Shown here: one piece after another, positions 1 through 64,000 of the stretch | How positions within the stretch are numbered: position 1 is the first letter of the stretch | Layout of the letters: the number at the start of each line of letters is the position of its first letter | Made by a program: the position numbers and the translations under genes | The notes under the pieces: generated by a model | Seen by the model: only the letters and a program-made list of their open reading frames with translations | What the model was told of the DNA's origin: nothing | The model's database searches: none | Source of the DNA: Paracoccaceae bacterium | GTDB lineage: Bacteria > Pseudomonadota > Alphaproteobacteria > MPNO01 > UBA830 | Assembly (NCBI GenBank): GCA_047638395.1 | Contig: JBLIMV010000020.1 | Coordinates: 39,101 to 103,100 of the forward strand | Direction: 5' to 3' | DNA: 64,000 nt

Positions 1-2530
1 CTAGATCGACATCCTCTATATTGTCGACCATTGTGCCATCGGCGAAACCAAGGCAGTCGTTGATAAATTCACCATCCGCGCCACGCTGGGCGGTGGAGAT
101 GATTTTCGAAGCATCGCATTGGTGCCGACCGTAAACCGTACGCATCGATTGGACGATATCGCGCTGACGGTTGTGTTCCGCGGCCGGAACACCCGGTCGC
201 TTGTCGATGAAATCGTTAAAGCTTGTGAGTTGGCGTAACCCGATTTGGCGGCGGAGCTCGTTAAAGCGGGGCAGGCCGTGTTCCCGGTCGCGGATGATGT
301 CGAGCGCCGGCACGTCGATCTTTGAATCCATCCGGGGGCGGAGGTCGAGGTTCTGCAGGAAACGCGGATGGTTCCGGAGCAGGAGCAGGCCAAGCCGCTG
401 GCGGCCCATGGAGAGCCCCCAGTTCACCATGCCGTGGTTGCGCATCGCGTCAGTGGCGCCAGACCGGAAGGTGCTGACTGTCGCGATTTTTTCTCGGATG
501 ATGTTCGGATCGCTTCCCCAGTCGCGCAGCTCCAGCAGGTCCGGAATCATCGGATGTAGCCGGTAGACGGTGGCGAACTCCTCCGGGAAATTGAACGGCG
601 AGCCGAAATGGTTGGTCCCGCCATTGACGTGTCCCGGATTGTTCAGGTCCCACTGATCCATCCCCAACAGGCGGTGCAGGCCTGTCGGAAACAGCGAATT
701 TCCGCGCCCGACAATGCCCGGTCCGGCGGCTAGCGCGGAGAAAATCTGGTTCGCCTTTTTCGGATCCTTTGACTTGGCAAACCGGTCGACGATCCGCGCC
801 GTCACCCGTGACAGGATGCCGTCCTTTTTGAACAGCCCGCTCCAGTTCGAATTCATGCCAAGGTCCAGCGGCTTGCCGTAGAGCAGCTGTGCCGTCCATT
901 CGATCGTATGAATCTTGGCGATCTCGGCCGACACGATCAACCGGGCAACCTGATACAGCTCCTCGTCCGAGATCCCGGCATAGCTGATCGGCGCACCCGG
1001 GCGTGCCGGATTGCGCAGCCCCGTATCGGCGTTGGGGGTTGCCTGCGCCCGTTTGCGGAATTCATCGATAATCAGGTTGTGTTCGCGGACGAACAGATTG
1101 TGCAGAAAGCTCGTGCCGACGGTCCAGTTATCGGGAAACGCGGTTGCTTCCTGCCCGGCCCATTCCCGCTGGATCGGATCGCAGGCACTGTCAGCAGGTG
1201 TCGCGCAGGGTTTGCGGAACAGCGGCAGGTATCCCTGGCGTTCTCCCGCGCCGGGGCGGTTGCCGACGCTTTCCATCAGCAGTTTTGCGGGATCGGCGGG
1301 GTCGCGGCGCGCGCGCTGCCCAGACCGCTTGCTGTAGCCGTATATGGGGGATGCGTCCCACCATGCCGTCATATGATTCCGGGATGTCCGGTAGGCGCGG
1401 CTGAGGTGGGTCTTGCCATTTGCCGAAAAGACCTCGGGGTCTTCGCTGTCGGCGATCAGGGCCGCATCCAGCTTGTCGTCCGGTCGGCAGCCAAGGCTGG
1501 CGATCTCGTCCGCGCTGAGGGCTCGTTCGGAAATGCCGGCACGCTGGCTCGCGCAGCCCGTCGTCGGCAGCATCTTTGCCGTATCGTTCCGGCCTTCGAG
1601 CGTGTGCGAGAACCAGTCATGGGTCATGAACTGTATCCAGAACGCCGCGAGGACATTGAAAAACGGCGCTTTGCGATAGGGACAATCCGCCGACTTATCG
1701 CCGTCGGTACCAGACCCTTCGTTGCAGCCGATGGCGCCCGCATTGTCGCGGCTGAACAGTTTGCGGCTGATCACTTGCGGGTCCGGTTTCATCATGCCGA
1801 TGCGATCGCCATGGCGGTTACGGGCAAGCTGGTTTTTGCCAAGCTCCGGAAACGTGGCTTCGAACTCAACATTGCGGGCAAATTTCTGGCCGGCAGATCC
1901 CATGGCCGGATTCAGAATATCATTGCAGATGCCCGTCAGCGTCCGGTGTCGGATCAGATCGCCGGTACAGAGTTGCGATCCGTCTGGCGCAACTTGGATG
2001 TCCCGCGATTTGGGATGGTCTGCGGGGAGGCGCATTTCCGGCCATTGTTTTACGACCGCGCCATTTATATCGCGGTCGCCATCACGTTTGCCGGACACAT
2101 AGGTCCTGTAGGTGCCGTTATTGTCGAACAGGTTGAACCGGATAAGCTCCATGCGCTGGTATTCAAGATCAATCAGCGCACCGTCTATGCCGCGCTGGTT
2201 CCGGTCGGTAAAGCGGCCACCGCTGTTCCGGCGTGGTGCCCTGGATGACGCATCCCCGGTCGCCCAGTAGTTTGCCCAGTCGACCCAGGGCGTGTCCATC
2301 TGCGCGACCGCTTTTTCACCGCCACGGCAGCGGGCGCGGTATTCTTCGACCTTGCCCAGAAAACGGCGTGACCGGTCATCCGCGATGTCCCTCAGGCCAT
2401 TGCTGGCGAGGTTGTCCGCGACCTGCAGACAGGCGCGTACGATGGCGCTGTCTTCCGGTGTCTTGTCGCATGCGGCGACGACCGTCAGCGCCGCCACGGA
2501 AAACGCGGCGGTCTGCAAAAACCGTTTCAT
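1..2530 (-). CDS. Animal-haem-peroxidase family lipoprotein (peroxidase/cyclooxygenase superfamily), partial: C-terminus lies beyond window start
   Basis: Not in the ORF track (no in-window stop). Minus-strand translation by eye from ATG at complement(2528..2530) gives MKRFLQTAAFSVAALTVVAAC (lipobox VAAC) and reads on without a stop to position 1. Family motifs seen: TGICNDILNPAMGSAGQKF (cf. animal peroxidase N-terminal CNN..LGA), AAFWIQFMTHDWFSH (distal His-Asp region) and SFLHNLFVREHNLIIDEFRKRA (cf. LFLREHNRLA of myelo/lactoperoxidase). The 446-aa plus-strand ORF 908..2248 is its antisense shadow. Hand translation could hide a frameshift. Confidence 0.7.
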   Translation of the reverse strand, partial: MKRFLQTAAFSVAALTVVAACDKTPEDSAIVRACLQVADNLASNGLRDIADDRSRRFLGKVEEYRARCRGGEKAVAQMDTPWVDWANYWATGDASSRAPRRNSGGRFTDRNQRGIDGALIDLEYQRMELIRFNLFDNNGTYRTYVSGKRDGDRDINGAVVKQWPEMRLPADHPKSRDIQVAPDGSQLCTGDLIRHRTLTGICNDILNPAMGSAGQKFARNVEFEATFPELGKNQLARNRHGDRIGMMKPDPQVISRKLFSRDNAGAIGCNEGSGTDGDKSADCPYRKAPFFNVLAAFWIQFMTHDWFSHTLEGRNDTAKMLPTTGCASQRAGISERALSADEIASLGCRPDDKLDAALIADSEDPEVFSANGKTHLSRAYRTSRNHMTAWWDASPIYGYSKRSGQRARRDPADPAKLLMESVGNRPGAGERQGYLPLFRKPCATPADSACDPIQREWAGQEATAFPDNWTVGTSFLHNLFVREHNLIIDEFRKRAQATPNADTGLRNPARPGAPISYAGISDEELYQVARLIVSAEIAKIHTIEWTAQLLYGKPLDLGMNSNWSGLFKKDGILSRVTARIVDRFAKSKDPKKANQIFSALAAGPGIVGRGNSLFPTGLHRLLGMDQWDLNNPGHVNGGTNHFGSPFNFPEEFATVYRLHPMIPDLLELRDWGSDPNIIREKIATVSTFRSGATDAMRNHGMVNWGLSMGRQRLGLLLLRNHPRFLQNLDLRPRMDSKIDVPALDIIRDREHGLPRFNELRRQIGLRQLTSFNDFIDKRPGVPAAEHNRQRDIVQSMRTVYGRHQCDASKIISTAQRGADGEFINDCLGFADGTMVDNIEDVDL

Positions 2531-2728
2531 GGGCCTACCCCTTATCTATTGTCCAAATGCCTACCCGACAATCGACTACTGACTACCCGACGTAATCGTA
2601 ATTCGGACTGCGCGAATTTCCAACCTTGAGATGAAAATATTCTGCCGGTTGAGTTTCTTCGCTTGCAGCGATTCACCCGGCGACTCATAATCCTGTTCTG
2701 TATTCAACAATCGGAAGGAGGTGATCGA

Positions 2729-2806
2729 GTGTCTCATTGTCTAAAGGTGCGGCCTTCGGCTGCCAGGATCTGGATCTTCACCTCTTTAGAGGCTCGCTTC
2801 GACTGA
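2729..2806 (+). CDS. 25-aa mini-ORF (GTG start) with strong Shine-Dalgarno; possible leader peptide or small protein
   Basis: GGAAGGAGGTGA lies 7 nt upstream of GTG. The ORF VSHCLKVRPSAARIWIFTSLEARFD ends about 45 nt before a strong intrinsic terminator. It lies in the 437-bp divergent intergenic region upstream of the hydrolase gene. Below the ORF-track length cutoff. Speculative. Confidence 0.2.
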   Translation: MSHCLKVRPSAARIWIFTSLEARFD

Positions 2807-2850
2807 GTTGATGTATTCATGGTCCGCTCCAGGGACCGTGTCTGACAATG

Positions 2851-2887
2851 GAAGGGTCGCCCAATCGGGCGGCCCTTCGTCTTTTTG
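2851..2887 (+). terminator. Rho-independent terminator-like hairpin followed by T-tract, plus orientation
   Basis: gaagggtcgccc-aatc-gggcggcccttc forms a 12-bp GC-rich stem (one G.U) and is followed by gtcttttttg. The T-tract exists only on the plus strand, so it would terminate a short plus-strand transcript (sRNA or leader) about 80 bp upstream of the 2968 ATG. Confidence 0.5.
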
Positions 2888-2967
2888 CGGGCCATGAATT
2901 GCGGTGATGCATGCGCCGCCGCATACTGAACTGGAAATATACAGGCGAACAATAAGGGAGAAGTGCC

Positions 2968-3813
2968 ATGCCGATGGCCACAGTGCGCGGATTGAACATC
3001 AACTATGAAATCGTTGGCGATGCCGGGGACATTTCTCACCCCTGGGTCGCCCTGATTACCGGTGGGCGCCGCGGCTATCAGGAATTTCTGCCGCTCGCCG
3101 GCAAGATTGCGGCGAAGGGTTTCCGCGTATTGCTGCATGATCGTCGCAATACAGGCGCTTCCGATATTGAACTGGAAGCGCATGAGGTTGAAGAGGCGAC
3201 ATGGGCCGACGACCTGCGTGATTTGCTCGATCAGCTGGGCGCTGCACCCGCTTTTATCGGCGGCTCGTCGTCCGGTGCGCGGACCGCGATCATGTTCGGT
3301 CTGCGCCATCCGGACGCCACCCGGGCGTTGATGCTGCTGCGCGTCACCGGCGGTGCATTCCCGGCAAAGCGGCTGCCGGAGATGTATTACGGCCAGTTCA
3401 TCGATATCGCGAAGCAAGGCGGCATGGCCGCGATCTGCGAGACCGATACCTGGCGCGAACGGATCGAGAGTAATGCGGCCAACCGCGAAAAGCTGATGGC
3501 GATCGACGCCGATGAATTCATCTCGACGCTGTCCAAGTGGAAAGAACTGTTCGAAGCAGGGGCGAACCTGCCGGTGATGGGCGTGACCGAAGATCAGCTT
3601 GGGAGTTTGGCGATGCCGACCATTGTCATCCCCGGCAACGACAATACCCATTCATCGGAAAGCGGGCGGACCGCGCACCGGATGATTCCCGGCAGCGAGA
3701 TTCACGATCTCGGGCTCGACGATGTCGATATCGCCCTGATCCCGTATCCGGACTGGGCGCCGTATGAGCTGGAAATCGTCGACGTGTTGACCGGGTTTAT
3801 GGGGCGAAATTAA
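2968..3813 (+). CDS. alpha/beta-fold hydrolase
   Basis: 281 aa with HDRRNTG oxyanion region and GGSSSGA nucleophile elbow (GxSxG). SD sequence aagggagaag precedes the ATG. Confidence 0.8.
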   Translation: MPMATVRGLNINYEIVGDAGDISHPWVALITGGRRGYQEFLPLAGKIAAKGFRVLLHDRRNTGASDIELEAHEVEEATWADDLRDLLDQLGAAPAFIGGSSSGARTAIMFGLRHPDATRALMLLRVTGGAFPAKRLPEMYYGQFIDIAKQGGMAAICETDTWRERIESNAANREKLMAIDADEFISTLSKWKELFEAGANLPVMGVTEDQLGSLAMPTIVIPGNDNTHSSESGRTAHRMIPGSEIHDLGLDDVDIALIPYPDWAPYELEIVDVLTGFMGRN

Positions 3814-3861
3814 CGGCGGACGGCAATCGGTACTCGGGTTGTCGACAGCTAGAACTTGTCA

Positions 3862-3930
3862 CCCCGGGCCTGTCCCGGGGCCCAGTCCTCTTGCTGGAAA
3901 AATCCCTGGATCCCGGCACAAGGCCGGGAT
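3862..3930. terminator. Two GC hairpins in a convergent intergenic gap (candidate bidirectional terminators)
   Basis: ccccggg-cctgt-cccgggg (3862..3880) and atcccggc-acaag-gccgggat (3910..3930) sit between the convergent hydrolase (+) and dehydrogenase (-) ends. The T-tracts are weak, which is common in high-GC genomes. Confidence 0.35.
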
Positions 3931-3979
3931 GACAAGTATTGGCGACAGGTGATAGGAAAAATCGCCCCTCTGAATCGCC

Positions 3980-5041
3980 CTATAACAGGCTCTTGCCACC
4001 GAACCGTTCCATAAATTTCGGTATCGCAGCCTCGTTCACGACGTGACGCGGCACCTCGCCGCGCAGTGCGGTCATCGCGGCGTTGATTGCCCATGGCACG
4101 GCGGGTTCCAGACTGGCGCCCTTGTTGGCGCTGACCATATGGGGCGAGACCAACACTTTGTCGCCAAGGCCGCGCAGCGGCGATTGGAGGTCGAGCGGCT
4201 CGTTCTCGAACACATCTAGGGCGGCGCCTGCGATTTTGTTGCGGTCGAGCGCAAAGAACAGCGCGTCCTCGTCGACAATGGGCCCGCGCGCGGCGTTGAG
4301 CAGGATTGCCGTTGGTTTCATCATCCCGAACTGTGCTTCTGAAATCAGGTGTTGGGTTTCCGCGGTCAGGTTCGAATGGATGGTGATGACGTCAGATGTC
4401 CGCAGCAGCGTTTCCATATTCACCGACCGCGCATTGTGATGGGCGAACTTGGACTCATCTACGTAAGGGTCGTGGGCGATCAGGTTGACGCGCCACGGTG
4501 CCAGCAGATCGCATAGGCGCGATCCGATCCGGCCGAGGCCGACAATGCCGACCGTGATCCCTTCATAACCATCCTGGCGCGCTCCGAGATACGTTCCCGC
4601 CAGTGAATCGTCGCGCCAGCCGCCCTCGCGGACATGACGGTCTTTTTCGCGGATGCGTTTCAGCATGGTCAGCATCATCGTCATGGTGCCTTCGGCGACG
4701 CCGCCCCAGTTGGCCTCGGTCGGTGAATGGGTGACCAGGATGCCGAGATCGGCCGCGGCATCGATATCGACGTCGTCATAGCCGATGGTCAGTTTGGCGA
4801 TGATCCGCGTGCTCGGTAGCCGCGACATGAAATCGTGAGTGAACGTAAACCCGCGCATTACCGCGCCGATGATGGCATCACGCCCGTCCGCGAGGGGGAA
4901 AACGTTGCTTTCGTCGGCGCCGAACGCGCGGCGCCAGTCGGCGTTTCCGAATGTCACGTCACACCCGGCGTCCTCGAGTTCGCTGTATTTCGCGTCGATA
5001 TCGCCCATCGGGGTGTAGACCAGTACTTTGGCACCTGACAT
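3980..5041 (-). CDS. D-isomer-specific 2-hydroxyacid dehydrogenase family (NAD-binding)
   Basis: GxGxxG motif GLGRIGSRL and catalytic-region similarity to PGDH/GDH-like 2-hydroxyacid dehydrogenases. Start moved to the in-frame Met (MSGAKVLVY) 46 codons into ORF 3980..5179, because the longer form would overlap the upstream gene's 3' end. Confidence 0.8.
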   Translation of the reverse strand: MSGAKVLVYTPMGDIDAKYSELEDAGCDVTFGNADWRRAFGADESNVFPLADGRDAIIGAVMRGFTFTHDFMSRLPSTRIIAKLTIGYDDVDIDAAADLGILVTHSPTEANWGGVAEGTMTMMLTMLKRIREKDRHVREGGWRDDSLAGTYLGARQDGYEGITVGIVGLGRIGSRLCDLLAPWRVNLIAHDPYVDESKFAHHNARSVNMETLLRTSDVITIHSNLTAETQHLISEAQFGMMKPTAILLNAARGPIVDEDALFFALDRNKIAGAALDVFENEPLDLQSPLRGLGDKVLVSPHMVSANKGASLEPAVPWAINAAMTALRGEVPRHVVNEAAIPKFMERFGGKSLL

Positions 5042-5120
5042 CGGTCGGCCCTTTCTTGTTTTAGGTCGGCATAAAAAACCCCGGCCAGGAGACCCGGCCG
5101 GGGTGTCTTTGTTTGGGGCG

Positions 5121-6152
5121 TTACTTGCCTTTGAGGCCGAGAGCCGCCTGCATCCGGTCGATGATCGCCTGATCGACATTGGTGATGCGTTCGGCGGCGG
5201 CCTGCATATCCTGCCATTTTGCGGATTCCCAGGTCATCTTGCGCTGCTTCGCGCCGGCGATGGCTTCTGGGTCTGCGAACGATTTTTCAAACGCCATACG
5301 CAGCGCAGCAATACGATCCGCCGGAACACCGGGAGGGGCGAGCCAGCCGCGGCCCAGAATCATATTACCTGCCATCAGTTCAGCGACCTGCTTGTCTGTC
5401 GGGTCCGTCACCAGGTTTTTAAGCAACGGTACGTCGGGCATATCGGTCAGCGGTGTGTGGGCGTTGACCGCAATCACGTTCACCTGCTCGACCCAATGCG
5501 ACCGGGCAATTTTCATGCCGGACCATGAGGACTGGAAACCCTGTACCTCTTTCTTGTCCATGGCGAGATAAATGCCGCCCATCCCGCGATAGCCGGTGAT
5601 GACCTTGAACTTGGTGCCGAGCATCTTGTTGACCAGCGTCGGGACGACATAGGTCTGCGACCCCTTGCCGGTGGAGCCGAGCACGACCTGTTTTTTCTTG
5701 GCATCGTCGATACTTGTTACGCCGGTGCTCTTGTAAACAACGAAGGCGCTGCGCGGCTGGTCTGCGCCGCCAAGAAACTGGAAGTCCTTCGCGACGTATT
5801 TGACGCCGGTGGTCCGAAGTCGTGACGCCAGGGGCGTATCTGACAGCAGAATACCGATCATCGTGCCGTCTTTGCGGCCACGCGTATAAAGGAAGTTAGC
5901 AGCCTTGGTGCCGCCGGCGCCACCCATGTTCTGGACGATGACGTTTGGGCTGCCAGGCAGGTATTTTTCAAGGAACGGTGCCAGGTACTGGGTGTACTTG
6001 GTGTGACCGCCGCCGGGGCCCGCTGCCACGACGACCGTGATGGTTTTTCCCTTGTAGAAATCGGCAACGGCATCGGCCGCCGCCGGGGCAGCGAAACCGA
6101 TCGCAGCCAGAGTAGCTACGGCAAGTCCGGGTAGTGAATTTCGCATCGTCAT
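5121..6152 (-). CDS. Bug/TctC-family tripartite tricarboxylate transporter substrate-binding protein
   Basis: Signal peptide MTMRNSLPGLAVATLAAIGFAAPAAA and typical Bug-family length and sequence features (GGAGG.. loop). No tctA/tctB adjacent, so an orphan Bug receptor. Confidence 0.75.
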   Translation of the reverse strand: MTMRNSLPGLAVATLAAIGFAAPAAADAVADFYKGKTITVVVAAGPGGGHTKYTQYLAPFLEKYLPGSPNVIVQNMGGAGGTKAANFLYTRGRKDGTMIGILLSDTPLASRLRTTGVKYVAKDFQFLGGADQPRSAFVVYKSTGVTSIDDAKKKQVVLGSTGKGSQTYVVPTLVNKMLGTKFKVITGYRGMGGIYLAMDKKEVQGFQSSWSGMKIARSHWVEQVNVIAVNAHTPLTDMPDVPLLKNLVTDPTDKQVAELMAGNMILGRGWLAPPGVPADRIAALRMAFEKSFADPEAIAGAKQRKMTWESAKWQDMQAAAERITNVDQAIIDRMQAALGLKGK

Positions 6153-6229
6153 CGAAAAGTTCCTCCCTGTTTATAAGTGGTGTCAGAGTATGCCATAGCA
6201 AATTGGTCTATGGCGAATAGCGTTTTTGG

Positions 6230-7159
6230 CTACCTGATTTGCAGGATCAGTTTGCCGCGCAAATGACGCGTTTCGCTAACTTTCTGTGCTTCTGCAGCAT
6301 CTTTAAGATCGTATAGTGTGAGTTCCGGCACCGTTACGACCCCGGCGCTATAAAGCTCGACGATACGTTCCATGAAGTGCCGCGCACGACCGACACTGGG
6401 GCGCAGCGACTGGACGTCATCGCGGGTCGCTTCAGGCGCCTTCATGCCGGACGCAATGAACGCGGCGCGCCCACCGGGTTTGAGCACGTCGAACGCCTTC
6501 AGCCCGACATCGCCGCCGACGGTGTCGAACACGGCGTCGCAATCCGAGACAACCTCTGTGAAATCAACCGCGTTATAATCGATGATCTCGTCGGCACCGA
6601 GTGCCCGGACATAATCATGGTTGCGGGCACTTGCCGTCGTGATGACATGCGCGCCAATGTGCTTTGCAAGCTGGATCGCAAATCCGGCGACACCACCGGC
6701 ACCGCCCTGGATCAGAATTTTTTCACCCGGCTGAAGTTTGAGTGTGTCTTCAATCGAGATGACGGCCGTCAGCCCGATCAGCGACAGAGCATCAATATCG
6801 ACATGTGAAATGTTGTCCGGTTTTTTGGCGAGGACCGCGGCCTTGGTCGCGACCTTTTCGCAATACGTACCTTCCTGTCCGACGGGAAGCACACCGAAGA
6901 CGGCGTCACCGACGGCAAGATCGGTCACATCGCTGCCCACCTCGCTGACGATGCCGGAAAAATCCCGCCCGCAGATATAAGGGAAAAAGGCTGTCGGCGC
7001 GTACGACCCCTGACGGACCTTCCAGTCTGCGCCGTTTACGCTGGCGGCATGGATGTCGACAACGACTTCATCGGCGGCGGCGACCGGGTCGGGCAAGTCG
7101 CCGTACTGGAGAACATCGACTGCGCCGTTTTCGTTGAAATAGACCGCTTTCATCTGCAT
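6230..7159 (-). CDS. NADPH:quinone oxidoreductase / zinc-type alcohol dehydrogenase-like (MDR superfamily)
   Basis: 309 aa with Rossmann motif GGAGGVAGFAIQLAK, typical of Qor-like MDRs. Confidence 0.8.
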   Translation of the reverse strand: MQMKAVYFNENGAVDVLQYGDLPDPVAAADEVVVDIHAASVNGADWKVRQGSYAPTAFFPYICGRDFSGIVSEVGSDVTDLAVGDAVFGVLPVGQEGTYCEKVATKAAVLAKKPDNISHVDIDALSLIGLTAVISIEDTLKLQPGEKILIQGGAGGVAGFAIQLAKHIGAHVITTASARNHDYVRALGADEIIDYNAVDFTEVVSDCDAVFDTVGGDVGLKAFDVLKPGGRAAFIASGMKAPEATRDDVQSLRPSVGRARHFMERIVELYSAGVVTVPELTLYDLKDAAEAQKVSETRHLRGKLILQIR

Positions 7160-7318
7160 TTCGCCTTTTATCTGGAGTGTTAAGGGCCGAGTTTAGCGGT
7201 GAATGCGTCGGCGTGAAACACCGGGGCCCGACTGGGGCCGACCCGGTGTCCGGGATTGAACCTGCCACCGGATTGGCTCACAATCGATTGAGAAGAAAAG
7301 CCCGAAGGAGTTCTGCAC

Positions 7319-8347
7319 ATGACCATCGACATGCACGCCCATTGGAGCCCGCCCGAACTGATCGATATCTATCGGGCGCGGACCGAGCCGCCGATGATCT
7401 ATAAGAACGCCGAAGGCGAGGAGGTCATCAAGACCCGGCGCGGCGAGCAGGCCTTCGAAGGTATGTTCGACGACCTCGAGACCCGCCTTGCCGAAATGGA
7501 CGCGCATGGGGTGACAACCGGTGTCTTGTCGCTCTGGGGGCCGCATCAGTGGATCGAGCGGCTGCCCGTCGCGCAATCCGTGCCGGCGGTGCAGGTGTTT
7601 AACGACGCGACGTCGGCGATGTGTGCCGAAAACCCGGGCCGCTTTGTTGCTTATGGCTCGTTGCCAATGGCCGATATGGATGCCGCTGTCGCCGAGCTGG
7701 ACCGGATCATGGCGCTGCCCGGCATGATCGGCGCCATTGTGCCCGCCAATGCCTTCATGACCTATGCCGATGCGGAGGCGTTACGTCCGCTGCTGGCCGC
7801 CGCCAACAGGCACAAGGCGGCGCTGTTTATCCATTGGGGGCCGCGACCCGGCGATGTGTGGCCGCGTACGCCTGCCGATAATGACAATTTCATTCGCCGT
7901 ATGGGCACGCTGGATATGCAGGCCAGTCTTTCCGCCTGCACGGTGACGCTGACCATGACGGATTTGCTGGACGACTATCCGGATGCCCGGTTCCACATTC
8001 ATAATCTTGGCGGGAATATTGCGTTCGAGGTTGAACGTCTTGATCACCGGAGCATGCTGGATTCGCCGGATGAGCCATTGCCGTCGACCCGGCTGACGAA
8101 GCCCAACCTCTGGTATGACTGCAATTCGTTCGGGGCGAAGTCGATCGACATGGCGATCTCGCTCTATGGCGTGGACCGTATCGTCTATGCGACCGACGGG
8201 ACGGCTTTCGGGTGCGACTGGACCAACAAGGCGATCGCCGGCGCGGACCTGACCGAGGACGAGCGGGACTTGATCCGCACCGGAAATGCCCGGGCGATGC
8301 TGGGCCACCTCGCGCCGCTTCAGGGCCTCGCCGAGGCTGCCGAGTGA
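7319..8347 (+). CDS. Amidohydrolase-2 family metal-dependent hydrolase/decarboxylase (ACMSD/LigW/LigJ-like), paralog 1 of 4
   Basis: N-terminal IDMHAHWSP (the HxH metal ligands of PF04909) and TIM-barrel length. SD sequence gaagga precedes the ATG. Confidence 0.8.
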   Translation: MTIDMHAHWSPPELIDIYRARTEPPMIYKNAEGEEVIKTRRGEQAFEGMFDDLETRLAEMDAHGVTTGVLSLWGPHQWIERLPVAQSVPAVQVFNDATSAMCAENPGRFVAYGSLPMADMDAAVAELDRIMALPGMIGAIVPANAFMTYADAEALRPLLAAANRHKAALFIHWGPRPGDVWPRTPADNDNFIRRMGTLDMQASLSACTVTLTMTDLLDDYPDARFHIHNLGGNIAFEVERLDHRSMLDSPDEPLPSTRLTKPNLWYDCNSFGAKSIDMAISLYGVDRIVYATDGTAFGCDWTNKAIAGADLTEDERDLIRTGNARAMLGHLAPLQGLAEAAE

Positions 8348-8358
8348 CCGGGGAAATC

Positions 8359-8556
8359 ATGTCCTTCGAAACCGGCCTTGTCACCGATATGACCATGCAC
8401 CAGGCGATGCGCGCTCAGGTGCTGGACGTGCTGGAGAATTCGGACATGACCGAGGAACAGAAACAGCAGATCCTCGTCTCTCTCAGCTGTCCGTGCTGCG
8501 GCGGCAGCGGGATGTCGCTGACTATCCCGCTGGATAATTCGAAACCGGTTTTCTAG
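8359..8556 (+). CDS. Small Cys-rich hypothetical protein (65 aa) translationally coupled to the amidohydrolase
   Basis: ATG lies 11 nt after the upstream stop. Sequence MSFETGLVTDMTMHQAMRAQVLDVLENSDMTEEQKQQILVSLSCPCCGGSGMSLTIPLDNSKPVF, with a CPCC cluster near the C-terminus. The longer track ORF 8212..8556 overlaps the upstream gene and is less likely. The 3' end overlaps the convergent TauD stop by 4 nt. Confidence 0.4.
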   Translation: MSFETGLVTDMTMHQAMRAQVLDVLENSDMTEEQKQQILVSLSCPCCGGSGMSLTIPLDNSKPVF

Positions 8557-9383
8557 AACGGGCGGTCGCCCTCGATCCCGACACGACGTAACAGGCGACG
8601 TTCGTCGGCCGGGAAAGCGGTGCGCGCGTGCTGGGTACAGCGATTGTCCCACATCACGAGATCGTCGACCTGCCAGACATGTTCATAAACGTGGCGCCTG
8701 TCTTCGGCATGACAGAACAATTGCTGCAGCAGATCATCGCTTTCGTGGGCCGGAAGTCCGACCAGTTCCTCGGTCATCAACCGGTTTACGTAAAGCGCCT
8801 TGCGCTTCGTTTCGGGATGCGTGCGTATCGCCGGGTGGACGGCATGCGGCGCGTCGGATCGGTCGAACCGGCCTGTCTTAACCTGGGTTTCGTAATCGAA
8901 AATATTTATGGCCTGCAGGCCGTCCAGCCGATTTTTCAGGTCGCCCGGCAGGGAATCGTATGCGTCGTACATGTTCGCAAACAGGGTGTTGCCGCCGGTT
9001 GATGGAATTTCCTCGGCGTAGAGCATCGCGCCCATCAGGGGCTTCTCGAGGAACACCGAGTCCGAATGGAACATCAGCTCGCCATCCGGCAGCAAGCCGA
9101 TAGGCTCCCCATTTTCACGCACATTGCTGATCAGCATCAGCCGCCGGTCGCCGCCGTCACCGCGCTGTTTCGAGCGGGCGCCGACGGTCGGCCCGAAATA
9201 CCCGGCAAGCCGGGCCTGATCGTCTTCGGAGATCTCGCCGCAGCGGAATACGAGAACCAGGTGCTCAAGCCAGGCGTCGCGGATCGCGGCGATTGTGTCG
9301 TCGTTCAGAGGCGATGTCAGGTCGAGATCGCGTATCTCCGCGCCCAGGGAAGCGGCGAGGGGGCGGATCGTCAGCCCTGACAT
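8553..9383 (-). CDS. TauD/TfdA-family Fe(II)/2-oxoglutarate-dependent dioxygenase
   Basis: HSDSVF (HxD) and a second His in the C-terminal RCTQHAR region, at TauD-like spacing. Start placed at the internal Met (MSGLTIRPLAAS) 50 codons into ORF 8553..9533. Confidence 0.8.
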   Translation of the reverse strand: MSGLTIRPLAASLGAEIRDLDLTSPLNDDTIAAIRDAWLEHLVLVFRCGEISEDDQARLAGYFGPTVGARSKQRGDGGDRRLMLISNVRENGEPIGLLPDGELMFHSDSVFLEKPLMGAMLYAEEIPSTGGNTLFANMYDAYDSLPGDLKNRLDGLQAINIFDYETQVKTGRFDRSDAPHAVHPAIRTHPETKRKALYVNRLMTEELVGLPAHESDDLLQQLFCHAEDRRHVYEHVWQVDDLVMWDNRCTQHARTAFPADERRLLRRVGIEGDRPF

Positions 9384-9387
9384 GGCG

Positions 9388-11550
9388 TTACGCCTCCATT
9401 GCCGCTGCGCGGATGGCATCCGGCGTGAATGGCATCCGCCGCAGGCGTAGCCCGGTGGCATTGTATATCGCGTTGGCGATCGCGGCCCCCGTTGGGCCCG
9501 ATACCGCTTCGCCTGCGCCCAGGAATGGCACACCGGGCCGCTCGATCAGGACTGTCTCAATGTCCGGCACGTTGTCGAAGCCAAGGATCGGGTAGGTTTC
9601 CCAGTCGCGGCTGGTGACGCCGTCGCGGTCCCAGGTGACCTGTTCGTTAATCGTCCAGCTCGCTGCCTGAAGGAACCCGCCATCGTATTGTGCGGTTATG
9701 CCGTCGCGGTCGACAATTTCACCGGCGTCACCCGCAAGCACGGCCCGGCGCAATTTGACCTCTGCGGCGTCGCTCACTTCCAGTTCGACGCCGACGGCAG
9801 CATAGGCCTTCAGATTTTTATACTGGGCAAAGGCGATGCCGCGGCCGATACCGTCATCGGCGCTGAAATCCATGCGCGCGGCGACGGCTTCGAGCACTTC
9901 GCGCCCACGCGTGTCTTCCAGATAGTTCAGCCGGAACGTGACCGGATCGATCCCCGCGGCCTCGGCCAGCTCATCCATGAAGGATTCAATGGCGAACACA
10001 TTGCCGAAGGCCCCCAGGGTCCGCAGGGCGGATGTCCGCAGCGGCAGGTCGCGCACCAGGTTTTTGACCAGGCGCTTGTTCGGGAACACATATAGCGGGT
10101 CGAGGTTGCGGTGGATGCCCATGTGGCGGACCATCGCCGGCTGGGGGATGAATTCCGGCGGCGGGTTTTCGCGGAATCGGCTCGACAGCAGGCGTGCGGC
10201 GCCGGCCATGTTCGGTCCCGACCGCGGGCGCATGTTGAACGTGTCGCCGTAACTTTCATGGTTCCAGTCGAGCACCTTGCCGTCTGCATCCAGGCTGGCC
10301 CGAAGCTGCATCGACGTCGCCGTCGCATAGGGCGACCAGGCGTGTTCTTCCTCCCGGGTCCATTTGAGCAGGACTGGTTTGCCCGGCAGGGCGCGGGCGA
10401 CGAGGGCGGCGTCGAACGCCGCGTCGTCTGCGCCGTTATGGCCATAACAACCGGCCCCCGGCACGTGTTCGATCCGCACAGTCCCGGGGTCGATATTGAA
10501 GGCTTCGGCGACCGCATCGCGCAGAAAATAGATACCCTGGCTATGCGACCATAACTGCAATCCGCCATCCTGCCAGATGGCACAGCCGGCGGACGGACCC
10601 ATTGAGGCGTGTGCGTGATAAGGCTTGTCGTAGCGGGCCTCCAGCGTGATGGCGGCGCCTTCCGGTGAATCGGCCAGGGGCGGGACCGGTTTATCCTGTG
10701 GCACGCCGTCATTCTCGACCGGGCGGCTCTCGCGGGGATTGGCGGTCAGACTTTCGAAAACATCGTTTTCCGACAGCGCGCCTGAGGTGTCCCAGTCGCA
10801 GGCAGCGAACAGCCGCTCGGCGGCGCGTATCACGGCGAATTCGTCGACGCCGGCGACGGCAACGAAGCTGCCGTCGCGGATGATGTCGATCCCGCTCTGG
10901 CGCAATCTGTCGGCGGCCTCGTCATTGATGCCGTTGAGGCGTGCGTTGTAATGCGGGGGGCGCACGACACGGGCATGGAGCATGCCCGGCATCTTCATAT
11001 CCTGGAGAAAACGGTAATTCCCGGTAACAATTTCCGCCAGGCCGAGCGGTGCAATGTTCTCGCCCACGATTGTATGGGTTTCCGGGTCTTTGACATCGAC
11101 ATCCGGGTCAACGTCGACACCAAAAGGCCTGTCGCCCTGTATCTCTTCATAGGTGACGCTGCGGTTTGTGTCGCGCGCCTGAATCAGGCCTTCATCGACG
11201 TCGAGTGTCTCGACATCCACGCCGAGCTGCTCGGCCGCCAGTGCCAGCATGTGCCGCCGCGCGGTTGCCGATGCCAGCCGCACAGCGCTGCCGGATTCCA
11301 TCATCGAATTGCTGCCCGATGTAATGCCTTCATCCGGGGATTCGCCGGTGACGGTGCGCACCATGTCGATGCGGTCCAGCGGCACGTCCAGTTCCTCGGC
11401 GGCGATCATAGCGAGCGCCGTCGAGATACGCTGCCCGATATCGACCTTGCCGCTGCGGATAGAGATGCGGCCATCGGCACCGATTGAGACCCATTCGTCG
11501 AGCCCGGGGTGATTGGCGAGGCTGGGACTGGAAAAGACCGATTTAGACAT
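9388..11550 (-). CDS. Molybdopterin-dependent hydroxylase large (MoCo-binding) subunit, IorB / aldehyde oxidoreductase beta-like
   Basis: 720-aa xanthine-dehydrogenase-family molybdopterin-binding protein. Start at MSKSVF lies 2 nt after the stop of the 2Fe-2S subunit (ATG-TC-TAA). No FAD subunit is present, giving a two-subunit IorAB-type architecture. Confidence 0.8.
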   Translation of the reverse strand: MSKSVFSSPSLANHPGLDEWVSIGADGRISIRSGKVDIGQRISTALAMIAAEELDVPLDRIDMVRTVTGESPDEGITSGSNSMMESGSAVRLASATARRHMLALAAEQLGVDVETLDVDEGLIQARDTNRSVTYEEIQGDRPFGVDVDPDVDVKDPETHTIVGENIAPLGLAEIVTGNYRFLQDMKMPGMLHARVVRPPHYNARLNGINDEAADRLRQSGIDIIRDGSFVAVAGVDEFAVIRAAERLFAACDWDTSGALSENDVFESLTANPRESRPVENDGVPQDKPVPPLADSPEGAAITLEARYDKPYHAHASMGPSAGCAIWQDGGLQLWSHSQGIYFLRDAVAEAFNIDPGTVRIEHVPGAGCYGHNGADDAAFDAALVARALPGKPVLLKWTREEEHAWSPYATATSMQLRASLDADGKVLDWNHESYGDTFNMRPRSGPNMAGAARLLSSRFRENPPPEFIPQPAMVRHMGIHRNLDPLYVFPNKRLVKNLVRDLPLRTSALRTLGAFGNVFAIESFMDELAEAAGIDPVTFRLNYLEDTRGREVLEAVAARMDFSADDGIGRGIAFAQYKNLKAYAAVGVELEVSDAAEVKLRRAVLAGDAGEIVDRDGITAQYDGGFLQAASWTINEQVTWDRDGVTSRDWETYPILGFDNVPDIETVLIERPGVPFLGAGEAVSGPTGAAIANAIYNATGLRLRRMPFTPDAIRAAAMEA

Positions 11551-12013
11551 TGCCGATCTCCTTCGCAGCACGCTCGATGGCGGCGATTACCCGGCCGTGC
11601 GAGCCGCACCGACAGAGGTGCTCTTCAAGTCCGGCAACGATTGCGTCGCGGTCCGGCGTTGTATTGGCTTTGAGCAATGAGGTTGCCGCGACGACGAGAC
11701 CGGCGGTGCAATATCCGCATTGGGCCGCTCCTTCGGCGATAAATGCCTTTTGTACGGCAGCGCCGACGACATCGTTTCCAAGGGCTTCGATTGTGACGAT
11801 GTCTTTGCCGGTAAATTCGCCCGCCGGGCGGTTGCAGCACAGGGTCGCTTCGCCGTCGACCAGCACCGCACAGGCGCCGCATTGTTCCAGCCCGCAACCG
11901 AGCTTGGCGCCCGTCAGGTCAAGATCGTTCCGCAATACGTAGAGGAGCGGCGTCGCGGGATCGCAATCGATGTCCCGGGTTTGGCCGTTAATCGTGAGAG
12001 TCAGAGAGTCCAT
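11543..12013 (-). CDS. (2Fe-2S)-binding small subunit of Mo hydroxylase (IorA-like)
   Basis: MDSLTLTINGQ... carries both cluster motifs, CGxGxCGAC (GCGLEQCGACAV) and CxxGxxxxC...CRC. Start placed at the internal Met 153 codons into ORF 11543..12472. The upstream part of that ORF is high-GC read-through. Confidence 0.85.
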   Translation of the reverse strand: MDSLTLTINGQTRDIDCDPATPLLYVLRNDLDLTGAKLGCGLEQCGACAVLVDGEATLCCNRPAGEFTGKDIVTIEALGNDVVGAAVQKAFIAEGAAQCGYCTAGLVVAATSLLKANTTPDRDAIVAGLEEHLCRCGSHGRVIAAIERAAKEIGNV

Positions 12014-12018
12014 TAATT

Positions 12019-12969
12019 TTAAGCACCGAATTGGGGAAAGAGTTTGAGCGCGTTGTCGCGTTCGATTCCCTGCAGCACGTCGGGGTCGAGTCCCATTTCC
12101 TGCAGGGCCTTGATCGAGCCTGTCATGGTCGGTTCCGGTGCGAACGGATAGTCGCTGCCGAACAGCACGTGGTCTGGTGTGACCAGCTCGAACAGGCTGC
12201 GGAAGGCAAGCCAGTTCGCCGACAGCGCTGTGTCGTAATACAGCCGCTCCAGTTCGGGGACGACGCCGTTCGGTACGTGTTCCTTGAAGCCCGGGCGGCC
12301 CTGGAGGCGGCCGATGCGCTCGGCAAGGAACGGAATTGCCCCGCCGGCGTGGCTGAAAATGAAATTGATGTCCTGGCAACGCGCGAACGTGCCGTTGAAC
12401 AGCAGGCTGACCACGGCGCGCGTCGTATCGAACGGGAAATCCAGCGTCGCCGCGGGAATTTCCGGCTGGCACTGGTTGCAGGGTGCATTGGTCGGGTGGA
12501 AATAGACGGTCGCTTTCCGCCGGTTCAGTTCATCGAAGACCGGTGCAAAGGCCGGGTCGCCGGGGTAGCGGTTACCGTATGATGTCAGCAGGCCGATGCC
12601 GTCGGCCTTCAGTTCGTCCAGCGCATAGGCGATTTCGGCGAGGCTGGCGTCAACATCGGGCAGCGGCAGCGAGGCAAACACGCCGAACCGGGTAGGGTGG
12701 TCCTTCGTGATCTCGGCGGCATATTCGTTGCAGTGCCTGCAGAGATCGATGGTTTCCTGGGTTTCGCCGAACCACAGACCGGGCGCGGAGATCGATGTCA
12801 GCGCGGTCTGGATACCGTTGCGGTCCATCGCCTCGATCGACATTTCAGGCGTCCATTCCGGCGTCTTGCCCGCCAGGATCAGCGGGCCGATCCGGTCATC
12901 GCCGACGATCTCGACATAGTTCGGCGGCAGGATGTGGTGATGAACGTCGATGCGGTGGCAATTTTCCAT
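12019..12969 (-). CDS. Amidohydrolase-2 family protein (decarboxylase/hydratase-like), paralog 2
   Basis: IDVHHHILP N-terminal metal motif with TIM-barrel length. Clear paralog of 29828..30781 (MAGRIDVHHHVLPEFY...). Confidence 0.8.
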   Translation of the reverse strand: MENCHRIDVHHHILPPNYVEIVGDDRIGPLILAGKTPEWTPEMSIEAMDRNGIQTALTSISAPGLWFGETQETIDLCRHCNEYAAEITKDHPTRFGVFASLPLPDVDASLAEIAYALDELKADGIGLLTSYGNRYPGDPAFAPVFDELNRRKATVYFHPTNAPCNQCQPEIPAATLDFPFDTTRAVVSLLFNGTFARCQDINFIFSHAGGAIPFLAERIGRLQGRPGFKEHVPNGVVPELERLYYDTALSANWLAFRSLFELVTPDHVLFGSDYPFAPEPTMTGSIKALQEMGLDPDVLQGIERDNALKLFPQFGA

Positions 12970-12980
12970 CCGAATGATCC

Positions 12981-14390
12981 TTAGGGTTTTGTATAGCCGT
13001 CGATAAAGTCGGCGAGATTGATGTCTTCATTCCCCGGAACGTAAATCTCGTCCGGGTAGTTGTCCTTGCGGGTCGCGTCGATGCCCATTTTGGTTACCAG
13101 GTGCGATCCGCCCGCCGGATCGTAGGACGCGGGATCGAGCGGTGAGCCTTTGGCGTATGGGATCATAAATGTGTCCCGGTCGGCGCGGACCCGCGTGGCG
13201 ATGGCATGCATCACCTCGGTATCGCTGGTGATGTCGACGTCATGATCGACCACCACCACGAATTTCAGGAACGGATCGGTGACGAAGGCGGCCATTGCGG
13301 CGGCTTTCGCCTCGCCTTCGATCTTGCGGTTGATCGCGATGTAGCACACGAAACGGAAACGGCCCGACCGCGGCATGTGGACGCCGGTGACTGTCCCGCA
13401 GGCGATTTTGACGGTCTCTTCTATGGCGGTCGACCGGATCACGCCTGAGAGCAGCAGGTTATCGGCATGGCCGACAAAGGCATTCTGGTAGAGCGGGTTT
13501 TTGCGGTGGGTAATCGCCAATATATCGAGTACCGGGTTCATGCGTTCGGGGCCGTAGGTGCCGGGGAATTCGCCGAATGGCGCTTCCGCGCGGCGTTCCT
13601 TCGGGCGGATCACACATTCGATGACCATTTCGGCGTCGGCCGGCACATTGAGCGGGATTGTCTTGCAGGGCACCAGCTGCACCGGGCGCTGCAGGATTCC
13701 CCCCGCAAGATGAAGCTCATTGGAATCGATCGGCGTGTAGCTCAGCGAGCCGAGGAAGAAGGCCGGGTGATGGCCGATGACGATGGCGATCGGGCAGGGC
13801 TCACCGCGTTCTTCATATTTCTTCCAGATCACGTTGCCGTCGGCAGTTTCCGACAGCTGCACGCCAAGCTCGTTCTTTGCGTGCACCTGGTGGCGGTAGA
13901 TGCCGATATTGTCGATGCCCGTATCCGGATCGCGCATCAGGGCGAGACCCGCCGTGATGAACTTACCGGCGTCGAGCTCGTGATAGGTGCAGATCGGGAA
14001 TTCCTCGATATCGATCTCATCCCCGGTTTTAACGATCTCGTGCACGGGACCGGTCTCGACCATGACCGGCTCAATCGGGTGGGATTCGCGCGCCGCGAAT
14101 TCGGTCAGAAAGGCTTTTTCGTCGCCTTCTTCCATGCCGATGCCATAGCGCAACCGGCTAAAGCTGCCATGCATATTGGCGACCAGCGGGTATTCCGAGC
14201 CTTTGACGTTCTCGAAGATGACGGCCTTGAAGTGGCCTTCTTTTTCCAGCCGGTGAAGAATACCGGAAACGCCGTATTTCGGATCGACTTCCTTGGTGAT
14301 GCGGATGATCTCTTCGGGGTGTTCTTTTTCGAGATACTCGATGAATCCGCGAAGATCCGATGTGTAGGGCTGGTTGGATAACCCGTCCAT
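12981..14390 (-). CDS. UbiD-family (prFMN-dependent) aromatic acid decarboxylase, paralog 1
   Basis: UbiD-like N-terminus DLRGFIEYLEKEHPEEIIRITKEVDP and overall length. Start set at the internal Met (MDGLSNQPY) preceded by SD aaagga, 26 codons into the track ORF. No UbiX (flavin prenyltransferase) is present in the window. Confidence 0.85.
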   Translation of the reverse strand: MDGLSNQPYTSDLRGFIEYLEKEHPEEIIRITKEVDPKYGVSGILHRLEKEGHFKAVIFENVKGSEYPLVANMHGSFSRLRYGIGMEEGDEKAFLTEFAARESHPIEPVMVETGPVHEIVKTGDEIDIEEFPICTYHELDAGKFITAGLALMRDPDTGIDNIGIYRHQVHAKNELGVQLSETADGNVIWKKYEERGEPCPIAIVIGHHPAFFLGSLSYTPIDSNELHLAGGILQRPVQLVPCKTIPLNVPADAEMVIECVIRPKERRAEAPFGEFPGTYGPERMNPVLDILAITHRKNPLYQNAFVGHADNLLLSGVIRSTAIEETVKIACGTVTGVHMPRSGRFRFVCYIAINRKIEGEAKAAAMAAFVTDPFLKFVVVVDHDVDITSDTEVMHAIATRVRADRDTFMIPYAKGSPLDPASYDPAGGSHLVTKMGIDATRKDNYPDEIYVPGNEDINLADFIDGYTKP

Positions 14391-14394
14391 GTTG

Positions 14395-14808
14395 TTATTC
14401 CTTTGATGTGTCTCTGGGCGGATCAATCGGCCCGCCGGCCTCGATCCAAGCATTGATGCCGCCTTCAAGATGCGCGACGGGGGTCAGACCCATGTCGTGG
14501 GCGGTTTTTGCTGCCAGCGCCGATCGCCACGCGCCTGCGCAGTAGAATATAAACTTTTTGTCTTCGGCAAAGAAATCGCGGTGATAGGACGTATCCGGGT
14601 CGATCCACATTTCCAGCATGCCGCGGGGCACGTGGCGTGCGCCCGATATACGGCCGGACTTGGCAACTTCGCGGATGTCGCGGATGTCGATAAACAGAAC
14701 GTCGTCGCGGCCGATCAGCGCGCGCGCGTCGGCAATGCTGATTTCTTCAACATGCTCATTGGCCTCGGCGACCATCTGTTTGACGGACCGCGTGATGTTG
14801 AGTGCCAT
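14395..14808 (-). CDS. Rhodanese-domain sulfurtransferase
   Basis: Active-site loop FYCAGAWRSA (Cys-X4-Arg) in a single rhodanese domain of 137 aa. Confidence 0.8.
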   Translation of the reverse strand: MALNITRSVKQMVAEANEHVEEISIADARALIGRDDVLFIDIRDIREVAKSGRISGARHVPRGMLEMWIDPDTSYHRDFFAEDKKFIFYCAGAWRSALAAKTAHDMGLTPVAHLEGGINAWIEAGGPIDPPRDTSKE

Positions 14809-14811
14809 AAT

Positions 14812-15822
14812 TCAGTGTCCCGTGCAGTTATCGTGATCATGTCCGTCCCCGTGGGGGCAGCGGTCAGGATATTCGGACCAGTACCATTTCGCCATCTCGG
14901 CGAAGACTTTCATGGCGCTGGGCGGGCGGTTATTGCCGTCAAATTCACGGTAGAGCGAATTCACGTTGATAAAGACGCGTTCGCGGTCGATCCAGTCATT
15001 GAAAAAATCGGCGATAATTTCTTCCGACGCCGCGACCCAGTCCAGACCGGCATCGTAGCGCTTGCGCGCTTCGTCGCGCAATTCGGTCAGGTAGCTCCGC
15101 AGCGCGCGGACTTCCTGCTTGGTGCTGATCGGGCCGTGTCCCGGCACGACAATATCGACGTCGAGCCCCAGGATATGATCGCAGGCGCCGATCCAGTTGC
15201 CGACCGGCCCGGCCCACATGACCGGGTGGCCACCGACAAAGACGATGTCGCCGGTATAGACGATGCGGTCGTCGGGGACGTGGACAATGACGTCGCCAAG
15301 GGTGTGTGCCGGGCCGACATTGGTCAGTTCGACCCGCTTATTGCCGACGTTCAGGGTCAGTTCGCGGTCGAATGTTTGGGTGGGCAGCGTATTCTTGATG
15401 CCGTCGAAATCGAATTTCCGCCCCATCAGTTCCCAGATGATGGCGCCGGCGTCGCCCATGTCCTGCCAAGCCTTCACCCGGCTGATAAAGGCTTCGGGCG
15501 GGCGAATCTCCATTTCGTCGGCACAGTCTTTGGATGCGACGATGACAGCACCTTCGACAAGCTGATTGCCATAAGTGTGATCGCCGTTCGCGTGGGTGTT
15601 CACGAGCGTGTCGATCGATGCTGCTCCTGGTGCTGCATCGCGCATCGCGGTCAGCATGTCGGCGGTCAGTGGCAGATCGAACAGGGTGTCGACCAGCAGC
15701 GATTCATCGCCATCGGTGATCAGCCCGGCATTGCTCCAGCCCCAGCCGCCATCGGGCAGCAAATAGGCAAATGCGCCATTTCCGATATCGTGCAGGCCTT
15801 TTGTGTATTGCCAGTTCGGCAT
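14812..15822 (-). CDS. MBL-fold metallo-hydrolase with C-terminal His/Cys-rich tail
   Basis: HANGDH (HxHxDH) zinc motif. The C-terminus CPHGDGHDHDNCTGH is metal-binding-like. A 3-nt gap to the rhodanese suggests an operon. Confidence 0.8.
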   Translation of the reverse strand: MPNWQYTKGLHDIGNGAFAYLLPDGGWGWSNAGLITDGDESLLVDTLFDLPLTADMLTAMRDAAPGAASIDTLVNTHANGDHTYGNQLVEGAVIVASKDCADEMEIRPPEAFISRVKAWQDMGDAGAIIWELMGRKFDFDGIKNTLPTQTFDRELTLNVGNKRVELTNVGPAHTLGDVIVHVPDDRIVYTGDIVFVGGHPVMWAGPVGNWIGACDHILGLDVDIVVPGHGPISTKQEVRALRSYLTELRDEARKRYDAGLDWVAASEEIIADFFNDWIDRERVFINVNSLYREFDGNNRPPSAMKVFAEMAKWYWSEYPDRCPHGDGHDHDNCTGH

Positions 15823-15863
15823 GGGTGCGTTGACCCTCCCTTCCCAAACCTTGTACCTGTTCC

Positions 15864-16784
15864 GTGTTGTTACGAAAAGCGGTGAGAGAAAATCGGGTCA
15901 TGACCATACGGTTCGACGATATCGGCAACCGGCTGAAAGCTTTCAGGCTGGCCTCCGGGCTGAGTGCGGATGAGATCGCCGGGCGTCTCGATATATCGCG
16001 CACGGCCCTGTACCGCTTCGAGAAGGGCGAGGTCGCGAAGATCGAAACGCTCGAGAAATTATCCGAGCTTCTGGATGTGTCGGTGCCCACACTTCTGGGT
16101 GTCGGCGTTGAATACATCTCGTCCGCCGTGGCGTTCTTCGAGCGGCTCCGCCAGATCGAGGAAAGCGCGGAGCATATCGTGGTCCTCGCCGGGCCGGTCT
16201 CCTATCTGCTGGCGTCCGATTCCTTTGGTGAGACACTGGAAGAAGTGTTGGCTGAAAGCATTCCCGAAGGTGCTGCCGATCACGACCGCGCGCAGGAAAT
16301 CGTCCGCGAACTGATTCCCATCCTGCGCCAGCGCAAGGAAACCTGGCGGGCGCGCAAGCCCGGTCTTCTGAACCTTATTTCCGGCGCTGAAATCGACCGG
16401 TTCCTGCGGAACGGCATGGTGGGGCGACTCGATCTGCCCGATGCCGTTCTGGCCGAGCGTCGCCGCCGGGCATTGCGCGAAGCGGAGCACCTGATCGCCT
16501 TGATGGAAGAGGAACCCATCGGTGTCCAGATCGGTATTGTGCCGGGAGCCCTGCCCCATAACAGCTTCCAGATATTCCGTCAGTCCGACCGCAAGGTGTT
16601 GACGCTCAGCCCTTTCCGGCTTGGCGAGCAGCCAAACGTCCATAGCGGCATTGCGATGATTACGTCGGCGCCGGAAGCGCTCGAGCTGCACGAACGCACC
16701 GTCGAAGACATGTGGCGCCGCGCGCATAAAGGTCAGGCGGCGGCAACCTACATGCGCAGTCTGATCAAGAACCTGCCGAGCTGA
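15864..16784 (+). CDS. XRE-family HTH transcriptional regulator with C-terminal sensor-like domain
   Basis: HTH_XRE core LKAFRLASGLSADEIAGRLDISRTALYRFEKG. An alternative start at Met13 (MTIRFDD, +36 nt) is possible. The stop lies 1 nt before the next gene. Confidence 0.7.
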   Translation: MLLRKAVRENRVMTIRFDDIGNRLKAFRLASGLSADEIAGRLDISRTALYRFEKGEVAKIETLEKLSELLDVSVPTLLGVGVEYISSAVAFFERLRQIEESAEHIVVLAGPVSYLLASDSFGETLEEVLAESIPEGAADHDRAQEIVRELIPILRQRKETWRARKPGLLNLISGAEIDRFLRNGMVGRLDLPDAVLAERRRRALREAEHLIALMEEEPIGVQIGIVPGALPHNSFQIFRQSDRKVLTLSPFRLGEQPNVHSGIAMITSAPEALELHERTVEDMWRRAHKGQAAATYMRSLIKNLPS

Positions 16785-16785
16785 C

Positions 16786-18111
16786 ATGGCGGAAGGTCTC
16801 CAGGAACTGATCGAGGCGGCAGCGCAGCATCAGCGGGCCGGACGATTTGACGAGGCCGAGGAATGCTATCGCGCGGCGCTTGGTCTGGGGCCCGATAACC
16901 CGGGCGTTCTGCACAATCTCGGCGCGCTCGTTGCCCGGCGGGGGGAGCCGTCGACGGCGCTCGACCTGTTCGACCGGCTGCTGGCCGCAGAGCCGTATTA
17001 TGCGTCGGCCCATTTCAACCGCGGCAACGCCCTGTGGGCGCTGAACCGCCAGGACGACGCCATACAGGCGTTCAGGGCGGTCGTGGCGCTGGAGCCGGAT
17101 CACCACGATGCCCACCGCGCATTGGGGTTCCTCTGGCTGGCGGCAGGGGATCGCGACCGATCGCTCGATCACTTCGCGCGGACCTATGATCTGCGGCGTG
17201 GCGAAGACCGGAACGGCATGGCGAACCGCTCTCTCCGAATGGCGACGGGGCCCAAGCTGCAGCATGATGCCGACCTGTTTCGCCACCTTCCTGCGCGGGT
17301 GCGCGATGGGCGCCGGTTCGAAACACTGGCACGGCTTTACGAAAGTGTTGTCGTGGACCTTACGGATGAAGCGGTTGAGCTGTCGGACAGCCAGCTCGAA
17401 TCGCTTGGCCCGGATTACAACAGCGCGATCCATTTTCTTGACGCGCCCGAGATTTTCAGTGGCACGGTGAATGGCGCCCTCGATGCCGACGCGATTACGC
17501 GGATGTACCGCGAAACCGAACCGGGGATTGCCTGGTTCGATGATCTGCTGACGCCGAAGGCCCTGGCAATGCTGCAACGGTTCCTGCGCGAAAGCACGAT
17601 CTGGCATGATTTTTCCCATATCGGGGGGTTTGTTGCCACCTATCTGGAAGACGGGCTTGCCTGTCCGCTGGTTCTGCAGGTTGCGGATGAATTTCGCGTG
17701 GCGCTGCCAGATCTTCTCGGCCCCCATACGTTGACCCAGGCATGGGCGTTCAAGGGGCTTCGGGGCGACCAGCCGATTGACGTTCATGCCGACGATGCAG
17801 CGATCAGCCTGAATTTCTGGGTGACACCGGATAGCGCGAACCGTAATCCCGACCGGGGCGGTCTCGCGATTTACCGTGAAGTGCCGCCGCCGGACTGGCC
17901 AATTGTCGATTACGACGCCGACCGGGCGCGTATCCGCGCATTTCTGGACAGCCGTGGCGATTCGGCGGTGATGGTGCCGTACTGCGAAAACCGGGCCGTT
18001 CTGTTTGATTCCCGCCTGTTTCATGGCTCCGACGCCCCTGATTTTGCGCCGGGCTACGAAAACCACAGGATCAACATTACAATGCTGTTCGGAACAGCAG
18101 GCGATTTGTAA
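16786..18111 (+). CDS. TPR-repeat protein with C-terminal cupin/2OG-Fe(II)-oxygenase-like domain (AspH-like architecture)
   Basis: N-terminal TPR-like repeats (RAGRFDEAEECYRAALGLGPDNPGVLHNLGALV..., AHFNRGNALWALNRQDDAIQAFRAVVALEPDHHDAH). The C-terminal domain has a VHADDA (HxD) ... LFHGSD (His) arrangement consistent with a 2-His-1-carboxylate fold. Domain assignment is inferred, not proven. Confidence 0.6.
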   Translation: MAEGLQELIEAAAQHQRAGRFDEAEECYRAALGLGPDNPGVLHNLGALVARRGEPSTALDLFDRLLAAEPYYASAHFNRGNALWALNRQDDAIQAFRAVVALEPDHHDAHRALGFLWLAAGDRDRSLDHFARTYDLRRGEDRNGMANRSLRMATGPKLQHDADLFRHLPARVRDGRRFETLARLYESVVVDLTDEAVELSDSQLESLGPDYNSAIHFLDAPEIFSGTVNGALDADAITRMYRETEPGIAWFDDLLTPKALAMLQRFLRESTIWHDFSHIGGFVATYLEDGLACPLVLQVADEFRVALPDLLGPHTLTQAWAFKGLRGDQPIDVHADDAAISLNFWVTPDSANRNPDRGGLAIYREVPPPDWPIVDYDADRARIRAFLDSRGDSAVMVPYCENRAVLFDSRLFHGSDAPDFAPGYENHRINITMLFGTAGDL

Positions 18112-18191
18112 CAAAAATGGAACAAGTCTTTATTTTGGTACAAACTCCGCCTATAAATACCCCATACGAATGATCCAATAGAAGTGATCCC
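18112..18191 (+). promoter_or_regulatory. AT-rich intergenic segment, putative promoter of the pyrK/pyrD-like operon
   Basis: tctttattttggtacaaactccgcctataaatacc is strikingly AT-rich for this genome. It contains TATAAAT-like and TTGGTA/TTTATT elements. Spacing to -35 candidates is ambiguous. Confidence 0.25.
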
Positions 18192-19064
18192 ATGAACGAT
18201 CTCGCCCCGAACAAAAAATACACGAATGCCGCGATCCCGGTTGGAGGTGTGGACCCGCATCCTGACAAACCGGTCGGCGAATTCTTAACCGATGTCGTCT
18301 CGAACGATTGGGTGAACGGCGAATACAAGCTGCTGGTCGTGCGTGCTGCCGAGCGCGCGCTCACCGCCTATGCCGGACAGTTCTATCATTTGCTGTGCCC
18401 GTCGCCGGATGGCGCCGAGGTCTGGATGCGCCGGCCGATGAGTATCTACAAGGTCGACAAGGCCGCAGGCTGTCTTGAATTTCTTTATAAATGCGAAGGC
18501 CGCGGCACACAGGGAATGGCGACGCTCGAAGCAGGCGATACGTTCAACGTGACCGGGCCATTGGGTGTTGGCTTTTCGCTCGACCCGGCCTGGAAGAATA
18601 TTGTCGTGCTCGGCCGCGGGGTCGGTCTTGCGACCCTGGCGCCCCTGTCGCAACTTGCCGCCGAAAACGGCGTCGGCGTGACAGCCATCCTCAGCGCGCG
18701 TAAATCCGACCTCGTCATGTCGGAAGACCTGTTCGAGGAACTGGGGGCTGCAACGATCACCGTGGTTGACGAAGACGGCAGCAGCGCCGTCGAGAATGTC
18801 GAGGAGATCCTCGAAAAACTGATTGCCGACGGCAAGGCGGATGCGTTCTTTACCTGCGGGTCGAGCCGCCTGCTCAAACTGATGCAGAAGCTCGGCAAGA
18901 AACATGACGTGCCCGGGCAGGTCGCGATGGAGCAGATCATGGTCTGCGGCATCGGTGCCTGTTACGTGTGCATGCGGACGTTCGAGATAAACGGTGAAAA
19001 GACCCTCAAACGCGTGTGTCGCGAAGGGCCGGTATTCAATATGCAGGAGGCAGTGGGATGGTAG
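18192..19064 (+). CDS. PyrK-like FAD/NAD(P)-binding electron-transfer subunit with 2Fe-2S motif
   Basis: C-terminal CGIGACYVC cluster motif and ferredoxin-reductase-type fold length, as in dihydroorotate dehydrogenase B electron-transfer subunits. Confidence 0.8.
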   Translation: MNDLAPNKKYTNAAIPVGGVDPHPDKPVGEFLTDVVSNDWVNGEYKLLVVRAAERALTAYAGQFYHLLCPSPDGAEVWMRRPMSIYKVDKAAGCLEFLYKCEGRGTQGMATLEAGDTFNVTGPLGVGFSLDPAWKNIVVLGRGVGLATLAPLSQLAAENGVGVTAILSARKSDLVMSEDLFEELGAATITVVDEDGSSAVENVEEILEKLIADGKADAFFTCGSSRLLKLMQKLGKKHDVPGQVAMEQIMVCGIGACYVCMRTFEINGEKTLKRVCREGPVFNMQEAVGW

Positions 19065-20005
19065 ATCTTTCGGTAAAAATCGGCGACCTGACGTTTCAGA
19101 ATCCGATCCAGCCCGCCTCCGGCGCGTTTTCCTGGGAATATAACGAGGTCATCGATCTCAACCGGCTGGGTGCGCTAGTGGCGAAAACCATCTGCCGCGA
19201 GCCACGCCTCGGCAACCCGACCCCGCGCATGGCGGAGACGGAGGCCGGGATCATCCAGTCCATCGGCCTGCCGGGCAAGGGGATCGACTATTTCCTCGAG
19301 AACATCGTGCCGGAATACGCGAAATTCGAGCCGCCGCTGGTGGTCAGCGTATCATCTGAATCGGCGGAAGACTTTGCCGAGCTGGCGCGCGAACTGAGCG
19401 TGCCCGATGTCGACGTGATCGAATGCAACATCTCGTGTCCGACCCGCAACACGACCGGCGGCAACTTCGCGATGCAGGAAGATCACACCAAGATGGTGAT
19501 GGAAGGCATCCGTGCCGCGACCGACAAGCCGGTCTGGGCCAAGCTGTCACCGAATGCGGGCGACCTCGTGTCAGTTGCACTTGCCGCGGAAGAGGCAGGG
19601 GCCGATGCGCTGGTGATCGCCAACACGTTCCTATCGCTCAAAATCCGCACCGATAATTTCCGCCCCGCGCTTGGCAACAAGTTCGGCGGCATGGTGTCTC
19701 CGGCCCTGAAACCGATCGTGCTGCGCATGGTCTATCAGGTGGCCAAGGAAGTGAATATTCCGGTCATCGGCGTTGGCGGGGTGACGAAGGCGGAAGACGT
19801 TGTCGAATACATGCTGGCCGGCGCGCACGCGGTCGGTATCGGCTATGCCGGGTTCCGCAACCCGTCGGCGCTGACCACCATTATCGACGATCTCGAGACC
19901 TGGTGCGATGAGCGCGGCATTGAAAAGGTCACGGACCTGATCGGCGCGGTCAAAGACGAAGATATGGAAATGGATCCGCTGGTTGCTGCGTCTCACGGCG
20001 TCTGA
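19058..20005 (+). CDS. Dihydroorotate-dehydrogenase-family (class 1B-like) catalytic subunit
   Basis: NISCPT active-site motif on a TIM barrel with FMN-binding glycine-rich C-terminus (IGVGGV). ATG overlaps the pyrK-like stop (ATGGTAG) and is preceded by AGGAGG. The track ORF's GTG at 19016 is less likely. Confidence 0.8.
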   Translation: MVDLSVKIGDLTFQNPIQPASGAFSWEYNEVIDLNRLGALVAKTICREPRLGNPTPRMAETEAGIIQSIGLPGKGIDYFLENIVPEYAKFEPPLVVSVSSESAEDFAELARELSVPDVDVIECNISCPTRNTTGGNFAMQEDHTKMVMEGIRAATDKPVWAKLSPNAGDLVSVALAAEEAGADALVIANTFLSLKIRTDNFRPALGNKFGGMVSPALKPIVLRMVYQVAKEVNIPVIGVGGVTKAEDVVEYMLAGAHAVGIGYAGFRNPSALTTIIDDLETWCDERGIEKVTDLIGAVKDEDMEMDPLVAASHGV

Positions 20006-20011
20006 TCGCGC

Positions 20012-21658
20012 ATGGGGATGACCCCGACATTGCCGCCGGATGGGCCAACGCTAAAGACCTATTACGAGTCCGGTGCATGGGGGTCGCAGACGATTTACGA
20101 CATTGTCCGGGCGCATAGCGCGGCCCGGCCGGACGCTGCAGCCGTCACCAGCAGTTTCCGGACGTGGTCATGGGCGGAACTTGTCGATCTGATCGACGCG
20201 TTCGCTGCGGATCTCGCCGACCGGGGCCTGGTACAGGGCGACACTATTTTTGTCGGCGCGCCAAACCGGATCGAAACCATTATTGCCCTGTTGGCGGCCT
20301 CCCGTGACGGTTTTGTCTGCTGTCCGTCCCCCCATCGCAATCACACCGTTGCTGAAATCGCCGCGATGTGTGAACGCGCAGCCTGTGCCGCTTATATCCA
20401 CTGTCCCGGCCACGGCTCGGACGCAGGGGGTGACGAGATTCTCGGCCTGATCGGCGCGCTGCCGTCACTTCGCCATATCTATGTATTACCCGGGGACGGG
20501 ATGGCGGCACCCTTCGAGGGTGCACTGAAAATCGCCCCCGACGATGCCGTACCACCCACCGGCAATCCCGATCTGGTTACATATCTCGCCTTCACCTCCG
20601 GCTCTACGGGGGCGCCGAAGGGCGTGATGCACAGCGATAACTCGCAGCTTGTGGCCGCGCGCGGTATCGCCGGCGCATGGGATCTCGACGCCGATACGGT
20701 AACGCTCTCGCTCAGCCCGTTCAGCCACAATCTGGGCTGCGGGACCCTGTGGACGTCTCTTGTCGTTGGAGGTGAATTTGTTCTTCATGACTGGTCGCGT
20801 GGCGAAAGCCTGCTGGACCATATCGAGACCGCTTGCGTCGATTACCTCGTCGGTGTGCCAACCCATGCGATGGACCTGCTGGCCGAGTTGAAGACGCGCG
20901 GTGCCAAGAAATACGATCGGCTCAAAAGCTTTCGTGTCTCGGCAGCGGCTTGTCCCGAACATGTTGCCGCGGCGTTGTACGATTATGGTATCCCGGTCCA
21001 AAAGGGCTATGGCATGACCGAAACCAATGGTCATCAATACGGCCAACCGGGGGATTCCCGCGATCTGGTGATCGGTACGTCCGGCGTGTGTTGTCCCGGG
21101 TATGAATTGCGTATTTTCGACGCGAACGATCCGGATCGCGCAGCAGAACCGGGTATGTCGGGGCTGGTCGGCGGCAAAGGGGCGTCACTGATGCTCGGGT
21201 ACTTTAACGATCGCAAGGCGAGCGAAGACTGCATCAATGCATCCGGGTGGTTCCTGACGGGTGATCTCGGCATGATCGACGAAAATGGCTACCTGCGGCT
21301 GACCGGCCGCGCGAAGGAACTGATTGTGCGCGGCGGGCACAACATCAATCCGAACCTGCTCGAAGATCTTGCTTTGCGGCACCCGGCAATCGATCTCGTG
21401 GCCGCAATCCCGGTGGCGGACGACCGGCTCGGCGAACGGGCCTGCCTTGCCGTGATGTTCGAGGACGGGCAGGCCGTCCCGGCATCGGAAATACTGACGC
21501 ATCTCGCCGATGAAGGCCTGTCGCGCTATGACATGCCTGAATTCTGGCTGCCGCTTGCCGACATTCCGCTGATGCCGAACGGCAAGATGGAAAAACTGGA
21601 AATCATCCGCCGCGTGCGCGATGGTTCGCTGGTGCCCGTACCGGTCGCGGCGGGCTGA
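20012..21658 (+). CDS. AMP-dependent synthetase/ligase (acyl- or aryl-CoA synthetase)
   Basis: AMP-binding motif FTSGSTGAPKGV plus YGMTET and GWFLTGDLG. 548 aa. Confidence 0.85.
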   Translation: MGMTPTLPPDGPTLKTYYESGAWGSQTIYDIVRAHSAARPDAAAVTSSFRTWSWAELVDLIDAFAADLADRGLVQGDTIFVGAPNRIETIIALLAASRDGFVCCPSPHRNHTVAEIAAMCERAACAAYIHCPGHGSDAGGDEILGLIGALPSLRHIYVLPGDGMAAPFEGALKIAPDDAVPPTGNPDLVTYLAFTSGSTGAPKGVMHSDNSQLVAARGIAGAWDLDADTVTLSLSPFSHNLGCGTLWTSLVVGGEFVLHDWSRGESLLDHIETACVDYLVGVPTHAMDLLAELKTRGAKKYDRLKSFRVSAAACPEHVAAALYDYGIPVQKGYGMTETNGHQYGQPGDSRDLVIGTSGVCCPGYELRIFDANDPDRAAEPGMSGLVGGKGASLMLGYFNDRKASEDCINASGWFLTGDLGMIDENGYLRLTGRAKELIVRGGHNINPNLLEDLALRHPAIDLVAAIPVADDRLGERACLAVMFEDGQAVPASEILTHLADEGLSRYDMPEFWLPLADIPLMPNGKMEKLEIIRRVRDGSLVPVPVAAG

Positions 21659-21683
21659 CCAACATTCCAACCGGAGAAGACTG

Positions 21684-22676
21684 ATGCGCGCTGTCGTGCT
21701 CAATGAATACGGATCGCTCAATAATCTGTCGCTGACGGAATTTGCTGACCCGGTGCCGGGCCCGGAAGACATTATTGTCGATGTCCGCGCGACGGCCGTG
21801 AACTATGTCGATCTGGTCATCATCAATGGCAAGTATCAGTTCAAACCCGACGTGCCGTTCGTACCGGGCAAGGGCCCGGCGGGTATCGTGAAATCGGTTG
21901 GTGCGAAGGTTACGAATTTTGCACCGGGGGACCGGGTGCTGGCGATGGCGGAGCAGGGCGGGTATGCCGCTCTGACGCCGATCCATCGGAACAACTGCTA
22001 TCACCTGCCTGACGAAATGTCGTTTGCCGACGCAGCATCGATGGCGCTTGTCTACGATACCGCATGGTTCTCGCTGGTCGAGCGTGGCCGCTTTTCCGCC
22101 GGCGAGACGGTGCTGGTGCTGGGGGCTTCCGGCGGGGTTGGGCTGGCGGCCGTTCAGCTGGTGCGGGCAATGGGCGGGCACGCGCTGGCGGGCATTGCCA
22201 ACCTGGACAAAGCAGATCTGGTGCGCGATGCCGGCGCCGAGGCCGTGATCGACCTTGCTGCCGACGACCTTCGCAATTCACTGCGCGATCAGGTTTTCGC
22301 CGTCACGGACGGGGTGGGTGCCGATGTCGTTATCGATCCGCTCGGCGATGATATTTTCGATGCGGCACTTCGCGCGGTGGCGTGGCGCGGGCGGATGGTT
22401 GTCATCGGGTTTGCGGCCGGGCGGATCCCGACGCTCAAGGCAAACTATCTGCTGGTGAAAAATATCGATGTCGGCGGACTGCAGATCAGCGATTACCGCC
22501 GCCGCCGGCCCGATCTGACGGCAAAATGCTTCGCAGAGATATTCTCGCTTTATGAAGCCGGAAAGATTTCCGCCCTACCAACGGTGACGCATTCCATAGA
22601 GGACTTCAGCCAGGCCCTCCAGGATGTGCAGGACCGGAACGTGCGTGGCCGGATCGTGCTGACACAGGACGACTAG
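21684..22676 (+). CDS. Zinc-type alcohol dehydrogenase-like / quinone oxidoreductase (MDR superfamily)
   Basis: LVLGASGGVGLAAVQL Rossmann motif. Start at MRAVVLNEYG after SD ggagaag, 21 codons into the track ORF. Confidence 0.8.
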   Translation: MRAVVLNEYGSLNNLSLTEFADPVPGPEDIIVDVRATAVNYVDLVIINGKYQFKPDVPFVPGKGPAGIVKSVGAKVTNFAPGDRVLAMAEQGGYAALTPIHRNNCYHLPDEMSFADAASMALVYDTAWFSLVERGRFSAGETVLVLGASGGVGLAAVQLVRAMGGHALAGIANLDKADLVRDAGAEAVIDLAADDLRNSLRDQVFAVTDGVGADVVIDPLGDDIFDAALRAVAWRGRMVVIGFAAGRIPTLKANYLLVKNIDVGGLQISDYRRRRPDLTAKCFAEIFSLYEAGKISALPTVTHSIEDFSQALQDVQDRNVRGRIVLTQDD

Positions 22677-22706
22677 CGTCTCGGGCAGCGCACAGGAGTT
22701 TGCGCC

Positions 22707-23546
22707 TCAGGTGTCGTCGTCGTCCCAGTAGCCTTCGCGCATGCGTTCACCGATATCGCAGCCCTTTGTATAGGTATAGCCGTTCGGGGCTGGCCGCACG
22801 TTCTGTGGTGGTGCGATCTGCGCCCGGATGAAACCTGATGGCTGCGTGTGCGGAATCCCGGCAATCTCCAAGACCAGTTTCTTTCGGATCGCGCGGGCAA
22901 AATCCTTGAAATCCCGGGCAACGACCAGGAACGCACCGGGACCGCCGATGACGCAGCCGCGGTAGTAATTATCCAGATCAGGCAGGTTGTAGCGGCTGAA
23001 AACGTTGTTGCGCTCGTTGATGATGGGCAGGCCGTTAATCGTGATCTGCCGGGCGATTGTCTCGTCGCGTACCTTATCGACAAGGCGGCCAAAGTTATTG
23101 GGCCCGTCGCCCGATACATCAATCACACGGCGTGTGCCTTCAATATCGTTGCCATCGATCAGCTGGGCGGCCTGTTCAAGGGCGTCACTGATCGATGTGC
23201 GGCGACCGAACGTCAGTTCTGACTGCAAAAGGGTGTCGGCAAACGCATAGGCGCTTTTCTTATCGCGGATTATCCGCCAGTCGATCAGCAGCTTGTTCCA
23301 GTCGCGGCTCGAATAATCGATATAGGAGACCGCGATGCGTTGGAGGACGCCCGATTGAATCGCGTCGATGACCTGTTTGCTGCGAAAGGCGGCAGCGATT
23401 CCCTGGCGTTGTAGCCGCGCCTCGTCACTATCAATGCTGCGCGACACATCGGTCGCGATCACCAGCTCAAGATCGACATATTCCTTCGCAGTCGCCGGAC
23501 TGGCAATCGCAAGAAGCGCCGCGAAAACGAGGAATCTGCGTTTCAT
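22707..23546 (-). CDS. Secreted DUF1194 (vWA-like) family protein
   Basis: Signal peptide MKRRFLVFAALLAIASPATA. The DxSxS-like LVIATDVSRSID motif and overall layout match DUF1194 proteins common in alphaproteobacteria. Start at the internal Met 50 codons into the track ORF. Confidence 0.55.
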   Translation of the reverse strand: MKRRFLVFAALLAIASPATAKEYVDLELVIATDVSRSIDSDEARLQRQGIAAAFRSKQVIDAIQSGVLQRIAVSYIDYSSRDWNKLLIDWRIIRDKKSAYAFADTLLQSELTFGRRTSISDALEQAAQLIDGNDIEGTRRVIDVSGDGPNNFGRLVDKVRDETIARQITINGLPIINERNNVFSRYNLPDLDNYYRGCVIGGPGAFLVVARDFKDFARAIRKKLVLEIAGIPHTQPSGFIRAQIAPPQNVRPAPNGYTYTKGCDIGERMREGYWDDDDT

Positions 23547-23759
23547 GATTTCAACCTCTGTCCGAGTATACCGATTTAACGATTCACGGCACCCGAATCC
23601 CTCGCCGTCATGTGCAACTGATTTTAGGTATATATCCGCCCTAAATTGGCTTGCAGTGTACGGCAGGGAGTTGCCTAACGGCGGTCGGCGGGTCAATATC
23701 GCGCACCGACTTTCGCCCGGACAAAAGCCCGGAACCAGTAAACAGGGAACAAATTACCC

Positions 23760-25289
23760 ATGAACGAAGAAGCGCCGAACAAGGCCGCAAATGCCCAGAA
23801 CGAACCTATTCAGGACCTCCGGCAATGGCTGGAAGCGGTCGAGGAGATCAATGAGCTGGTGAAGGTGTCCGAACCTGTCAGCCGCGATCAGGAAATGAGC
23901 GCCATTGGGTACCTGCTCGCCAAGCAGCAACCTTCGCCGACGGTGATGTTTGAAAAAACCGTCGGTTTTGAAGATGACGGAATCGGCGCGCGGTTGCTCT
24001 GGAACCTGGCTGGACCCAGCTTGAAGCGTATTGCGATTACGCTCGGCGAGTCGCCCGAAATGAACACGACCGACCTGATCGAAAAGGTCAAAGGCAAGCT
24101 GATGAAGCGCATCCCGCCGCGCGAAGTCGCTGCGGACGAAGCGCCGGTGTTCGAAAACACGCTGACCGGCGACGATATCGATCTCGACAAGTTTCCGATC
24201 CCGATGCACTGGCCGCTGGATGGTGGGCGTTATCCCGGCACCGCCGATTGCGTCATCACCCGCGATCCCGATAGCGGCTATCTGAATGTCGGTACCTACC
24301 GGATGATGCAGCAGGGCAAGCGCGAAGCCGGTCTGTACCTTTCGCCCGGCAAGGATGCGCGGTTGCATATCGAACGCGCTTGGGAGCGCGGTGAATCGAT
24401 TGAAGTTGCAGCGGCCTGGGGGGTCGATCCGATCTTCATGCTGGTCGGCTCACAGGGCTTCCCGAAGAACATCTCGGAATACGAATTTATCGGTGGTATC
24501 CGCGATCAGGCGGTGTCTGTCGTGAAGGGTAAAACCACGGACCTGCTGATCCCCGCCAATGCGGAACTGGTGATCGAAGGCGTGCTCAAACCAGGCTCGA
24601 TGAAGGGCGAAGGCCCGTTCGGTGAGTTCACCGGCTATTATGGCCGGCCAGAGGGTGATGCGCCGCTGGTGGAAATTACCGCGCTTCATCATCGCAATCA
24701 GCCGATCATGACGAATGCGCTGATGGCGGACTATCCGTCCTGCGAACAGAGCGGGTTTTTCGCCATTATCCGCTCGGCGCGTGTGTGGAACGATTTCGAC
24801 AAGCTCGGTATTCCGGGGATTCAGGGCGTGTATTGTCACCCCGCCGCCGCCGGTGGCTGGGGTATGACGGTCATCAGCGTCGAGCAGCGTTATGCCGGCC
24901 ATGCAGCGCAGGTACTGGCGCTGGCTGCGCAGGTGCCGGGCGGCGCCTATTACACGAAATGGATCATTGCCGTTGATGAGGATGTCGATCCCTGCGATAT
25001 GGATCAGGTCCTCTGGGCGATGGCCAGCCGCAGCAACCCGATTGATGATATCGATATCCTGCGCAATACGTGGAGCACCCAGCTCGACCCGAGCCAGTAT
25101 CCGCCCGAGAACCGCCCCTATGGGTCAAAGGCGCTGATCAATGCGTGCAAGGATCACAAGAACCTGAAGAATTTTTCCAAGCGGACAATGCTCAGCAAGG
25201 AAATCTACGACAAGGTGTCTGCAGACTGGGAACGGCTGGGGCTGCCGGGAGAAGTGCCCCATGTCCGTAATTTCGAAAAGGACGTGTGA
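23760..25289 (+). CDS. UbiD-family decarboxylase, paralog 2
   Basis: 509 aa. UbiD-like central region (ITRDPDSGYLNVGTYRMM, GEGPFGEFTGYYG) matches paralog 1 (PFGEFPGTYG). Confidence 0.85.
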   Translation: MNEEAPNKAANAQNEPIQDLRQWLEAVEEINELVKVSEPVSRDQEMSAIGYLLAKQQPSPTVMFEKTVGFEDDGIGARLLWNLAGPSLKRIAITLGESPEMNTTDLIEKVKGKLMKRIPPREVAADEAPVFENTLTGDDIDLDKFPIPMHWPLDGGRYPGTADCVITRDPDSGYLNVGTYRMMQQGKREAGLYLSPGKDARLHIERAWERGESIEVAAAWGVDPIFMLVGSQGFPKNISEYEFIGGIRDQAVSVVKGKTTDLLIPANAELVIEGVLKPGSMKGEGPFGEFTGYYGRPEGDAPLVEITALHHRNQPIMTNALMADYPSCEQSGFFAIIRSARVWNDFDKLGIPGIQGVYCHPAAAGGWGMTVISVEQRYAGHAAQVLALAAQVPGGAYYTKWIIAVDEDVDPCDMDQVLWAMASRSNPIDDIDILRNTWSTQLDPSQYPPENRPYGSKALINACKDHKNLKNFSKRTMLSKEIYDKVSADWERLGLPGEVPHVRNFEKDV

Positions 25290-25325
25290 CGCAGCAGGGT
25301 TTCGCGGCAAGGAGTCGGGGCGGGC

Positions 25326-26390
25326 TTACTTTTCGGGAAAGTGGCGCCGGGTGCGGTTCGCAAAAGCAACGAGCGACAGCATAACCGGCACCTCGACCAG
25401 AACACCCACGACCGTTGCGAGGGCGGCACCCGAGTTCAGCCCGAAGACGCTTATCGCAACGGCGACGGCAAGTTCGAAGAAATTGGATGTGCCGATAAGG
25501 GCGCAGGGTGCGGCAACGTTAAACGGCACCCGCCACGCCCAGGCCGCACCATAGGCGATGGCAAAAATCCCGTATGACTGGATGATCAGCGGGGCGGCGA
25601 TCAGCGCGATCAGAAGGGGCTGTTCAATAATAACATTGCCCTGGAAGCCGAAGAGCAGCACCACTGTCGCCAGTAACCCGATTACCGAAAACGGCTTGAT
25701 GCCGCCGACAAACCGCGCGACGGCTTCATCGCGGCCTTCTTTCCGGTTCGCGTGACGCATCAATTGTTCGCGGGTGATGTATCCGGCGATCAACGGGATC
25801 ACGACATATAACCCGACCGAGAGCAGCAACGTTTCCCACGGAACGGCGATATCCGTGACGCCCAGCAGCAGGGCGACAATCGGCGCGAAGGCGAAGATCA
25901 TGATCACGTCGTTGATCGATACCTGAACCAGCGTGTAGGTCGCGTCGCCCTTGGTCATCTGCGACCAGACAAAGACCATTGCGGTGCAGGGTGCTGCGCC
26001 GAGCAGTATCAGCCCGCCGATGTATTCCTGGGCGTCTTTCGGCGAGATCAGATCAGCGAACAGAACCTCGAAAAACAGAACGCCGAGCGCGGCCATCGTG
26101 AACGGTTTGATCAGCCAGTTAACGGCAAGGGTAATGATCAGCCCTTTTGGCCGGTCGCCGATATGGCGGATGCTGGAGAAGTCGACATTCACCATCATCG
26201 GATAAACCATCGCCCAGATAAGAATGGCGACGACGAGGTTCACCGACGCATATTCCCAGCCGGCAATGACCGCGAAGGCGCCCGGCACGGCATTGCCCAG
26301 TGCCAAGCCGGCGACGATACACAAGCCTACCCAGACAGAGAGCCATTTTTCGAAAAACCCGATGCCGGCGGCTGGTTCGGACTCTGCCAT
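25326..26390 (-). CDS. acr3: ACR3-family arsenite efflux transporter
   Basis: 354-aa polytopic membrane protein with ACR3 hallmarks, including [18 protein letters not shown] (conserved Cys) and overall ACR3 similarity. Confidence 0.85.
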
Positions 26391-26551
26391 GTTGTGCGTT
26401 CCTGGTTCGGTTGGATCAGAAGTCGTTCAGGCGCCCGCTGCCCGATTGAGGCGGGGGTATTACAGAAGGGGGTATCTGCGCCAGTGGTTTGACGCTGAAA
26501 ATACTATGTCAAACATGAGCTTCCAAGTTTGCACTTTTATGACAACCGGGA

Positions 26552-28438
26552 CTACGGCGCGGAGATAGAGCGCTCTTTGTCGGGATCGTCTGACGGTTCC
26601 CCATCGTCTTCACCCTCTTCTTCGTCCTCATCACCATTTCGCTGCTGGCGTTCCCACAGGCTGGCATAGCTGCCTTGCTGGGAGAGAAGCTGCAGATGCG
26701 AGCCGCGCTCTATAATCTCTCCCGCTTCGACAAACAGAATCTGGTCGGCATCGACGATTGTGGACAGACGATGCGCGATCACGACCGTAGTTGAGCCGCG
26801 CGATACCTCGGTCAGGCTTTGCTGGATCGCCTGCTCGGTATGAGAGTCCAGTGCCGATGTTGCCTCATCGAACAGGAATATGCGTGGCCGTTTGAGTACG
26901 GCGCGGGCAATAGCGACCCGTTGTTTCTCGCCGCCCGAAAGTTTGAGCCCGCGTTCGCCGACGACGGTATCCAGGCCGTCCGGCAGGCTGCCGATAAAGG
27001 TTGATATCTGGGCAAGCCCTGCCGCCGCCGCGATATCTGCATCGGTTGCACCGGGACGGCCAAAGCCGATGTTGTCGCCGATGGATTCGTTGAACAGCAC
27101 GGTGTCCTGCGGCACGACGCCGATGGCGCCCCGCACCGAATGCTGGGTAAAGCCGCTGATATCATGGCCGTCTATCCGAACGATGCCCTCGGCCGGGTCG
27201 TAAAACCGGAACAAAAGACGCCCGAGCGTGGTTTTGCCCCCGCCGCTGGGTCCGACAAGGGCGAGTTTCTGGCCTGCTTCAACGTCAAAACTGACGTTCT
27301 TCAGAATTGGTCGCCGCGGGTCATAGGCGAATGAGACGTTCTCGAAGCGAATGGCACCTTCCCCCTCGGGCAGCGGTTCCGCATCCGTTCGGTCGGTGAC
27401 TTCGGGTTTCTCGTCGAATATCTGGATCATCAGTTCAAGATCGATCAGGGCCTGCTTGATGGATCGGTACAGGTTGCCCAGCCGCTCCAGGGGGCGGACC
27501 AGCTGCAGAAGAAACGTGTTGATCAGCACAAATGCGCCGATGGTCATGGCACCCTCGGCAACGTCCATCCCGGCGAGCACGACGATTGCACCGGCCCCGA
27601 TGCCCAGCACGGTCATCTGGGTGACGCCCAGCATGCTGCGGTATATCAGCGACCGCACGGTCAGGCGCTCGGCCTCCGCCAGTTCGCTGTCGTAACGCGC
27701 CGAGACATAACCCTCATTGCCGAAATATTTGACTGTTTCGTAGTTGATAAGGCTGTCGATTGCCTTGCCGTGGGCTTCGGACGCCTTGATCACCGCAGGA
27801 CGTTGATAACGGCGGAGCACTTCCGAGCCGTATATGACTGCAAACAAAAACAGCGACAGCGTAACCGCTATGATGATCGCGAAATGGGCTTCGAATCGAG
27901 CCAGGACGATAGCGGTGATGATTACAATCTCTGTGACCAGCGGCGCGATGACAAAGACCAGGTTGAACAGCAGTTCTGCCGTGGCTTCGAGCCCGCGCTC
28001 CTGCACGCGGCTGAGCATGCCGGTGCGCCGCGACAGGTGATAGCGGAGCGACAGCGTGTGCAGATGATCGAATACCGCAAGGCCAAGCCGGCGGCGCACG
28101 CGTTGTTCCAACGGGCCGAACAGGATCCAGCGCAGCTCGTTCAGCGCGCGGGAAACCCAGAAGATGAACCCGTAACCCAGCAATAGTGCCACCGGTGCTA
28201 CGATCAGCAGCGATGTCCCCGTGGGCGTTAGGCGGTCGATGGCGATACTGAACAGCACCGGCAGCAGGGCGTTCAGAACAGCGGTTAGGAACAGAATCCC
28301 GACCGACAGCACGACGCGCCAGCGCATGCCCGGATCGTCGCGTGGCCACAGATAGGGCATGACGGCGGCGATGGCTTTCAGGTCGGCTTTATGTCCGGCG
28401 CGGATATCGGGGGCGACTGATGGCAGAAAACGTGACAT
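26552..28438 (-). CDS. ABC transporter, fused permease-ATPase (ABCB/Atm1-HMT1-like exporter)
   Basis: Six-TM N-terminal domain with Walker A GPSGGGKTT, signature LSGGEKQRVAIAR and Walker B IFLFDEATSALD. The acidic C-terminal tail (GDEDEEEGEDDGEPSDD) is unusual. Confidence 0.85.
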   Translation of the reverse strand: MSRFLPSVAPDIRAGHKADLKAIAAVMPYLWPRDDPGMRWRVVLSVGILFLTAVLNALLPVLFSIAIDRLTPTGTSLLIVAPVALLLGYGFIFWVSRALNELRWILFGPLEQRVRRRLGLAVFDHLHTLSLRYHLSRRTGMLSRVQERGLEATAELLFNLVFVIAPLVTEIVIITAIVLARFEAHFAIIIAVTLSLFLFAVIYGSEVLRRYQRPAVIKASEAHGKAIDSLINYETVKYFGNEGYVSARYDSELAEAERLTVRSLIYRSMLGVTQMTVLGIGAGAIVVLAGMDVAEGAMTIGAFVLINTFLLQLVRPLERLGNLYRSIKQALIDLELMIQIFDEKPEVTDRTDAEPLPEGEGAIRFENVSFAYDPRRPILKNVSFDVEAGQKLALVGPSGGGKTTLGRLLFRFYDPAEGIVRIDGHDISGFTQHSVRGAIGVVPQDTVLFNESIGDNIGFGRPGATDADIAAAAGLAQISTFIGSLPDGLDTVVGERGLKLSGGEKQRVAIARAVLKRPRIFLFDEATSALDSHTEQAIQQSLTEVSRGSTTVVIAHRLSTIVDADQILFVEAGEIIERGSHLQLLSQQGSYASLWERQQRNGDEDEEEGEDDGEPSDDPDKERSISAP

Positions 28439-28543
28439 CAGGCACCGTAAGGCGGAATTTTCATGGCTCTCTTATATATGATTCACGCGGCGTGTGCGCT
28501 ACGGCTATGATCTATAAAAATAGCCTTAACGGAGGATACCGAC

Positions 28544-29068
28544 ATGGACGCCCGCACTTATCTGCGCAGCCTGCTTGAATACAATACCTGGGCCAATGCC
28601 GAGCTCTACGCGAAGGTACAGGAACTTCCTCCCGAAGAAGTCACTAAAGAGCGGAAAACACTGCTCCATTCAATCCATGTCAGTATGAACCACCTGCTCT
28701 CCGTTGATTTGATGTGGCATGCACATATGGAAAAGCGCGCGCACGGGATTGGCGAGCTGCGCGCCGTGCAGCATGAAAGCCTGGACGATCTTTGGCAGGC
28801 GCGTCAGGCGATGGACAAAACCCTGATCGATTATCTCGACGGTCTGAGTGATGCCGACCTTGAAGAAGTTGTCGATTACGAGTTGATCGGCGGCAATAAA
28901 GGCTCCCTGTCCCGCGCGATGTGTCTCGGTCACCTGGTGACCCATGGCAGTTATCACCGGGGCTGGATTGCGGATATGTTCGGCCAGGCAGGCAGCCCGC
29001 CGCCCATCATCGACATACCGGTATACGAACGCGCGCTGCGGGAAAATAATCTTCCGGCGATGCCGTGA
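28544..29068 (+). CDS. DinB/YfiT-like (DinB_2) family protein
   Basis: 174 aa with DinB-family His ligands (HSIHVSMNHLL...HGSYHRGW). Confidence 0.75.
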   Translation: MDARTYLRSLLEYNTWANAELYAKVQELPPEEVTKERKTLLHSIHVSMNHLLSVDLMWHAHMEKRAHGIGELRAVQHESLDDLWQARQAMDKTLIDYLDGLSDADLEEVVDYELIGGNKGSLSRAMCLGHLVTHGSYHRGWIADMFGQAGSPPPIIDIPVYERALRENNLPAMP

Positions 29069-29078
29069 TTCAACGGCA

Positions 29079-29813
29079 CTAATTCGACGCGAGGACGTTT
29101 GACAGCAGGTTGGTGGCATAATCCGAAGCGCCCTGGCGATCCATTTCAGGGGCAGAGCGCATATAGGCTTTTACGGCGTTCAGCGATGCGGATGAATTCT
29201 CCAGCAGTTTGGTGACAAGAGCCTCGGCCTCTGCTGTCAGGTCCGCTGCGGGGGTAATGCGGCTCACGAGGCCGAGCGTCAGCGCGGTCTGTGCGTCGAT
29301 CGGGTCGCGCGAATACACCATGTGGGCCGCCGCCTTGCGGGGAATGCGGCCGGCAAGCGCCCACATAACAAGTGTCGGCGGCAGGTCGCGGCCCATCTCC
29401 GGGACCTGAAACTGGGCATCGTCGGCGGCGAGCGTGATGTCGCAAAGTGCGGCCATGGCGCAGCCCATCCCGACGGCCTTTCCCTGAACCAGCCCGACGA
29501 TCGTCGACGGACAGCGCTCGAATTTCGCAAATAATTCTAATGCGGGATCTGTATTGTCCGCGCGGATATCCATCGGATTGCCGTCTTCGGCGCCGGGTGC
29601 CATGTCACGGCCAAGGCAGAATACATCGCCGGTCCCGCGCAGAATGATCAGTTTCGCGCCGGCGTTCCCCGCAGTGTCGATGGCGGCACCCAGGCTCGCG
29701 GCCATCGCATTGGTCACGCGGTTGCCGTTATCCGCTTTGTCGATGGTGATGGTGGTGACGTCACCCTGTTGGGCGATGTTGATCTTGCCGCTCTGGCTCT
29801 GATTTTGAGGCAT
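29079..29813 (-). CDS. Enoyl-CoA hydratase/isomerase (crotonase) family protein
   Basis: Crotonase-fold motifs LRGTGDVFCLGRDM and GLVQGKAVGMGCAMAALCDI. Start at MPQNQSQ, 34 codons into the track ORF, preceded by gaaggaag. Confidence 0.8.
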   Translation of the reverse strand: MPQNQSQSGKINIAQQGDVTTITIDKADNGNRVTNAMAASLGAAIDTAGNAGAKLIILRGTGDVFCLGRDMAPGAEDGNPMDIRADNTDPALELFAKFERCPSTIVGLVQGKAVGMGCAMAALCDITLAADDAQFQVPEMGRDLPPTLVMWALAGRIPRKAAAHMVYSRDPIDAQTALTLGLVSRITPAADLTAEAEALVTKLLENSSASLNAVKAYMRSAPEMDRQGASDYATNLLSNVLASN

Positions 29814-29827
29814 TGTTGGTGCTTCCT

Positions 29828-30781
29828 TCAGGATACGTTGGAAAATCTGGGGAAGAGCATCTCTGCATTGCCGCGGTTCACGGCTGCGCGCTGGGTATCG
29901 GTGAAGCCGTCCCACGCATCGAAGCCGTTGGTTTCGCTGGTGACGACATCGGGGGAGATATAGGGATAATCCGTTCCGAACAGGATGCGGGATTGATCGG
30001 CGACCGCGGTCAGCCCGGCAAGGGGCACAGCATTGCCCGACAGGGCGGTATCGAACCAGAAGCGTTTGATATAGGCGAGCGCGCCGTCCGGGTAATTTTC
30101 CTGGAATGTCGTTGCCTTGTCGAAAACCGATACCCGGTGGGCGAGAAACGGCAGCGTGCCGCCCGAATGGGACAGGATGAAGCGGATATCCGGGTAGCGT
30201 TCCATCACGCCCTGAAAGATCAGGTTGATCGCCACACGCGTGGTCTCGAACGGATAATCGATCAGCATGCGCGGGATGTCCCAGCCATCCGCCTCGGTAC
30301 CGGGCGGGTAGCAGGGGTGGATGAACACGACGGCCTTGCGCCGGTTCAGCTCGGCATAAAGCGGTTCGAAATAGGGATGGCCGATATATTTGTCGTCGAC
30401 GCTTGTGAGCAGGGTGATGCCGTCCAGCTTCAGCTCATCCAGCGCATATGCGGTCTCGGACAGTGCAGCGTCGATATCGGGCAGGGGCACAAAGCCAAAT
30501 CCGCCAAAGCGTCCCGGGTGGTCTTCAGCCATCTGGCTCAGGAACTCGTTGCACTGGCGCGCCAACGCCTTTGTCTGGTCAATATCGCCAAACCAGATAC
30601 CGGGAGACGTAAAGGACAGCACCGATGTTGCGATATCTTCTGTCTCCATGACCGACAGGCTGTGCTCGGCGCTCCATTCCGGAAAGCCGCGATAGGCTGA
30701 ACCGGTGATGCCCGCGCCACGCTGCGCTTCAATATAGAATTCCGGCAATACGTGATGATGTACGTCGATGCGACCCGCCAT
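29828..30781 (-). CDS. Amidohydrolase-2 family protein, paralog 3
   Basis: MAGRIDVHHHVLPEFY with TIM-barrel length. Close paralog of 12019..12969. Confidence 0.8.
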   Translation of the reverse strand: MAGRIDVHHHVLPEFYIEAQRGAGITGSAYRGFPEWSAEHSLSVMETEDIATSVLSFTSPGIWFGDIDQTKALARQCNEFLSQMAEDHPGRFGGFGFVPLPDIDAALSETAYALDELKLDGITLLTSVDDKYIGHPYFEPLYAELNRRKAVVFIHPCYPPGTEADGWDIPRMLIDYPFETTRVAINLIFQGVMERYPDIRFILSHSGGTLPFLAHRVSVFDKATTFQENYPDGALAYIKRFWFDTALSGNAVPLAGLTAVADQSRILFGTDYPYISPDVVTSETNGFDAWDGFTDTQRAAVNRGNAEMLFPRFSNVS

Positions 30782-30887
30782 CCGGCTTCTCCCGTGTGTT
30801 GTTGTTCCACAGACTTTAGCGATACCCGGGCTATGCCGTCGAGAGTGGCGATCTGCTAAAGTCGTTAAAAATCAGGGAATCGAGACC

Positions 30888-31856
30888 ATGCCGACATCCT
30901 CCGGAATAGAGATCATCGCGCTCGAAGAGCACTACTGGGACAAGGTTGTCACCGACACCTTCGTTGGCCGCAACGCATCTCGCCGCGGCGCGCTGCTCGA
31001 CCGGCTTTACGATGTTGGCGAATTGCGGCTGAAGGAGATGGACGCGGCCGGTATCGATATCCAGGTGCTGAGCCACGGCGCGCCGTCCGCCCAGCGTCTG
31101 GATGCCGAAACGGGCCCCGGCATTGCGCGCCAGGCGAATGACAACCTGTATGCCACCGTTGCGGCCAATCCCGACCGTTTTGCCGCCTTTGCAGCGCTGG
31201 CTACCGCGCATCCGGAATCGGCGGCGGACGAGCTGGAACGCTGTGTAAAGGATCTCGGTTTCCGGGGGGCGATGATCCACGGGCTGACCAATGGTGCGTT
31301 CTGCGACGCAAAGGAATACTGGCCGATCTATGCCCGTGCCGAGGCACTGGGCGTGCCGATCTACCTGCATCCCGGGTATCCGCATCCCGACGTCGTCGCG
31401 GTTTACTACAAGGATTACCTGGATGATTTCCCGGCACTGGCGACCGCCGGCTGGGGCTATACGGTGGAAACCGCGACCCAGGCGATCCGCATGGTGTTAT
31501 CTGGCGTGTTCGATGCCCATCCCGGCCTGCAGATGGTCCTTGGACACATGGGGGAGGCGCTGCCCTTCCTGCTCTGGCGGGTGAACCAGGCCCTGTCACG
31601 GGTAGAAAACACGCAGACCCGCTCGTTCCGTGAAATTTTCGAAGCGCATTTTCACGTGACGACCAGCGGCAATTTCTCGAACCCGGCACTTCTCTGCACG
31701 GTGCAGGAGATGGGCATCGACCGCGTGATGTTCTCGGTCGACTACCCGTTCGTTGAAAATCAGCCGGGCGCCCACTGGGCCGAACAGCTGTCGTTCAGCC
31801 GCGAAGACCGCGAAAAAATACTGAACGGCAATGCGCGGCGTTTGCTAGGGCTCTAG
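30888..31856 (+). CDS. Amidohydrolase-2 family protein, paralog 4
   Basis: Start at MPTSSGIEIIALEEHYWDK, 40 codons into the track ORF. The EEHxW N-terminal motif is typical of LigW/IDCase-like decarboxylases. Divergent from paralog 3. Confidence 0.8.
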   Translation: MPTSSGIEIIALEEHYWDKVVTDTFVGRNASRRGALLDRLYDVGELRLKEMDAAGIDIQVLSHGAPSAQRLDAETGPGIARQANDNLYATVAANPDRFAAFAALATAHPESAADELERCVKDLGFRGAMIHGLTNGAFCDAKEYWPIYARAEALGVPIYLHPGYPHPDVVAVYYKDYLDDFPALATAGWGYTVETATQAIRMVLSGVFDAHPGLQMVLGHMGEALPFLLWRVNQALSRVENTQTRSFREIFEAHFHVTTSGNFSNPALLCTVQEMGIDRVMFSVDYPFVENQPGAHWAEQLSFSREDREKILNGNARRLLGL

Positions 31857-31891
31857 AACGAACGTTCACCCCCGAGTGGTGCTCCCGGGTC

Positions 31892-34606
31892 CTAACGGCC
31901 TGTGCTGGAAAAGCTGACTCTGTCGTCCCGGCGGAACGATTTCATGATTGGCCCAGTCATATAATCCCGGTCCGAGTTGGCGATTCCGATCCGTATCTCC
32001 TGGTCTGCGTTGGAGAGGGTTTTCGGTTGGGTGATCGGGGCTTTCAGGAATGCAGATGGGACACTCGCCTCTCCCGTGTCACGCGTTTCCCGGTCACGAT
32101 CGGAACCTTCGCTTACGGAGACCCGCGTAGCGTCGCCATCGCCGTCACGTTCATCGCCCCCAATTTCTCTCACTGTGACTGTGTCACCGGGCTCTATCTT
32201 TCCAGGCAAATCCGTGACGACCCGGCCCCCCGGTAGCTCGGTCGGTGTGGGGCTGACAATTATCGCCGGGCGTGGATCGCCGATAAAGGGTGCCGGTGCC
32301 GGTGGCGGTGTCCACGGGCCTTCGCGGCGCCAGCCGAATGAGCCGTCCTTGGTTTCGCCAAATACATGGCCTGCATGTTCGCCGGTGCCGACAGCGAAGG
32401 TCCGACCGTCCGGCGTTTTGATGATTTCAAGCTTGTAGACCGAGCCTTTGAACAAGGCTTCTTCCATGACACCAACGCTTTCACCTGCAAGCCGCGGCGG
32501 GCGCGGCACTATCGTCGTCTGCGTCCTCGCGCCGGGGACACTGGCCGACGCAAGGCCGTCCTTGGTTGTTACAATGGTGGTGGCGTCCGCGGTTTTCTGC
32601 CTGGCGCTTTCCTCGCGCTCGATTCTGGTTTCTACGGCCTGACCTGCCTTGTCCGCTTCCGAGGGTGTTTCCCCTTTTCTCAATGCATCTGTCATGGCTT
32701 CCGCTGATTCCCGATTGGAGAACCCAAACGTCTTGCCGGATTTCGGATCTGTCACGACGAATGTATCGTCTTCACCGGATTGCTTGTCGACGCGGATGGA
32801 CGGTGCGCGGAATTCCTTGGGCACACTGTCTCTGAGCGCATCGACAAATTCGGTGGATCTGGCGACCGCGCCCGTGTCGCGTGTCGCGGGATCGCTGTCG
32901 GGGCCATAAGTCTCCTCCAGCACGTCTTTGAATGGCTTACCATTGCGCAGATCAGTTGCCATTTGCTGAGCGAGAGAGGGGTTTTTCGTAATAACCTCCT
33001 CACCGGTATCCGGCACGAAAACGTAATAATTGCCCTCTTCGTCTGCGCTCAGTCGGACCGGGGTGTCGCCGAAAGCACCGCTATAGGCGATATCCGTTCG
33101 CCTCCTGTATGCAAGATCCGTTTCCGTCGTGCTACGCCCCTCGATGGCGGCAAGAACACCAACGACATAATTTGTCAGATCTGAATTGTCTTCCGGCAGA
33201 CTTGCCGGAATTTGCAGTGTCTGACCGAGCGTCAATTCATCGACAATGAGGCCATTGGCTGCCTTGATATCATCTACCGTTACGCCATAGCGGTCCGCCA
33301 GATCTTCCAGGGTCTCATTTACCTTGACGTCATGAGGGGGCGGTATGTTTTCGCCGCGGATCGCCGGCTCGGTCGGGAGGTTGTTCACGAACGTAGAAGC
33401 ATTCGCGTCCTGTATCGGGAAATCGTCGGCCGACTTGTTTTCCCAATCAGAATCGTTGAACGGGTATCTTATTTGGCCGTTTGCATAGGCAGTGTTCAAT
33501 TCCGCTGCTTTTTTGTATTTATCAGGCCAGTCCGCCTGATTATCGGGCAGGGCAACGGATTCACCGGTGCGCGGGTCTGTAAAGGAACCGCCGCCGCCGA
33601 AGGGGTCAAAATTCCCGGTGGTTGCGTTCTGGGCATAGGGGCCGGGATTGAATGCGCGGCCGCCAGTCGGGAAAGTGAGGGCCGGCGTGTCGCCGATGAA
33701 AGCCGGCGTCGCATCGAACCGGCTTCCCGCCTGCTCGTTTGTGGGCGGAGGGGTTGAATTTTTCATATCCTCCACCGATTTGGTCGCCCAGTCGGGGTCG
33801 CTGAACGGATAAAACGATATCTCGCCGTTAACGTAGGCGGAATTCAGATCGTCGGCATGCTGGACGCGTTCCGGCCATTTGCTGCGATCATCATCAAGAT
33901 CCACGACGTCTCCGGTGTCCGGGTCGAGAAAGACGTCAAAGCCTCCACCGAAAGGGTCCACATTCCCGGATGTCAAATTCTGGGCATAGACTCCGGTCGG
34001 ACCGACGGCCGGGCCGATCGGCCGGATGCCTGTCGTCCCACCGCAGCCACTGGGGCCACATTGGCCAAACCCTGTCTGGGGTACTGTTGGCCACTGGTCG
34101 AGGCCGCAGCTGGGCCCGCTGCCGCTGCCGCTGCCGCAGCCATAGCCGCCATTGGGCCCGGCGCCGAATACGGTCTCGGCGACGCCACCAGTACATTGAC
34201 TTCCAGAGCATTGATCTTGATTCCAGCCTGTTGGGATGACGATGGTCCGGCCGTCAGGGTCAACTCCGATAATTGCAGTTGGTTTCGACGACGAACTGTC
34301 CTCCGGGTTGACCGGTTCTTGGTTGCCGGGGCTTACCGGGCTGCCGAGCTGATTGTTCAAGTTCAGTAAGCCGGCGCCGGTTTCGGTGCCGCTTGGCGGC
34401 GCGCAACACGGCCCGGAAATTCCGCCGGAATTCCAGTTGATGGTGCCGTCCGCATTGATGGTAACGCTGTTCGAGCCGTTTGGGATACCCACGGGGCAGG
34501 TCCCGGAACTACCCAGATGGCTGCATTGGGCCTGTGCTTCTTTGGTCGATGTCCCGACGAACCCGGCACCAGCCATAACAGCGATCAGAAATAGAAATTT
34601 ACGCAT
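31892..34606 (-). CDS. Large secreted Cys-/Gly-rich repeat protein with a LysM domain (hypothetical)
   Basis: 904 aa with signal peptide MRKFLFLIAVMAGAGFVGTSTKEAQA. Cys-rich N-terminal region (QCSHLGSSGTCPVG...CCAPPSG...CGSGSGSGPSCG). Two about 90-aa internal repeats (GVYAQNLTSGNVDPFGGGFDV...DDRSKWPERVQHADDLNSAYVNGEISFYPFSDPDW and GPYAQNATTGNFDPFGGGGSF...DNQADWPDKYKKAAELNTAYANGQIRYPFNDSDW). LysM-like segment VKVNETLEDLADRYGVTVDDIKAANGL..LTLGQTLQIP. Starts 33 bp downstream of the OMP gene on the same strand. Confidence 0.7.
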   Translation of the reverse strand: MRKFLFLIAVMAGAGFVGTSTKEAQAQCSHLGSSGTCPVGIPNGSNSVTINADGTINWNSGGISGPCCAPPSGTETGAGLLNLNNQLGSPVSPGNQEPVNPEDSSSSKPTAIIGVDPDGRTIVIPTGWNQDQCSGSQCTGGVAETVFGAGPNGGYGCGSGSGSGPSCGLDQWPTVPQTGFGQCGPSGCGGTTGIRPIGPAVGPTGVYAQNLTSGNVDPFGGGFDVFLDPDTGDVVDLDDDRSKWPERVQHADDLNSAYVNGEISFYPFSDPDWATKSVEDMKNSTPPPTNEQAGSRFDATPAFIGDTPALTFPTGGRAFNPGPYAQNATTGNFDPFGGGGSFTDPRTGESVALPDNQADWPDKYKKAAELNTAYANGQIRYPFNDSDWENKSADDFPIQDANASTFVNNLPTEPAIRGENIPPPHDVKVNETLEDLADRYGVTVDDIKAANGLIVDELTLGQTLQIPASLPEDNSDLTNYVVGVLAAIEGRSTTETDLAYRRRTDIAYSGAFGDTPVRLSADEEGNYYVFVPDTGEEVITKNPSLAQQMATDLRNGKPFKDVLEETYGPDSDPATRDTGAVARSTEFVDALRDSVPKEFRAPSIRVDKQSGEDDTFVVTDPKSGKTFGFSNRESAEAMTDALRKGETPSEADKAGQAVETRIEREESARQKTADATTIVTTKDGLASASVPGARTQTTIVPRPPRLAGESVGVMEEALFKGSVYKLEIIKTPDGRTFAVGTGEHAGHVFGETKDGSFGWRREGPWTPPPAPAPFIGDPRPAIIVSPTPTELPGGRVVTDLPGKIEPGDTVTVREIGGDERDGDGDATRVSVSEGSDRDRETRDTGEASVPSAFLKAPITQPKTLSNADQEIRIGIANSDRDYMTGPIMKSFRRDDRVSFSSTGR

Positions 34607-34639
34607 GGGTATGTCTCCCTGTCGGTGCGCCGCGGTAAA

Positions 34640-36181
34640 TCAGAACCGCGCGGTCACGCCGATGTTCAGTGATTTTTGTTGGTAATTGAAAAAACTGAGA
34701 TTCGATTTGTTGTTCAGATATTGCCAATTGACGAACAGAGAAAGATGGTCGACCTCCGGGTCGATAAAGCTCAGCGACCGTTCGAAATAGAGCGACAACC
34801 GGTCGATCCTGTCCTGCCGCTGAAAAGCGAAGCCGGCACCGGCCAGACTGTTTGGGTCGCGGTAGTCGTCGCGTTGGTGGCTGTAGGAAATCGACCCCAG
34901 AATATCGAATGGAAGTTTTCGGGATGCCGAGATGAAGCCGCCAAAGCTGGCGTAATCGTAGTCGTCGCCTTCTGCTTCATTCACGACCCTGGTGAGGCCG
35001 ACCTGCAAATTTACGCCGAGGGGCAGGATCTTGTTATCGACGCGCGTGCTGTGCGACAGCGTCAGGACGTGATTGAGGGCATCGCGATCGAGAACTTTCC
35101 GTGCCGGATCGCTGGTGTAGTTCGTCGGCGACAGACTGTAGCGCAGCGATGTGACATCGGTCTCGCTCCAGCGATAACTGGTAAAAGGCGCGATGGTGGT
35201 GCGCTGAACGGAGGTGTCGCCGTTGGTGAAGGACAGGGCCGGCGAGACACGCAATCCGGCTTCGATTCGCGCATTCAGTTTGCGGCGATAATCGGCATAA
35301 ACGGAATGCGATGTAGAATTGAAGCCGTCGACATCCGAATAACGTTCATATGTGAAGCCGTACCCCGTGGTCAGAATGCTGTCAGCATCAATTCGCCAGG
35401 AATATCCGGCGTCAGCCTGTGTTCGCGTAAATTTCGAATCTCGTGACGAGACGTCGGTGGGCAGCACCGCGTTCTCCGGCAGGCCGATGACATTGCTGTT
35501 TCTGCCCCCTGACACGGACACGGATGCAAACCAGGGTTTGCGTTTTTTCTGAGGAGCTGCCGCCGCCGCCCGGCGGAGCGTGTTGCGCAGGACAGAACCA
35601 GTCCTTGTGTTAGGCGCTTCCTGAAGGATGCCGTTCAGCGCCTGTGCGACGCCGTCGCCGTCATTACGCAGCGCGGCGATATTTCCCAGATAGTAAAGCG
35701 ATGTCGGTTTGACGGCGGGATCGATTTCCACCGCGCGCTTTAATTGCCGTTCCGCATCGTCCAGCCGACCATCCCCGATATAGGCGCGGCCGAGAAATTC
35801 GTGTGCTTTGGCGTTGTCCGGGTTGGCCTTCACATAGGGTTCCAGCAGCGAGACCGCCAGCGCTGTGCGGCCCTGGGCGATCGCGGCCCACCCGCCTTCG
35901 AGACCCAGTTCCCGGTGCGTTACCTTGAGGCGCCACATGCGCTGGAAGGATTCCAGCGCCGCGCCATGCTGACCAAGACGGTTAAGCGAAACCCCCAGGA
36001 AAAAGAGTGCTCGCGGGTCCTTCGGGGCAACCTGTGCCGCGCCGTTGAAATATTTTGTCGCCGCGACGAATTTGCCGCCCTTGAGCTGCACCAGCCCGCG
36101 GGCCACCAGATTATCTGATGCTTTTGATGCATGCGCCGGTGCGGACGGCAAACACAATGAGAGAAGGATGACACAGGCCAA
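34640..36181 (-). CDS. Outer-membrane protein with N-terminal TPR domain and C-terminal beta-barrel (Slam/DUF560-like architecture)
   Basis: TTG start after GGAGGG, the first start codon after an in-frame stop. Signal peptide ACVILLSLCLPSAPAHA. TPR-like repeats (AATKYFNGAAQVAPKDPRALFFLGVSLNRLGQHGAALESF..., AKAHEFLGRAYIGDGRLDDAERQLKRAVEIDP). The C-terminal approx. 280 aa show alternating-hydrophobic beta-strand patterning and end in a terminal Phe (...NIGVTARF), typical of OMP barrels. Confidence 0.65.
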   Translation of the reverse strand: MACVILLSLCLPSAPAHASKASDNLVARGLVQLKGGKFVAATKYFNGAAQVAPKDPRALFFLGVSLNRLGQHGAALESFQRMWRLKVTHRELGLEGGWAAIAQGRTALAVSLLEPYVKANPDNAKAHEFLGRAYIGDGRLDDAERQLKRAVEIDPAVKPTSLYYLGNIAALRNDGDGVAQALNGILQEAPNTRTGSVLRNTLRRAAAAAPQKKRKPWFASVSVSGGRNSNVIGLPENAVLPTDVSSRDSKFTRTQADAGYSWRIDADSILTTGYGFTYERYSDVDGFNSTSHSVYADYRRKLNARIEAGLRVSPALSFTNGDTSVQRTTIAPFTSYRWSETDVTSLRYSLSPTNYTSDPARKVLDRDALNHVLTLSHSTRVDNKILPLGVNLQVGLTRVVNEAEGDDYDYASFGGFISASRKLPFDILGSISYSHQRDDYRDPNSLAGAGFAFQRQDRIDRLSLYFERSLSFIDPEVDHLSLFVNWQYLNNKSNLSFFNYQQKSLNIGVTARF

Positions 36182-36338
36182 GTTTACTCATACCCTCCGA
36201 GTACCTGTTACGCGCATCGGTGACGCCCCCCCAGATTTACCCAACAACTTGCGCCCAAATCTAGATCGGCGTGGGTACGCTAACCGACATGACTTTTTTA
36301 GGCACCATAAACGATAGCATACTATCAGATATCGCCTA

Positions 36339-36354
36339 TGTGATCCATATCACA
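36339..36354. promoter_or_regulatory. Perfect CRP/FNR-type palindrome TGTGA-N6-TCACA
   Basis: tgtgatccatatcaca lies about 93 bp upstream of the acyl-CoA synthetase ATG (36447), in the 265-bp divergent region. A second palindrome, gatagcatactatc, is at about 36313..36326. Confidence 0.35.
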
Positions 36355-36446
36355 GTCCCTCGATCAGGAAGAGCTATCCCGCGCGGCGAATTCCGCTAGA
36401 GTCTTCGTCAAAACACAAGAACACTGACGAACGGGAGGAAGATCGT

Positions 36447-38141
36447 ATGACGGACCTCACCCAGAGTTATGCCAGCGGAACATCCGACGTGCCCTTAATC
36501 GGGGCCGCCATCGGCGCACAGTTTGACGCTGCGGTGGCGCGTTGGGGCGCGCGTGATGCACTGATTGTCCGCCAGCAGGATGTGCGCTGGTCCTGGTCTG
36601 ACCTGAAAGAACGGGTGGATGCCTTCGCCGCCGGGCTGATGGAACTCGGGCTTGAACCCGGTAGCCGCATCGGCATCTGGGCGCCCAATTGTGCCGAATG
36701 GACGATCACGCAGTTTGCCACCGCCAAGGCCGGTCTGATCCTGGTGAATATCAATCCCGCTTACCGGCTGGCCGAGCTTGAATATGCGCTGAACAAGGTG
36801 GGCTGCACCGCGCTGGTGACGGCGGCGGCGTTCAAGACCAGCGATTATCTCGGCATGATCCGCGAACTGGCACCGGAACTGGATACGGCGGCACCGGGTG
36901 AGCTGCACGCCCCGCGTCTGTCCGATCTGCGCCATGTAATCCAGATCGGTGGCGGCGATGTGCCGGGCACCTGGGCGTTTGAAGACATACTGGCGCGCGG
37001 CAAAGCGGCGGGGATGGCGGTGGTCGACGCGCTGGCACCCAGCCTGCAGTTCGATGATCCGATTAACATCCAGTTCACCAGCGGTACCACCGGGTCGCCC
37101 AAGGGCGCCACGCTGACCCATCACAATATTCTGAATAATGGCTTCTTTGTCGGCCGCGCGCAGGCGCTGGGTGAGGACGACCGGATTTGCATCCCCGTGC
37201 CGCTCTATCATTGTTTCGGGATGGTGATGGGCAATCTGGCCTCCGTCACGCATGGCGCGGCGATGGTCTATCCCGGTGAGGGGTTCGATCCCCTGGCGAC
37301 GCTGGAAACGGTGGCTGCCGAAAAATGCACGGCGCTCTATGGCGTGCCGACCATGTTTATCGCCCAGTTGCAGCACGCGGATTTCGAAGGCTTCGATCTG
37401 TCGAGCCTGCGCACCGGTATCATGGCGGGCTCTCCCTGCCCGGTGGAGGTGATGAAACAGGTCATCGACAGGATGCATATGGAAGATGTGACCATCGCCT
37501 ATGGCATGACCGAGACCAGCCCGGTATCGACCCAGACCTCGGTCGACGACCCGGTCGAGCGGCGGGTATCGACCATCGGGCGTATTCAGCCGCATCTCGA
37601 AGTAAAAATCGTCGACGGGGACGGGCGTATCGTGGCGCCGGGCGTGACGGGCGAGCTGTGTACCCGCGGTTATTCCGTGATGCGCGGTTACTGGGATGAA
37701 GCCGCGCGCACGGCGGAAGCGATCGATGCCGGAAAATGGATGCATACCGGCGATCTCGCGACCATGGATGCGGCGGGATATTTCAATATCGTCGGGCGGA
37801 TCAAGGATATGGTCATCCGGGGGGGCGAAAACCTGTATCCGCGCGAGATCGAGGAGTTTCTCTATCGCCACCCCAAGATCGCCGATGTTCAGATCTTCGG
37901 CGTCCCGGACGAGCGCTGCGGCGAGGAACTGTGCGCCTGGATCAAACTTGCCGAGGGCGAGGCGGCGCTGGCCGACGAAATCACCGGTTTCTGCGCAGGC
38001 CAGATCGCCCATCAGAAGGTGCCGCGCTACATCCGTTTCGTCGATGAATTCCCCATGACGGTGACCGGAAAAATCCAGAAATTCGTCATGCGCGACCAGA
38101 TGATCGAGGAGCTTGGGCTGAAAGCGGCGAAAACCGCCTGA
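36447..38141 (+). CDS. AMP-dependent acyl-CoA synthetase/ligase
   Basis: [27 protein letters not shown] and GKIQK motifs. 564 aa. SD sequence gggaggaag. Confidence 0.85.
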
Positions 38142-38193
38142 AAACCGAACTCCGCCGTTGTAATCCCGGGCGTGGCGTGTCAAACCGCGCGCC

Positions 38194-40152
38194 ATGTTGC
38201 AGATTGAAAATCTTACCTACCGGATCGGCCCCCGGGTGTTGCTCGATGAGGCGTCGGCAGCGATTCCGGCCGGCCATTGCGTCGGCCTTGTCGGGCGCAA
38301 CGGCACCGGCAAAACCACGCTCCTGCGGTTGATCACGAACGAGATCGAAGCCGATGGCGGCAGTATCTCGATTCCGCCACGCTGGCGGATCGGTGTCACC
38401 AGCCAGGAAGCGCCCGAAGGGAAGGGCTCGCTGGTCGATTCCGTGCTGGCGGCCGATACGGAGCTGACGGAGCTTGAGGCCGAAGCAGAGACCGCGACCG
38501 ACCCCGAGCGGATTTCCTATATTTACGAACGCCTTGGCGAAAAAGAGGCCCATAGTGCGCCGTCCCGTGCGGCACGGATTTTGGCCGGACTCGGTTTTGA
38601 CGAAGAGGCTCAGCAACGCACTCTCGGCGAATTTTCCGGTGGCTGGCGGATGCGGGTCATGCTGGCATCGCTGCTGTTTACCAAGCCCGATCTGTTGCTG
38701 CTTGATGAGCCCACGAACCATCTTGATCTGGAGGCCGCGCTGTGGCTGGAAGATTACCTGCGGCGCTATGACGGCACGATCCTGATCGTCAGTCATGACC
38801 GGGGCCTGCTGAACCGGGTGTCGCGCGAAATTCTGCATCTCGAAAACTCCACGCTGACCCTGTATCAGGGCGGGTACGATCAGTTCGAGGCGACCCGGCG
38901 CATGCGTCTCGAACAGAATGAACGCGCGCGCGAGAAGCAGGATCTCCAGCGCGCGCATATTCAGAGCTTCGTCGACCGTTTCCGCTATAAGGCGAGCAAG
39001 GCGCGCCAGGCGCAGTCGCGGCTCAAAATGCTCGAGCGGATGGAACCGATCGCCGAACATAGCGAAGGCGGGCGGGTCACGTTCAATTTCCCCGATCCCG
39101 TGCCGGCCCTGTCGCCGCCGTTGTTCAGCGTGCTGAACGCGACCGTCGGCTATGATGACAAGGCGGTGTTGAGTAAACTTTCTATCCGCCTCGATGAAGA
39201 CGACCGCGTCGCGCTGCTGGGCGCAAACGGTAATGGTAAATCGACGCTGATGCGGCTGCTGGCAGGCCGGCTCAAACAGATGTCGGGCTCGTTAACCACT
39301 GCGCCGAAGCTCCGCGTCGGCTATTTTGCGCAGCATCAGACCGATGAGCTGGATATGAATGCGACGCCGGTGATCGAACTCGGTCGTCGCCTGCCCGACG
39401 ACAAGGACGTGCAGCTGCGCAGCCAGCTCGGCCGTTTCGGGTTCAGCCAGCAGCGCGCCGATACCAAGATTGCCAATCTGTCGGGCGGCGAAAAAGCACG
39501 CCTCCTGTTTGCGCTGATGACGTGTGACAAGCCCCACATTCTGCTGCTTGATGAGCCGACCAACCATCTCGACGTGGATTCACGCCAGGCGCTGATCCAG
39601 GCAATTAACAGCTTTGCCGGCGCGGTGGTGATCGTCAGCCATGATCCGCATGTGATCGAGCTGACGGCGGACCGGTTCTGGCTGGTTGCCGATGGCGGTG
39701 TCTCGCCGTTTGACGGCGATATGGACGCCTATCGTTCCCTGCTGCTGGCGGGAGTGAAGAAAAGATCGAAAGTGCGGAAAGTAGTCGAGGTCGACGTCGA
39801 CGTCGACGAATCCACCGCCCAGGCTGCAGCCCCGGCGCCCGTCCCGCCCGTGCCGCCCGCAGCGCCGGTCGACAAGCGTGAGCAGCGCAAAAAAGCTGCC
39901 GAGCAGCGGGAGGCGTTGGCCCCGTTACGCAAGCAGGTGCAGCGCATGGAAAAGAACATCGTGAAATTTCAGACCGAAAAGGCTGAAATCGAAGCGAAGA
40001 TGGCCGATCCCGATCTGTATGACGGCGACAGCTCGAAACTGGTCGACCTGCAGAAGGATCTCGGCTGGGTTGCAGGCCAGATTGCAGAAGCCGAGGAGGT
40101 ATGGCTCGGCCTTCAGCAGGAGCTGGAAGAGGCGTCCGCCACAGCCGAATAG
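38194..40152 (+). CDS. ABC-F family ATPase (two ABC domains plus C-terminal coiled-coil; Uup/EttA-like)
   Basis: Two Walker A motifs (GRNGTGKTT, GANGNGKST) and two signatures (FSGGWRMRV, LSGGEKARL). No TMD. Lys/Glu-rich C-terminal coiled-coil. Confidence 0.85.
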   Translation: MLQIENLTYRIGPRVLLDEASAAIPAGHCVGLVGRNGTGKTTLLRLITNEIEADGGSISIPPRWRIGVTSQEAPEGKGSLVDSVLAADTELTELEAEAETATDPERISYIYERLGEKEAHSAPSRAARILAGLGFDEEAQQRTLGEFSGGWRMRVMLASLLFTKPDLLLLDEPTNHLDLEAALWLEDYLRRYDGTILIVSHDRGLLNRVSREILHLENSTLTLYQGGYDQFEATRRMRLEQNERAREKQDLQRAHIQSFVDRFRYKASKARQAQSRLKMLERMEPIAEHSEGGRVTFNFPDPVPALSPPLFSVLNATVGYDDKAVLSKLSIRLDEDDRVALLGANGNGKSTLMRLLAGRLKQMSGSLTTAPKLRVGYFAQHQTDELDMNATPVIELGRRLPDDKDVQLRSQLGRFGFSQQRADTKIANLSGGEKARLLFALMTCDKPHILLLDEPTNHLDVDSRQALIQAINSFAGAVVIVSHDPHVIELTADRFWLVADGGVSPFDGDMDAYRSLLLAGVKKRSKVRKVVEVDVDVDESTAQAAAPAPVPPVPPAAPVDKREQRKKAAEQREALAPLRKQVQRMEKNIVKFQTEKAEIEAKMADPDLYDGDSSKLVDLQKDLGWVAGQIAEAEEVWLGLQQELEEASATAE

Positions 40153-40225
40153 CCTGCCATTCGCAGCGCGCACGAATTCATGCTAATCAAATCTGGAACA
40201 CCATAATCCGAGTGGGGATGACCAG

Positions 40226-40858
40226 ATGATCGATCTATACGCCGCGCCGACATCGAACGGGCTACGGGCCAAAATCATGCTCGACGAGACCGGGCTGGAT
40301 TACAAACTGCACGCCGTTGATCTCGGCGCGAAGGATAATCAGACCCCGGAATACCTGAAACTGAACCCCATGGGCTTGATCCCGACAATCGTCGACCCGG
40401 ACGGCCCCGCCGCCGCCGACGGCACGCCGTTCACGCTGACCCAGTCGATGGCGATTCTCGCATACCTGGCGAAGAAATCCGGCAAGTTTCTGCCCGCGCA
40501 CCTGTCGCAGGATATGCATTTCCGCCGCGATATCATGAGCGTCGCGACCGACATGACCGGCGTGCTGATGGCGGTCTTTACGATCGGGCGGATGGAAAAT
40601 CCGCATAAGCCGACGATGGACGATTTCGGCGCGCGGTTTAACCGCTACATGAAATACTGGGATGGGCTTATGGCCGGCCGCAAATATGCCGGTGCGGATG
40701 AAGTCACTATCGCAGATTTCGCATTTTACCCGGTGGTGTACCGCGCCAAGGCGGTCACACCGCAATTTACCGAAGGATGTCCCAACATCGATCGTTGGTA
40801 TGAAGAAATCGGCGCCCGCCCGGGCGTGCAAAAGGGTGTGGATTTCAGCCAGGGTTGA
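40226..40858 (+). CDS. Glutathione S-transferase family protein
   Basis: N-terminal thioredoxin-like GST domain (IDLYAAPTSNGLRAKIMLDETGL) and C-terminal helical domain. 210 aa. Confidence 0.8.
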   Translation: MIDLYAAPTSNGLRAKIMLDETGLDYKLHAVDLGAKDNQTPEYLKLNPMGLIPTIVDPDGPAAADGTPFTLTQSMAILAYLAKKSGKFLPAHLSQDMHFRRDIMSVATDMTGVLMAVFTIGRMENPHKPTMDDFGARFNRYMKYWDGLMAGRKYAGADEVTIADFAFYPVVYRAKAVTPQFTEGCPNIDRWYEEIGARPGVQKGVDFSQG

Positions 40859-40896
40859 TCCCGGATTCCACAACTTAATTCAGAAGGAAAAGACAT

Positions 40897-41814
40897 ATGA
40901 AAATTGCTGTACCCGATCTTATCTCCAACTCGTATTTCCCGGTACCCGCCGCGGTCGAACTGGGCTACTTCGAGAAAGAAGGGCTCGATATGAGCTACGA
41001 GCTGGTCTTTCCGGTCGATGACGCCAACAAGGCGTTACGCGATGGGACTTTCGATTTCGTCGGCGGCTCGGCGCATTCGACCCTCGCCGCGTTTCCCGAA
41101 TGGGAAGGTGCTAAGCTGGTCTGCGCGCTGTCGCAGGGCATGTACTGGCTGCTGGTAGCCAGGACCGATCTGAACATCGCGCTCGGCGATACAGATGCAC
41201 TGAAAGGCCTGAATATCGGTGCTGCCCCCTGGGTCGACTTGGGTCTTAGGCGCCTGCTGACCGAAGCCGGGCTGGATCCCGACAAGGACATGAATATTGC
41301 GCCGGTCCCCGGCACCATCGTGCCCGGCGTGTCGTTTGGTGTCACCGCGGCCAAGGCTTTGGAAGAAGGCAAGATCGACGCATTCTGGGCGAACGGCATG
41401 GGCGCCGAAGTCGCCGTGACCCGTGGTGTCGGCACCGTCGTGCTGGACCCGCGCCGCGGCGTTGGGCCGGCGGCCTCGTTTAACTACACACAGCCGGCAC
41501 TGGCGACGACCCAGAAAATGATCGACGAGAACCCCGATGCCGTGGCTGCCGCCGTGCGCGCCATCGTCAATGTGCAGAAGGCGATCAAGGCGGATATCAG
41601 CCTGGCAACCGAGGTCGGGCGCAAAAGTTTCCCTGAAGCCGAAACCGCGCTGATCGCCCAGGTCGTCGAACGCGACCTGGCGTATTACGACGCCACGATC
41701 ACCCCGGAATTCGTCATCGGCATGAACGCGTTTTCACGTGACATGGGCCTGATGACCGGTGACCCTTCGTTCGAAGACGTGGTCGCGACGCAGTTCAGCG
41801 ATCTCTGGAAATAG
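40897..41814 (+). CDS. NMT1/THI5-like (SsuA/TauA-type) substrate-binding domain protein
   Basis: 305 aa with PF09084-like features. No obvious signal peptide and no adjacent ABC permease or ATPase, so function is uncertain. Confidence 0.6.
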   Translation: MKIAVPDLISNSYFPVPAAVELGYFEKEGLDMSYELVFPVDDANKALRDGTFDFVGGSAHSTLAAFPEWEGAKLVCALSQGMYWLLVARTDLNIALGDTDALKGLNIGAAPWVDLGLRRLLTEAGLDPDKDMNIAPVPGTIVPGVSFGVTAAKALEEGKIDAFWANGMGAEVAVTRGVGTVVLDPRRGVGPAASFNYTQPALATTQKMIDENPDAVAAAVRAIVNVQKAIKADISLATEVGRKSFPEAETALIAQVVERDLAYYDATITPEFVIGMNAFSRDMGLMTGDPSFEDVVATQFSDLWK

Positions 41815-41823
41815 AAATACCCC

Positions 41824-41855
41824 CCGGACGGGCGTTTAGCCCGTCTGGGTTTTGT
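41824..41855. terminator. Intrinsic terminator hairpin between convergent genes (bidirectional candidate)
   Basis: ccggacgggc-gttta-gcccgtctgg forms a 10-bp stem (one G.U) followed by gttttgt. It overlaps the last codons of the convergent deacetylase gene. Confidence 0.5.
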
Positions 41856-42747
41856 ACCAGTCGAGAATCTGGTCGCCTGTCATGACCACCACGCCCGGCT
41901 TGGACAGCATGTATTCCATCAATTCGCGCACGTAGCGGATGCGGTGCGGCGACCCTGAAATATACGGGTGAACCGCAAAGGACATCACGCGGACGGTCTC
42001 GGCGCTTTCTTCATAGATCGTGTCGAAATAGTCCATCGCGCGGGTCTTGAAGACCGGCGAATCCTGATTCTGGATCAGCGAGACGACAATATCGTGAATC
42101 TCGAAATTATAGGGTAGCGAAATAAGGTCGCCATGCTCGGTTTTGAGCGGGATCGGCTGGTCGTCGAATGCCCAGTCGCCGATATACTCAAACCCCGCTT
42201 CGGTCAGATAATCCAGCGTCTCGAACGTCTCGGTCAGACCCGGGCCGAACCAGCCGCGCGGTTTGTAGCCGCATACCGATTCGATCGCCTCGATGGTCTT
42301 GCGGATGTTTTCGCGCTGATCGTCGACCTTGTGCATCGGAATCTGTTCGAACGCATGGGCGTTGAATTCCCATCCCGATTCCAGACAGGCTTCGACAACC
42401 CGCGGATATTCCGTGCAGGCGCGGCCGTTCATCGTGACCGTGCCCTTGACGCCCAGTTCGTCGAACAGCTTGCGCAGGCGCCAGAAACCGACCCGCATGC
42501 CGTATTCGTGCCACGACCAGTTCGGTACGTCCGGCAGCATCTGCTGGTGCTGGGGCGGCGGCAGAACCGTCCGCGGCATGGCCCGGTTGATATCCCAGAC
42601 TTCGAGCGACATCAGCGGCCATAAAATCATCCGCCCACCATCGGGCAGCGTCAGCGGCGCCCGGTCCTCGATGGCGGAATAGGGGGTGCGTTCCTGTGGT
42701 TTCATGGCGGCCATTTCGTCATCCTCGTCTTTGGTGTTTGGGGACAT
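41836..42747 (-). CDS. Polysaccharide deacetylase family (CE4-like) protein
   Basis: 303 aa with PuuE/CE4-like fold features, including conserved His/Asp in the HAFEQIPMH region. Confidence 0.7.
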   Translation of the reverse strand: MSPNTKDEDDEMAAMKPQERTPYSAIEDRAPLTLPDGGRMILWPLMSLEVWDINRAMPRTVLPPPQHQQMLPDVPNWSWHEYGMRVGFWRLRKLFDELGVKGTVTMNGRACTEYPRVVEACLESGWEFNAHAFEQIPMHKVDDQRENIRKTIEAIESVCGYKPRGWFGPGLTETFETLDYLTEAGFEYIGDWAFDDQPIPLKTEHGDLISLPYNFEIHDIVVSLIQNQDSPVFKTRAMDYFDTIYEESAETVRVMSFAVHPYISGSPHRIRYVRELMEYMLSKPGVVVMTGDQILDWYKTQTG

Positions 42748-42856
42748 CGCTCAGAAAATGTCGCCCGTAATTTCAGCTTTAAAAACACTGCTGGCGCACT
42801 GCAGTCAACACAGCACAGTTATTGAGGCGCTGCGATCCGTCAGCGTTGGCATTTTT

Positions 42857-44020
42857 CTATCGGGGAATGACCAGAATGGGAGCGCGTTGCGGGGTGGTGC
42901 CGGTCTGAGAGCACACCTTTTGCATTGCCTCCCAATCCGTCAGAGAAAGTACTTTTCCCGATCCACGGGCAGTCTCTCGAATATAGGCGATGCGTTCTGC
43001 CGTGCGCGGGTGGGTGGAAAGCATGCCCAGGATGCTTTCCTGGTCGGGTTTTTTCTCGGCTTCTTCGCTTACCTTATTGAAGAAACTCACCAGCCCGCTG
43101 CCGTCGATATTCGCGGCGTTCAGACGGTCAATGGCGAAGACATCGGCCGCGCGTTCAGCCTTTCGTGAATAGCTGCTGTTCAGTGCCCATTCTGCGATAC
43201 CCGTGACCAGAATGCCGCCTGAAAAATCGCCGATCATTGCACTGATAAGGAGCGATACCGCCGTCGTCCTGTAGATGGCCTGCGTTGGATGCTGATGAAA
43301 GACATGCCCGATCTCGTGGCTGATAACCCCGGCGATTTCTTCCGCCGAACCGGCGGCCCCGATCAGGCCCGATGTGACAACGATATATCCGCCCGGCAGA
43401 GCGAACGCGTTCACGAGCTTTGCGTCGATGACCACCAGGGTAAGCCGGGGCGGCTCATTCATATCTCTCAGAATCTGTGTGGTCATGTCGGCCAGCGCGG
43501 ACAGTCCTGGTTTTGAATGGCAGTAGCGCGGCTGTTTTGTTTCTCCGGGCATATAGGCGATCAGCTTTACGATCTCCGACATCGCCGCGCCGCCGATCCG
43601 GGTTTTGATCGATTGCGGTGTCTGGTGCGCAAGCTGTGCCGAGAGGAGCGGTATAAATACCAGGACGATCACGGCAAGGGCCGCCGCTGCCGTGATGATC
43701 CAGGCAGACACTTTGAGCAGCGCTTTTCTGTTTGTCCGCGTTATGCGGACGGCCTTTGGGGCGATGGTAAGAACAGCGGATGCCGCGCGATCATCTTCGA
43801 TAATCAGGCGGGCAGTCGTGCCTTCGAGCCCTATCCGCACTGGTTCTCCCGCGCGTGGTTTTTCGGCAAAGACGATACGGTCGGCCTGCCAGGATGTGAC
43901 GGTCGCCCCGCCGGTATCCAGGACCACTAATTCGCTGGTCGAGATCGACACGGTGACATCCTGAGACCGCGCTGTTTTGCCATCGTAATAGTGCGCGGCA
44001 AAACGCGCGTCAGTCGTCAT
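42857..44020 (-). CDS. M48-family zinc metallopeptidase with N-terminal cytoplasmic domain and TM anchor
   Basis: HEIGHVFHQH (HExxH). A 100-aa N-terminal domain and TM helix LLKVSAWIITAAAALAVIVLVFIPLL precede the peptidase. A 3-nt gap to the upstream DUF898 gene suggests an operon. Confidence 0.8.
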   Translation of the reverse strand: MTTDARFAAHYYDGKTARSQDVTVSISTSELVVLDTGGATVTSWQADRIVFAEKPRAGEPVRIGLEGTTARLIIEDDRAASAVLTIAPKAVRITRTNRKALLKVSAWIITAAAALAVIVLVFIPLLSAQLAHQTPQSIKTRIGGAAMSEIVKLIAYMPGETKQPRYCHSKPGLSALADMTTQILRDMNEPPRLTLVVIDAKLVNAFALPGGYIVVTSGLIGAAGSAEEIAGVISHEIGHVFHQHPTQAIYRTTAVSLLISAMIGDFSGGILVTGIAEWALNSSYSRKAERAADVFAIDRLNAANIDGSGLVSFFNKVSEEAEKKPDQESILGMLSTHPRTAERIAYIRETARGSGKVLSLTDWEAMQKVCSQTGTTPQRAPILVIPR

Positions 44021-44023
44021 GCG

Positions 44024-45301
44024 TCAGAACCCACCGACGTCGAGCGCATCGGCAAGGCCTTCGCCATGGCCCGGCAGGTCCGCGGAAGACTGAATGACGT
44101 TGTCCAGCTCATCCGTATTCTCGATTTCCAGCGTGGCGCAAGCGCGCTTCAACAGCGTGACGTCGACAAACAGCGTTCGCGCTGCGCCATAAAGGAAATA
44201 GGCCGCAACGGCGCTAATCATCAAGGTGATCTGTAGCCCCACTGATGTACCCGCCGCCTCGAATCGAACCTCGGTTATCATGATTGCGCTGCCAATCAAT
44301 GCCAGAACGGCGAAAAATGCCACCCAGAACACGATGTACACCCGGTATACAAAAGCGGCAGTGAGCGAAGATTTCAGTGCTACCTTTCCAAGCGTCAGGC
44401 TTCCAATCAGATACCGAAATTCGACGACGCTGTACCAGATACCGACAAGAAAACTGGCGGCTATAAAAGCAAAAGGCCACCAGACAATTTGGGCCATCAA
44501 TACTGACATCTCGGTGCCCACTTGTACGCCCTGGGCTGCTTTGTCATTCAGCGCAATGATGCGGGCAAAGACCTGCCAGTTAAGAATAACGAATATTCCG
44601 AGTGCCAGGGCATTTGGAATGCCGACGGCCAGCCAGCGGGGAAACAGCCACATTGCACGCGCCGAGAGGGACAGGCTGGTTCCGCCAAAACGTGCGTTTC
44701 TGACGAAATACTTCATCGTTGCGACACGGAGCCAAGGGTTTGCAAGGGAGAGTGTAACGATACTCAAGGCGGTGTAGAGGAATGAAATCACTGCATAGCG
44801 GAAGGCCGACCCATCGAGGCCAAAGCGCACCCCGCGCCACGCAGTTCGGGTCAGCCGATATCGCCGCATCCGGTATATAGCGACATGAATGAGGAACCCG
44901 ATGATCGTGTAATAGGCGACCTGTATGATGATCGGTAACGCGCCATCCATTCCCACCATGAGGAATTGCAGCAGGGAATAGGTCGCACCGAATGGTACTA
45001 GAATGACGATGGCGATCAGAAACCCGACAAAGAGCTCGCCGCCGGTACCTAGATACTCCAAGGGTTCGTTCAGTAGCTTCGTGCGCTGCCAGAAAAACTT
45101 GCGGACCTTTGTTTTGGCCCAGAAACGATATATCCCGGCGGTAATGATCGTCAGCAGGAAATTACGCAGCAGCAGCCAGAATAACGGCCGGCGGGGTCCG
45201 TCAAATAGCAGTGTCGGATGTTCTTTCGATCCGGATGGTCTTAACGGGTTTTGTGAAGTTTCCAGTTGCGGCGCCATTGGGGCGTTCTCGTTGTCTGACA
45301 T
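44024..45301 (-). CDS. DUF898 (YjgN-like) family inner-membrane protein
   Basis: Multi-TM protein with the DUF898-typical segment LFWLLLRNFLLTIITAGIYRFWAKTKVRKF. The start is uncertain. The track ORF start (45454) would overlap the divergent LAP gene, so the internal Met (MSDNENA; or MAPQLE 8 codons later) was chosen. Neither has a strong SD. Confidence 0.6.
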   Translation of the reverse strand: MSDNENAPMAPQLETSQNPLRPSGSKEHPTLLFDGPRRPLFWLLLRNFLLTIITAGIYRFWAKTKVRKFFWQRTKLLNEPLEYLGTGGELFVGFLIAIVILVPFGATYSLLQFLMVGMDGALPIIIQVAYYTIIGFLIHVAIYRMRRYRLTRTAWRGVRFGLDGSAFRYAVISFLYTALSIVTLSLANPWLRVATMKYFVRNARFGGTSLSLSARAMWLFPRWLAVGIPNALALGIFVILNWQVFARIIALNDKAAQGVQVGTEMSVLMAQIVWWPFAFIAASFLVGIWYSVVEFRYLIGSLTLGKVALKSSLTAAFVYRVYIVFWVAFFAVLALIGSAIMITEVRFEAAGTSVGLQITLMISAVAAYFLYGAARTLFVDVTLLKRACATLEIENTDELDNVIQSSADLPGHGEGLADALDVGGF

Positions 45302-45444
45302 GAAGGAAGATCCAACATTGGGGAAGAGGGAAGTGCCGAATTTTTGCCCATCCAAGGTTGCAGGTAAAGCCAAGAATCGGCCGGCATTTATGAACCGGGT
45401 GTAGTTCAGGTATACATTGTGGTGTCCGGACAGGGAGATATCAG

Positions 45445-46824
45445 ATGACGGCAAGGTTCAAGGCGAAATCAGATTCAAAGACGATACCGGTCACGCCGGT
45501 TGAACATGCTATCTTTGATTCGTGGCTGAAAAAAGAACCGCCGGCGATTCAAGGCTGGGTCCGGTCATCGGGCTTCCTGGCTAACCCCGGCCAGATCAGC
45601 CTGGTGGCGGGCAAGGACGGCAAGCTGTCGCGCGTGCTGTTCGGTGTGAAGGATCATGACGGGTTCTGGGATTACGCGGCGCTGCCCTCCGCTTTGCCGG
45701 CCGGTTCCTACCGGATCGATGCGCGTATGAGCGCGGCCGGGGCAACGGCGGCGGCGACTGGCTGGGCGCTTGGCGGGTACCGGTTTGAGCGGTATAAATC
45801 GACCAAGGGTAACAAGCTGCCGACACTCGTCTGGCCGGCCCGTGCCGACAAGGCACGGACGAATGCGATGGCGGAGTCTATTTCGCTGGTGCGCGACCTG
45901 ATCAATACACCCGCCGAAGATATGGGGCCGTCGCAACTGGCTGCCGCCGCCCGCACGCTCGGGCGCGGACACAAGGCCGACGTAAAGGTGATCACGGGCG
46001 ATGCCCTGCTCAAACAAAACTATCCGACAATCCATGCCGTCGGCCGCGCAAGCGACGATGCGCCCCGGCTGATCGATCTGCGCTGGGGCCGGAAATCCGA
46101 TCCCAAGGTGACGCTGGTCGGCAAGGGTGTCTGCTTCGATACCGGCGGTCTCGATCTCAAGCCTGCCGCTGGCATGCTGCGGATGAAGAAGGACATGGGC
46201 GGCGGGGCGCATGCGCTGGGGCTCGCTCACCTGATCATGGCGCTCAAACTGCGCGTACGCTTGCGGGTGCTGGTGCCGGCGGTCGAGAACAATGTTGCGG
46301 GTAACGCGTTTCGGCCGCTCGACGTGATCACAACGCGCAAGGGCGTCACGGTCGAGATCGGCAACACAGATGCCGAAGGACGCCTCGTGCTGTGTGATGC
46401 GCTGGCCGAGGCAGACAGCGAAGATCCCGACATGATCCTCGATTTCGCGACCCTGACCGGGGCCGCGCGGGTTGCGCTTGGCGCCGATCTGCCCGCGCTG
46501 TTCTGCAATAACGACAGCCTGGCCACCGATCTGGCCAAGGCGGGCGATTCCGTGAGCGATCCGATGTGGCGCCTGCCGCTTTGGCGGCCTTACCGGCAAA
46601 TGCTCGAAAGTAAGGTTGCGGACATCAATAACGTGTCCGAAGGTGGTTTTGGCGGGGCGATCACGGCAGCGCTCTACCTGCAGGAATTCGTGCGTGACAC
46701 CACGCCCTGGGCGCATCTCGACATGATGGCCTGGAATGTGTCGCCCCGGCCCGGCCGCCCCGCGGGCGGTGAGGCGCAATCTTTGCGCGCCGTGTTCGAT
46801 ATGCTGGAAAAACGTTACGGCTGA
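45445..46824 (+). CDS. Leucyl aminopeptidase family (M17) protein
   Basis: NTDAEGRL motif and M17 catalytic-domain length. SD sequence gggaga. Confidence 0.85.
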   Translation: MTARFKAKSDSKTIPVTPVEHAIFDSWLKKEPPAIQGWVRSSGFLANPGQISLVAGKDGKLSRVLFGVKDHDGFWDYAALPSALPAGSYRIDARMSAAGATAAATGWALGGYRFERYKSTKGNKLPTLVWPARADKARTNAMAESISLVRDLINTPAEDMGPSQLAAAARTLGRGHKADVKVITGDALLKQNYPTIHAVGRASDDAPRLIDLRWGRKSDPKVTLVGKGVCFDTGGLDLKPAAGMLRMKKDMGGGAHALGLAHLIMALKLRVRLRVLVPAVENNVAGNAFRPLDVITTRKGVTVEIGNTDAEGRLVLCDALAEADSEDPDMILDFATLTGAARVALGADLPALFCNNDSLATDLAKAGDSVSDPMWRLPLWRPYRQMLESKVADINNVSEGGFGGAITAALYLQEFVRDTTPWAHLDMMAWNVSPRPGRPAGGEAQSLRAVFDMLEKRYG

Positions 46825-46850
46825 TTGGCGTTTCCGGAACCAGTCAGGGT

Positions 46851-47849
46851 CTATAACCAGTCGGGCGCCGGTAGGTTCTTCTCTTTGAGAAAAGCCGGAT
46901 TGAACAGTTTTGATTGATAGCGCTGGCCGCCGTCGCACAGCACCGTGACGATGGTGTGGCCGGGACCGAGCTCCTGCGCGAGCCGGATGGCACCCGCGAC
47001 GTTGATGCCGGATGATCCGCCAAGGCACAGGCCTTCGTCTTTCAGCAGGTCGAAGACAATTGGCAGAGCTTCTTCGTCCGCTATCTGGAACGGCAGGTCG
47101 ACCTTGGCCTGGGCCACATTTCCGGTGATCCTGCCCTGGCCGATACCTTCGGTGATGGAACTGCCCTCGCTCGCCAGTTCGCCGGTCTTGTAATAGCTGT
47201 ACATCGCGGCCCCCATCGGGTCGGCGAGGCCGATTTTTACATCCGCATTCTGTTCTTTCAGATATGTCGAAATTCCCGCCAGCGTGCCGCCGGTCCCCAT
47301 GGCGCAGATAAACCCGTCCACCTTGCCGTCGGTCTGTGCCCAGATTTCCGGGCCGGTCGACTGGTAGTGACCCTGCCAGTTGGCCGGGTTGTCCCACTGG
47401 TTCGCCCACAATGCGCCGCTGGGTTCCTTGGCCGCGTATTCGGCCGCCACGCGCTCCGACTGGCGGACATAGTTTTCGGGATCTTTGTACGGCTTCGCCG
47501 GGACCGGCATCAGTTCGGCGCCGCAGAGCCGCAGCATATCCATCTTTTCCTGGCTCTGGGTTTCGGGAATCACGATCACCGTACGGTACCCGCGGGCATT
47601 GGCGACAAGTGTGAGGCCGATGCCGGTATTGCCCGCCGTGCCTTCGACAATGACGCCGCCCGGCTGAAGCGTGCCCTGGCGCTCCGCATCGAGAATCATA
47701 TACAGCGCCGCGCGGTCCTTCACAGACCCGCCGGGGTTCAGGAATTCCGCCTTGCCGAGAATAGTGCAGCCGGTCAGCTCGGATGCTTTTTTCAGTTTGA
47801 TCAGCGGCGTGTTGCCGACGGAGTCTGAAAAGCCGTCACGGATATCCAT
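46851..47849 (-). CDS. cysK: Cysteine synthase / O-acetylserine sulfhydrylase family (PLP-dependent, CysK-like)
   Basis: PLP-lysine motif (GGSVKDRAAL) and glycine loop GTGGTLAG. Start at MDIRDGFSDSVGNTPLIKL, 44 codons into the track ORF. A paralog versus cystathionine beta-synthase cannot be excluded. Confidence 0.75.
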   Translation of the reverse strand: MDIRDGFSDSVGNTPLIKLKKASELTGCTILGKAEFLNPGGSVKDRAALYMILDAERQGTLQPGGVIVEGTAGNTGIGLTLVANARGYRTVIVIPETQSQEKMDMLRLCGAELMPVPAKPYKDPENYVRQSERVAAEYAAKEPSGALWANQWDNPANWQGHYQSTGPEIWAQTDGKVDGFICAMGTGGTLAGISTYLKEQNADVKIGLADPMGAAMYSYYKTGELASEGSSITEGIGQGRITGNVAQAKVDLPFQIADEEALPIVFDLLKDEGLCLGGSSGINVAGAIRLAQELGPGHTIVTVLCDGGQRYQSKLFNPAFLKEKNLPAPDWL

Positions 47850-47880
47850 GCCTGTACGTCCTTGGAAAATGTGTATGCGT

Positions 47881-48594
47881 TCAGCGTGCGTCGCCGATGC
47901 AGGGGTCGTCGGCAATGACCTCGGCCGGCGGTGGCTTGTCGCCCAGGTGGTCGAGCCGCGCCCGGAGCGTCTGAATTTCACCCATCATGCCTTCCAGCAC
48001 CTTGGCGACCGGATCAGATAAATCGCCATAGGGAATGCCATAAGCGGCGAATTCGTCATTTGCGCCCGAGCGATCCCGCGGCATCACCTGGCGGGCTGGG
48101 ATGCCGACCATGGTGACACCGGGCGGTACATCCGACAGCACGACGGCATTTGCGCCGATCAGCGCCTTTTCGCCCACCGTGATCGGGCCGAGAACCTGCG
48201 CACCGGACCCGACAACGACAAAGTCGCCGATGGTCGGGTGCCGCTTTTCCTGTTTCAGCGAAACGCCGCCAAGGGTGACGCCGTGATACAGCGTGACGTC
48301 GTTGCCGACCGTCGCCGTCTCACCGATCACCAGGCCCATACCGTGATCGATGAAGACCCGGCGACCGACTGTGGCGGCAGGGTGAATCTCGATCCCGGTC
48401 AGCATCCGCCCGAACTGAGAAACAAAGCGGGCGATAAATTTCAGGCCTGATTTCCATGCCATGTGCGCCACGCGGTGAAACAACAGCGCGTGAAAGCCCG
48501 GATAGCAGAAAAACACCTCGGCGCGGGAGCGCGCAGCCGGGTCTTTCTCCATGATGTTGCGGATGTCTTCACCAATCCGCCCGAAAACCGCCAT
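47881..48594 (-). CDS. cysE: Serine O-acetyltransferase
   Basis: N-terminal SATase domain plus hexapeptide-repeat left-handed beta-helix ([41 protein letters not shown]). Start at [11 protein letters not shown] after a gagg SD, 20 codons into the track ORF. Confidence 0.8.
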
Positions 48595-48759
48595 AAGACT
48601 GCCTCGTCCCAATTTATATACCCCGGACATGGCCCTTCGCGGGGAAAGGGTCAATGTGCAGATTTGGAAAAGATTTTTCCATTATTTGCCAAGCGGCGCG
48701 AAAAACGAGCGAATTACGAGACGGTTTCGGTAAAAACAGGAAAATATTGCGCGGCTGGC

Positions 48760-49236
48760 TTAGCGCAGGTGGTTCTCTTCGATGTCCCGGAGAAGGCCGC
48801 TGGAGGCGGCCTCAATCATGTCGAACACCCGTGCAAAGCCGTCGCCCGCGCCGTAATAAGGATCCGGCACGTCCGCGATACCGGTTTCGGGGGCGTAGTC
48901 CATGAACAGACGCAGGCGGTCGATATGGGCCGTGGGGCAGCTGGCGCGCAGGCTGTGCAAATGACTGGAATCCATTGCCATAATCAGATCGAACGCGGCG
49001 AAATCGTCGGCGCGGACGGCCCGTGCCCGCTGATCGCTGATATCGATGCCACGGGTGAGGGCCGTTTGCTGCGATCGGGCATCCGGGGCCTGGCCCTGAT
49101 GCCATGCGCCGGTTCCGGCAGAATCCGCGCTGATCCTGTTGTCGAGGTTGCGCGACCGCACGAGGTTGAGAAACACACCCTCAGCCGTAGGGGACCGGCA
49201 GATATTCCCGGAGCAGACGAACAGGATACGGAACAC
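48760..49236 (-). CDS. Low-molecular-weight protein-tyrosine phosphatase
   Basis: P-loop ILFVCSGNICRSP (CxGNxCRS) and DPYYG motif. 158 aa. Confidence 0.85.
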   Translation of the reverse strand: MFRILFVCSGNICRSPTAEGVFLNLVRSRNLDNRISADSAGTGAWHQGQAPDARSQQTALTRGIDISDQRARAVRADDFAAFDLIMAMDSSHLHSLRASCPTAHIDRLRLFMDYAPETGIADVPDPYYGAGDGFARVFDMIEAASSGLLRDIEENHLR

Positions 49237-49311
49237 GCATTGGCCTCTTGGTAATCAACGGTCGTATACTACACGTTTCCAGCCCCGAAAGTTCCAGCCG
49301 CCCGGCGTGTT

Positions 49312-49899
49312 ATGTCTGATTCGATTGAAACGCTTTTCCGCGATATCCGCGCCTGCACCCATTGTGCCGAACACCTGCCGATGGGGCCGCGCCCGGTGGT
49401 GCGGGGCACGGCGTCGGCGCGGGTATGCATCATCGGTCAGGCGCCCGGTGTGCGGGTCCACCGCAGCGGGGTCCCGTGGGATGACCCCAGCGGCAAGCGC
49501 CTGCGCGGCTGGCTCCAGGTCGATGACGAGACATTCTATAACGAGAACAATTTTGCCATTATTCCGGTCGGATTCTGCTATCCGGGCACGATGACAAACG
49601 GCGGCGATTTCCCCCCGCGTAAGGAATGCGCGCCGCTATGGCATGCGCCGGTGCTCGATGCGCTGAAAAACGTTGAGCTGACATTGCTGATCGGCAGCTA
49701 CGCTCAGGCCTACTACCTCGGCAAGACGCGCAAAAAGACAATGACCGAAACGGTCCGGTCGTGGCGTGAATATGGCCCCGACATTCTGCCGACGCCGCAT
49801 CCGAGCTGGCGGACGACGGGGTGGCAGAAAAAGAATCCATGGTTCGATGAAGAAATTCTGCCCGAATTGCGCCGCAAAGTGAAAGCGCTGATCACGTGA
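49312..49899 (+). CDS. Uracil-DNA glycosylase superfamily protein
   Basis: Motif A-like IIGQAPG and motif B-like TPHPSWRT (HPS). N-terminal Cys cluster CTHCAEHLP suggests a family 4/5-like Fe-S UDG, but the exact family is unassigned. Confidence 0.65.
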   Translation: MSDSIETLFRDIRACTHCAEHLPMGPRPVVRGTASARVCIIGQAPGVRVHRSGVPWDDPSGKRLRGWLQVDDETFYNENNFAIIPVGFCYPGTMTNGGDFPPRKECAPLWHAPVLDALKNVELTLLIGSYAQAYYLGKTRKKTMTETVRSWREYGPDILPTPHPSWRTTGWQKKNPWFDEEILPELRRKVKALIT

Positions 49900-50804
49900 G
49901 ATTGCCAGCGTTCTACACCGACCTGCCGGATGCCACCCGGGCAATCGTGCTGATGACATGCTCGGCGTTTTCCTATGCGCTGACCTTCGTCACCGTGCGG
50001 GAACTAACAGAGACTTTCTCGGTCTACCAGCTGGTCCTGTTCCGCGCCGCTATCGGGACAGCGGTGATGCTGCCTTGGCTCTGGCGCTCGGGTACTGGCG
50101 TGCTGCGGACAACGCGCTGGAAGCTATATGGCGTCCGTTCGCTCGCGGTATATTCCGGCAATCTCTGCTGGTTTTACGCCCTGGCCCATATCGCGCTTGC
50201 CGATGCGACCGCACTGTCGTTCCTGGCGCCCCTGTTTACAGCGTTGATCCTGGCGTTATGGGTGCGCGAGGATTTGAGCGGGCCACGTTTGACGGCGTTC
50301 TTTCTGGGGCTGGCCGGCGCATTCGTGATCATCCGCCCGGGTTTTGCCGAGGTTGGGACTGCGATGATCGCCATGCTCTATACGGCAGTTGTCTATGGCG
50401 GCGCGACGGCCGCGACCCGCGTGCTGGCCAAGACCGAAAACCCGAGTGCCGTCGTGTTTTACATGTTCGCAATCAATCTGCCGCTGGCGCTTGGTCCCGG
50501 CGTGTATCACTGGACGCCGCCCCTGCCATCGGCCTGGCTGCTGATCGGGGTGTTTGCCGTGCTCAGCCTGTATTCTCAGATTTTCATGACGCAGTCGCTG
50601 GCGCTCGCCGAGGCGGCCGTCGTGATGCCGACCTTCTATTTTCAGTTACCGCTGGCGGCCTTGTTCGGGTTCTTTCTGTTCGGGCAGGTGCCGGATATCT
50701 GGTTGGTTCCGGGCGCAATGCTGATTATCGGCGGGAGTTACTATTCGGTGTGGAGTGAAAGCAGGCGCCGCCGCGCAGTTGCCCGGGCAGAGGACGAGAG
50801 ATGA
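49896..50804 (+). CDS. EamA/DMT-family transporter, paralog 1 of 6
   Basis: 10-TM DMT protein with two EamA halves. The motifs RWKLYGVRS and IIRPGF are shared with the next gene, whose start it overlaps by 4 nt. Confidence 0.8.
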   Translation: MRLPAFYTDLPDATRAIVLMTCSAFSYALTFVTVRELTETFSVYQLVLFRAAIGTAVMLPWLWRSGTGVLRTTRWKLYGVRSLAVYSGNLCWFYALAHIALADATALSFLAPLFTALILALWVREDLSGPRLTAFFLGLAGAFVIIRPGFAEVGTAMIAMLYTAVVYGGATAATRVLAKTENPSAVVFYMFAINLPLALGPGVYHWTPPLPSAWLLIGVFAVLSLYSQIFMTQSLALAEAAVVMPTFYFQLPLAALFGFFLFGQVPDIWLVPGAMLIIGGSYYSVWSESRRRRAVARAEDER

Positions 50805-51682
50805 GCGGACAGGATCGACCACCCGCAGCCGGTGCGCTGGTCGGGTTGATGTGGATGACCGCCACAGCTGCCTGTTACGCGGCGAGCTACGTGGCGATGC
50901 GCCTGCTGTCGGATGACATCAGCATTTATGAACTCACATTCCTGCGCTCCGTCATTGCGTGTCTGTTTCTCGGGCCGTGGATTCTGGCGACCCGGCCGCG
51001 CGCGATCCGGGTGACGCGCTGGAAGCTCTACGGCATCCGGTCTGTGGCGACCTATGCGGCAATGATGTGTACGGTCTATGGCATCGTGCATGTGCAGATT
51101 GCCGATGTGACATCCTTGCTGCTGGCGTCACCGCTCTTCACGGTTCTGTTCGCCGCGGCTTTCCTGAAAGAGAAGGTCGGCTTTCATCGATGGATGGCCT
51201 TGCTCGCCGGAATCGCGGGCGCCCTTCTGATTATCCGGCCCGGTTTTACCGAGATCACCTTTGCCAGTTTCGCCGGATTGTTCGCCGCGTTTGGCTATGG
51301 CATCGCCAATGCGGGCACCAAGGCGCTGACCAGCACCGATCATCCCGACGCCGTGGCGTTCTGGATGTACGCGCTGATCATTCCGATCTCCGCGGTACCT
51401 GCCGCTATCCATTGGACGACGCCGGGCTGGAACCACATGCCGCTGATCGTTCTGCTCGGCCTGCTGACGATGCTGTCGCAATATTCCATGGCCCGCGCAT
51501 TCCGCGCGGCGGATACCAGCGTCGTGTTACCGGCCCATTATCTGCAGATGCCGTTTGCCGCGGGTCTCGCGTTTCTGATCCTGTCGCAGGTGCCGTCGAT
51601 CTGGGTATGGCCGGGGGCGGTGATCATCGCGGGTAGCGCCTATTACACCGTGATCAGGGAACGCCGGGCCGCCAACAGATAA
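50801..51682 (+). CDS. EamA/DMT-family transporter, paralog 2
   Basis: RVTRWKLYGIRS and LIIRPGFTE, clearly paralogous to 49896..50804. Confidence 0.8.
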   Translation: MSGQDRPPAAGALVGLMWMTATAACYAASYVAMRLLSDDISIYELTFLRSVIACLFLGPWILATRPRAIRVTRWKLYGIRSVATYAAMMCTVYGIVHVQIADVTSLLLASPLFTVLFAAAFLKEKVGFHRWMALLAGIAGALLIIRPGFTEITFASFAGLFAAFGYGIANAGTKALTSTDHPDAVAFWMYALIIPISAVPAAIHWTTPGWNHMPLIVLLGLLTMLSQYSMARAFRAADTSVVLPAHYLQMPFAAGLAFLILSQVPSIWVWPGAVIIAGSAYYTVIRERRAANR

Positions 51683-51725
51683 TTTTTGGGTTGCCAGAAT
51701 AACATTTAAGTAATAACTTAAATGA

Positions 51726-52070
51726 ATGAGCACGACAGCAATCACCCCCGATATTTTCCAGGCGGTCGCCGATCCCAATCGGCGCACGCTCCTCGATCTG
51801 TTGCTTGATGGCCCCCGGCCGGTGCAGGAACTCGGCGCGCATTTCGACATCTCGCTTGCCGCCATCTCCCAGCATCTGAAGGTCCTGCTCGAAGCGGGAC
51901 TTGTCTCCCGCGAAGCGCGCGGCAAGTACCGGTTCTACCACGCCGAACCGGCAGCGCTTCAGCAGGTGCATGACTGGACCGAGCAGTACCGGGAATTCTG
52001 GGAAGGCCGTCTCGATCGCCTTGGCAATTATCTTGATCAGCAAACACCCTCTGACACGGAGACCGAATAA
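51726..52070 (+). CDS. ArsR/SmtB-family HTH transcriptional regulator
   Basis: ADPNRRTLLDLLLDGPRPVQELGAHFDISLAAISQHLKVLLEAGLV is a winged-helix ArsR signature. The stop overlaps the start of the next gene. Confidence 0.8.
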   Translation: MSTTAITPDIFQAVADPNRRTLLDLLLDGPRPVQELGAHFDISLAAISQHLKVLLEAGLVSREARGKYRFYHAEPAALQQVHDWTEQYREFWEGRLDRLGNYLDQQTPSDTETE

Positions 52071-52474
52071 TGAAACTCGACCTCAACCTCGAACGCACTT
52101 TTCCCCATCCCGTCGACCGGGTCTGGGCGGCAATCTCCAGCGCCGACGCCATCGCACAATGGTTGTTTACCTGCGATTTCAAACCGCAGGTCGGCCACAA
52201 GTTCACCTTCCGGACGACCCCGCCCGAAGGATCGACCTGGCGCGGCTGGACCGATATCGAAGTTCTCGAATTCGACCCGCCGACGCGGATGGTCTGGGGC
52301 TGGGAAAGCGCCGAGATCGATGAGCCGACCCGGGTGATCTTCCAGCTGGAGCCGACACCGGAGGGCACACGGCTTAAACTTTCGCATGTAGGCGACAGCA
52401 CGGCAGACGACATTGCCAGCGTTTCCGGCGGCTGGCCCGGAAAACTCGATGCGCTTGTTGCGCATCTCGGATAA
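52070..52474 (+). CDS. SRPBCC-superfamily (AHSA1-like) protein
   Basis: 134 aa. The RTFPHPVDRVWAAISSADAIAQW start is typical of Aha1-like SRPBCC proteins commonly paired with ArsR regulators. Confidence 0.75.
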   Translation: MKLDLNLERTFPHPVDRVWAAISSADAIAQWLFTCDFKPQVGHKFTFRTTPPEGSTWRGWTDIEVLEFDPPTRMVWGWESAEIDEPTRVIFQLEPTPEGTRLKLSHVGDSTADDIASVSGGWPGKLDALVAHLG

Positions 52475-52489
52475 CTGAGGAGACAATCA

Positions 52490-53197
52490 ATGCAGACAGC
52501 CAATATTGTATCGCCCGAAGAATGGGTTGCTGCCTGCCGGGAGTTCCTGGTCAGGGAAAAAGCCTTCACCAAGGCGCGGGACGATCTCAGCACCGCAAGA
52601 CGCGAACTGCCCTGGGTTCGTGTCGAAAAAGACTATGTCTTTGGCGCATTGGGCGGTGAAAAATCGCTCGACGATCTGTTCGATGGCCGTGACCAGTTGA
52701 TGATCTATCACTTCATGCTCGGCCCCGGCTGGAAACAGGGCTGTCCCAGCTGTTCCTATCTGGCAGACCAGTTCAACCCCGCCGTCATCCATCTTGAGAA
52801 TCGCGACGTTTCCTTTGTCAGCGTGTCGCGGGCGCCGCTCGATGAGATAGAGGTTTTCCGCAAAAGGATGGGCTGGTCTTTTCCCTGGGTGTCGTCGTTC
52901 GATAGCGATTTTAACCGCGACTTCAACGTGACCTTTGGTCAGGCTGAAATCGATGCCGGCAAAACCTATTACAATTACAAGGTCACCCAGTTTCCCGAAC
53001 AGGAAGCTCCTGGGCTAAGCGTCTTCGCGAAGGGCGACGACGGCGCGATCTATCACACCTATTCAACCTACGCCCGCGGGCTCGATATCTTTATCACTGC
53101 CTATAACTTTCTCGACCATGCGCCGAAGGGCCGGGATGAGGGCGATCTGCCTTATTCGATGGCCTGGATTCGCCACCATGACCGCTACGGGGCATGA
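52490..53197 (+). CDS. DUF899 thioredoxin-like family protein
   Basis: CPSC motif within GPGWKQGCPSCSYLADQF and DUF899-typical length. Confidence 0.75.
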   Translation: MQTANIVSPEEWVAACREFLVREKAFTKARDDLSTARRELPWVRVEKDYVFGALGGEKSLDDLFDGRDQLMIYHFMLGPGWKQGCPSCSYLADQFNPAVIHLENRDVSFVSVSRAPLDEIEVFRKRMGWSFPWVSSFDSDFNRDFNVTFGQAEIDAGKTYYNYKVTQFPEQEAPGLSVFAKGDDGAIYHTYSTYARGLDIFITAYNFLDHAPKGRDEGDLPYSMAWIRHHDRYGA

Positions 53198-53315
53198 GGT
53201 CCGCATCATTTCTTTAAATTAAATTCCTGCAGGGTGTCGATCTTCCGACCCGTCATGCGTCATCATGATGAGAGCGCGGCTCTCGCTTGTTTTAACATGA
53301 CGAAGGATATCTAAA

Positions 53316-53654
53316 ATGCAGTATATCGCACTGATTTATAAAGATGAGGCCATCCCGGTGGATATGGAGCCGATGATGCAGGCCTATGGCGCCTTCAATC
53401 AGGAACTTGTCGCGGCAGGTCATTTCGTCGCTGGTGACGCGCTTCAGCCGGTGGCAACGTCGACCAGTGTGCGCGTCCGCGAAGGCAAGACCGAGGTGAC
53501 CGACGGCCCCTTTGCTGAAACCAAGGAACAGCTCGGCGGCTACTATCTGATGGAATGCGAGAATCTCGACCAGGCGGTCGAGTGGGCGGCCAAGATTCCG
53601 ACCGCCGAGACCGGCACCATCGAGGTTCGTCCAATTATGGCATATGATCTCTGA
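53316..53654 (+). CDS. YciI-like (DGPF domain) protein
   Basis: 112 aa. MQYIALIYKDEA... and the GPFAETKEQLGGYYLMECENLDQAVEWA region match the YciI family. Overlaps the next gene by 11 nt. Confidence 0.75.
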   Translation: MQYIALIYKDEAIPVDMEPMMQAYGAFNQELVAAGHFVAGDALQPVATSTSVRVREGKTEVTDGPFAETKEQLGGYYLMECENLDQAVEWAAKIPTAETGTIEVRPIMAYDL

Positions 53655-54900
53655 GCCGATCACGAAGCAGTCTGTTGATACGTATCTGGCCGGCGTCTTT
53701 CGGGAAGATGCCGGCCGGGTGCTCTCCGCGCTGATCGCACAGCTTCGGGATTTCGATCTTGCCGAAGAGGCACTGCAGGATGCTGTGACCGCCGGGTTAA
53801 CTGCGTGGCGCAGGGACGGAGTGCCAGAAAACGGGGCTGCTTGGTTGCTGACGGCCGCACGTCGCAAGGCCATTGACCGGCTCCGGCGTATTGCCGTCCG
53901 GGCGGCGCCGGAGAATGTTCAGGCAATCGTCGATGAGCTGGAGCAATCCGTTGCTGAACCGGAAGATGAACAGGATATTCCCGATGAACGCCTGCGGCTG
54001 ATCTTTACCTGTTGTAACCCGGCACTCAATCAGGCGGCCCAGGTCGCCTTGACGTTGCGCACCCTTTGCGGCCTGTCGACGCGGGAGATTGCGCGGGCGT
54101 TTCTGGTGCCGGAGCCGACGCTGGCCCAGCGGCTGGTCCGGGCGAAGGCTAAAATCAGCAAAGCCGGGATCCCATATAATGTGCCGGAGGCACGCCACCT
54201 GGCGGAACGACTGCAGGCGGTTCTGGCGACCGTCTATCTGATTTTTAATGAAGGATATGCGGCGACCGACGGGGACAGTCCCACGCGGGCGGATCTCTGC
54301 GAGGAAGCAATCCGCCTTGGCCGGTTACTGGTGGCGCTAACGCCCGAGGCAGAAGCGGGTGGGCTGCTGGCGTTGATGCTGTTGCATGATTCCCGGCGCT
54401 CGGCGCGTCATGACGCCGATGGTGGCATGATTGCCCTGGACGCACAGGATCGCCGCCAATGGGATAAAGTCCGTATCGAGGAAGGGACGCGACTGTTGCG
54501 CGCATCGCTCGGGCGGAACAGGCCCGGTCCTTATCAGGTGCAGGCTGCCATCAGCGCACTCCACGCCGAGGCTGATGATTTTGACTCAACAGATTGGTTG
54601 CAGATCGCGGGCCTCTACGCGGCGCTTGAACAGATATCTCCCTCGCCGGTCGTGACGCTGAACCGGGCAGTTGCTGTCTCGCATTACGGTTCGGTCGATG
54701 AGGCGCTCGTGCTACTGCAAACGATCGAGCTCGCGCTTGAAGGGTATCAGCCAATGCTGGCGGCGAAGGCGGATTTTCTGAGGCGGCTTGGCCGGGTTGT
54801 GGCGGCGCGGGCTGCCTATCGGGAGGCGCTGGCGCTCACCACAAATGCTGCAGAAAGAGGTTTTCTGGAGAAACAGCTCGATACGCTTGGATCGAATTAA
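53644..54900 (+). CDS. RNA polymerase sigma-70 family factor (ECF-like) with long C-terminal extension
   Basis: Sigma region 2 (DLAEEALQDAVTAGLTAWRR) and region 4 HTH (LRTLCGLSTREIARAFLVPEPTLAQRLVRAKAKI), plus an approx. 200-aa C-terminal domain. The YciI-sigma pairing is a conserved module. Confidence 0.8.
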   Translation: MISEPITKQSVDTYLAGVFREDAGRVLSALIAQLRDFDLAEEALQDAVTAGLTAWRRDGVPENGAAWLLTAARRKAIDRLRRIAVRAAPENVQAIVDELEQSVAEPEDEQDIPDERLRLIFTCCNPALNQAAQVALTLRTLCGLSTREIARAFLVPEPTLAQRLVRAKAKISKAGIPYNVPEARHLAERLQAVLATVYLIFNEGYAATDGDSPTRADLCEEAIRLGRLLVALTPEAEAGGLLALMLLHDSRRSARHDADGGMIALDAQDRRQWDKVRIEEGTRLLRASLGRNRPGPYQVQAAISALHAEADDFDSTDWLQIAGLYAALEQISPSPVVTLNRAVAVSHYGSVDEALVLLQTIELALEGYQPMLAAKADFLRRLGRVVAARAAYREALALTTNAAERGFLEKQLDTLGSN

Positions 54901-55298
54901 TCGTCCGCGTTCGCCTCAAGCCGTTCCATGTCGTCATCCGACAGGCCGAAATGATGGCCGATTTCATGAATCAAGACGTGGCGGACTAGGTGCGACAGGT
55001 CTTCCTCAGTCTCGCTCCAGTAATCGAGCAGCGGGCGGCGATACAGGAAGATCATGTCGACCACCGGTGCCGCGCCCGCATCCTTTTCGCCCACCGGCAC
55101 ACCGCTATAGAGTCCCATCAGGTCGAACGGGCTTTGCAGGCCCATCTCCATCACCGTTTCGGGATCCGGAAAATCGTCAACGCGAAACACAATCCCGGTC
55201 GTCAACGCACGGAAAGTGTCCGGCAGGGTTTCGAACGCTGTCCGCGCGATGGCCTCGAGGTCGTCAAGCGACGGGGCGGTGGTGAATTCTTTGCTCAT
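54897..55298 (-). CDS. Zincin-like small metallopeptidase family protein (HExxH)
   Basis: LIHEIGHHFGLSDDDMERLE is the HEIGHH motif of the small Zn-dependent protease family. Start at MSKEFTT, 12 codons inside the TTG-initiated track ORF. Confidence 0.65.
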   Translation of the reverse strand: MSKEFTTAPSLDDLEAIARTAFETLPDTFRALTTGIVFRVDDFPDPETVMEMGLQSPFDLMGLYSGVPVGEKDAGAAPVVDMIFLYRRPLLDYWSETEEDLSHLVRHVLIHEIGHHFGLSDDDMERLEANADD

Positions 55299-55372
55299 GG
55301 CGCCATGATTACCCGGCCTTGATCGCCCGGCCAAGGCGCATCACGTTAGGCTGGTGATAAACAGGAGGTTTC

Positions 55373-55684
55373 ATGGTCGATAAACTCACCGGTACAGCGC
55401 GTACCAAAGCGCTGGCACCTCTCAAAGGCTGGAAAAAAACCCGCGGGCGCGATGCGCTTTCCAAGGTCTATAAATTTGCTGACTTCAATGAAGCGTTCGG
55501 TTTTATGACGCGAGTGGCGATTAAGGCCGATCAGATGGATCACCATCCCGAATGGTCGAATGTCTATAACAACGTTTCCATCACCCTGACTACGCATGAT
55601 GCCGACGGTATATCGGAGCGCGATGTCGTGCTGGCAAAGTTCATCGACCGGATCGCCGGGCGGAAAGCCGTTACGGCGAAATAG
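55373..55684 (+). CDS. phhB: Pterin-4-alpha-carbinolamine dehydratase
   Basis: Sequence ...[38 protein letters not shown] matches the PCD/DCoH signature ([EQ]..HHP.[WI]). SD caggagg. Confidence 0.85.
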
Positions 55685-55693
55685 ATACGGGGC

Positions 55694-56581
55694 TCAGGAC
55701 TTGCCGTGTTTTGCTTCGTGCCGGGTGATGTAGAGCGTCGCGGATACGATGATCCCGGCCCCGACCCAGGTCCATAAATCGGGTACCTCGGTAAAGATGA
55801 AATAGCCGGCAAGGGCCGCGAAGACGAGGCGGATGTATTCCATCGTGCCCATCAGGCTGGACTCTCCGACCGAAAACCCGCGGACGAAAAAATTCATGCC
55901 GATGGCCGTAAACGTCGCGATCAGGCAGAGCAGCACCCATTCCTGCGGTGTCGGGTCGACCCAGACATAGGCTGCCGGTCCGGCGAAGATGATGATACCG
56001 AATATGTGATACCAGAACAGGATCGTGCCCGGCGGATCGTCACGACCAAGAATGCGGATGATGATAAGGCCGGATGAAAACAGCAACGCGGTGACAAGCG
56101 CGATGCCCCAGGCGATATCCACTTCGCCGCCAAAGGGCCGCATCATCACAATCACGCCGGTAAACCCGATAAGCGTTGCGCACCAGCGGTGAACACCGAC
56201 GACCTCTTTCAGAATAAAGATCGCAAGGATCGTCAGGAACAGCGGTCGCGTGAAGGTCATAGCCGTCGCGTCGGCAAGCTGCAGATGGATAACCGTATAG
56301 AAAATGCCTGCCTGTCCGACTGTCGCCAGCAGGGCACGGAAAAAATGCAGCTTCAGGCGTTTGGTCTGCAGTTTCGCGCGACCGGTGCGGATAAACAGCG
56401 GGGCCAGCAGGACAAAGCCGACGCCATAGCGGAAGATCGACATCTGCGCCGGGTGGATCCGGTCACCGGTGAACTTGACCACGATATCCGTCAGCACGAA
56501 GAACGCCGTCCCCATGATCACGAACAGCGCGCCGCGAATATTCGGCGGCAGGGCGTGGAATTTTTCGATATATCCGCTCAT
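55694..56581 (-). CDS. EamA/DMT-family transporter, paralog 3
   Basis: 10-TM protein with MMRPFGG and EVPDLWTWVGAGIIV motifs shared with paralogs 4-6. Confidence 0.8.
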   Translation of the reverse strand: MSGYIEKFHALPPNIRGALFVIMGTAFFVLTDIVVKFTGDRIHPAQMSIFRYGVGFVLLAPLFIRTGRAKLQTKRLKLHFFRALLATVGQAGIFYTVIHLQLADATAMTFTRPLFLTILAIFILKEVVGVHRWCATLIGFTGVIVMMRPFGGEVDIAWGIALVTALLFSSGLIIIRILGRDDPPGTILFWYHIFGIIIFAGPAAYVWVDPTPQEWVLLCLIATFTAIGMNFFVRGFSVGESSLMGTMEYIRLVFAALAGYFIFTEVPDLWTWVGAGIIVSATLYITRHEAKHGKS

Positions 56582-56593
56582 GCGATCCGTTTT

Positions 56594-57478
56594 TTATTTT
56601 TTGCGGCCCTGGCGCGTCAGCCAGACGGCGGAAACAAAGATGATCGTTCCGCCGACCCACGTCCAGACGTCTGGAAATTCGGCAAAAACCAGCCAGCCAA
56701 GCAGGGATGCCCATATCAGGCGGGTAAAGTTGAACGGCATGGCGATGGAAATATCGGCGGCCTGAATACCCCGGTTATAGGTGCGCTGCAGGATCACGCT
56801 CGTCGCGCCGATAAAGACGAAAAGGCCCCATTCCTCCAGGCTCGGCATGCGCCAAACAATCAGTGTCGGCACGAGCAGGATCAGCGTTTGTGTGACGAAC
56901 AGCCAGGCGGCGATGGTATCCGGCGGGTCGGTGCGGACCAGCGTCTTGATCATGATCGAGACGAGCGCGCCTGCGACTGCAGAGCCCAATGCGTAAGCCA
57001 TGCCGAGATTGAATTCAGCGAAGCCCGGCCGGACCACCAGGATAGCGCCGACGAACCCCAGGGAAATCGCCAGCCAGCGTTTGCGCCCGGCAACTTCGCC
57101 CAGCACGAACCCGGCAATGGCCGAGCCAATCACCGGCTGCAGGAAATTGATCGCCGACATATCGGCAATCGGGATCAGCGCGACGGCGGCAAAAAGCAGG
57201 GTAACATTGGTCGACGACATGAAACCGCGGATGACATGCTTGCCGATTTGTTTTGTGCGCATCGCGCCCAGACCGACATTCATCAGCCAGGGCATCATGA
57301 ACAGGATGGCGAAAGCGTTGCGCAGAAAGGCGATCTGGAACACTTCGATGCTGGGCGCCAGATAGCGGCCGATCGCGATTGAAATCACATAGGTGATCGC
57401 GGAGATCGACATCCAGACGCCCGATCTGACCGGGCCGGGCAGGGCAGCGAAACGTAGCGTTAGGGCAGCGATGGTCAT
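56594..57478 (-). CDS. EamA/DMT-family transporter, paralog 4
   Basis: Start at MTIAALTLRF, 50 codons into the track ORF. The longer form would overlap the upstream paralog. VVRPGFAE and EFPDVWTWVGGTIIF motifs. Confidence 0.75.
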   Translation of the reverse strand: MTIAALTLRFAALPGPVRSGVWMSISAITYVISIAIGRYLAPSIEVFQIAFLRNAFAILFMMPWLMNVGLGAMRTKQIGKHVIRGFMSSTNVTLLFAAVALIPIADMSAINFLQPVIGSAIAGFVLGEVAGRKRWLAISLGFVGAILVVRPGFAEFNLGMAYALGSAVAGALVSIMIKTLVRTDPPDTIAAWLFVTQTLILLVPTLIVWRMPSLEEWGLFVFIGATSVILQRTYNRGIQAADISIAMPFNFTRLIWASLLGWLVFAEFPDVWTWVGGTIIFVSAVWLTRQGRKK

Positions 57479-57479
57479 G

Positions 57480-58418
57480 CTATTTCGGCGCCGATGTGGT
57501 GGCTGTTGCAGCGGCAGCCCGTTCACGTGCTTTGCGGGCTTCGCGCTGGGCAATATAGACGGTCGAGGCGAAAATGAGTGCGCCGCCGATCGCGGTATAG
57601 ATTGATGGTATCTCTGAAAATAGCACATAGCCGAACACGGCAGCGACGATCAGTCGTGAAAAATCCATCGGCAGAATGATCGAGGCATCGGCTGCCGCAT
57701 ATCCGCGTGACATTGCGCGTTGTCCGAGCGTGCCGGCGAGCCCCGTGAAGGACAGCCAGCCGATCTGCTCCCAGGTCGGCGTTTCCCACACGAATAGTGC
57801 CAGGACCAGCATCACCGGCGTGGTGAACAGAACCATGTACATGGTGATGGTATCGGGGGATTCGGTGCGCGACAGATAACGGATAAGGATCGCCGCCGCC
57901 GCCCCCGCGATCGAGGCGACAAAGACGGCGGCAAGGCCCAGATTAACAGCCTCGAAGCCGGGGCGAACCATCACCAGCACGCCGAGAAAACCGATCCCGA
58001 GCGCCGTCCAGCGCCGTTGGCCGACAATCTCTCCCAGAAAGACGATGGCGAAGACGGTCCCGTAAAGCGGGCGCGTGAACATGATCGCCACGGCATCGGC
58101 CAGTGGGATCTCGCCAAGCGCGTAGAAAAACCCCAGAGATCCGATGGTGGTGGCGACAGCGCGGCCGAGAAACCAGGAAGTCTTGGTGGTTTTCAAACCC
58201 TGCAGGCGCGTGCGGATCAGCCAGGGCGCCATAAAGACAAAACCGAGGCCGATGCGAAAAAACGCGATGATAAAAGTGTGCACATCCGCCGATAGATGGC
58301 GGATCGTTGCCGCCATGGCCGTCAGACAAACAGCGGCGATCAGTATCCAGATGGTCCCCTGGACCGGGCCGGAACGCCCGGCGAACCATAGGGCGATGGC
58401 ACCGGTACCCGCGCTCAT
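57480..58418 (-). CDS. EamA/DMT-family transporter, paralog 5
   Basis: MVRPGFEA and EIPSIYTAIGGALIF motifs. The start overlaps the stop of paralog 6 (ATGA). Confidence 0.8.
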   Translation of the reverse strand: MSAGTGAIALWFAGRSGPVQGTIWILIAAVCLTAMAATIRHLSADVHTFIIAFFRIGLGFVFMAPWLIRTRLQGLKTTKTSWFLGRAVATTIGSLGFFYALGEIPLADAVAIMFTRPLYGTVFAIVFLGEIVGQRRWTALGIGFLGVLVMVRPGFEAVNLGLAAVFVASIAGAAAAILIRYLSRTESPDTITMYMVLFTTPVMLVLALFVWETPTWEQIGWLSFTGLAGTLGQRAMSRGYAAADASIILPMDFSRLIVAAVFGYVLFSEIPSIYTAIGGALIFASTVYIAQREARKARERAAAATATTSAPK

Positions 58419-59314
58419 AACGCCTTTTTTCTATCACGGCGGGATTCTGTGCGTCCCGCAAAGATCGACGAACAGAAGATCACCACCGCGCCGGCAATGG
58501 TCCATAGATCGGGCAGTTCGGAGAAAATCACAAAGCCGATGGCGATGGCAAAGGGCAGACGGGTGAAATCGAACGGCGCGATGGAACCGACATCGCCGGT
58601 CGCGAAGGCGCGGGAATACAGGCGCTGCGCGGTCGTCGAGCCGGCGCCGAGCAGGAAGCCCCAGAACCATTGCTCGGGCGTCGGCCATTCCCAGACGAAC
58701 AGCACGGCCACGAAGGCGAAGGGCAGCATGTAAATCGACTGATAGATCGCCGCTTTGTCCGGTGTATCGGTCCGCAGCATCACTTTCAGGATCATGGCGG
58801 AAAAAGCGATGCACACGCCGCCGCCGATCACCATAAAGACGCCGATATTCACTTCCTGGAAACCCGGGCGGACGACGATCAGGGTCCCGGCGAACCCTGC
58901 CGCCAGCGCGATCCACCTCGTGGCGTGCGCCGGTTCTTTCAGCAGCAAAACGCCCGCCAGCGCGATAAACAGCGGAAACGTGAAAGAGATCGCGGTCGCA
59001 TCGCCGATCGGCAGGAGCCCGAGGCTACCGAACCAGCCATACATGGCGACCGTGCTCAAAAATCCGCGGGTCACATAGAGTTTTGTGTGCGACGTCCGCA
59101 ACACGCCGACGCCGGACCGCATCAGCCAGGGCAGCATGATGACGATGCCGAACACGGCGCGGAAAAACGATATCTCGATAAAATGGAGGTCTTTGGACAG
59201 ATAACGCACGATCCCGGCCTGCCCCGCGAAAAACACGGCGCTCAGCGTCATCCAGATGGCGCCTTGCACAGAAGGCGACAGCCGGGCGAAAGTAGTTTTT
59301 ACGGACTGGATCAT
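58415..59314 (-). CDS. EamA/DMT-family transporter, paralog 6
   Basis: Start at MIQSVKTTF, 39 codons into the track ORF. VVRPGFQE and ELPDLWTIAGAVVIF motifs. Confidence 0.75.
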   Translation of the reverse strand: MIQSVKTTFARLSPSVQGAIWMTLSAVFFAGQAGIVRYLSKDLHFIEISFFRAVFGIVIMLPWLMRSGVGVLRTSHTKLYVTRGFLSTVAMYGWFGSLGLLPIGDATAISFTFPLFIALAGVLLLKEPAHATRWIALAAGFAGTLIVVRPGFQEVNIGVFMVIGGGVCIAFSAMILKVMLRTDTPDKAAIYQSIYMLPFAFVAVLFVWEWPTPEQWFWGFLLGAGSTTAQRLYSRAFATGDVGSIAPFDFTRLPFAIAIGFVIFSELPDLWTIAGAVVIFCSSIFAGRTESRRDRKKAL

Positions 59315-59353
59315 TGGCGGGCCATTAAACGATCTACCGCAGGGGAGGCATAG

Positions 59354-60184
59354 ATGTCGATGCGTTTTGATGACACGGTCGTCTGGGTGACAGGCGCTTC
59401 TTCGGGGATCGGTGAGGCCGTTGTGCGGCAACTCGATGCCGAGGGCGCGAATATCGTTCTGTCGTCGCGCGACCCGGATGAGCTACAGGCGGTCGCCGAA
59501 TCGCTTTCCGGCGGTGGCGCGAAAATGGTTCTGCCGTTCGACGTTACCGACGAGGCAGCGGTGTCGGCTGCCGCGCGCGCCGTACTGGGCCGTTTCGGCC
59601 ACGTCGACATACTGTTTAACAATGCAGGGATTACGCAGCGTGCCCGCGTGGTGGATGCAGATCTTTCCGTTTATCGGGCAATGATGGCTGTAAATTTCTT
59701 CGGGCCGCTGATGCTGACAAAAGCGGTGCTGCCGTCGATGCTGGCGCGGGGCAGGGGACATATAGTCTGCACCACAAGTGTTGCCGGCAAGTACGGCTCG
59801 CCCATGCGGTCGGGCTATAACGCGGCAAAACACGCCGCCCATGGGTTTTTCGATTCGCTTCGCGAAGAGGTCGCGGAGGCAGGCATCGACGTGACGCTGA
59901 TCGTGCCGGGTGCGGTGCGCACCAATGTGTCGATTAATGCATTGCGCGGCGACGGCTCCTTGTACAACCGGATGGACCCGTTTCTGGAAGATGGTATGCC
60001 GCCCGCAGAGTGCGCTCGCCGTGTGCTGGATGCTGTCCATGGGAGGAAACGCGAAGTGCTGATTGCAGATGGTGTCGCCCGGCGGAACGTCTGGCTTAAA
60101 AGGTGGTCGCCGGCATTGCTGTCCTGGACGACGCGGCGTCGAAAGCCGGGCAGAACGACCGTTCCGGCGGGTGGATCAACCTGA
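59354..60184 (+). CDS. Short-chain dehydrogenase/reductase (SDR) family oxidoreductase
   Basis: TGASSGIGEA cofactor motif, NNAG, and catalytic Y-x3-K (YNAAKHA). Confidence 0.85.
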   Translation: MSMRFDDTVVWVTGASSGIGEAVVRQLDAEGANIVLSSRDPDELQAVAESLSGGGAKMVLPFDVTDEAAVSAAARAVLGRFGHVDILFNNAGITQRARVVDADLSVYRAMMAVNFFGPLMLTKAVLPSMLARGRGHIVCTTSVAGKYGSPMRSGYNAAKHAAHGFFDSLREEVAEAGIDVTLIVPGAVRTNVSINALRGDGSLYNRMDPFLEDGMPPAECARRVLDAVHGRKREVLIADGVARRNVWLKRWSPALLSWTTRRRKPGRTTVPAGGST

Positions 60185-60245
60185 TAGGCTTCCCCACCGG
60201 TCGCCGGTAATCGGGCGATCATCAAATTTTTTCAGGAGCAAAACA

Positions 60246-60587
60246 ATGGTCAGCGATCACAAGGAATTCGCCAAGGAAGTTGACGCCCGGGCGGCCAAAC
60301 TGTTCAAGGCGGCCCCCGACACGATGCGGGCATTCCGCGGTTTGATGGAAACCGCCGGCAAGGAAGGCGCGCTGGATGCCAAGACCAAGGAGCTGATGGC
60401 GCTTGCCGTGGGCATCGCCGTGCATTGTGAAGGCTGCATTAATTTTCATACGCGGGCGGCTATAAAAAAAGGCGCGACGCGCGAAGAAGTGGCGGAAACG
60501 GCGGCGGTCGCCATCGAAATGGGCGGTGGCCCCGCCGCGGTTTACGGTGCTCAGGCGCTCGACGCATTCGATCAGCTTTCGGGCTAG
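60246..60587 (+). CDS. Carboxymuconolactone decarboxylase family (AhpD-like) protein
   Basis: 113 aa. The HCEGCINFH CxxC-containing CMD/AhpD signature is present. Start at MVSDHKEF after AGGAG, 61 codons into the track ORF. Confidence 0.8.
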   Translation: MVSDHKEFAKEVDARAAKLFKAAPDTMRAFRGLMETAGKEGALDAKTKELMALAVGIAVHCEGCINFHTRAAIKKGATREEVAETAAVAIEMGGGPAAVYGAQALDAFDQLSG

Positions 60588-60719
60588 ATAAAAAATATCT
60601 ACGAGGTCTAAAATTTACTTTGACCCGTATCCGGAACAGTAGCATTTTCCCGACGGATTAATTTCGTCGGTGACGTGTTTCACGTGCGGCTTTGCGCCTA
60701 TTTGGAGGCCTATTTAAGA

Positions 60720-62372
60720 ATGTCTGGTGGTTTTTCTACTGGCCTGTTCCGGGCTGGTCTGTTGTCTGTTGGAATAGCTCTGACGGCCGGTTTTGTCGTC
60801 CCCGGTGCCTCTGCACAGGGGACGGAGCTGTCTGACCGGGGCAAGGCGGCGGATAAGAATAAGAACGGCGTCATCGACCGCAACGAAGCGGGCGGTCCGT
60901 TGAAGTCCAATTTCGATGATATGGACTGCAACAAGTCCGGCACGCTCGATGGCGCGGAAATCAGCGGATTTTTCACCGGCGTCGAATGCCCTAAACCTGC
61001 CGCTGCCGCGCCCGCCGCAACACCGGTCATGGCGAATAAATCTGTGCCGCCGTTGTCTGACCGCGGCAGGGCGGCAGACAAGAACAAGAACGGTGTCATC
61101 GGGCGCGACGAGGCGGGAGGCCCGCTGAAGTCCAATTTCGATGATATGGACTGCAATAAATCCGGCACGCTCGACGGTGGGGAGATCAAAGGCTTCTTCA
61201 CCGGTGAGGAATGCCCGAAACCGGTTGCAGGGACCCCGGCGACTGGTGCGGCGCCGAAGACGGCAGCCAAACCTTCGGCGGCGCCCGGTAAAAAGGCCGG
61301 CGGCCCCCGCGCACGCGCGGTCAGGGTTGATGCCGTGATCGTTGAGCCCAAATCCCAGACCTACCCCGTGATCGGCCGGCTGGTTGCCCAGCGGACCGGC
61401 AACGTGGCTGCCCGTATCAACGGCGCGGTTGTTGAAATGAACGTAAATGTCGGTGATCGCGTCAAAAAGGGGGATATTCTTGCTGTCCTGGCGATAGAGC
61501 GGCTGACCGCGCAGCGCGACAAATATGCCGCCGCGTTATCCACCCGGCGCGCGATGGTGCAGACCGCTCAGGCCGAAGCATCGAAGACCGCGCAGGAACT
61601 TCGCCGGATGTCGAACCTCAAGACATCTTCAGCGTTTTCCCGCGCGCGTTACGAAGACCTTCAGCGTGACGTCGATGCCCGCCAGGCAACACTGGTAGAG
61701 CGTCGCTCACAGCAGAAAGAGGCGCAGGCCGAGCTTGATCAGGTGGCTATCGACCTGAATAACGGTCGCATTCGCGCACCGTATGACGGTGTCGTCAGCG
61801 AAAAGCACACGGAAATCGGCTCTTACGTAAATGTCGGGAACCCGGTCGTCACGCTGATCAGCGATACTGAGATCGAGGTCGAGGCCGAAGTGCCATCCGA
61901 TCGCATCGCCGGTTTGACAACGGGCAGGGTCGTGCGTTTCCGTCTTGATGACGGAACGGATCACCGGGCAATCGTCCGGTCCATTATTCCGCGCGAAAAC
62001 GCCCGCACACGGACACGCCCGGTGCGGTTTACGCCGACATTCGGCGAGAAATCATCCCGCTTTGCCATCAACCAAAGCGTGACTGTCCTGGTGCCTATCG
62101 GGAAGATCCAGGAGGTCGTGACGGTTCACAAGGACGCCATCGTCCATCGTGGTCCGAACCGGGTCGTGAGCATCGTGCGGAAGGGCAAGGCCTTTCCGCG
62201 CCAGGTAACGCTCGGCGTGGCGGTCGGGAACCGGTATATCGTCGAAAAAGGGCTGAAGGCGGGCGACGTGGTCGTGACCCATGGCAACGAAACGCTGCCG
62301 CCGGGCGCCCAGGTTCGCATTCTGACCGGTGGTTCCCCGCGCGCCAATGGCGAGAAGACACAGACCAACTAG
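60720..62372 (+). CDS. RND efflux membrane-fusion (periplasmic adaptor, HlyD family) protein with N-terminal duplicated EF-hand pairs
   Basis: The C-terminal 330 aa form a typical MFP: lipoyl and beta-barrel segments around GDRVKKGDILAVL, a coiled-coil hairpin, RAPYDGVVSE and PVVTLIS. The N-terminal 200 aa carry two copies of an approx. 75-aa unit. Each unit has two canonical 12-residue EF-hand loops, DKNKNGVIDRNE (or DKNKNGVIGRDE) and DCNKSGTLDGAE (or DCNKSGTLDGGE), in the pattern D-x-N-x-[NS]-G-x-[IL]-x-x-x-E. The RND pump gene follows. Confidence 0.8.
   Translation: MSGGFSTGLFRAGLLSVGIALTAGFVVPGASAQGTELSDRGKAADKNKNGVIDRNEAGGPLKSNFDDMDCNKSGTLDGAEISGFFTGVECPKPAAAAPAATPVMANKSVPPLSDRGRAADKNKNGVIGRDEAGGPLKSNFDDMDCNKSGTLDGGEIKGFFTGEECPKPVAGTPATGAAPKTAAKPSAAPGKKAGGPRARAVRVDAVIVEPKSQTYPVIGRLVAQRTGNVAARINGAVVEMNVNVGDRVKKGDILAVLAIERLTAQRDKYAAALSTRRAMVQTAQAEASKTAQELRRMSNLKTSSAFSRARYEDLQRDVDARQATLVERRSQQKEAQAELDQVAIDLNNGRIRAPYDGVVSEKHTEIGSYVNVGNPVVTLISDTEIEVEAEVPSDRIAGLTTGRVVRFRLDDGTDHRAIVRSIIPRENARTRTRPVRFTPTFGEKSSRFAINQSVTVLVPIGKIQEVVTVHKDAIVHRGPNRVVSIVRKGKAFPRQVTLGVAVGNRYIVEKGLKAGDVVVTHGNETLPPGAQVRILTGGSPRANGEKTQTN
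60829..61224 (+). repeat. Intragenic tandem duplication (two approx. 170-bp units at about 85% identity) encoding the EF-hand pair modules
   Basis: Unit 1 (about 60829..60998) and unit 2 (about 61055..61224) share long identical runs, for example gaagtccaatttcgatgatatggactgcaa and atccggcacgctcga. Confidence 0.7.
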
Positions 62373-62444
62373 ACGGCGACCAACTAGACGGCGACCAATT
62401 AGGCGGCACGACCGCGCCACTCGTTAAAGGAACGGAGCAGGCGG

Positions 62445-64000
62445 ATGAACATAATCCGGCTTTCAATCGAGCGTCCCATTGCCATTGTTGCCATGGTCCT
62501 GATGATCATTCTGTTTGGCTATGTCGCCCTGCAGCGTATCCCGATTCAGATGGCACCCGACGTGCGTCAGCCGATTATTATCGTCAAAACGACCTGGCCG
62601 GGTGCCGCCCCGCAGGAGGTTGAGCGCGAAATCATCAATCCGCAGGAAGATGAGCTGAAAGGTCTTGAAGGCGTCAAGAAAATGTCGTCGAAGGCCCAGC
62701 GGAACCGCGGTGAGGTGACGCTCGAGTTCGGTCCCGAGATCAATTTCGACCGTGCGTTGCTGCTCGTTGCCAACCGGCTGGACCGTGTCTCCGGGTATCC
62801 GGAGGAAGCGGACGAGCCCGTATTGTCGACCTCGGGCACCGAGGACAACGCGATTGCCTGGTTTATCATCACGCGCCAGGAGGGGAATACCCGGCCGATG
62901 GTCGCCAATGGTGACTTCCTCGCGGATGTCGTCCAGGAGCGGATTGAGCGGGTCGAAGGCGTTGCCGGCGTCAATATCTTCGGTGAAACCGAACGCGAAA
63001 TGTCGATCACGATCACCCCGGAAAGCCTGGCGCGTTACGGGATGACCGTCAGTGAAGTATTGCGTCGACTGCGCGCGGCCAATGCGTCGATCACCGGCGG
63101 CGATGTCGAAGAGGGCAAGCGGCGCTATGTCGTCCGGACCGAAGGCGATCTGAACACCACGCAGCTTGTCGAAGACGTGGTTCTGCGCAGCGACGGCGAC
63201 GGCGGCAGTGGCAGTGGTGGTGTCGGTCGTGTTGTCGTGCGCGATATCGCCGAGGTGTCTATCGGTTACAAGAAAGCGCAGGCGCGTCTGCGGATGCTCA
63301 ACCGGCCCGCGCTCGCCTTCAATATCACCCGCGAACAGGGCGCAAACGTCATCAAGACCATGGCGGATGTGCGAGAGGTCGTCGAAGGCCTCGCCGACGG
63401 GCCAGTGCAACGCCAGGGCCTGTTGATCGAACAGGTTTACGACGAGACCGATTACATCAATTCGTCGATCGATCTGGTGCGCACCAACATTATCTACGGC
63501 GGCATTCTCGCGATCATCGTGCTCATGATTTTCCTGCGGTCATGGCGGCCGACGGCTGTTGTGGCAATGTCTATACCGGTTTCCGTGGTCGGCTCGTTCG
63601 TCGCCATGGCGGTGCTCGGCCGCTCGCTCAACGTGATCAGCCTGGCTGGGATCGCGTTCGCCGTCGGCATGGTGGTCGATGCTGCCATTGTTGTGCTCGA
63701 AAACATCTTCCGTCTGCGTCAGGAAGGCCGCTCCCGCGCGGAAGCTGCTTATTACGGCGCGCAACAGGTCTGGCCTGCCGTTCTCGTGTCCGCGCTGACG
63801 ACCGTTATGGTGTTTATCCCGATCCTGATCATGGACCTGGAGGTCGGACAGCTGTTCCGTGACATCGCGGTCGCCATCTCGGTATCGGTCATGCTGTCCT
63901 TGCTGGTCGCCGTCACACTGATACCGGCGCTGGCAAACGGGCTTCTGGGCGGCATGAAAACTGAAACGGGCGGATTACGCATTCCGGTGGTTGACGATTT
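62445..64000 (+). CDS. RND-family efflux transporter (AcrB/HAE-type), partial: continues beyond window end
   Basis: Not in the ORF track (no stop in window). The ATG at 62445 follows aaggaacggag. MNIIRLSIERPIAIVAMVLMIILFGYVALQRIPIQMAPDV is a classic AcrB N-terminus, with TM1 and a large periplasmic loop. Confidence 0.85.
   Translation, partial: MNIIRLSIERPIAIVAMVLMIILFGYVALQRIPIQMAPDVRQPIIIVKTTWPGAAPQEVEREIINPQEDELKGLEGVKKMSSKAQRNRGEVTLEFGPEINFDRALLLVANRLDRVSGYPEEADEPVLSTSGTEDNAIAWFIITRQEGNTRPMVANGDFLADVVQERIERVEGVAGVNIFGETEREMSITITPESLARYGMTVSEVLRRLRAANASITGGDVEEGKRRYVVRTEGDLNTTQLVEDVVLRSDGDGGSGSGGVGRVVVRDIAEVSIGYKKAQARLRMLNRPALAFNITREQGANVIKTMADVREVVEGLADGPVQRQGLLIEQVYDETDYINSSIDLVRTNIIYGGILAIIVLMIFLRSWRPTAVVAMSIPVSVVGSFVAMAVLGRSLNVISLAGIAFAVGMVVDAAIVVLENIFRLRQEGRSRAEAAYYGAQQVWPAVLVSALTTVMVFIPILIMDLEVGQLFRDIAVAISVSVMLSLLVAVTLIPALANGLLGGMKTETGGLRIPVVDD

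Follow-up and report, generated by a model that had tools for sequence, protein, structure and literature searches.

Plant fatty-acid alpha-dioxygenases (alpha-DOX), whose crystallised representatives include rice OsaDOX (4KVJ, 4KVK and 4KVL) and Arabidopsis alpha-DOX1 (4HHR and 4HHS), are intracellular enzymes, and the alpha-DOXs characterised to date are not known to carry a signal peptide. In the rice enzyme, H311 and Arg559, the latter with Arg558, bind the carboxylate, T316 positions the alpha carbon, and Tyr379, against which F375 stacks, is the catalytic residue (PMC8720084, whose list of alpha-DOX residue roles is followed here). The cyanobacterial alpha-DOXs CalDOX and LepDOX, which have been shown to produce fatty aldehydes, belong to the same family and have the same key residues (they are compared here through that publication); bacterial alpha-DOX homologues have already been recognised from sequence analysis, and an InterPro-based alpha-DOX tree already held sequences from Proteobacteria and Acidobacteria (PMC8720084). 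In the searchable literature, we found neither an assayed proteobacterial or long exported form of alpha-DOX nor a biochemical assay of any member of the long exported clade described below. More distant branches of the superfamily share other characteristics with the protein described here. For instance, COX, Nostoc 10S-DOX and the linoleate diol synthases of fungi work through a tyrosyl radical, their Tyr lying three positions ahead of the proximal His, and MPO, LPO, EPO and the MopA-type enzymes share the An_peroxidase fold, the distal Gln and His, the Ca loop and an extracytoplasmic location.

The window analysed here is a stretch of 64,000 nucleotides from a Paracoccaceae bacterium, and complement(2..2530), at its edge, is a real gene of which the 5′ 86% is present; the complete product is predicted to be a haem b enzyme with some 975 residues (Table 1). 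Machine translation of the minus strand yields 843 codons with no stop, starting at the first start codon (ATG, 2528..2530) past an in-frame stop, so that the unbroken frame reported by the first-pass annotation stands; the exact span given there, 1..2530, does not, as the complete codons cover 2..2530 and base 1 belongs to codon 844. The gene is indeed missing from the list of open reading frames because its frame runs past the window edge, and frames that run off the source sequence are omitted from that list. Complete relatives have about 960-978 aa, and the final residue of the window protein aligns with residue 846 of a 90%-identical homologue of 978 aa (P0001); by this comparison, some 132 C-terminal residues are absent.

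Table 1. Features in and around the gene at the window edge.
Feature	Position	Strand	Remarks
Partial CDS, predicted exported alpha-dioxygenase-like haem protein	2..2530	-	843 codons; C-terminus cut at window edge
In-frame stop TAG	2546..2548	-	Ahead of the ATG at 2528..2530
Shine-Dalgarno-like AAGGGG	2538..2543	-	7 nt upstream of the ATG; kept in homologue L001
Predicted signal peptide with lipobox V-A-A-C, residues 1-21	2468..2530	-	Translation and hand check against PROSITE PS51257
Family-specific N-terminal domain, residues 22-195	1946..2467	-	Mostly helices (model of moderate confidence); Cys34/Cys68 pair
An_peroxidase/alpha-DOX-like catalytic domain, residues 196-843	2..1945	-	Several insertions relative to plant alpha-DOX
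Distal haem-pocket motif Q300-F-M-T303-H304-D305	1616..1633	-	Invariant (121/121); H304 is the distal His (rice H157)
T388-A-W390-W-D392-A-S394, predicted Ca2+-binding loop	1349..1369	-	Aligns with alpha-DOX TAWWDGS; invariant (121/121)
R482-E-H-N485, superfamily REHN motif	1076..1087	-	Translation and alignment
H541-T-I-E-W545-T546	893..910	-	Rice H311, W315 and T316; invariant (121/121)
F652-A-T-V-Y656-R-L-H659	554..577	-	Rice F375, Tyr379 and proximal His382 (120/121)
Antisense shadow ORF of 446 aa, not a gene	908..2248	+	No Pfam match; mirrored codon pattern; broken in L001
Divergently transcribed alpha/beta-hydrolase, 281 aa	2968..3813	+	Sole neighbour shared with the contigs of the closest homologues

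The window protein is a member of the peroxidase-cyclooxygenase superfamily, as had been proposed: it matches PF03098 (An_peroxidase) with E=1.6e-57 and a score of 195.7 bits (cutoff 25), and the motifs quoted earlier, WIQFMTHDW and LFVREHNLI, are present in the translation. The Pfam search returned no second domain and no EGF or membrane-binding-domain match, and PF03098 is also the only precomputed Pfam domain in all 120 listed relatives. A search of NCBIfam gave no matches, and the protein therefore has no curated bacterial family name; databases refer to the family only as “peroxidase family protein” or “oxygenase”. Both haem-pocket histidines can be located by alignment with rice alpha-DOX, where H304 (conserved in 121/121 sequences) corresponds to H157 and H659 (120/121) to H382. 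Additionally, D305 and T388/W390/D392/S394, which are invariant in the bacterial family, align with the HD and TAWWDGS segments of alpha-DOX, and among these loop positions are the residues that, from general knowledge of alpha-DOX structures, we take to be the Ca ligands. Both features that remained to be located in the first description, namely the proximal His and the residues of the Ca loop, are thus present.

Within the superfamily, the alpha-DOX branch is, judging from sequence and predicted fold, closer to the window protein than any other. The rice and Arabidopsis enzymes are its nearest solved structures by sequence (1e-37 with phmmer and 1.2e-75 with a family profile, at about 25% identity), while the same profile gives about 1e-8 for MPO and LPO, a local match of about 1e-8 for the cyanobacterial peroxidase 8s6c, and 2e-4 for COX-1. 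A predicted structure, whose pLDDT of 62.6 is moderate and lowest near the haem pocket, so that it was used for fold-level comparison only, gives the same order in Foldseek, with E=4e-16 and a target-normalised TM-score of 0.67 for plant alpha-DOX, 1e-5 for LPO and MPO, and 1e-3 for COX. The likeness extends to the active site, as the window contains the equivalents of rice H157, Q153, H311, W315, T316, F375, Y379 and H382, each of them unchanged in 120-121 of the 121 sequences, and the REHN motif is likewise shared. The equivalents of the channel residues F549, F552, I553 and A556 and of R558 and R559 would fall beyond the window edge; in the alignment, which comprises 120 homologues and the truncated window protein, 116-119 of the 121 rows have them; in P0001, the Arg pair is R876/R877.

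By contrast, the bacterial protein is much larger than the crystallised plant chains (about 975 aa against 621 and 652 aa), approximately 350 residues being added as an N-terminal domain (about 170 aa), as several insertions and as a tail at the C-terminus; six conserved Cys pairs also count among the differences. These extra residues could alter the substrate or the chemistry. The N-terminal domain has no match in Pfam or in the PDB. An occurrence of this domain on its own or in other architectures was also considered; an exhaustive search found 297 representatives, and the best 150, on inspection, looked like partial or frameshifted copies of proteins of this same family, so that a stand-alone domain was rejected.

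Unlike plant alpha-DOX, the window protein starts with a predicted signal peptide containing a lipobox, MKRFLQTAAFSVAALTVVAAC followed by DK, where Cys21 of the sequence VAAC would be the lipidated residue and Asp occupies position +2. PROSITE rule PS51257 describes K or R within the first 7 residues, a hydrophobic stretch without D, E, R or K, and the motif [LIVMFWSTAG]2-[LIVMFYSTAGCQ]-[AGS]-C with the Cys at position 15-35; a check by hand, of this rule only, finds K2/R3, SVAALT at 11-16 and V17-V18-A19-A20-C21 in MKRFLQTAAFSVAALTVVAAC. The lipoprotein-type signal of the first-pass annotation is thus borne out for this protein, although lipidation does not extend to the family as a trait: Cys21 is retained solely in the nearest clade (32/121 sequences), and a lipobox is found in about 30% of the 120 relatives, the remainder having an ordinary signal peptide or an N-terminal membrane anchor. 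One or another of these elements opens every one of the 120 relatives. In the alignment of 121 sequences, the 12 Cys of the mature protein group into six pairs of neighbours that are conserved, and the two residues of the pair 442/450 are present or absent together. The signal peptide, the N-terminal domain and the Cys pairs, taken together, point to the periplasm as the probable location. Regarding the export route, the N-terminal KRF lacks the twin arginines and varies among the relatives, so the Tat pathway was rejected and Sec export is assumed.

We consider that the observations described above are best explained by an exported, Cys21-acylated, alpha-dioxygenase-like haem enzyme that faces the periplasm, a reading to which, as a whole, we assign a probability of about 0.6. 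In this model, the protein would be exported via Sec, acylated at Cys21 and placed in a membrane facing the periplasm, where its six Cys pairs would form disulphides; provided that the E. coli sorting rule holds, the Asp at +2 would retain it in the inner membrane. By analogy with plant and cyanobacterial alpha-DOX, peroxide would oxidise the haem, with His659 on its proximal and His304 on its distal side, and the oxidised haem would generate a tyrosyl radical on Tyr656. The carboxylate of a free fatty acid would be gripped by His541 and the Arg pair just past the window edge, C2 would be placed by Thr546, and the radical would take the C2 hydrogen. Addition of O2 would then give a 2-hydroperoxy fatty acid, which would be converted into an aldehyde one carbon shorter and CO2, or into a 2-hydroxy acid. 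The 2-hydroperoxidation of fatty acids is thus an activity that we infer by analogy, and for the window protein we likewise infer lipidation, disulphides, membrane location, substrate and products. A point that counts against this explanation is that Sec export of a haem b enzyme would need the haem to be inserted in the periplasm.

The alternative that survives best, although we consider it unlikely, is that the protein is a tyrosyl-radical haem dioxygenase of other regiochemistry, acting on unsaturated fatty acids or another lipid and passing the hydroperoxide to partners such as P450s, in the manner of cyanobacterial 10S-DOX, fungal linoleate diol synthases or COX. The large insertions and the N-terminal domain could remodel the substrate channel, and gene context in distant relatives is in keeping with such a role: a same-strand P450 gene directly adjoins the gene at 6 loci, and LOX-like, OYE and patatin genes cluster with it. 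This adjacency recalls the DOX-CYP fusions and cascades, and is similar to the way in which DOX and CYP enzymes are partnered in fungi and animals (PMC13049297). Against this, of the residues that hold the carboxylate and C2 beside the catalytic Tyr in alpha-DOX, the equivalents of H311 and T316 are invariant and that of R559, beyond the window edge, is kept in the homologues; the carboxylate site resembles that of alpha-DOX; matches to COX are far below those to alpha-DOX; and no P450, RoxA-like or lipoxygenase-like neighbour is found in the window's own clade.

In the family as a whole, 24 of 84 loci (about 29%) have a P450, a RoxA-like dihaem cytochrome c, a LOX-like or a DyP-like gene within 5 kb, and the gene directly downstream encodes an ABHD18-type hydrolase or a LOX-like protein at 5-6 loci each. 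Among the relatives with a DOX-P450-RoxA-like operon are Ca. Tenderia and Thioalkalivibrio denitrificans (L052). De novo clustering of the flanking ORFs of 85 loci revealed no universal neighbour, the largest cluster covering 14 loci. This family-level context, as read from the predicted neighbours, links the family to lipid oxygenation. In the window's clade, the only conserved lipid-related partner is the generic alpha/beta-hydrolase, which does not adjoin the gene in distant relatives; its recurrence is confined to the closest relatives, and a functional partnership is therefore not claimed. Between the two genes, an Rfam scan located a CC2171-family sRNA at 2705..2876 (+). Small ORFs in this conserved intergenic block (25 aa on the plus strand and 28 aa on the minus strand) were also considered, but the E-values of the Rfam scan led us to prefer the known sRNA family.

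A true extracytoplasmic peroxidase or oxidase, oxidising halide, thiocyanate or Mn(II), or producing superoxide, like MopA or the Roseobacter enzyme, appears improbable to us. It would agree with the PF03098 membership and with export, which is also found in MopA-type enzymes; additionally, one relative comes from a Candidatus Manganitrophaceae genome, and bacterial AHPs have been reported in Mn(II) oxidation and superoxide production (PMC6247904, PMC6414704). However, the proximal region bears the Y-R-L-H signature of dioxygenases, and the local matches to MPO, LPO and 8s6c compare with 1e-75 for alpha-DOX. In MPO, the residue directly before the distal His is Asp94, which we take to be ester-bonded to the haem, and the corresponding T303 is Thr in 121/121 sequences. 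MPO and LPO align significantly over two short segments only in the profile search, too little to place the distal Arg239 and the haem-linked Glu242 reliably. Similarly, the RTX/haemolysin-type Ca-binding repeats that MopA enzymes presumably bear are absent, by Pfam, from the window protein and the 120 listed relatives. Because of the alpha-DOX match, the invariant catalytic residues and the replacement of the MPO Asp by Thr, a tyrosyl-radical fatty-acid dioxygenase appears much more likely than a hypohalous-acid peroxidase. Of the two functions suggested in the first-pass annotation, fatty-acid oxygenation is therefore strongly favoured, and the generation of hypohalous acid is not.

Finally, although the C-terminus lies outside the window and GC-rich DNA yields long spurious ORFs such as the antisense one of 446 aa, the idea of a decaying pseudogene or chance frame is effectively refuted by the 843 open codons (chance of about 6e-12 at the local base composition), by codon-position GC values equal to those of Pfam-supported neighbour genes (GC1 0.62 and GC3 0.74) and by the protein itself, which is 56-90% identical over its full length to more than 100 others and has all its catalytic residues intact. 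The antisense ORF itself was rightly called a shadow: its GC1 of 0.72 and GC3 of 0.62 mirror the pattern of real genes, and in the 90%-identical homologue L001 the equivalent frame is split into open stretches of 293, 282 and 278 codons. For the window itself, the result is mainly an annotation fix, as a large gene had been overlooked and its shadow listed instead.

Bacterial members of the superfamily had been described as rare, but more than 2,352 protein clusters, counted among the candidates scored, match the family at E<=1e-5, and it occurs in many phyla, in no fewer than 595 species-level genomes. The window gene is thus an addition to an already known and widespread bacterial family. 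We tentatively suggest, as a single joint reading that is still rather doubtful, that the long (about 960-aa), exported and disulphide-rich form, with an N-terminal domain of its own, may be a distinct and previously unstudied class of periplasmic fatty-acid dioxygenase, hosted by nitrifiers, methanotrophs, Acidobacteriota and many Proteobacteria, which in about a quarter of genomes would head operons that also encode a P450, a RoxA-like dihaem cytochrome c and lipoxygenase-like proteins.

The family active site matches that of a fatty-acid alpha-dioxygenase residue for residue, yet the protein is suited to the periplasm. If the predicted chemistry is right, Gram-negative bacteria would be able to convert free fatty acids outside the cytoplasm, yielding aldehydes, 2-hydroxy acids or oxylipins. 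Such a route would matter for lipid turnover and signalling in the envelope, for making fatty aldehydes by biocatalysis, and for the question of how COX/DOX-P450 cascades originated. If the suggested class is real, it would represent a bacterial extracytoplasmic pathway of oxylipin formation or alpha-oxidation and, possibly, a prokaryotic forerunner of the eukaryotic DOX-CYP partnership.

Translation of the minus strand over window positions 1-2530 gave 843 codons with zero stops, so the uninterrupted frame announced by the first-pass annotation is real; at the window's composition (stop-codon frequency 0.030 per codon), such a frame would arise by chance with a probability of about 6e-12. Its GC content by codon position (0.62/0.47/0.74) is like that of Pfam-supported genes nearby, and its start codon and ribosome-binding-like site (see the table) are both kept in a homologous locus. 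As the same annotation had claimed, a true gene was missing from the ORF list, because the list omits ORFs running off the source. By contrast, the 446-aa plus-strand ORF that was listed there was rejected as a gene and is, as that annotation had stated, an antisense shadow: its codon-position GC (0.72/0.49/0.62) mirrors the pattern of real genes, it has no Pfam match, and its frame is split into three pieces in the 90%-identical homologue. The list holds a second antisense shadow, a 305-aa ORF without Pfam match that overlaps an alpha/beta-hydrolase gene.

The protein matches Pfam An_peroxidase with E=1.6e-57, which bears out its earlier assignment to the animal haem peroxidase superfamily, and it matched no NCBIfam model. 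Strong matches to solved structures are confined to plant fatty-acid alpha-dioxygenases (alpha-DOX), from rice (4KVJ; 1.2e-37 with the single sequence, 1.2e-75 with the family profile) and Arabidopsis (4HHR; 2.4e-33 and 1.9e-70). MPO, LPO and cyanobacterial peroxidase reach 1e-6 or weaker with the single sequence and about 1e-8 with the profile, over short local segments only, while COX is not detected with the former and reaches 2e-4 (COX-1) with the latter. For the fold comparison, an AlphaFold model of moderate confidence (pTM 0.74, mean pLDDT 62.6) represented P0001, a homologue of full length and 90% identity; with it, Foldseek returned about 4e-16 for rice alpha-DOX (TM-score 0.67, normalised to target), 1e-15 for that of Arabidopsis, 1e-5 for the three peroxidases and 1e-3 for COX-1 and COX-2. 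The gene belongs to a bacterial branch of the alpha-DOX family that has already been noticed, yet is uncharacterised. Kim et al. 2021 (PMC8720084) had drawn on InterPro to report members of the alpha-DOX family from Proteobacteria, Acidobacteria and other phyla, the characterised enzymes being cyanobacterial only.

Residues were compared using rice numbering, checked against the residue list of PMC8720084 and printed alignments. Rice Q153 and H157-D158 have their equivalents in Q300 and H304-D305 of the window protein, the alpha-DOX TAWWDGS segment in its loop T388-A-W-W-D-A-S394, and the REHN motif of the superfamily in R482-E-H-N; H541, W545 and T546 correspond to rice H311, W315 and T316 (carboxylate binding and alpha-carbon positioning), and F652, Y656 and H659 to rice F375, the catalytic Tyr379 and His382, the proximal His that the earlier annotation had left to be sought by alignment. 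All of these are invariant in 120-121 of the 121 aligned sequences. The equivalents of F549, F552, I553, A556, R558 and R559 fall within the segment GFAISET.F.IFILNASRRL, found in 116-119 of the 121 rows; in the window gene, whose product ends at the equivalent of P0001 residue 846 of 978, its position lies beyond the window edge. A Thr directly precedes the distal His in every aligned sequence, at the position of the haem-ester Asp94 in MPO. As read from the alignment, the pattern is the signature of a putative tyrosyl-radical fatty-acid dioxygenase rather than of a halogenating peroxidase. Of the functions first suggested, fatty-acid oxygenation is strongly favoured over the production of hypohalous acid, with the alpha-DOX residues kept and a Thr at the Asp94 position.

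In a check by hand, the N-terminus, MKRFLQTAAFSVAALTVVAAC followed by DK, conformed to the PROSITE rule for lipoproteins, in agreement with the lipoprotein signal originally proposed. The lipobox is kept in the nearest relatives and in only about 30% of the 120 relatives, the others having either a hydrophobic anchor at the N-terminus or what looks like a cleavable signal peptide; export thus appears universal in the family, and lipidation a probable clade-level variant. The mature protein has 12 Cys in six neighbouring pairs (34/68, 188/202, 269/283, 326/348, 442/450 and 805/826), conserved in 98-121 of the 121 sequences, with 442/450 gained or lost together, which fits a disulphide-bonded extracytoplasmic protein. 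Neither Pfam nor PDB gave a match to the N-terminal domain (residues 22-195). When 1.84 billion representatives were searched exhaustively, 297 matched it; the best 150 of these appear to be fragments or full-length members of this very family, and among them the domain was not seen outside it.

The reading with the most support is a haem b enzyme, exported through Sec, acylated at Cys21 and facing the periplasm, that would dioxygenate fatty acids at C2. The analysis shows the gene itself, its place in the superfamily and the branch, the conservation of its residues and its export signals; lipidation, disulphides, location, substrate and products are what we infer for the window protein. In this mechanism, peroxide would prime a tyrosyl radical at Tyr656, a free fatty acid would be held by His541 and an Arg pair, the radical would abstract the C2 hydrogen, and O2 would then be added. 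A dioxygenase of other regiochemistry, feeding P450-type partners, is an unlikely alternative. Less probable still is that the protein acts as a true peroxidase, oxidises Mn(II) or produces superoxide; against this, its ester-Asp position holds a Thr, it has the Y-x-x-H motif, it resembles MPO/LPO only weakly, and it lacks RTX repeats. A pseudogene is very improbable.

The earlier claim that bacterial members are rare is wrong: more than 2,352 clusters match the family at E<=1e-5, and relatives occur in at least 595 species-representative genomes, among them Nitrobacter, Methylomonas, Thioalkalivibrio, Roseateles, Undibacterium, Nitrospira, Bryobacteraceae and other Acidobacteriota, Methylomirabilota, Desulfuromonadales and Sulfurovum. 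The top 120 relatives are about 930-1000 aa long, with full-length coverage and 56-90% identity; the closest (73-90%) are metagenomic, one labelled Acetobacterales, and the best species genome among the matches listed reaches 62%. Two full-length relatives (58-59% identity) lie on short contigs binned to unexpected taxa, a Patescibacteria MAG (L019) and a Pedobacter MAG (L010); either horizontal transfer or an artefact of binning could account for this. In the searchable open-access literature, neither the long exported form nor its gene clusters turned up as the subject of a study, although one may still exist.

Coordinates of features in the window and, where a locus is named, in contigs carrying homologues
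Feature	Position	Strand	Remarks
Start ATG	2528..2530	minus	First start codon past in-frame stop
In-frame stop TAG	2546..2548	minus	Precedes ATG
AAGGGG ribosome-binding-like site		minus	7 nt upstream of ATG
Rejected ORF	908..2248	plus	446 aa
Second antisense shadow	2734..3651	minus	305 aa
Alpha/beta-hydrolase gene	2968..3813	plus	
Caulobacter sRNA CC2171 match (Rfam RF01867)	2705..2876	plus	Model positions 1-159 of 159
sRNA terminator hairpin	2851..2878		12 bp, GC-rich, T-run
Amidohydro_2 protein	7319..8347	plus	
Amidohydro_2 protein	12019..12969	minus	
UbiD-family decarboxylase	12981..14468	minus	
UbiD-family decarboxylase	23760..25289	plus	
Large ORF	31892..34606	minus	904 aa, LysM domain only
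Large ORF	16765..18114	minus	449 aa
Large ORF	5121..6152	minus	343 aa, no Pfam match
HlyD-type membrane-fusion protein	60675..62372	plus	N-terminal EF-hand Ca-binding motifs
Oxylipin-like cluster	L002 8001..15689		Headed by distant relative
Oxylipin-like cluster	L004 1..16975		Headed by distant relative
Recurrent downstream family	L048 13994..14611		Example
Recurrent downstream family	L022 11074..12468		Example
Recurrent downstream family	L034 5586..7154		Example
Recurrent downstream family	L060 17..1576		Example
Protease-FGE-sulfatase fusion	L031 6144..7760		

Within the 437-bp divergent intergenic region, one block shares 96.7% identity with the locus of the 90%-identical homologue, versus 84-86% for flanking coding DNA. 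This block is the full-length sRNA match, which scores 74.4 bits (E=1.4e-15) against a gathering score of 75, so a default gathering-threshold Rfam scan misses it by 0.6 bit, and the plus strand folds with z=-3.5. Northern blots have validated the CC2171 family in Caulobacter and Methylorubrum. The match speaks for the window being of alphaproteobacterial origin.

Elsewhere in the window, the UbiD-family and Amidohydro_2 genes belong to a run (about 7300..25300) that also includes a TauD-family dioxygenase, a molybdopterin hydroxylase subunit, a metallo-beta-lactamase-fold protein and an AMP-dependent ligase, which suggests an aromatic-acid catabolic island; it is partly syntenic with the contig of another relative, P0004. 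Codon statistics are also gene-like in three large ORFs with scant or no annotation, and the P0004 contig has a 343-aa gene without Pfam match at the position equivalent to the shortest. The HlyD-type protein with EF-hands is an unusual combination.

The only immediate neighbour common to the window and the contigs of the two closest homologues is the divergently transcribed alpha/beta-hydrolase; their downstream genes are not alike. Unbiased clustering of flanking ORFs from 85 loci revealed no universal partner. In six loci of Nitrospira type (L031 and five other Nitrospirota loci), the gene directly upstream of the DOX-like gene, on the same strand, encodes a trypsin-like protease with a fused FGE-sulfatase domain. 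Four families recur downstream in 10-14 of the 85 loci (about 161, 398 and 433 aa without Pfam match, and about 505 aa with a weak DyP C-terminal match) and may be divergent versions of a P450/small protein/RoxA-like module. In Ca. Tenderia electrophaga, the genes that come after the DOX-like one encode a P450, then a 147-aa protein, then two RoxA-like dihaem cytochromes c; in another distant relative's contig, a patatin gene lies upstream, and the DOX-like gene precedes a LOX-like gene, an OYE-family reductase, a RoxA-like cytochrome and a P450. No description of these two clusters was found in the searchable literature. In 24 of 84 loci, one or more genes of the P450, RoxA-like, LOX-like or DyP-like kinds occur within 5 kb, and an ABHD18-type hydrolase, a LOX-like gene or an FAD_binding_4 oxidase lies directly downstream in 5-6 loci each. 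These neighbours say nothing direct about the window locus and, at the level of the family, support a role in lipid oxygenation.

Follow-up and report, generated by a model that had tools for sequence, protein, structure and literature searches.

How did six EamA/DMT transporter genes come to lie side by side in this genome, that of an uncultured marine alphaproteobacterium, and what might so many related carriers do there? We have analyzed a window of 64 kb (64,000 nucleotides, the whole stretch of DNA considered here). Six full-length, two-domain EamA/DMT genes, designated E1 to E6, are located within 9.4 kb of it:

E1, 49896-50804, plus strand: DMT/EamA transporter, 302 aa, GTG start; PF00892 matched twice, E 7e-28
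E2, 50801-51682, plus strand: DMT/EamA transporter, 293 aa; PF00892 matched twice, E 2e-27
E3, 55694-56581, minus strand: DMT/EamA transporter, 295 aa; PF00892 matched twice, E 3e-29
E4, 56594-57478, minus strand: DMT/EamA transporter, 294 aa, start at 57478; PF00892 matched twice
E5, 57480-58418, minus strand: DMT/EamA transporter, 312 aa; PF00892 matched twice
E6, 58415-59314, minus strand: DMT/EamA transporter, 299 aa; PF00892 matched twice

Each of the six ORFs contains two stretches that match the Pfam EamA accession (PF00892), with E values from 7e-28 to 3e-29 and scores of 96-102 bits against a cutoff of 28.2. With two EamA (DUF6) repeats in about 300 aa, they are 10-TMS EamA/DME-type members of the DMT superfamily. 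An HMM built from all six identified no further EamA ORF in the 64 kb window, so six in 9.4 kb is far more than chance would give; the whole genome of B. subtilis, by comparison, has eight EamA genes (PMC11005379). When genes were called independently on identical metagenome contigs, the same six were obtained with the same lengths, and the call for E4 on L001 is identical. The cluster of six that an earlier note on this DNA had described is real, since Pfam, the independent gene calls and the HMM scan agree.

The genes are organized in two operons: UDG-E1-E2 on the plus strand, and E6-E5-E4-E3 on the minus strand, with E6 first and E3 last. The features that border them are:

UDG-superfamily gene, 49312-49899, plus strand: first gene of the plus-strand operon; PF03167, E 1.4e-24
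Zincin_1 metallopeptidase-like gene, 54897-55298, minus strand: spacer between the transporter operons; PF06262, E 1e-34
PCD (pterin-4a-carbinolamine dehydratase) gene, 55373-55684, plus strand: convergent with E3; NF002020, 159 bits (above cutoff)
E6/SDR intergenic region, 59315-59353, no strand: 39 bp, divergent

The two plus-strand transporter genes had been reported to overlap, and the stop of E1 and the start of E2 indeed share 4 nt (ATGA). Overlaps of 4 nt or 1 nt had also been claimed on the minus strand; this holds for the stop of E6 and the start of E5 (4 nt, ATGA), whereas the stop of E5 and the start of E4 are separated by a gap of 1 nt, and E4 and the start of E3 by a gap of 12 nt. 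The stop of UDG overlaps the start of E1 by 4 nt (GTGA) as well. Such NTGA overlaps are kept for UDG-E1 in 8 of 10 relatives, for E1-E2 in every relative examined, and for E6-E5 in 14 of 14; UDG also adjoins or overlaps an EamA gene in L046, L047, L048 and L049. Of the sequence motifs said to be common to the six proteins, RPGF is missing from one and E.PD.W from two, and RWKLYG is confined to E1 and E2.

Any promoter of E6-E5-E4-E3 must lie within 59315-59353 or inside the SDR gene. This intergenic region is 37-41 bp long in nearly all relatives and its alignment displays a conserved GCGGTA core; a sigma-70 consensus was not found in it. In L014 it measures 341 bp, and there the SDR gene, E4 and E3 are frameshifted, which is probably long-read assembly error and not evidence of pseudogenisation. 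A promoter and terminator scan of 48.5-60.7 kb gave counts no higher than expected from shuffled sequence, and a single site stands out, a terminator-like hairpin at 53269-53285, after DUF899. The Rfam scan of the whole window found no RNA family and thus no riboswitch clue to substrate, and TRF reported nothing for the MFP N-terminal duplication.

A row of head-to-tail genes with a period of about 900 nt and overlapping stop and start codons could be read as a recent tandem amplification under selection, that is, as a matter of gene dosage, and this had been one of the two readings suggested earlier. The sequences speak strongly against it. The six proteins share only 27-39% amino acid identity (E3, the most divergent, is 27-31% identical to the other five), the repeat scan found no long DNA-level repeat across the transporter genes, and similarity among the copies at the DNA level is limited to a 52-nt stretch at 63-73%. 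Each paralog forms its own ortholog group, with orthologs 66-95% identical across the clade, and relatives with anywhere between 95% and about 70% identity have all six genes; the combination of high copy identity with a copy number varying in close relatives is not what we find. Recent amplification is almost certainly wrong. Given the 27-39% identity and the lack of a DNA-level repeat, the duplications are ancient. The same values lie above the 25% line below which the similarity was to be regarded as mere DMT background, and the cluster is a genuine set of paralogs.

In a neighbour-joining (NJ) tree the six ortholog groups are each recovered in 200 of 200 bootstrap replicates. E1 and E2, which are 39% identical, are sisters in 199 of 200 and represent the one well-resolved duplication. 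The deep branching of E3-E6 is poorly supported, with E4, E5 and E6 grouped in only 30 of 200 replicates, so that duplication in situ is inseparable from an ancient assembly of genes. A single DMT subfamily holds all six together with a few singletons of other lineages (L019-L021, L025, L030), with modest support (121/200). We also considered whether the genes are paired in such a way that the leading members resemble each other; the identity matrix displays no such pattern. Overall, E1-E6 are probably anciently diverged paralogs of one subfamily of 10-TM drug/metabolite transporters (DMT), of the DME type with two EamA repeats.

About 15 related marine MAGs (Alphaproteobacteria UBA830 / 'Rhodospirillaceae') have orthologs that are 66-95% identical and in the same order (L003-L014, L018, L023). 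The question raised earlier, whether related genomes have these genes dispersed, can be answered: they hold them together, even more compactly than here, and in most relatives the six span about 6 kb. All six are under purifying selection, with dN/dS of 0.05-0.19, the same range as cysK, pepA and UDG; E1 evolves fastest (0.12-0.19), and the values for E2 and E3 are 0.05-0.11 and 0.055-0.14, respectively. Eighteen columns of the alignment are fixed to 90% or more inside every group yet differ among groups; one of these is a TM8 position occupied by Arg in E4-E6 and by I, Y or N in E1-E3. The six fully supported groups, the low dN/dS and the group-fixed residues are compatible with the substrate-diversified transporter island that the earlier note had proposed as its other possibility.

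Single members have been lost from several genomes. E1 is reduced to a remnant in L010, with E2 kept, and E3 is deleted in L012, with E4 kept. E5 and E3 are lost in L044 and L050, where E4 orthologs (65-67% identity) adjoin E6 orthologs, while L015 has lost E4 and E3 and its E6 adjoins E5. L015 and L050 are also without E1/E2, and in L018 the sequence is cut within E5. The loss of single members while neighbours persist argues for modular, independent function. The locus bounded by SDR on one side and by PCD and Zincin on the other has two tandem DMT genes in L015, L044 and L050, and seven in L049, where the paralogs share 26-44% identity with one another and the total reaches up to nine (7+2). 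In related marine Alphaproteobacteria this locus thus has 2, 4(+2) or 7(+2) members, probably as a result of ancient duplication and subsequent differential retention. Outside this group, E5-like homologs (43-45% identity) are singletons in unrelated contexts. PCD adjoins the last array gene in every relative, which makes it a conserved array boundary, and Zincin_1 lies beside PCD in most of them, including L015, L044, L047, L049 and L050.

Clearly, the content of the slot between Zincin and E2 varies. In other lineages the slot contains Lon and Usp, or DUF899 alone, or is empty; in this genome the distance from Zincin to E2 is 3220 bp, as against 14-187 bp in L004, L005, L006, L008, L010 and L011. 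The difference is due to five genes (Pfam assignments), which together occupy 51726-54900:

ArsR, 51726-52070, plus strand: part of the insertion
SRPBCC/AHSA1, 52070-52474, plus strand: part of the insertion
DUF899, 52490-53197, plus strand: part of the insertion
YciI, 53316-53654, plus strand: part of the insertion
ECF-type sigma with DUF6596, 53644-54900, plus strand: part of the insertion

These five genes, ArsR-SRPBCC-DUF899 and YciI-sigma, are a lineage-specific insertion and stand outside the conserved cluster. The description of an array that encloses stress modules is accurate only for the present genome and those closest to it; other genomes have an empty slot or different cargo. The ancestral state would have been two convergent, translationally coupled operons parted only by PCD and Zincin_1, with both modules inserted later into the gap between them.

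A variable slot might also suggest that the transporters were acquired independently at a hot spot of recombination, as part of an accessory or mobile island, and are not vertical paralogs at all. The poorly supported deep nodes of the tree would fit, as would the E5 homologs from outside the clade that are 41-45% identical to it, above the identity of E5 to E4 and E6. Against this, GC is 0.57-0.62 throughout with no anomaly of composition, and the ORF lists, the Pfam/NCBIfam scans and the repeat scan of this stretch showed neither an integrase nor tRNA-linked or repeat boundaries. The genes have kept their order throughout a deep clade, and the NJ tree places all six, with the modest support given above, in one subfamily with few outside singletons. 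We consider an origin by separate acquisition unlikely, and favour paralogs inherited together.

The substrate proposed earlier was a thiol or amino acid metabolite, on the grounds that EamA (YdeD) is the exporter family for O-acetylserine (OAS) and cysteine and that cysE and a cysK-like gene are adjacent here:

cysK, 46851-47849, minus strand: NF007989, 560 bits
cysE, 47881-48594, minus strand: TIGR01172, 242 bits

Both genes are genuine and lie less than 1.3 kb from the UDG-E1-E2 operon; indeed all the named neighbours (ArsR, SRPBCC, DUF899, YciI, sigma, zincin, PCD, cysE and cysK) are as described, by Pfam and NCBIfam. An export island fed by CysE and CysK would also accord with the recurrence of cysK, cysE, cysI and cysG on the far side of UDG in L015, L046, L047, L048 and L050. 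However, cysE-cysK is not immediately upstream as had been stated: it is on the opposite strand, 1.24 kb away, with two unrelated genes, the LMW phosphatase gene and UDG, in between. The two sets also occur separately in relatives. Seven genomes that keep at least four transporters (L009-L013, L018, L023) are without cysE-cysK, and the LMWP-to-pepA distance in them is 29-598 bp; four of the seven (L009, L011, L013, L023) have all six transporters. Conversely, L015 and L050 have cysE-cysK although E1/E2 are missing. Inherited synteny would produce such a pattern, and would account for cysE and cysK as neighbours.

Sequence similarity gives the cysteine reading no more help. E. coli EamA (YdeD), which exports cysteine and OAS, belongs to the same superfamily (TC 2.A.7.3, DME family; about 300 aa, two PF00892 repeats), but blastp against E1-E6 gave no significant match (best E 0.042, 24% over 127 aa), and specific similarity to E. 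coli EamA is not found. It is a single gene beside the mar locus, in contrast to the six clustered here. None of the six reached an NCBIfam equivalog; scores to TIGR00950, the 2A78 carboxylate/amino acid/amine transporter equivalog, were 30-67 bits against a cutoff of 230. The Pfam name spans the whole superfamily, and some caution is needed, as 'EamA' invites a reading of cysteine export that the sequences do not support. The proposed link to cysteine and OAS is not sustained, and such an island is improbable; cysE-cysK belongs to the old syntenic block but is not functionally tied to the transporters.

The AF2 model of E5, the only one of the six modelled, has a pLDDT of 92.5 and ten long TM helices, which form the 10-TM fold of two inverted 5-TM repeats. 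Foldseek detected the DMT fold in SLC35B1, TPT, LicB and YddG with TM-scores of 0.65-0.73; the top PDB matches were all DMT transporters, at E 5e-8 or weaker, and PDB sequence searches with E5 and with a profile of the six sequences gave no matches. To YddG of Starkeya novella (5I20), an exporter of aromatic amino acids, the E5 model is similar in its 10-TM DMT fold (TM-score 0.65-0.72) at 17-19% identity. None of the six is a YddG ortholog: E1 and E5 match NF050091 weakly (about 23 bits against a cutoff of 300) and the other four have no match. Automatic names of E5 homologs conflict ('riboflavin transporter', 'SAM uptake transporter', 'DMT family transporter') and are pipeline labels only; Rickettsia Sam (SAM uptake) and RibN (riboflavin), whose names some of them carry, are alphaproteobacterial DMT importers.

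Translational coupling, being conserved, would also fit a fixed stoichiometry, and the coupled neighbours E1/E2, E6/E5 and E4/E3 might form heterodimers. Paired SMR transporters of the EbrAB/YkkCD type are heterodimers, also encoded by adjacent, co-translated paralogs of one superfamily, and some solved DMT/SLC35 relatives are reported to be dimeric (TPT and Vrg4 structures). The NTGA overlaps kept over long divergence and the mostly even-numbered runs (2, 4, 2) would agree with this. SMR subunits, however, are 4-TM half-units that must pair, whereas E1-E6 are complete 10-TM units that already hold both inverted repeats of the DMT fold. The supposed partners are also lost independently, leaving E2 without E1 (L010), E4 without E3 (L012), E6-E4 without E5 (L044, L050) and E6-E5 without E4 (L015), and the run in L049 is odd, at seven. 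Hetero-oligomers of this kind seem improbable.

Beyond the anatomy, age, purifying selection, synteny and fold of the cluster, we infer that its six proteins function independently and differ in substrate. Each is most likely its own secondary carrier and, with a canonical DMT fold, would form a central cavity from its two inverted 5-TM repeats and work by alternating access. The locus as a whole would be a battery of paralogs for the transport of several different small polar metabolites. The explanation that we prefer and think probable is a set of DMT carriers that work independently, have diversified in substrate and have been differentially retained among relatives. A parallel is offered by the 'sleeping beauty' amino acid exporters of B. 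subtilis (AexA and others), several EamA paralogs in one genome that are thought to be promiscuous metabolite exporters and to have distinct substrates (PMC11005379). The eight B. subtilis genes are described locus by locus, each beside its own regulator (PMC11005379), while the six here (up to nine in L049) are packed into operons with translational coupling, and the ancestral layout includes no regulator dedicated to them. A literature search on tandem EamA arrays or UBA830 found nothing relevant.

More speculatively, the locus from SDR to PCD-Zincin might be a long-lived birth-and-death nursery for DMT carriers (2, 4 or 7 in tandem, and a UDG-coupled one), where coupling is a functional requirement, for fixed stoichiometry or mixed oligomers, and the whole is a combinatorial system tuned to the marine pool of dissolved metabolites instead of a set of unrelated carriers; we regard this as a long shot. 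The conserved coupling of UDG to a DMT gene could mean that the 'glycosylase' has a transported small molecule, and not DNA, as its substrate.

The genes themselves are ordinary and their arrangement is unusual; nothing in the locus points to a new mechanism. DMT/EamA carriers rank with the most numerous bacterial transporters and with the least characterised, and a conserved, compact group of operons in which purifying selection acts on six different paralogs (as many as nine in relatives) is a natural panel for the determinants of substrate specificity within a single subfamily. The cluster could also identify metabolites that are exchanged by abundant uncultured marine heterotrophs.

ORF listing and translation, followed by Pfam scans, identified six EamA/DMT transporter genes (E1-E6) in the window.

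Transporter genes, each with two EamA (PF00892) repeats (E ~1e-28)
E1: 49896-50804, plus strand
E2: 50801-51682, plus strand
E3: 55694-56581, minus strand
E4: 56594-57478, minus strand
E5: 57480-58418, minus strand
E6: 58415-59314, minus strand

All six are full-length DMT transporters by the Pfam scans, as the earlier note had claimed, and the same genes and lengths are called on two metagenome contigs carrying this stretch (proteins 98-100% identical). An HMM built from E1-E6 detected no further EamA ORF in the 64 kb, so the presence of six within 9.4 kb is not due to chance. The whole genome of B. subtilis has eight EamA genes (PMC11005379).

Searching the GTDB species genomes with E5 yielded 36 loci, and all window genes were mapped onto the loci of relatives (given L numbers here) by tblastn. 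The close E5 loci belong to MAGs of uncultured marine bacteria that carry the label Alphaproteobacteria UBA830 or Rhodospirillaceae. The six genes are found together there, not dispersed, in the conserved order MFP - CMD - SDR, E6 E5 E4 E3, PCD Zincin, a variable slot, E2 E1 UDG, LMWP (cysE cysK) pepA. Each has an ortholog 66-95% identical in relatives. The six ortholog groups were recovered in 200 of 200 bootstrap replicates each in a neighbor-joining tree, and E1 and E2 were sisters in 199 of 200. In the long-read, "pilon"-polished MAG locus L014, E4, E3 and SDR are each split by frameshifts (L014 10932-12773, 8278-9067); these are more likely assembly indels than real pseudogenes, and the locus was therefore left out of gene-loss counts.

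The paralogs share 27-39% amino acid identity (39% for E1/E2, 35-38% among E4, E5 and E6, and 27-31% between E3 and the other five), and the only DNA similarity that repeats with the gene period is confined to 52 nt (63-73%). These values refute a recent amplification, which had been one of two explanations put forward for the cluster, and indicate old divergence rather than recent tandem duplication; E1-E6 are ancient paralogs. Every copy is under purifying selection, with dN/dS of 0.05-0.19 against seven relatives, similar to cysK, pepA and UDG; E1 is the fastest evolving of the six. Assembly of the cluster by independent acquisition is improbable. The tree resolves no nodes deeper than the E1+E2 pair and the six ortholog groups, which would be compatible with such an origin, but there is no compositional signal, and annotation and repeat scans of the window gave no mobile-element signal.

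UDG and E4 homologs were followed outward to more distant loci. The same syntenic locus is found there with differing array sizes, indicating an ancient array that lineages have retained or expanded to different degrees. L044 and L050, from contigs of 4.3-4.5 Mb, have SDR, E6-like and E4-like genes, then PCD, Zincin and UDG, with cysE-cysK in L050; L046 has a single E1/2-type gene that UDG overlaps by 4 nt, and in L048 UDG-EamA is accompanied by two E3-like genes. L047 and L049 carry seven tandem EamA genes adjoining PCD-Zincin, an E6-like gene beside SDR and an E1/2-type gene beside UDG. These nine DMT genes in 18 kb are 26-44% identical to one another and include 50-55% orthologs of E3, E4, E5 and E6 as well as four further paralogs. 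An IclR-family regulator (L049 8067-8870) lies directly upstream of the seven genes on the same strand; in the window's clade the corresponding site holds no regulator. Beyond the group, E5-like proteins of 43-45% identity occur singly, in unrelated contexts. Loss is modular, with single genes lost while their neighbours are kept: E1 in L010, E3 in L012, E5 and E3 in L044 and L050, and E4 and E3 in L015, which retains only E6 and E5.

The neighbouring genes listed earlier were confirmed by Pfam and NCBIfam scans: cysK and cysE (above NCBIfam cutoffs), an LMW phosphatase, a UDG-superfamily protein, ArsR, SRPBCC/AHSA1, DUF899, YciI, an ECF-type sigma factor with DUF6596, Zincin_1 and PCD. The ArsR-SRPBCC-DUF899 and YciI-sigma modules had been described as enclosed by the array, but Zincin and E2 are 3220 bp apart in the window versus 14-187 bp in L004, L005, L006, L008, L010 and L011, where E1-E6 occupy only 5.4-6.3 kb. 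The modules are therefore a late, lineage-specific insertion, and the slot they occupy, bounded by Zincin_1 and the UDG-EamA unit, is a hot spot of cargo variation.

Cargo of the variable slot
Window, 51683-54896: ArsR-SRPBCC-DUF899 and YciI-sigma
L003: sigma, YciI, ArsR
L015: DUF899 alone
L047 and L049: Lon and Usp
L014: 2.2 kb without assigned content

L007 is also among the genomes with a variable slot. Neither mobile-element genes nor flanking repeats were seen at the slot.

Export of cysteine or O-acetylserine by the cluster, the other explanation in the earlier note, is unlikely; the idea rests on a Pfam family name and inherited synteny. cysE-cysK had been placed immediately upstream, but they lie on the opposite strand with two other genes in between. 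They are missing between LMWP and pepA in seven relatives (L009-L013, L018 and L023) that keep at least four transporters, with all six in L009, L011, L013 and L023; conversely, L015 and L050 have cysE-cysK and lack E1/E2. E. coli EamA/YdeD (from MG1655) had no significant BLASTP match to E1-E6 (best E 0.042). E1-E6 reached no NCBIfam equivalog; TIGR00950 gave 30-67 bits (cutoff 230) and the YddG model ~23 bits (cutoff 300).

Of the minus-strand overlaps described earlier, the 4-nt E6/E5 overlap stands, but E5/E4 and E4/E3 are separated by gaps of 1 and 12 nt. UDG overlaps E1 by 4 nt, making the plus-strand unit UDG-E1-E2. NTGA start/stop overlaps are kept at E6-E5 in 14/14 relatives, at UDG-E1 in 8/10 and at E1-E2 in all compared, so translational coupling is a maintained feature. 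The E5-E4 junction is mostly a 1-nt gap; E4-E3 has a gap of ~10-14 nt, or an NTGA overlap in a more distant subclade. The divergent SDR and E6 start codons are only 39 bp apart (59315-59353), and their promoters must overlap one another or coding regions. Almost all relatives keep the spacing at 37-41 bp, L014 with its frameshifted SDR being an exception at 341 bp, and a GCGGTA core is conserved.

The UDG-superfamily protein (49312-49899, plus strand; 195 aa) is widely conserved, with 7962 homologs at E <= 1e-10 among 8000 candidates scored, and no NCBIfam model names it. A DMT gene is an odd partner for a DNA-repair enzyme; the NTGA overlap (49896-49899) couples them in the window clade and the separate lineage L046 (4001-5544), and they are adjacent in L047 (10001-11503), L048 (10001-11528) and L049. 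An RND membrane-fusion (HlyD/CusB-type) adaptor (60675-62372, plus strand) has an N-terminal extension with EF-hand matches (EF-hand_1, 34 bits, above cutoff) and a near-identical duplicated unit of ~57 aa (LSDRG.AADKNKNGVI...DCNKSGTLDG.EI). The EF-hand signal recurs in L002 and L050; an efflux adaptor with a putative calcium-binding domain is unusual. A DUF898 multi-pass membrane protein (44024-45454, minus strand; 476 aa, E 4e-55) lies beside the leucyl aminopeptidase gene.

E5 was modelled with AF2 from a 61-sequence alignment (pLDDT 92.5, pTM 0.87). The model has ten long helices and matches SLC35B1, triose-phosphate translocator, LicB, YddG (5I20), Vrg4 and CST, mostly with TM-scores of 0.57-0.73 at 12-19% identity; the predicted fold is the canonical DMT fold. 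Pipeline names of homologs disagree (riboflavin, SAM, generic DMT). Translational coupling could suggest that the DMT proteins form heteromers, but partners are lost independently and a seven-gene run exists, which makes heteromers very unlikely. Each carrier, complete in itself, probably works independently, by alternating access, on a different small metabolite. This reading is supported by 18 alignment columns fixed within every ortholog group and differing among groups, one of them a TM8 position with Arg in E4-E6 and Ile/Tyr/Asn in E1-E3; 16 columns are invariant across all six. The cluster is real, conserved and unusually dense, and the transporters themselves are ordinary DMT proteins.

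Follow-up and report, generated by a model that had tools for sequence, protein, structure and literature searches.

RND periplasmic adaptors have been studied intensively, but no characterised member is known to contain folded domains that bind Ca2+. Adaptors of the AcrA, MexJ, TriAB and MacA type share a set of core domains with a long alpha-hairpin, of the kind that docks TolC-like outer-membrane channels, and are encoded directly upstream of an RND permease. The soluble adaptor CusB has in addition a disordered N-terminal tail with three Met residues, which binds Cu(I)/Ag(I) and passes Cu(I) to CusA. EF-hands are found in free-standing periplasmic proteins such as lanmodulin (LanM) of Methylorubrum extorquens, a lanthanide binder of about 110 aa with four EF-hands, in whose loops position 2 is Pro and residues 1, 3, 5, 9 and 12 are carboxylates. 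Other secreted bacterial EF-hand proteins include EfhP of Pseudomonas aeruginosa and the periplasmic CaBP of Caulobacter (PMC13171946). Here we describe an RND adaptor with two EF-hand-pair units in front of its core, encoded in a 64-kb window (the whole stretch of DNA that was analysed, 64,000 nucleotides). The first-pass annotation knew of no characterisation of this architecture, and a literature search found no paper on an EF-hand/RND-adaptor fusion; as far as we could find the architecture is unpublished, yet it is common.

The identity of the gene product as an RND membrane-fusion protein (periplasmic adaptor), proposed earlier, is confirmed by a match to the NCBIfam model TIGR01730 (RND_mfp, 185.8 bits against a cut-off of 94.9, spanning aa 204-534) and by the RND permease gene that comes next; the Pfam models HlyD_3 (73 bits) and HlyD_D23 (64 bits) also match the 550-aa product above cut-off. 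The protein is 100% identical to a database entry (P0001) labelled 'RND family efflux transporter MFP subunit' from a MAG of a Paracoccaceae bacterium. Although the ORF extends over 60675..62372 (+), we take the ATG at 60720 rather than the GTG at 60675 as the real start because it is preceded by a GGAGG motif and M1 is invariant among 49 homologues. The core is modelled by AF2 mostly at pLDDT 88-97, with hairpin helices of 41 and 40 residues (259-299 and 308-347), and its nearest solved structures are TriAB (6vej), MexJ and MacA. In its core domains, long hairpin and gene position the protein resembles adaptors of this type, but it has neither a lipobox nor a transmembrane anchor, and about 165 extra residues, comprising two EF units and two disordered linkers, precede the core.

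Table 1. Features of the adaptor-permease locus, in coordinates of the window.
Feature	Position	Strand	Remarks
Shine-Dalgarno-like GGAGG	60704..60708	+	11 nt 5' of ATG, read from sequence
EF-hand-bearing RND periplasmic adaptor gene	60720..62372	+	550 aa plus stop; ORF list, Pfam, TIGR01730
Predicted Sec-type signal peptide, aa 1-32	60720..60815	+	Predicted cleavage ASA|Q33, inferred from sequence
EF-hand-pair unit 1, aa 35-92	60822..60995	+	Loops 60852-60887 and 60924-60959; Cys70/Cys90
Ala/Pro-rich inter-unit linker, aa 93-109	60996..61046	+	AF2 pLDDT <50, residues 91-108
EF-hand-pair unit 2, aa 110-167	61047..61220	+	Loops 61077-61112 and 61149-61184; Cys145/Cys165
Pro/Ala/Lys-rich flexible linker from EF units to core, aa 168-197	61221..61310	+	AF2 pLDDT <50, residues 164-195
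Adaptor core, aa 198-537	61311..62330	+	Membrane-proximal, beta-barrel and lipoyl domains plus long alpha-hairpin (AF2)
15-bp tandem repeat, GACCAACTAGACGGC x3.0	62363..62407	+	TRF, 93% matches; spans stop into adaptor-permease spacer
RND permease gene, 5' half, running off the window	62445..64000	+	ACR_tran 409 bits (Pfam)

From its N-terminus the adaptor consists of a signal peptide, two EF-hand-pair units of 58 aa each, a linker rich in Pro and Ala, and a normal adaptor core. The N-terminus has the appearance of a cleaved Sec signal peptide: its n-region is basic (R11), the hydrophobic core measures 14 aa, and an invariant Gln33 follows an A-x-A motif. The A-x-A|Q junction is present in dozens of relatives, EF-bearing and EF-less alike. 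This topology fits the periplasmic location that had been considered for the extension. In the EF-less relatives the signal peptide runs straight into the core, and the EF module is therefore an insertion between the two.

Four 12-residue EF loops start at aa 45, 69, 120 and 144 and read, in order, DKNKNGVIDRNE, DCNKSGTLDGAE, DKNKNGVIGRDE and DCNKSGTLDGGE. In all four, residues 1, 3, 5 and 12 are ligands, residue 6 is Gly and residue 8 is hydrophobic, and across 80 units these positions show little or no variation. Lys or Cys is found at position 2, and positions 3 and 5 are Asn/Asn or Asn/Ser; Glu at position 12 of an EF loop favours Ca2+ over Mg2+. Measured against PROSITE PS00018, loops 1 and 3, which come first in their units, would deviate only at the 13th position (Ala). 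A relaxed loop pattern finds just two further matches in all six frames of the window, such that four in-frame loops within 110 aa are far beyond chance. When the full 550-aa adaptor is scanned, three Pfam models exceed their cut-offs (EF-hand_1, 34.4 against 25.4; EF-hand_6, 33.2 against 25; EF-hand_7, 30.6 against 30), and the scores rise when the N-terminal fragment is scanned alone. The presence of four canonical EF-hand loops on the N-terminal extension, as originally reported, is thus confirmed, and binding of Ca2+ is predicted. The second pair is not an exact copy of the first, as had been supposed: Asp occupies position 9 in three of the four loops, and loop 3 has Gly there.

Within a unit the loop starts are 24 residues apart, leaving 12 residues between the loops, and a 39-residue gap lies between the units. 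In the full-length AF2 model the pLDDT is about 83 for unit 1 and about 79 for unit 2; a unit modelled alone gives a pLDDT of 87 and a pTM of 0.72. Foldseek matches of the unit in the PDB are EF-hand lobes exclusively, with query-normalised TM-scores (TMq) of 0.55-0.66, although the E-values are above 0.1, the domain being so small. Each unit has specific flanks (LSxRAK ... GFFTGxxCP) and a pair of cysteines. Among 202 distinct units the two cysteines are both present in 142, both absent in 60 and never found singly, a pattern that suggests a periplasmic disulfide. A Sec signal peptide followed by periplasmic EF-hand motifs is common to this protein, EfhP and CaBP; those two proteins are free-standing, whereas the unit described here is a fusion module with its own flanks and a co-varying Cys pair.

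The nearest solved sequences to the unit are the lanmodulins 8fns and 6mi5, whose EF1-EF2 region gives a gap-free alignment and has the same 12 residues between loops, and the LanM model NF053806 is the top NCBIfam match of the N-terminal region. A loop spacing of about 12 residues has been cited as a LanM hallmark (PMC11576760). Given these similarities, together with the shared periplasmic location and Asp 9 in three loops, the short-spaced pairs could be imagined to bind rare-earth ions selectively and to couple this binding to efflux or sensing. We regard this as highly improbable. The NF053806 score is 36.7 bits against a cut-off of 135, and the loops lack Pro 2 and have Asn for Asp at positions 3 and 5, hence fewer carboxylates; we do not identify the units as LanM. 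The 24-residue loop-to-loop spacing recurs in many secreted bacterial multi-EF-hand representatives among the matches listed, and the 12-residue gap is therefore not specific to LanM. Unlike LanM, the units are separate beads in a 550-aa adaptor, and the locus is without lanthanide gene context: none of the ten large window ORFs scanned is lanthanide-related.

At the DNA level the repeat comprises 60829-60997 and 61054-61222 (169 nt, spacing 225) with 84% identity, in agreement with the figure of about 85% first given. Between units 1 and 2, pS is 0.55 and dS is about 1, which is near-saturated, and dN is 0.06-0.09; the dN/dS of about 0.07-0.09 corresponds to strong purifying selection. The similarity of the two units thus reflects purifying selection, and the signatures of unit 1 and unit 2 are common to orthologues that are 84-95% identical. 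The duplication in this gene is old, and its interpretation as recent is not supported, since 55% of synonymous sites differ. The copy-number variation suggested at the same time is borne out, in that adaptors of the family have one, two or three units. Some relatives have units 97-99% identical to each other, and pS between the units of a single gene varies from locus to locus, from 0.02 to 0.83. In a neighbour-joining tree of adaptor cores the EF-bearing adaptors form one clade, inside which the one-, two- and three-unit forms are interleaved.

EF-bearing adaptors are found in uncultured Alphaproteobacteria (mostly marine, judged from record names) and represent at least 17 clusters at 50% identity. 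In the homologue comparison that had been proposed as a check, the adaptors with the extension, of one to three units, fall into this one alphaproteobacterial clade. The unit itself is more widely distributed. When clusters are formed at 50% identity, 56 of the 150 best representatives have a full unit; 17 of these 56 are adaptors, and in nearly all 56 the first unit begins at residue 13-60. Many of the short matches probably come from genes cut off at the end of a contig. Pfam was used to verify only six non-adaptor fusions, namely three TRAP DctP binding proteins, two metallo-beta-lactamase-fold (MBL-fold) hydrolases and one dienelactone hydrolase, and in each kind the unit sits directly behind the signal peptide. 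One of the DctP proteins (P0187) belongs to a genuine TRAP system, as a fused DctQM gene lies directly 3' of it.

The permease gene starts 72 nt 3' of the adaptor gene on the same strand; full-length orthologues are about 1060 aa and are encoded directly 3' of the adaptor in every locus examined. There is no adjacent outer-membrane factor gene in the three loci L002-L004, but the long hairpin of the adaptor suggests that such a factor is used, and the pump is probably a tripartite exporter with its outer-membrane channel encoded elsewhere. The permease scores 582 and 480 bits on the NCBIfam multidrug models (cut-offs 1250) and 302 bits on the CusA/CzcA model TIGR00914 (cut-off 701); by these scores it appears nearer to the multidrug than to the metal type and fits neither curated model. 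TM4 reads AVGMVVDAAIVVLEN, the CusA-like single-Asp form, with VDAA where MdtB and AcrB have VDDA. AcrB K940 (TM10) is replaced by Asn, and identity to AcrB is 27% only. Without the TM4 Asp-Asp pair and the TM10 Lys of the proton relay, the permease was not assigned to the AcrB/MexB-type HAE-1 group; the heavy-metal (HME) CusBA/CzcBA type was likewise rejected, as the family models place neither adaptor nor permease in it.

These features bear on the earlier suggestion of a Ca2+ or metal efflux role. One form of such a role would have the EF units capture a hard cation, either Ca2+ or some other divalent metal, and hand it to the pump as CusB does. The extension lies topologically where the CusB tail lies, at the N-terminus of a soluble RND adaptor, and the TM4 motif is of the CusA form, although metal binding is in this case predicted and would involve folded EF-hand lobes with oxygen ligands. 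We consider such substrate capture and funnelling very unlikely. As well as the permease scores, the adaptor reaches only 102 bits on the CzcB/NccB model TIGR00999 (cut-off 319), the aligned permease orthologue lacks Met at every position of the CusA triad (M573, M623, M672), and proteins with no part in efflux have the unit too. Export of Ca2+ from the periplasm into seawater, where Ca2+ is about 10 mM and nearly constant, would also seem to have no obvious value.

The annotation had also proposed a Ca2+-responsive gate or assembly switch, in which the EF lobes change adaptor conformation or hexamer assembly and so tune efflux. The pairs are canonical and strongly conserved, they are placed by AF2 at the membrane-proximal end of the adaptor near the permease contact, and a single acquisition has been kept across the whole clade. 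Asn at loop positions 3 and 5 could lower affinity, and occupancy might then vary in brackish or host-associated settings. Nonetheless, we think a pump-specific gate improbable. The same unit is present on TRAP binding proteins and hydrolases, its number varies freely from one to three, and a disordered linker of 30-45 residues to the core would transmit a conformational change poorly. Moreover, the high and nearly constant Ca2+ of seawater would saturate ordinary EF-hands, which argues against a sensor.

The reading that we prefer, to which we give about an even chance of being correct, is that the unit is a portable, cargo-independent and constitutively Ca2+-loaded accessory module, and neither a Ca2+ sensor nor a substrate handler. 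Cargo independence is suggested by its identical position on TRAP binding proteins and hydrolases and by the drift in copy number from one to three. The gene itself encodes an otherwise ordinary adaptor of a two-gene RND pump (adaptor and permease), and one clade of this adaptor family has gained the module between signal peptide and core. Once the protein has been exported by Sec and cut at ASA|Q33, two Ca2+ would bind to each unit, and a disulfide between the second-loop Cys (position 2) and the Cys 20 residues on would lock it. The units would then be strung like beads, folded and acidic, along disordered linkers rich in Pro and Ala at the N-terminal, membrane-proximal end of the adaptor. 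Such a module would presumably fold only outside the cytoplasm, and may stabilise, retain or position the protein to which it is attached.

A rival reading is that of a docking or tether module, whose Ca2+-loaded units would attach to some shared component of the envelope, for instance the surface of the inner membrane, a transporter's periplasmic face or a different protein, and hold transporter accessory proteins near the membrane, much as lipid anchors and dockerins do. The unit occupies the place of the lipid or transmembrane anchor of other adaptors and is attached through a flexible linker in the AF2 model. Adaptors and TRAP DctP both serve inner-membrane transporters, and because two of the three verified non-adaptor families, like the adaptors, partner such transporters, docking at a membrane transporter is possible. 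It is nevertheless a doubtful explanation: the EF-less relatives are without an anchor as well, so that nothing has been replaced, MBL-fold and dienelactone hydrolases also bear the unit, and the adaptor has no Pfam dockerin match. The conserved residues are nearly all metal ligands or hydrophobic core, leaving little conserved surface for a partner.

Alternatively, though we hold this to be unlikely, the unit may be a portable tag whose folding is restricted to the outside of the cell, where Ca2+ and the disulfide snap it shut, thereby ratcheting export or protecting or retaining its cargo. In the cytoplasm, where Ca2+ is low and conditions are reducing, it would remain unfolded, to close on emerging in the periplasm, and the tagged Sec substrates would be as varied as the efflux adaptors, TRAP binding proteins and hydrolases of some marine Alphaproteobacteria. 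Such a mechanism would parallel, for the Sec pathway, the ratchet of Ca2+-driven folding in RTX proteins, which use type I secretion. Whichever role applies, a compact 58-residue EF-hand pair with a predicted disulfide staple has been put to use on periplasmic proteins of several kinds. If it is a general Ca2+-dependent stability, retention or export tag, it would represent a new kind of periplasmic accessory domain, and might also find practical application as a small, metal-dependent fusion tag. Should it be passive decoration only, the result is a tidy improvement on the current label, which is merely 'RND MFP subunit'.

Finally, the 15-bp repeat that had been noted across the stop codon is present, although it is longer than described, with 3.0 copies extending to 62407 and not 2.5 copies to 62395. 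It yields three in-frame TAG codons, the first of which (62370-62372) is the stop. Three close relatives (L005, L003 and L008) have two copies, the second being degenerate and without a stop, and the window and L001 carry one extra copy. The repeat is a harmless slippage duplication in the spacer.

The 550-aa product of the adaptor gene matches the Pfam models EF-hand_1 (34.4 bits, cut-off 25.4), EF-hand_6 (33.2 bits, cut-off 25) and EF-hand_7 (30.6 bits, cut-off 30), together with the adaptor models HlyD_3 and HlyD_D23 and, at 185.8 bits against a cut-off of 94.9, TIGR01730. The first-pass annotation of four EF-hand loops on the N-terminus of an RND adaptor (membrane-fusion protein, MFP) is thereby confirmed, and a relaxed EF-loop pattern applied to all six frames of the window found just two matches besides these four. 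The true start is most likely ATG 60720, because GGAGG lies 11 nt before it and the start Met is invariant across 49 aligned homologues. The N-terminus (MSGGFSTGLFRAGLLSVGIALTAGFVVPGASA, followed by QG) consists of a basic residue, a 14-residue hydrophobic core and A-x-A before Gln33, which is invariant in the aligned homologues; the A-x-A/Q junction recurs in dozens of relatives, and a cleaved Sec signal peptide is predicted. An AlphaFold2 (AF2) model of the full-length protein, built on the 49-sequence alignment, has two confident small domains at approximately residues 35–90 and 110–163 (pLDDT ~80), disordered segments at 91–108 and 164–195 (pLDDT <50), and a high-confidence adaptor core with hairpin helices at 259–299 and 308–347.

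Coordinates of features on the window (residue numbers refer to the 550-aa adaptor)
Feature	Position (nt)	Residue	Strand	Sequence or remark
Adaptor ORF, as listed	60675..62372		+	
EF loop 1		45	+	DKNKNGVIDRNE
EF loop 2		69	+	DCNKSGTLDGAE
EF loop 3	61077-61112	120	+	DKNKNGVIGRDE
EF loop 4		144	+	DCNKSGTLDGGE
DNA repeat of the two units	60829-60997 and 61054-61222			169 nt
15-bp repeat	62363..62407			three copies
RND permease gene	62445 to 64000			runs off window end
AhpD/CMD-family gene	60246-60587		+	113 aa
Inverted repeat	60650-60670			CCGACG-N9-CGTCGG
Inverted repeat	60673-60685			ACGTG-TTT-CACGT
Two UbiD-family decarboxylase paralogues and two AMP-binding ligases	12981-14468, 23760-25289, 20012-21658, 36447-38141		-, +, +, +	
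904-aa ORF	31892-34606		-	single LysM domain, its sole Pfam match

Each unit is a pair of loops whose starts lie 24 residues apart. A lone unit, modelled with AF2 from 80 unit sequences, reached a pLDDT of 87, and Foldseek comparison of this model with the PDB returned nothing but EF-hand lobes (from troponin C, calcineurin B, the ATP-Mg/Pi carrier regulatory domain and calmodulin), with query-normalised TM-scores (TMq) of 0.55–0.66 and E-values >0.1, as expected at 61 residues. The loops of calmodulin-type pairs are much farther apart, and the nearest solved sequences to the unit are the lanmodulins 8fns and 6mi5 (E ~1e-4, ungapped over EF1-EF2); the LanM NCBIfam model is likewise the top match for the adaptor N-terminal region, yet scores only 36.7 against a cut-off of 135. 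Both likenesses arise because the loop starts are 24 residues apart, a spacing that is not diagnostic of lanmodulin because it is common in secreted bacterial EF-hand proteins. We regard LanM-like lanthanide binding as highly improbable; Glu at loop position 12 and oxygen ligands at positions 1, 3, 5 and 9 fit Ca2+. Position 9 of the third loop is Gly in the window protein; in all other listed four- and six-loop relatives the first loop of each unit has Asp or Glu there. One site may have been weakened specifically in this lineage.

A homologue search found 943 proteins, and among the best 120 of these, which were examined, adaptors carry 2, 4 or 6 EF loops, corresponding to one, two or three units and to lengths of ~470, 550 and 590–630 aa respectively. 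The loops are nearly invariant in the family (DxNxNGVIDRxE and DCxKSGxLDGxE). The exact window protein is present in public data (P0001, from a metagenome-assembled genome [MAG] named Paracoccaceae bacterium) under the label 'RND family efflux transporter MFP subunit' and nothing further. Among species-representative genomes, all matches are in uncultured alphaproteobacterial MAGs, with names including UBA830 (89% identity), Rhodospirillaceae, Defluviicoccus, MarineAlpha3 and Hyphomicrobiaceae, and several are from TARA or other marine samples. Homologues at 45–49% identity are mostly without units, and in this EF-less form the signal peptide runs straight into the first core strand (...AAAQ/QPPAVVSVDEVR...QTVPVIGRLVA). 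In a neighbour-joining tree of the adaptor core, which has no bootstrap support and omits ten distant EF-bearing sequences missed by the anchor motif, the EF-bearing adaptors group in a single clade from which EF-less members are absent and in which the one-, two- and three-unit forms are interleaved. The simplest reading would be a single acquisition of units followed by repeated unit gain and loss. No paper on EF-hand adaptor fusions was found in the literature searched, where the architecture is, as first supposed, uncharacterised, yet it is common in marine metagenomes. An adaptor of another subfamily (P0177, 617 aa) has EF-hand motifs at the C-terminus (aa 443–536) and not the N-terminus; here EF-hands would have been fused independently onto an RND/HlyD-type adaptor.

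In the window gene, the two units are visible as a DNA repeat of 84% identity, such that the loop pairs are duplicated as first described, although the second pair is no exact copy of the first. Between them pS is 0.55, dS ~1.0 and dN 0.06–0.09, and the synonymous scrambling nearly equals that between the window gene and orthologues 84% or 65% identical. Orthologues 84–95% identical have unit signatures in common, ...DGAE...GVECPxPA for unit 1 and ...DGGEIK...ECPKPV for unit 2. These pS and dS values rule out the recent duplication initially proposed for this gene, and because pS is near the orthologue level and the unit signatures are shared, the 84% identity is attributable to purifying selection on an old duplicate. 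Other lineages do show recent duplication, as at L004/L013, in a closed 6.1-Mb MAG genome, where three units are 97–99% identical with pS of 0.02–0.07. Over 24 multi-unit loci, within-gene pS between units ranges from 0.02 to 0.83, and the units of one protein share lineage-specific residues absent from the orthologous units of distant proteins. Both observations point to continuing unit turnover or gene conversion in the family, with the window gene at the old end of the pS range; the proposal of ongoing copy-number variation thus survives for the family, with its one to three units.

The more interesting result concerns the unit itself, which appears to be a portable, disulfide-stapled periplasmic EF-hand pair. 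In 202 distinct units carrying the family EAxGP motif, a Cys at position 2 of the second loop and a Cys 20 residues further on are either both present (142/202) or both absent (60/202), and never occur singly (0/202). A disulfide would produce just such strict co-variation, and would be consistent with an oxidising periplasmic location. A profile from 80 units, searched against 1.84 billion cluster representatives, gave 4128 matches at E <=1e-3 and 431 at E <=1e-10. Of the best 150 representatives, 56 hold the unit complete with its flanks (17 adaptors, 11 longer non-adaptors and 28 proteins of <=200 aa, many of them evidently truncated at contig ends), and in nearly all 56 the first unit begins at residue 13–60. 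The other 94 are secreted multi-EF-hand proteins that match the loop-helix-loop core only, many with the 24-residue spacing. A word-index search with a 62-aa unit gave six short proteins only, and confirmed P0147 (below). By Pfam, the non-adaptors include three TRAP DctP solute-binding proteins, two metallo-beta-lactamase-fold hydrolases and one dienelactone hydrolase (P0187 [L085:181-1452], P0197, P0213, P0127, P0165 and P0246), all with the unit right after the signal peptide. P0187 belongs to a genuine TRAP system, since a fused DctQM gene comes next. The common layout of the non-adaptor carriers is signal peptide, (G)KELSxRAK..., EF pair, ...GFFxGxxCP, short linker and cargo. A docking or tether module could be envisaged for a unit so placed, and we judge this unlikely. 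The module also exists without cargo, because P0147, 99 aa and encoded on a 129-kb contig, is a free-standing signal peptide plus one unit.

The EF pairs are canonical and strongly constrained, with co-varying Cys residues, and have the signal peptide on one side and flexible linkers on the other; unrelated periplasmic proteins also carry the unit, the copy number of which is variable. Seawater contains ~10 mM Ca2+, and a plausible sequence of events is that after export each unit would bind two Ca2+ and a disulfide would then lock it. We favour a module that is always folded and Ca2+-loaded in the periplasm and acts as a cargo-independent stabilising, retaining or positioning domain, and consider the chances that this is correct to be about even. 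A domain folding only outside the cell might, by analogy with the RTX Ca2+ ratchet, aid export or shield the N-terminus, an idea that is attractive but, we think, rather doubtful.

The permease gene lies directly 3' of the adaptor in every locus examined, and in the longer contigs the adjoining genes do not include one for an outer-membrane factor. The full-length orthologous permease (L003:11750-14932) scores 582 bits with an NCBIfam multidrug-type model and 302 with the CusA/CzcA model, below every NCBIfam RND cut-off, and is 27% identical to AcrB and 24% to CusA. TM4 of the permease is AVGMVVDAAIVVLEN, with a single Asp like CusA, whereas MdtB and AcrB have VDDA, and TM10 has Asn at the site of AcrB K940 and CusA E939; this proton relay is unusual. 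The CusA Met-triad positions are not conserved in the aligned orthologue, and funnelling of substrate by the adaptor, as in CusB, seems very unlikely. The partner is a divergent RND permease, without any indication that it exports Ca2+ or heavy metals. The initial proposal of a Ca2+-gated pump or of Ca2+/metal efflux is not supported, given these absent Met positions and the same unit being carried on TRAP DctP proteins and hydrolases; a Ca2+ switch for the pump, which the canonical loops on its adaptor might suggest, is improbable.

In the distant relatives L013, L017 and L021 the stop codon of the adaptor and the start codon of the permease overlap (ATGA), suggesting translational coupling. 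The window spacer is 72 nt and contains the 15-bp repeat, which had been described as 2.5 copies at the adaptor stop and is present, but as three. Close relatives (L005, L003 and L008) have two copies, the second degenerate and stop-less. One further, perfect copy is present in the window and in contig L001, which is identical to it, and a small duplication of a different kind occupies this site in L006. The adaptor ends at the first TAG, the same endpoint as its orthologues (...TQTN), and with copy number differing in relatives a function in read-through, frameshift or protein extension is ruled out. The repeat is a product of replication slippage in the spacer and has no visible consequence.

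The gene immediately upstream of the adaptor encodes an AhpD/CMD-family protein with a CxxC motif (HCEGC), for which the best NCBIfam match is an arsenosugar-biosynthesis-associated peroxidase-like family (57 bits against a cut-off of 120). A conserved partnership is ruled out, as this gene precedes the adaptor in just 8 of the 39 EF-bearing loci, all from the close clade. The UbiD paralogues and AMP-binding ligases elsewhere in the window hint at aromatic-acid metabolism, with no visible link to the EF-hand adaptor. A riboswitch or known RNA was sought upstream of the adaptor, and Rfam gave zero matches across the whole window; promoter and terminator scans were at chance level. The 130-nt region upstream of the adaptor contains two short inverted repeats, which could be operator sites or chance matches.
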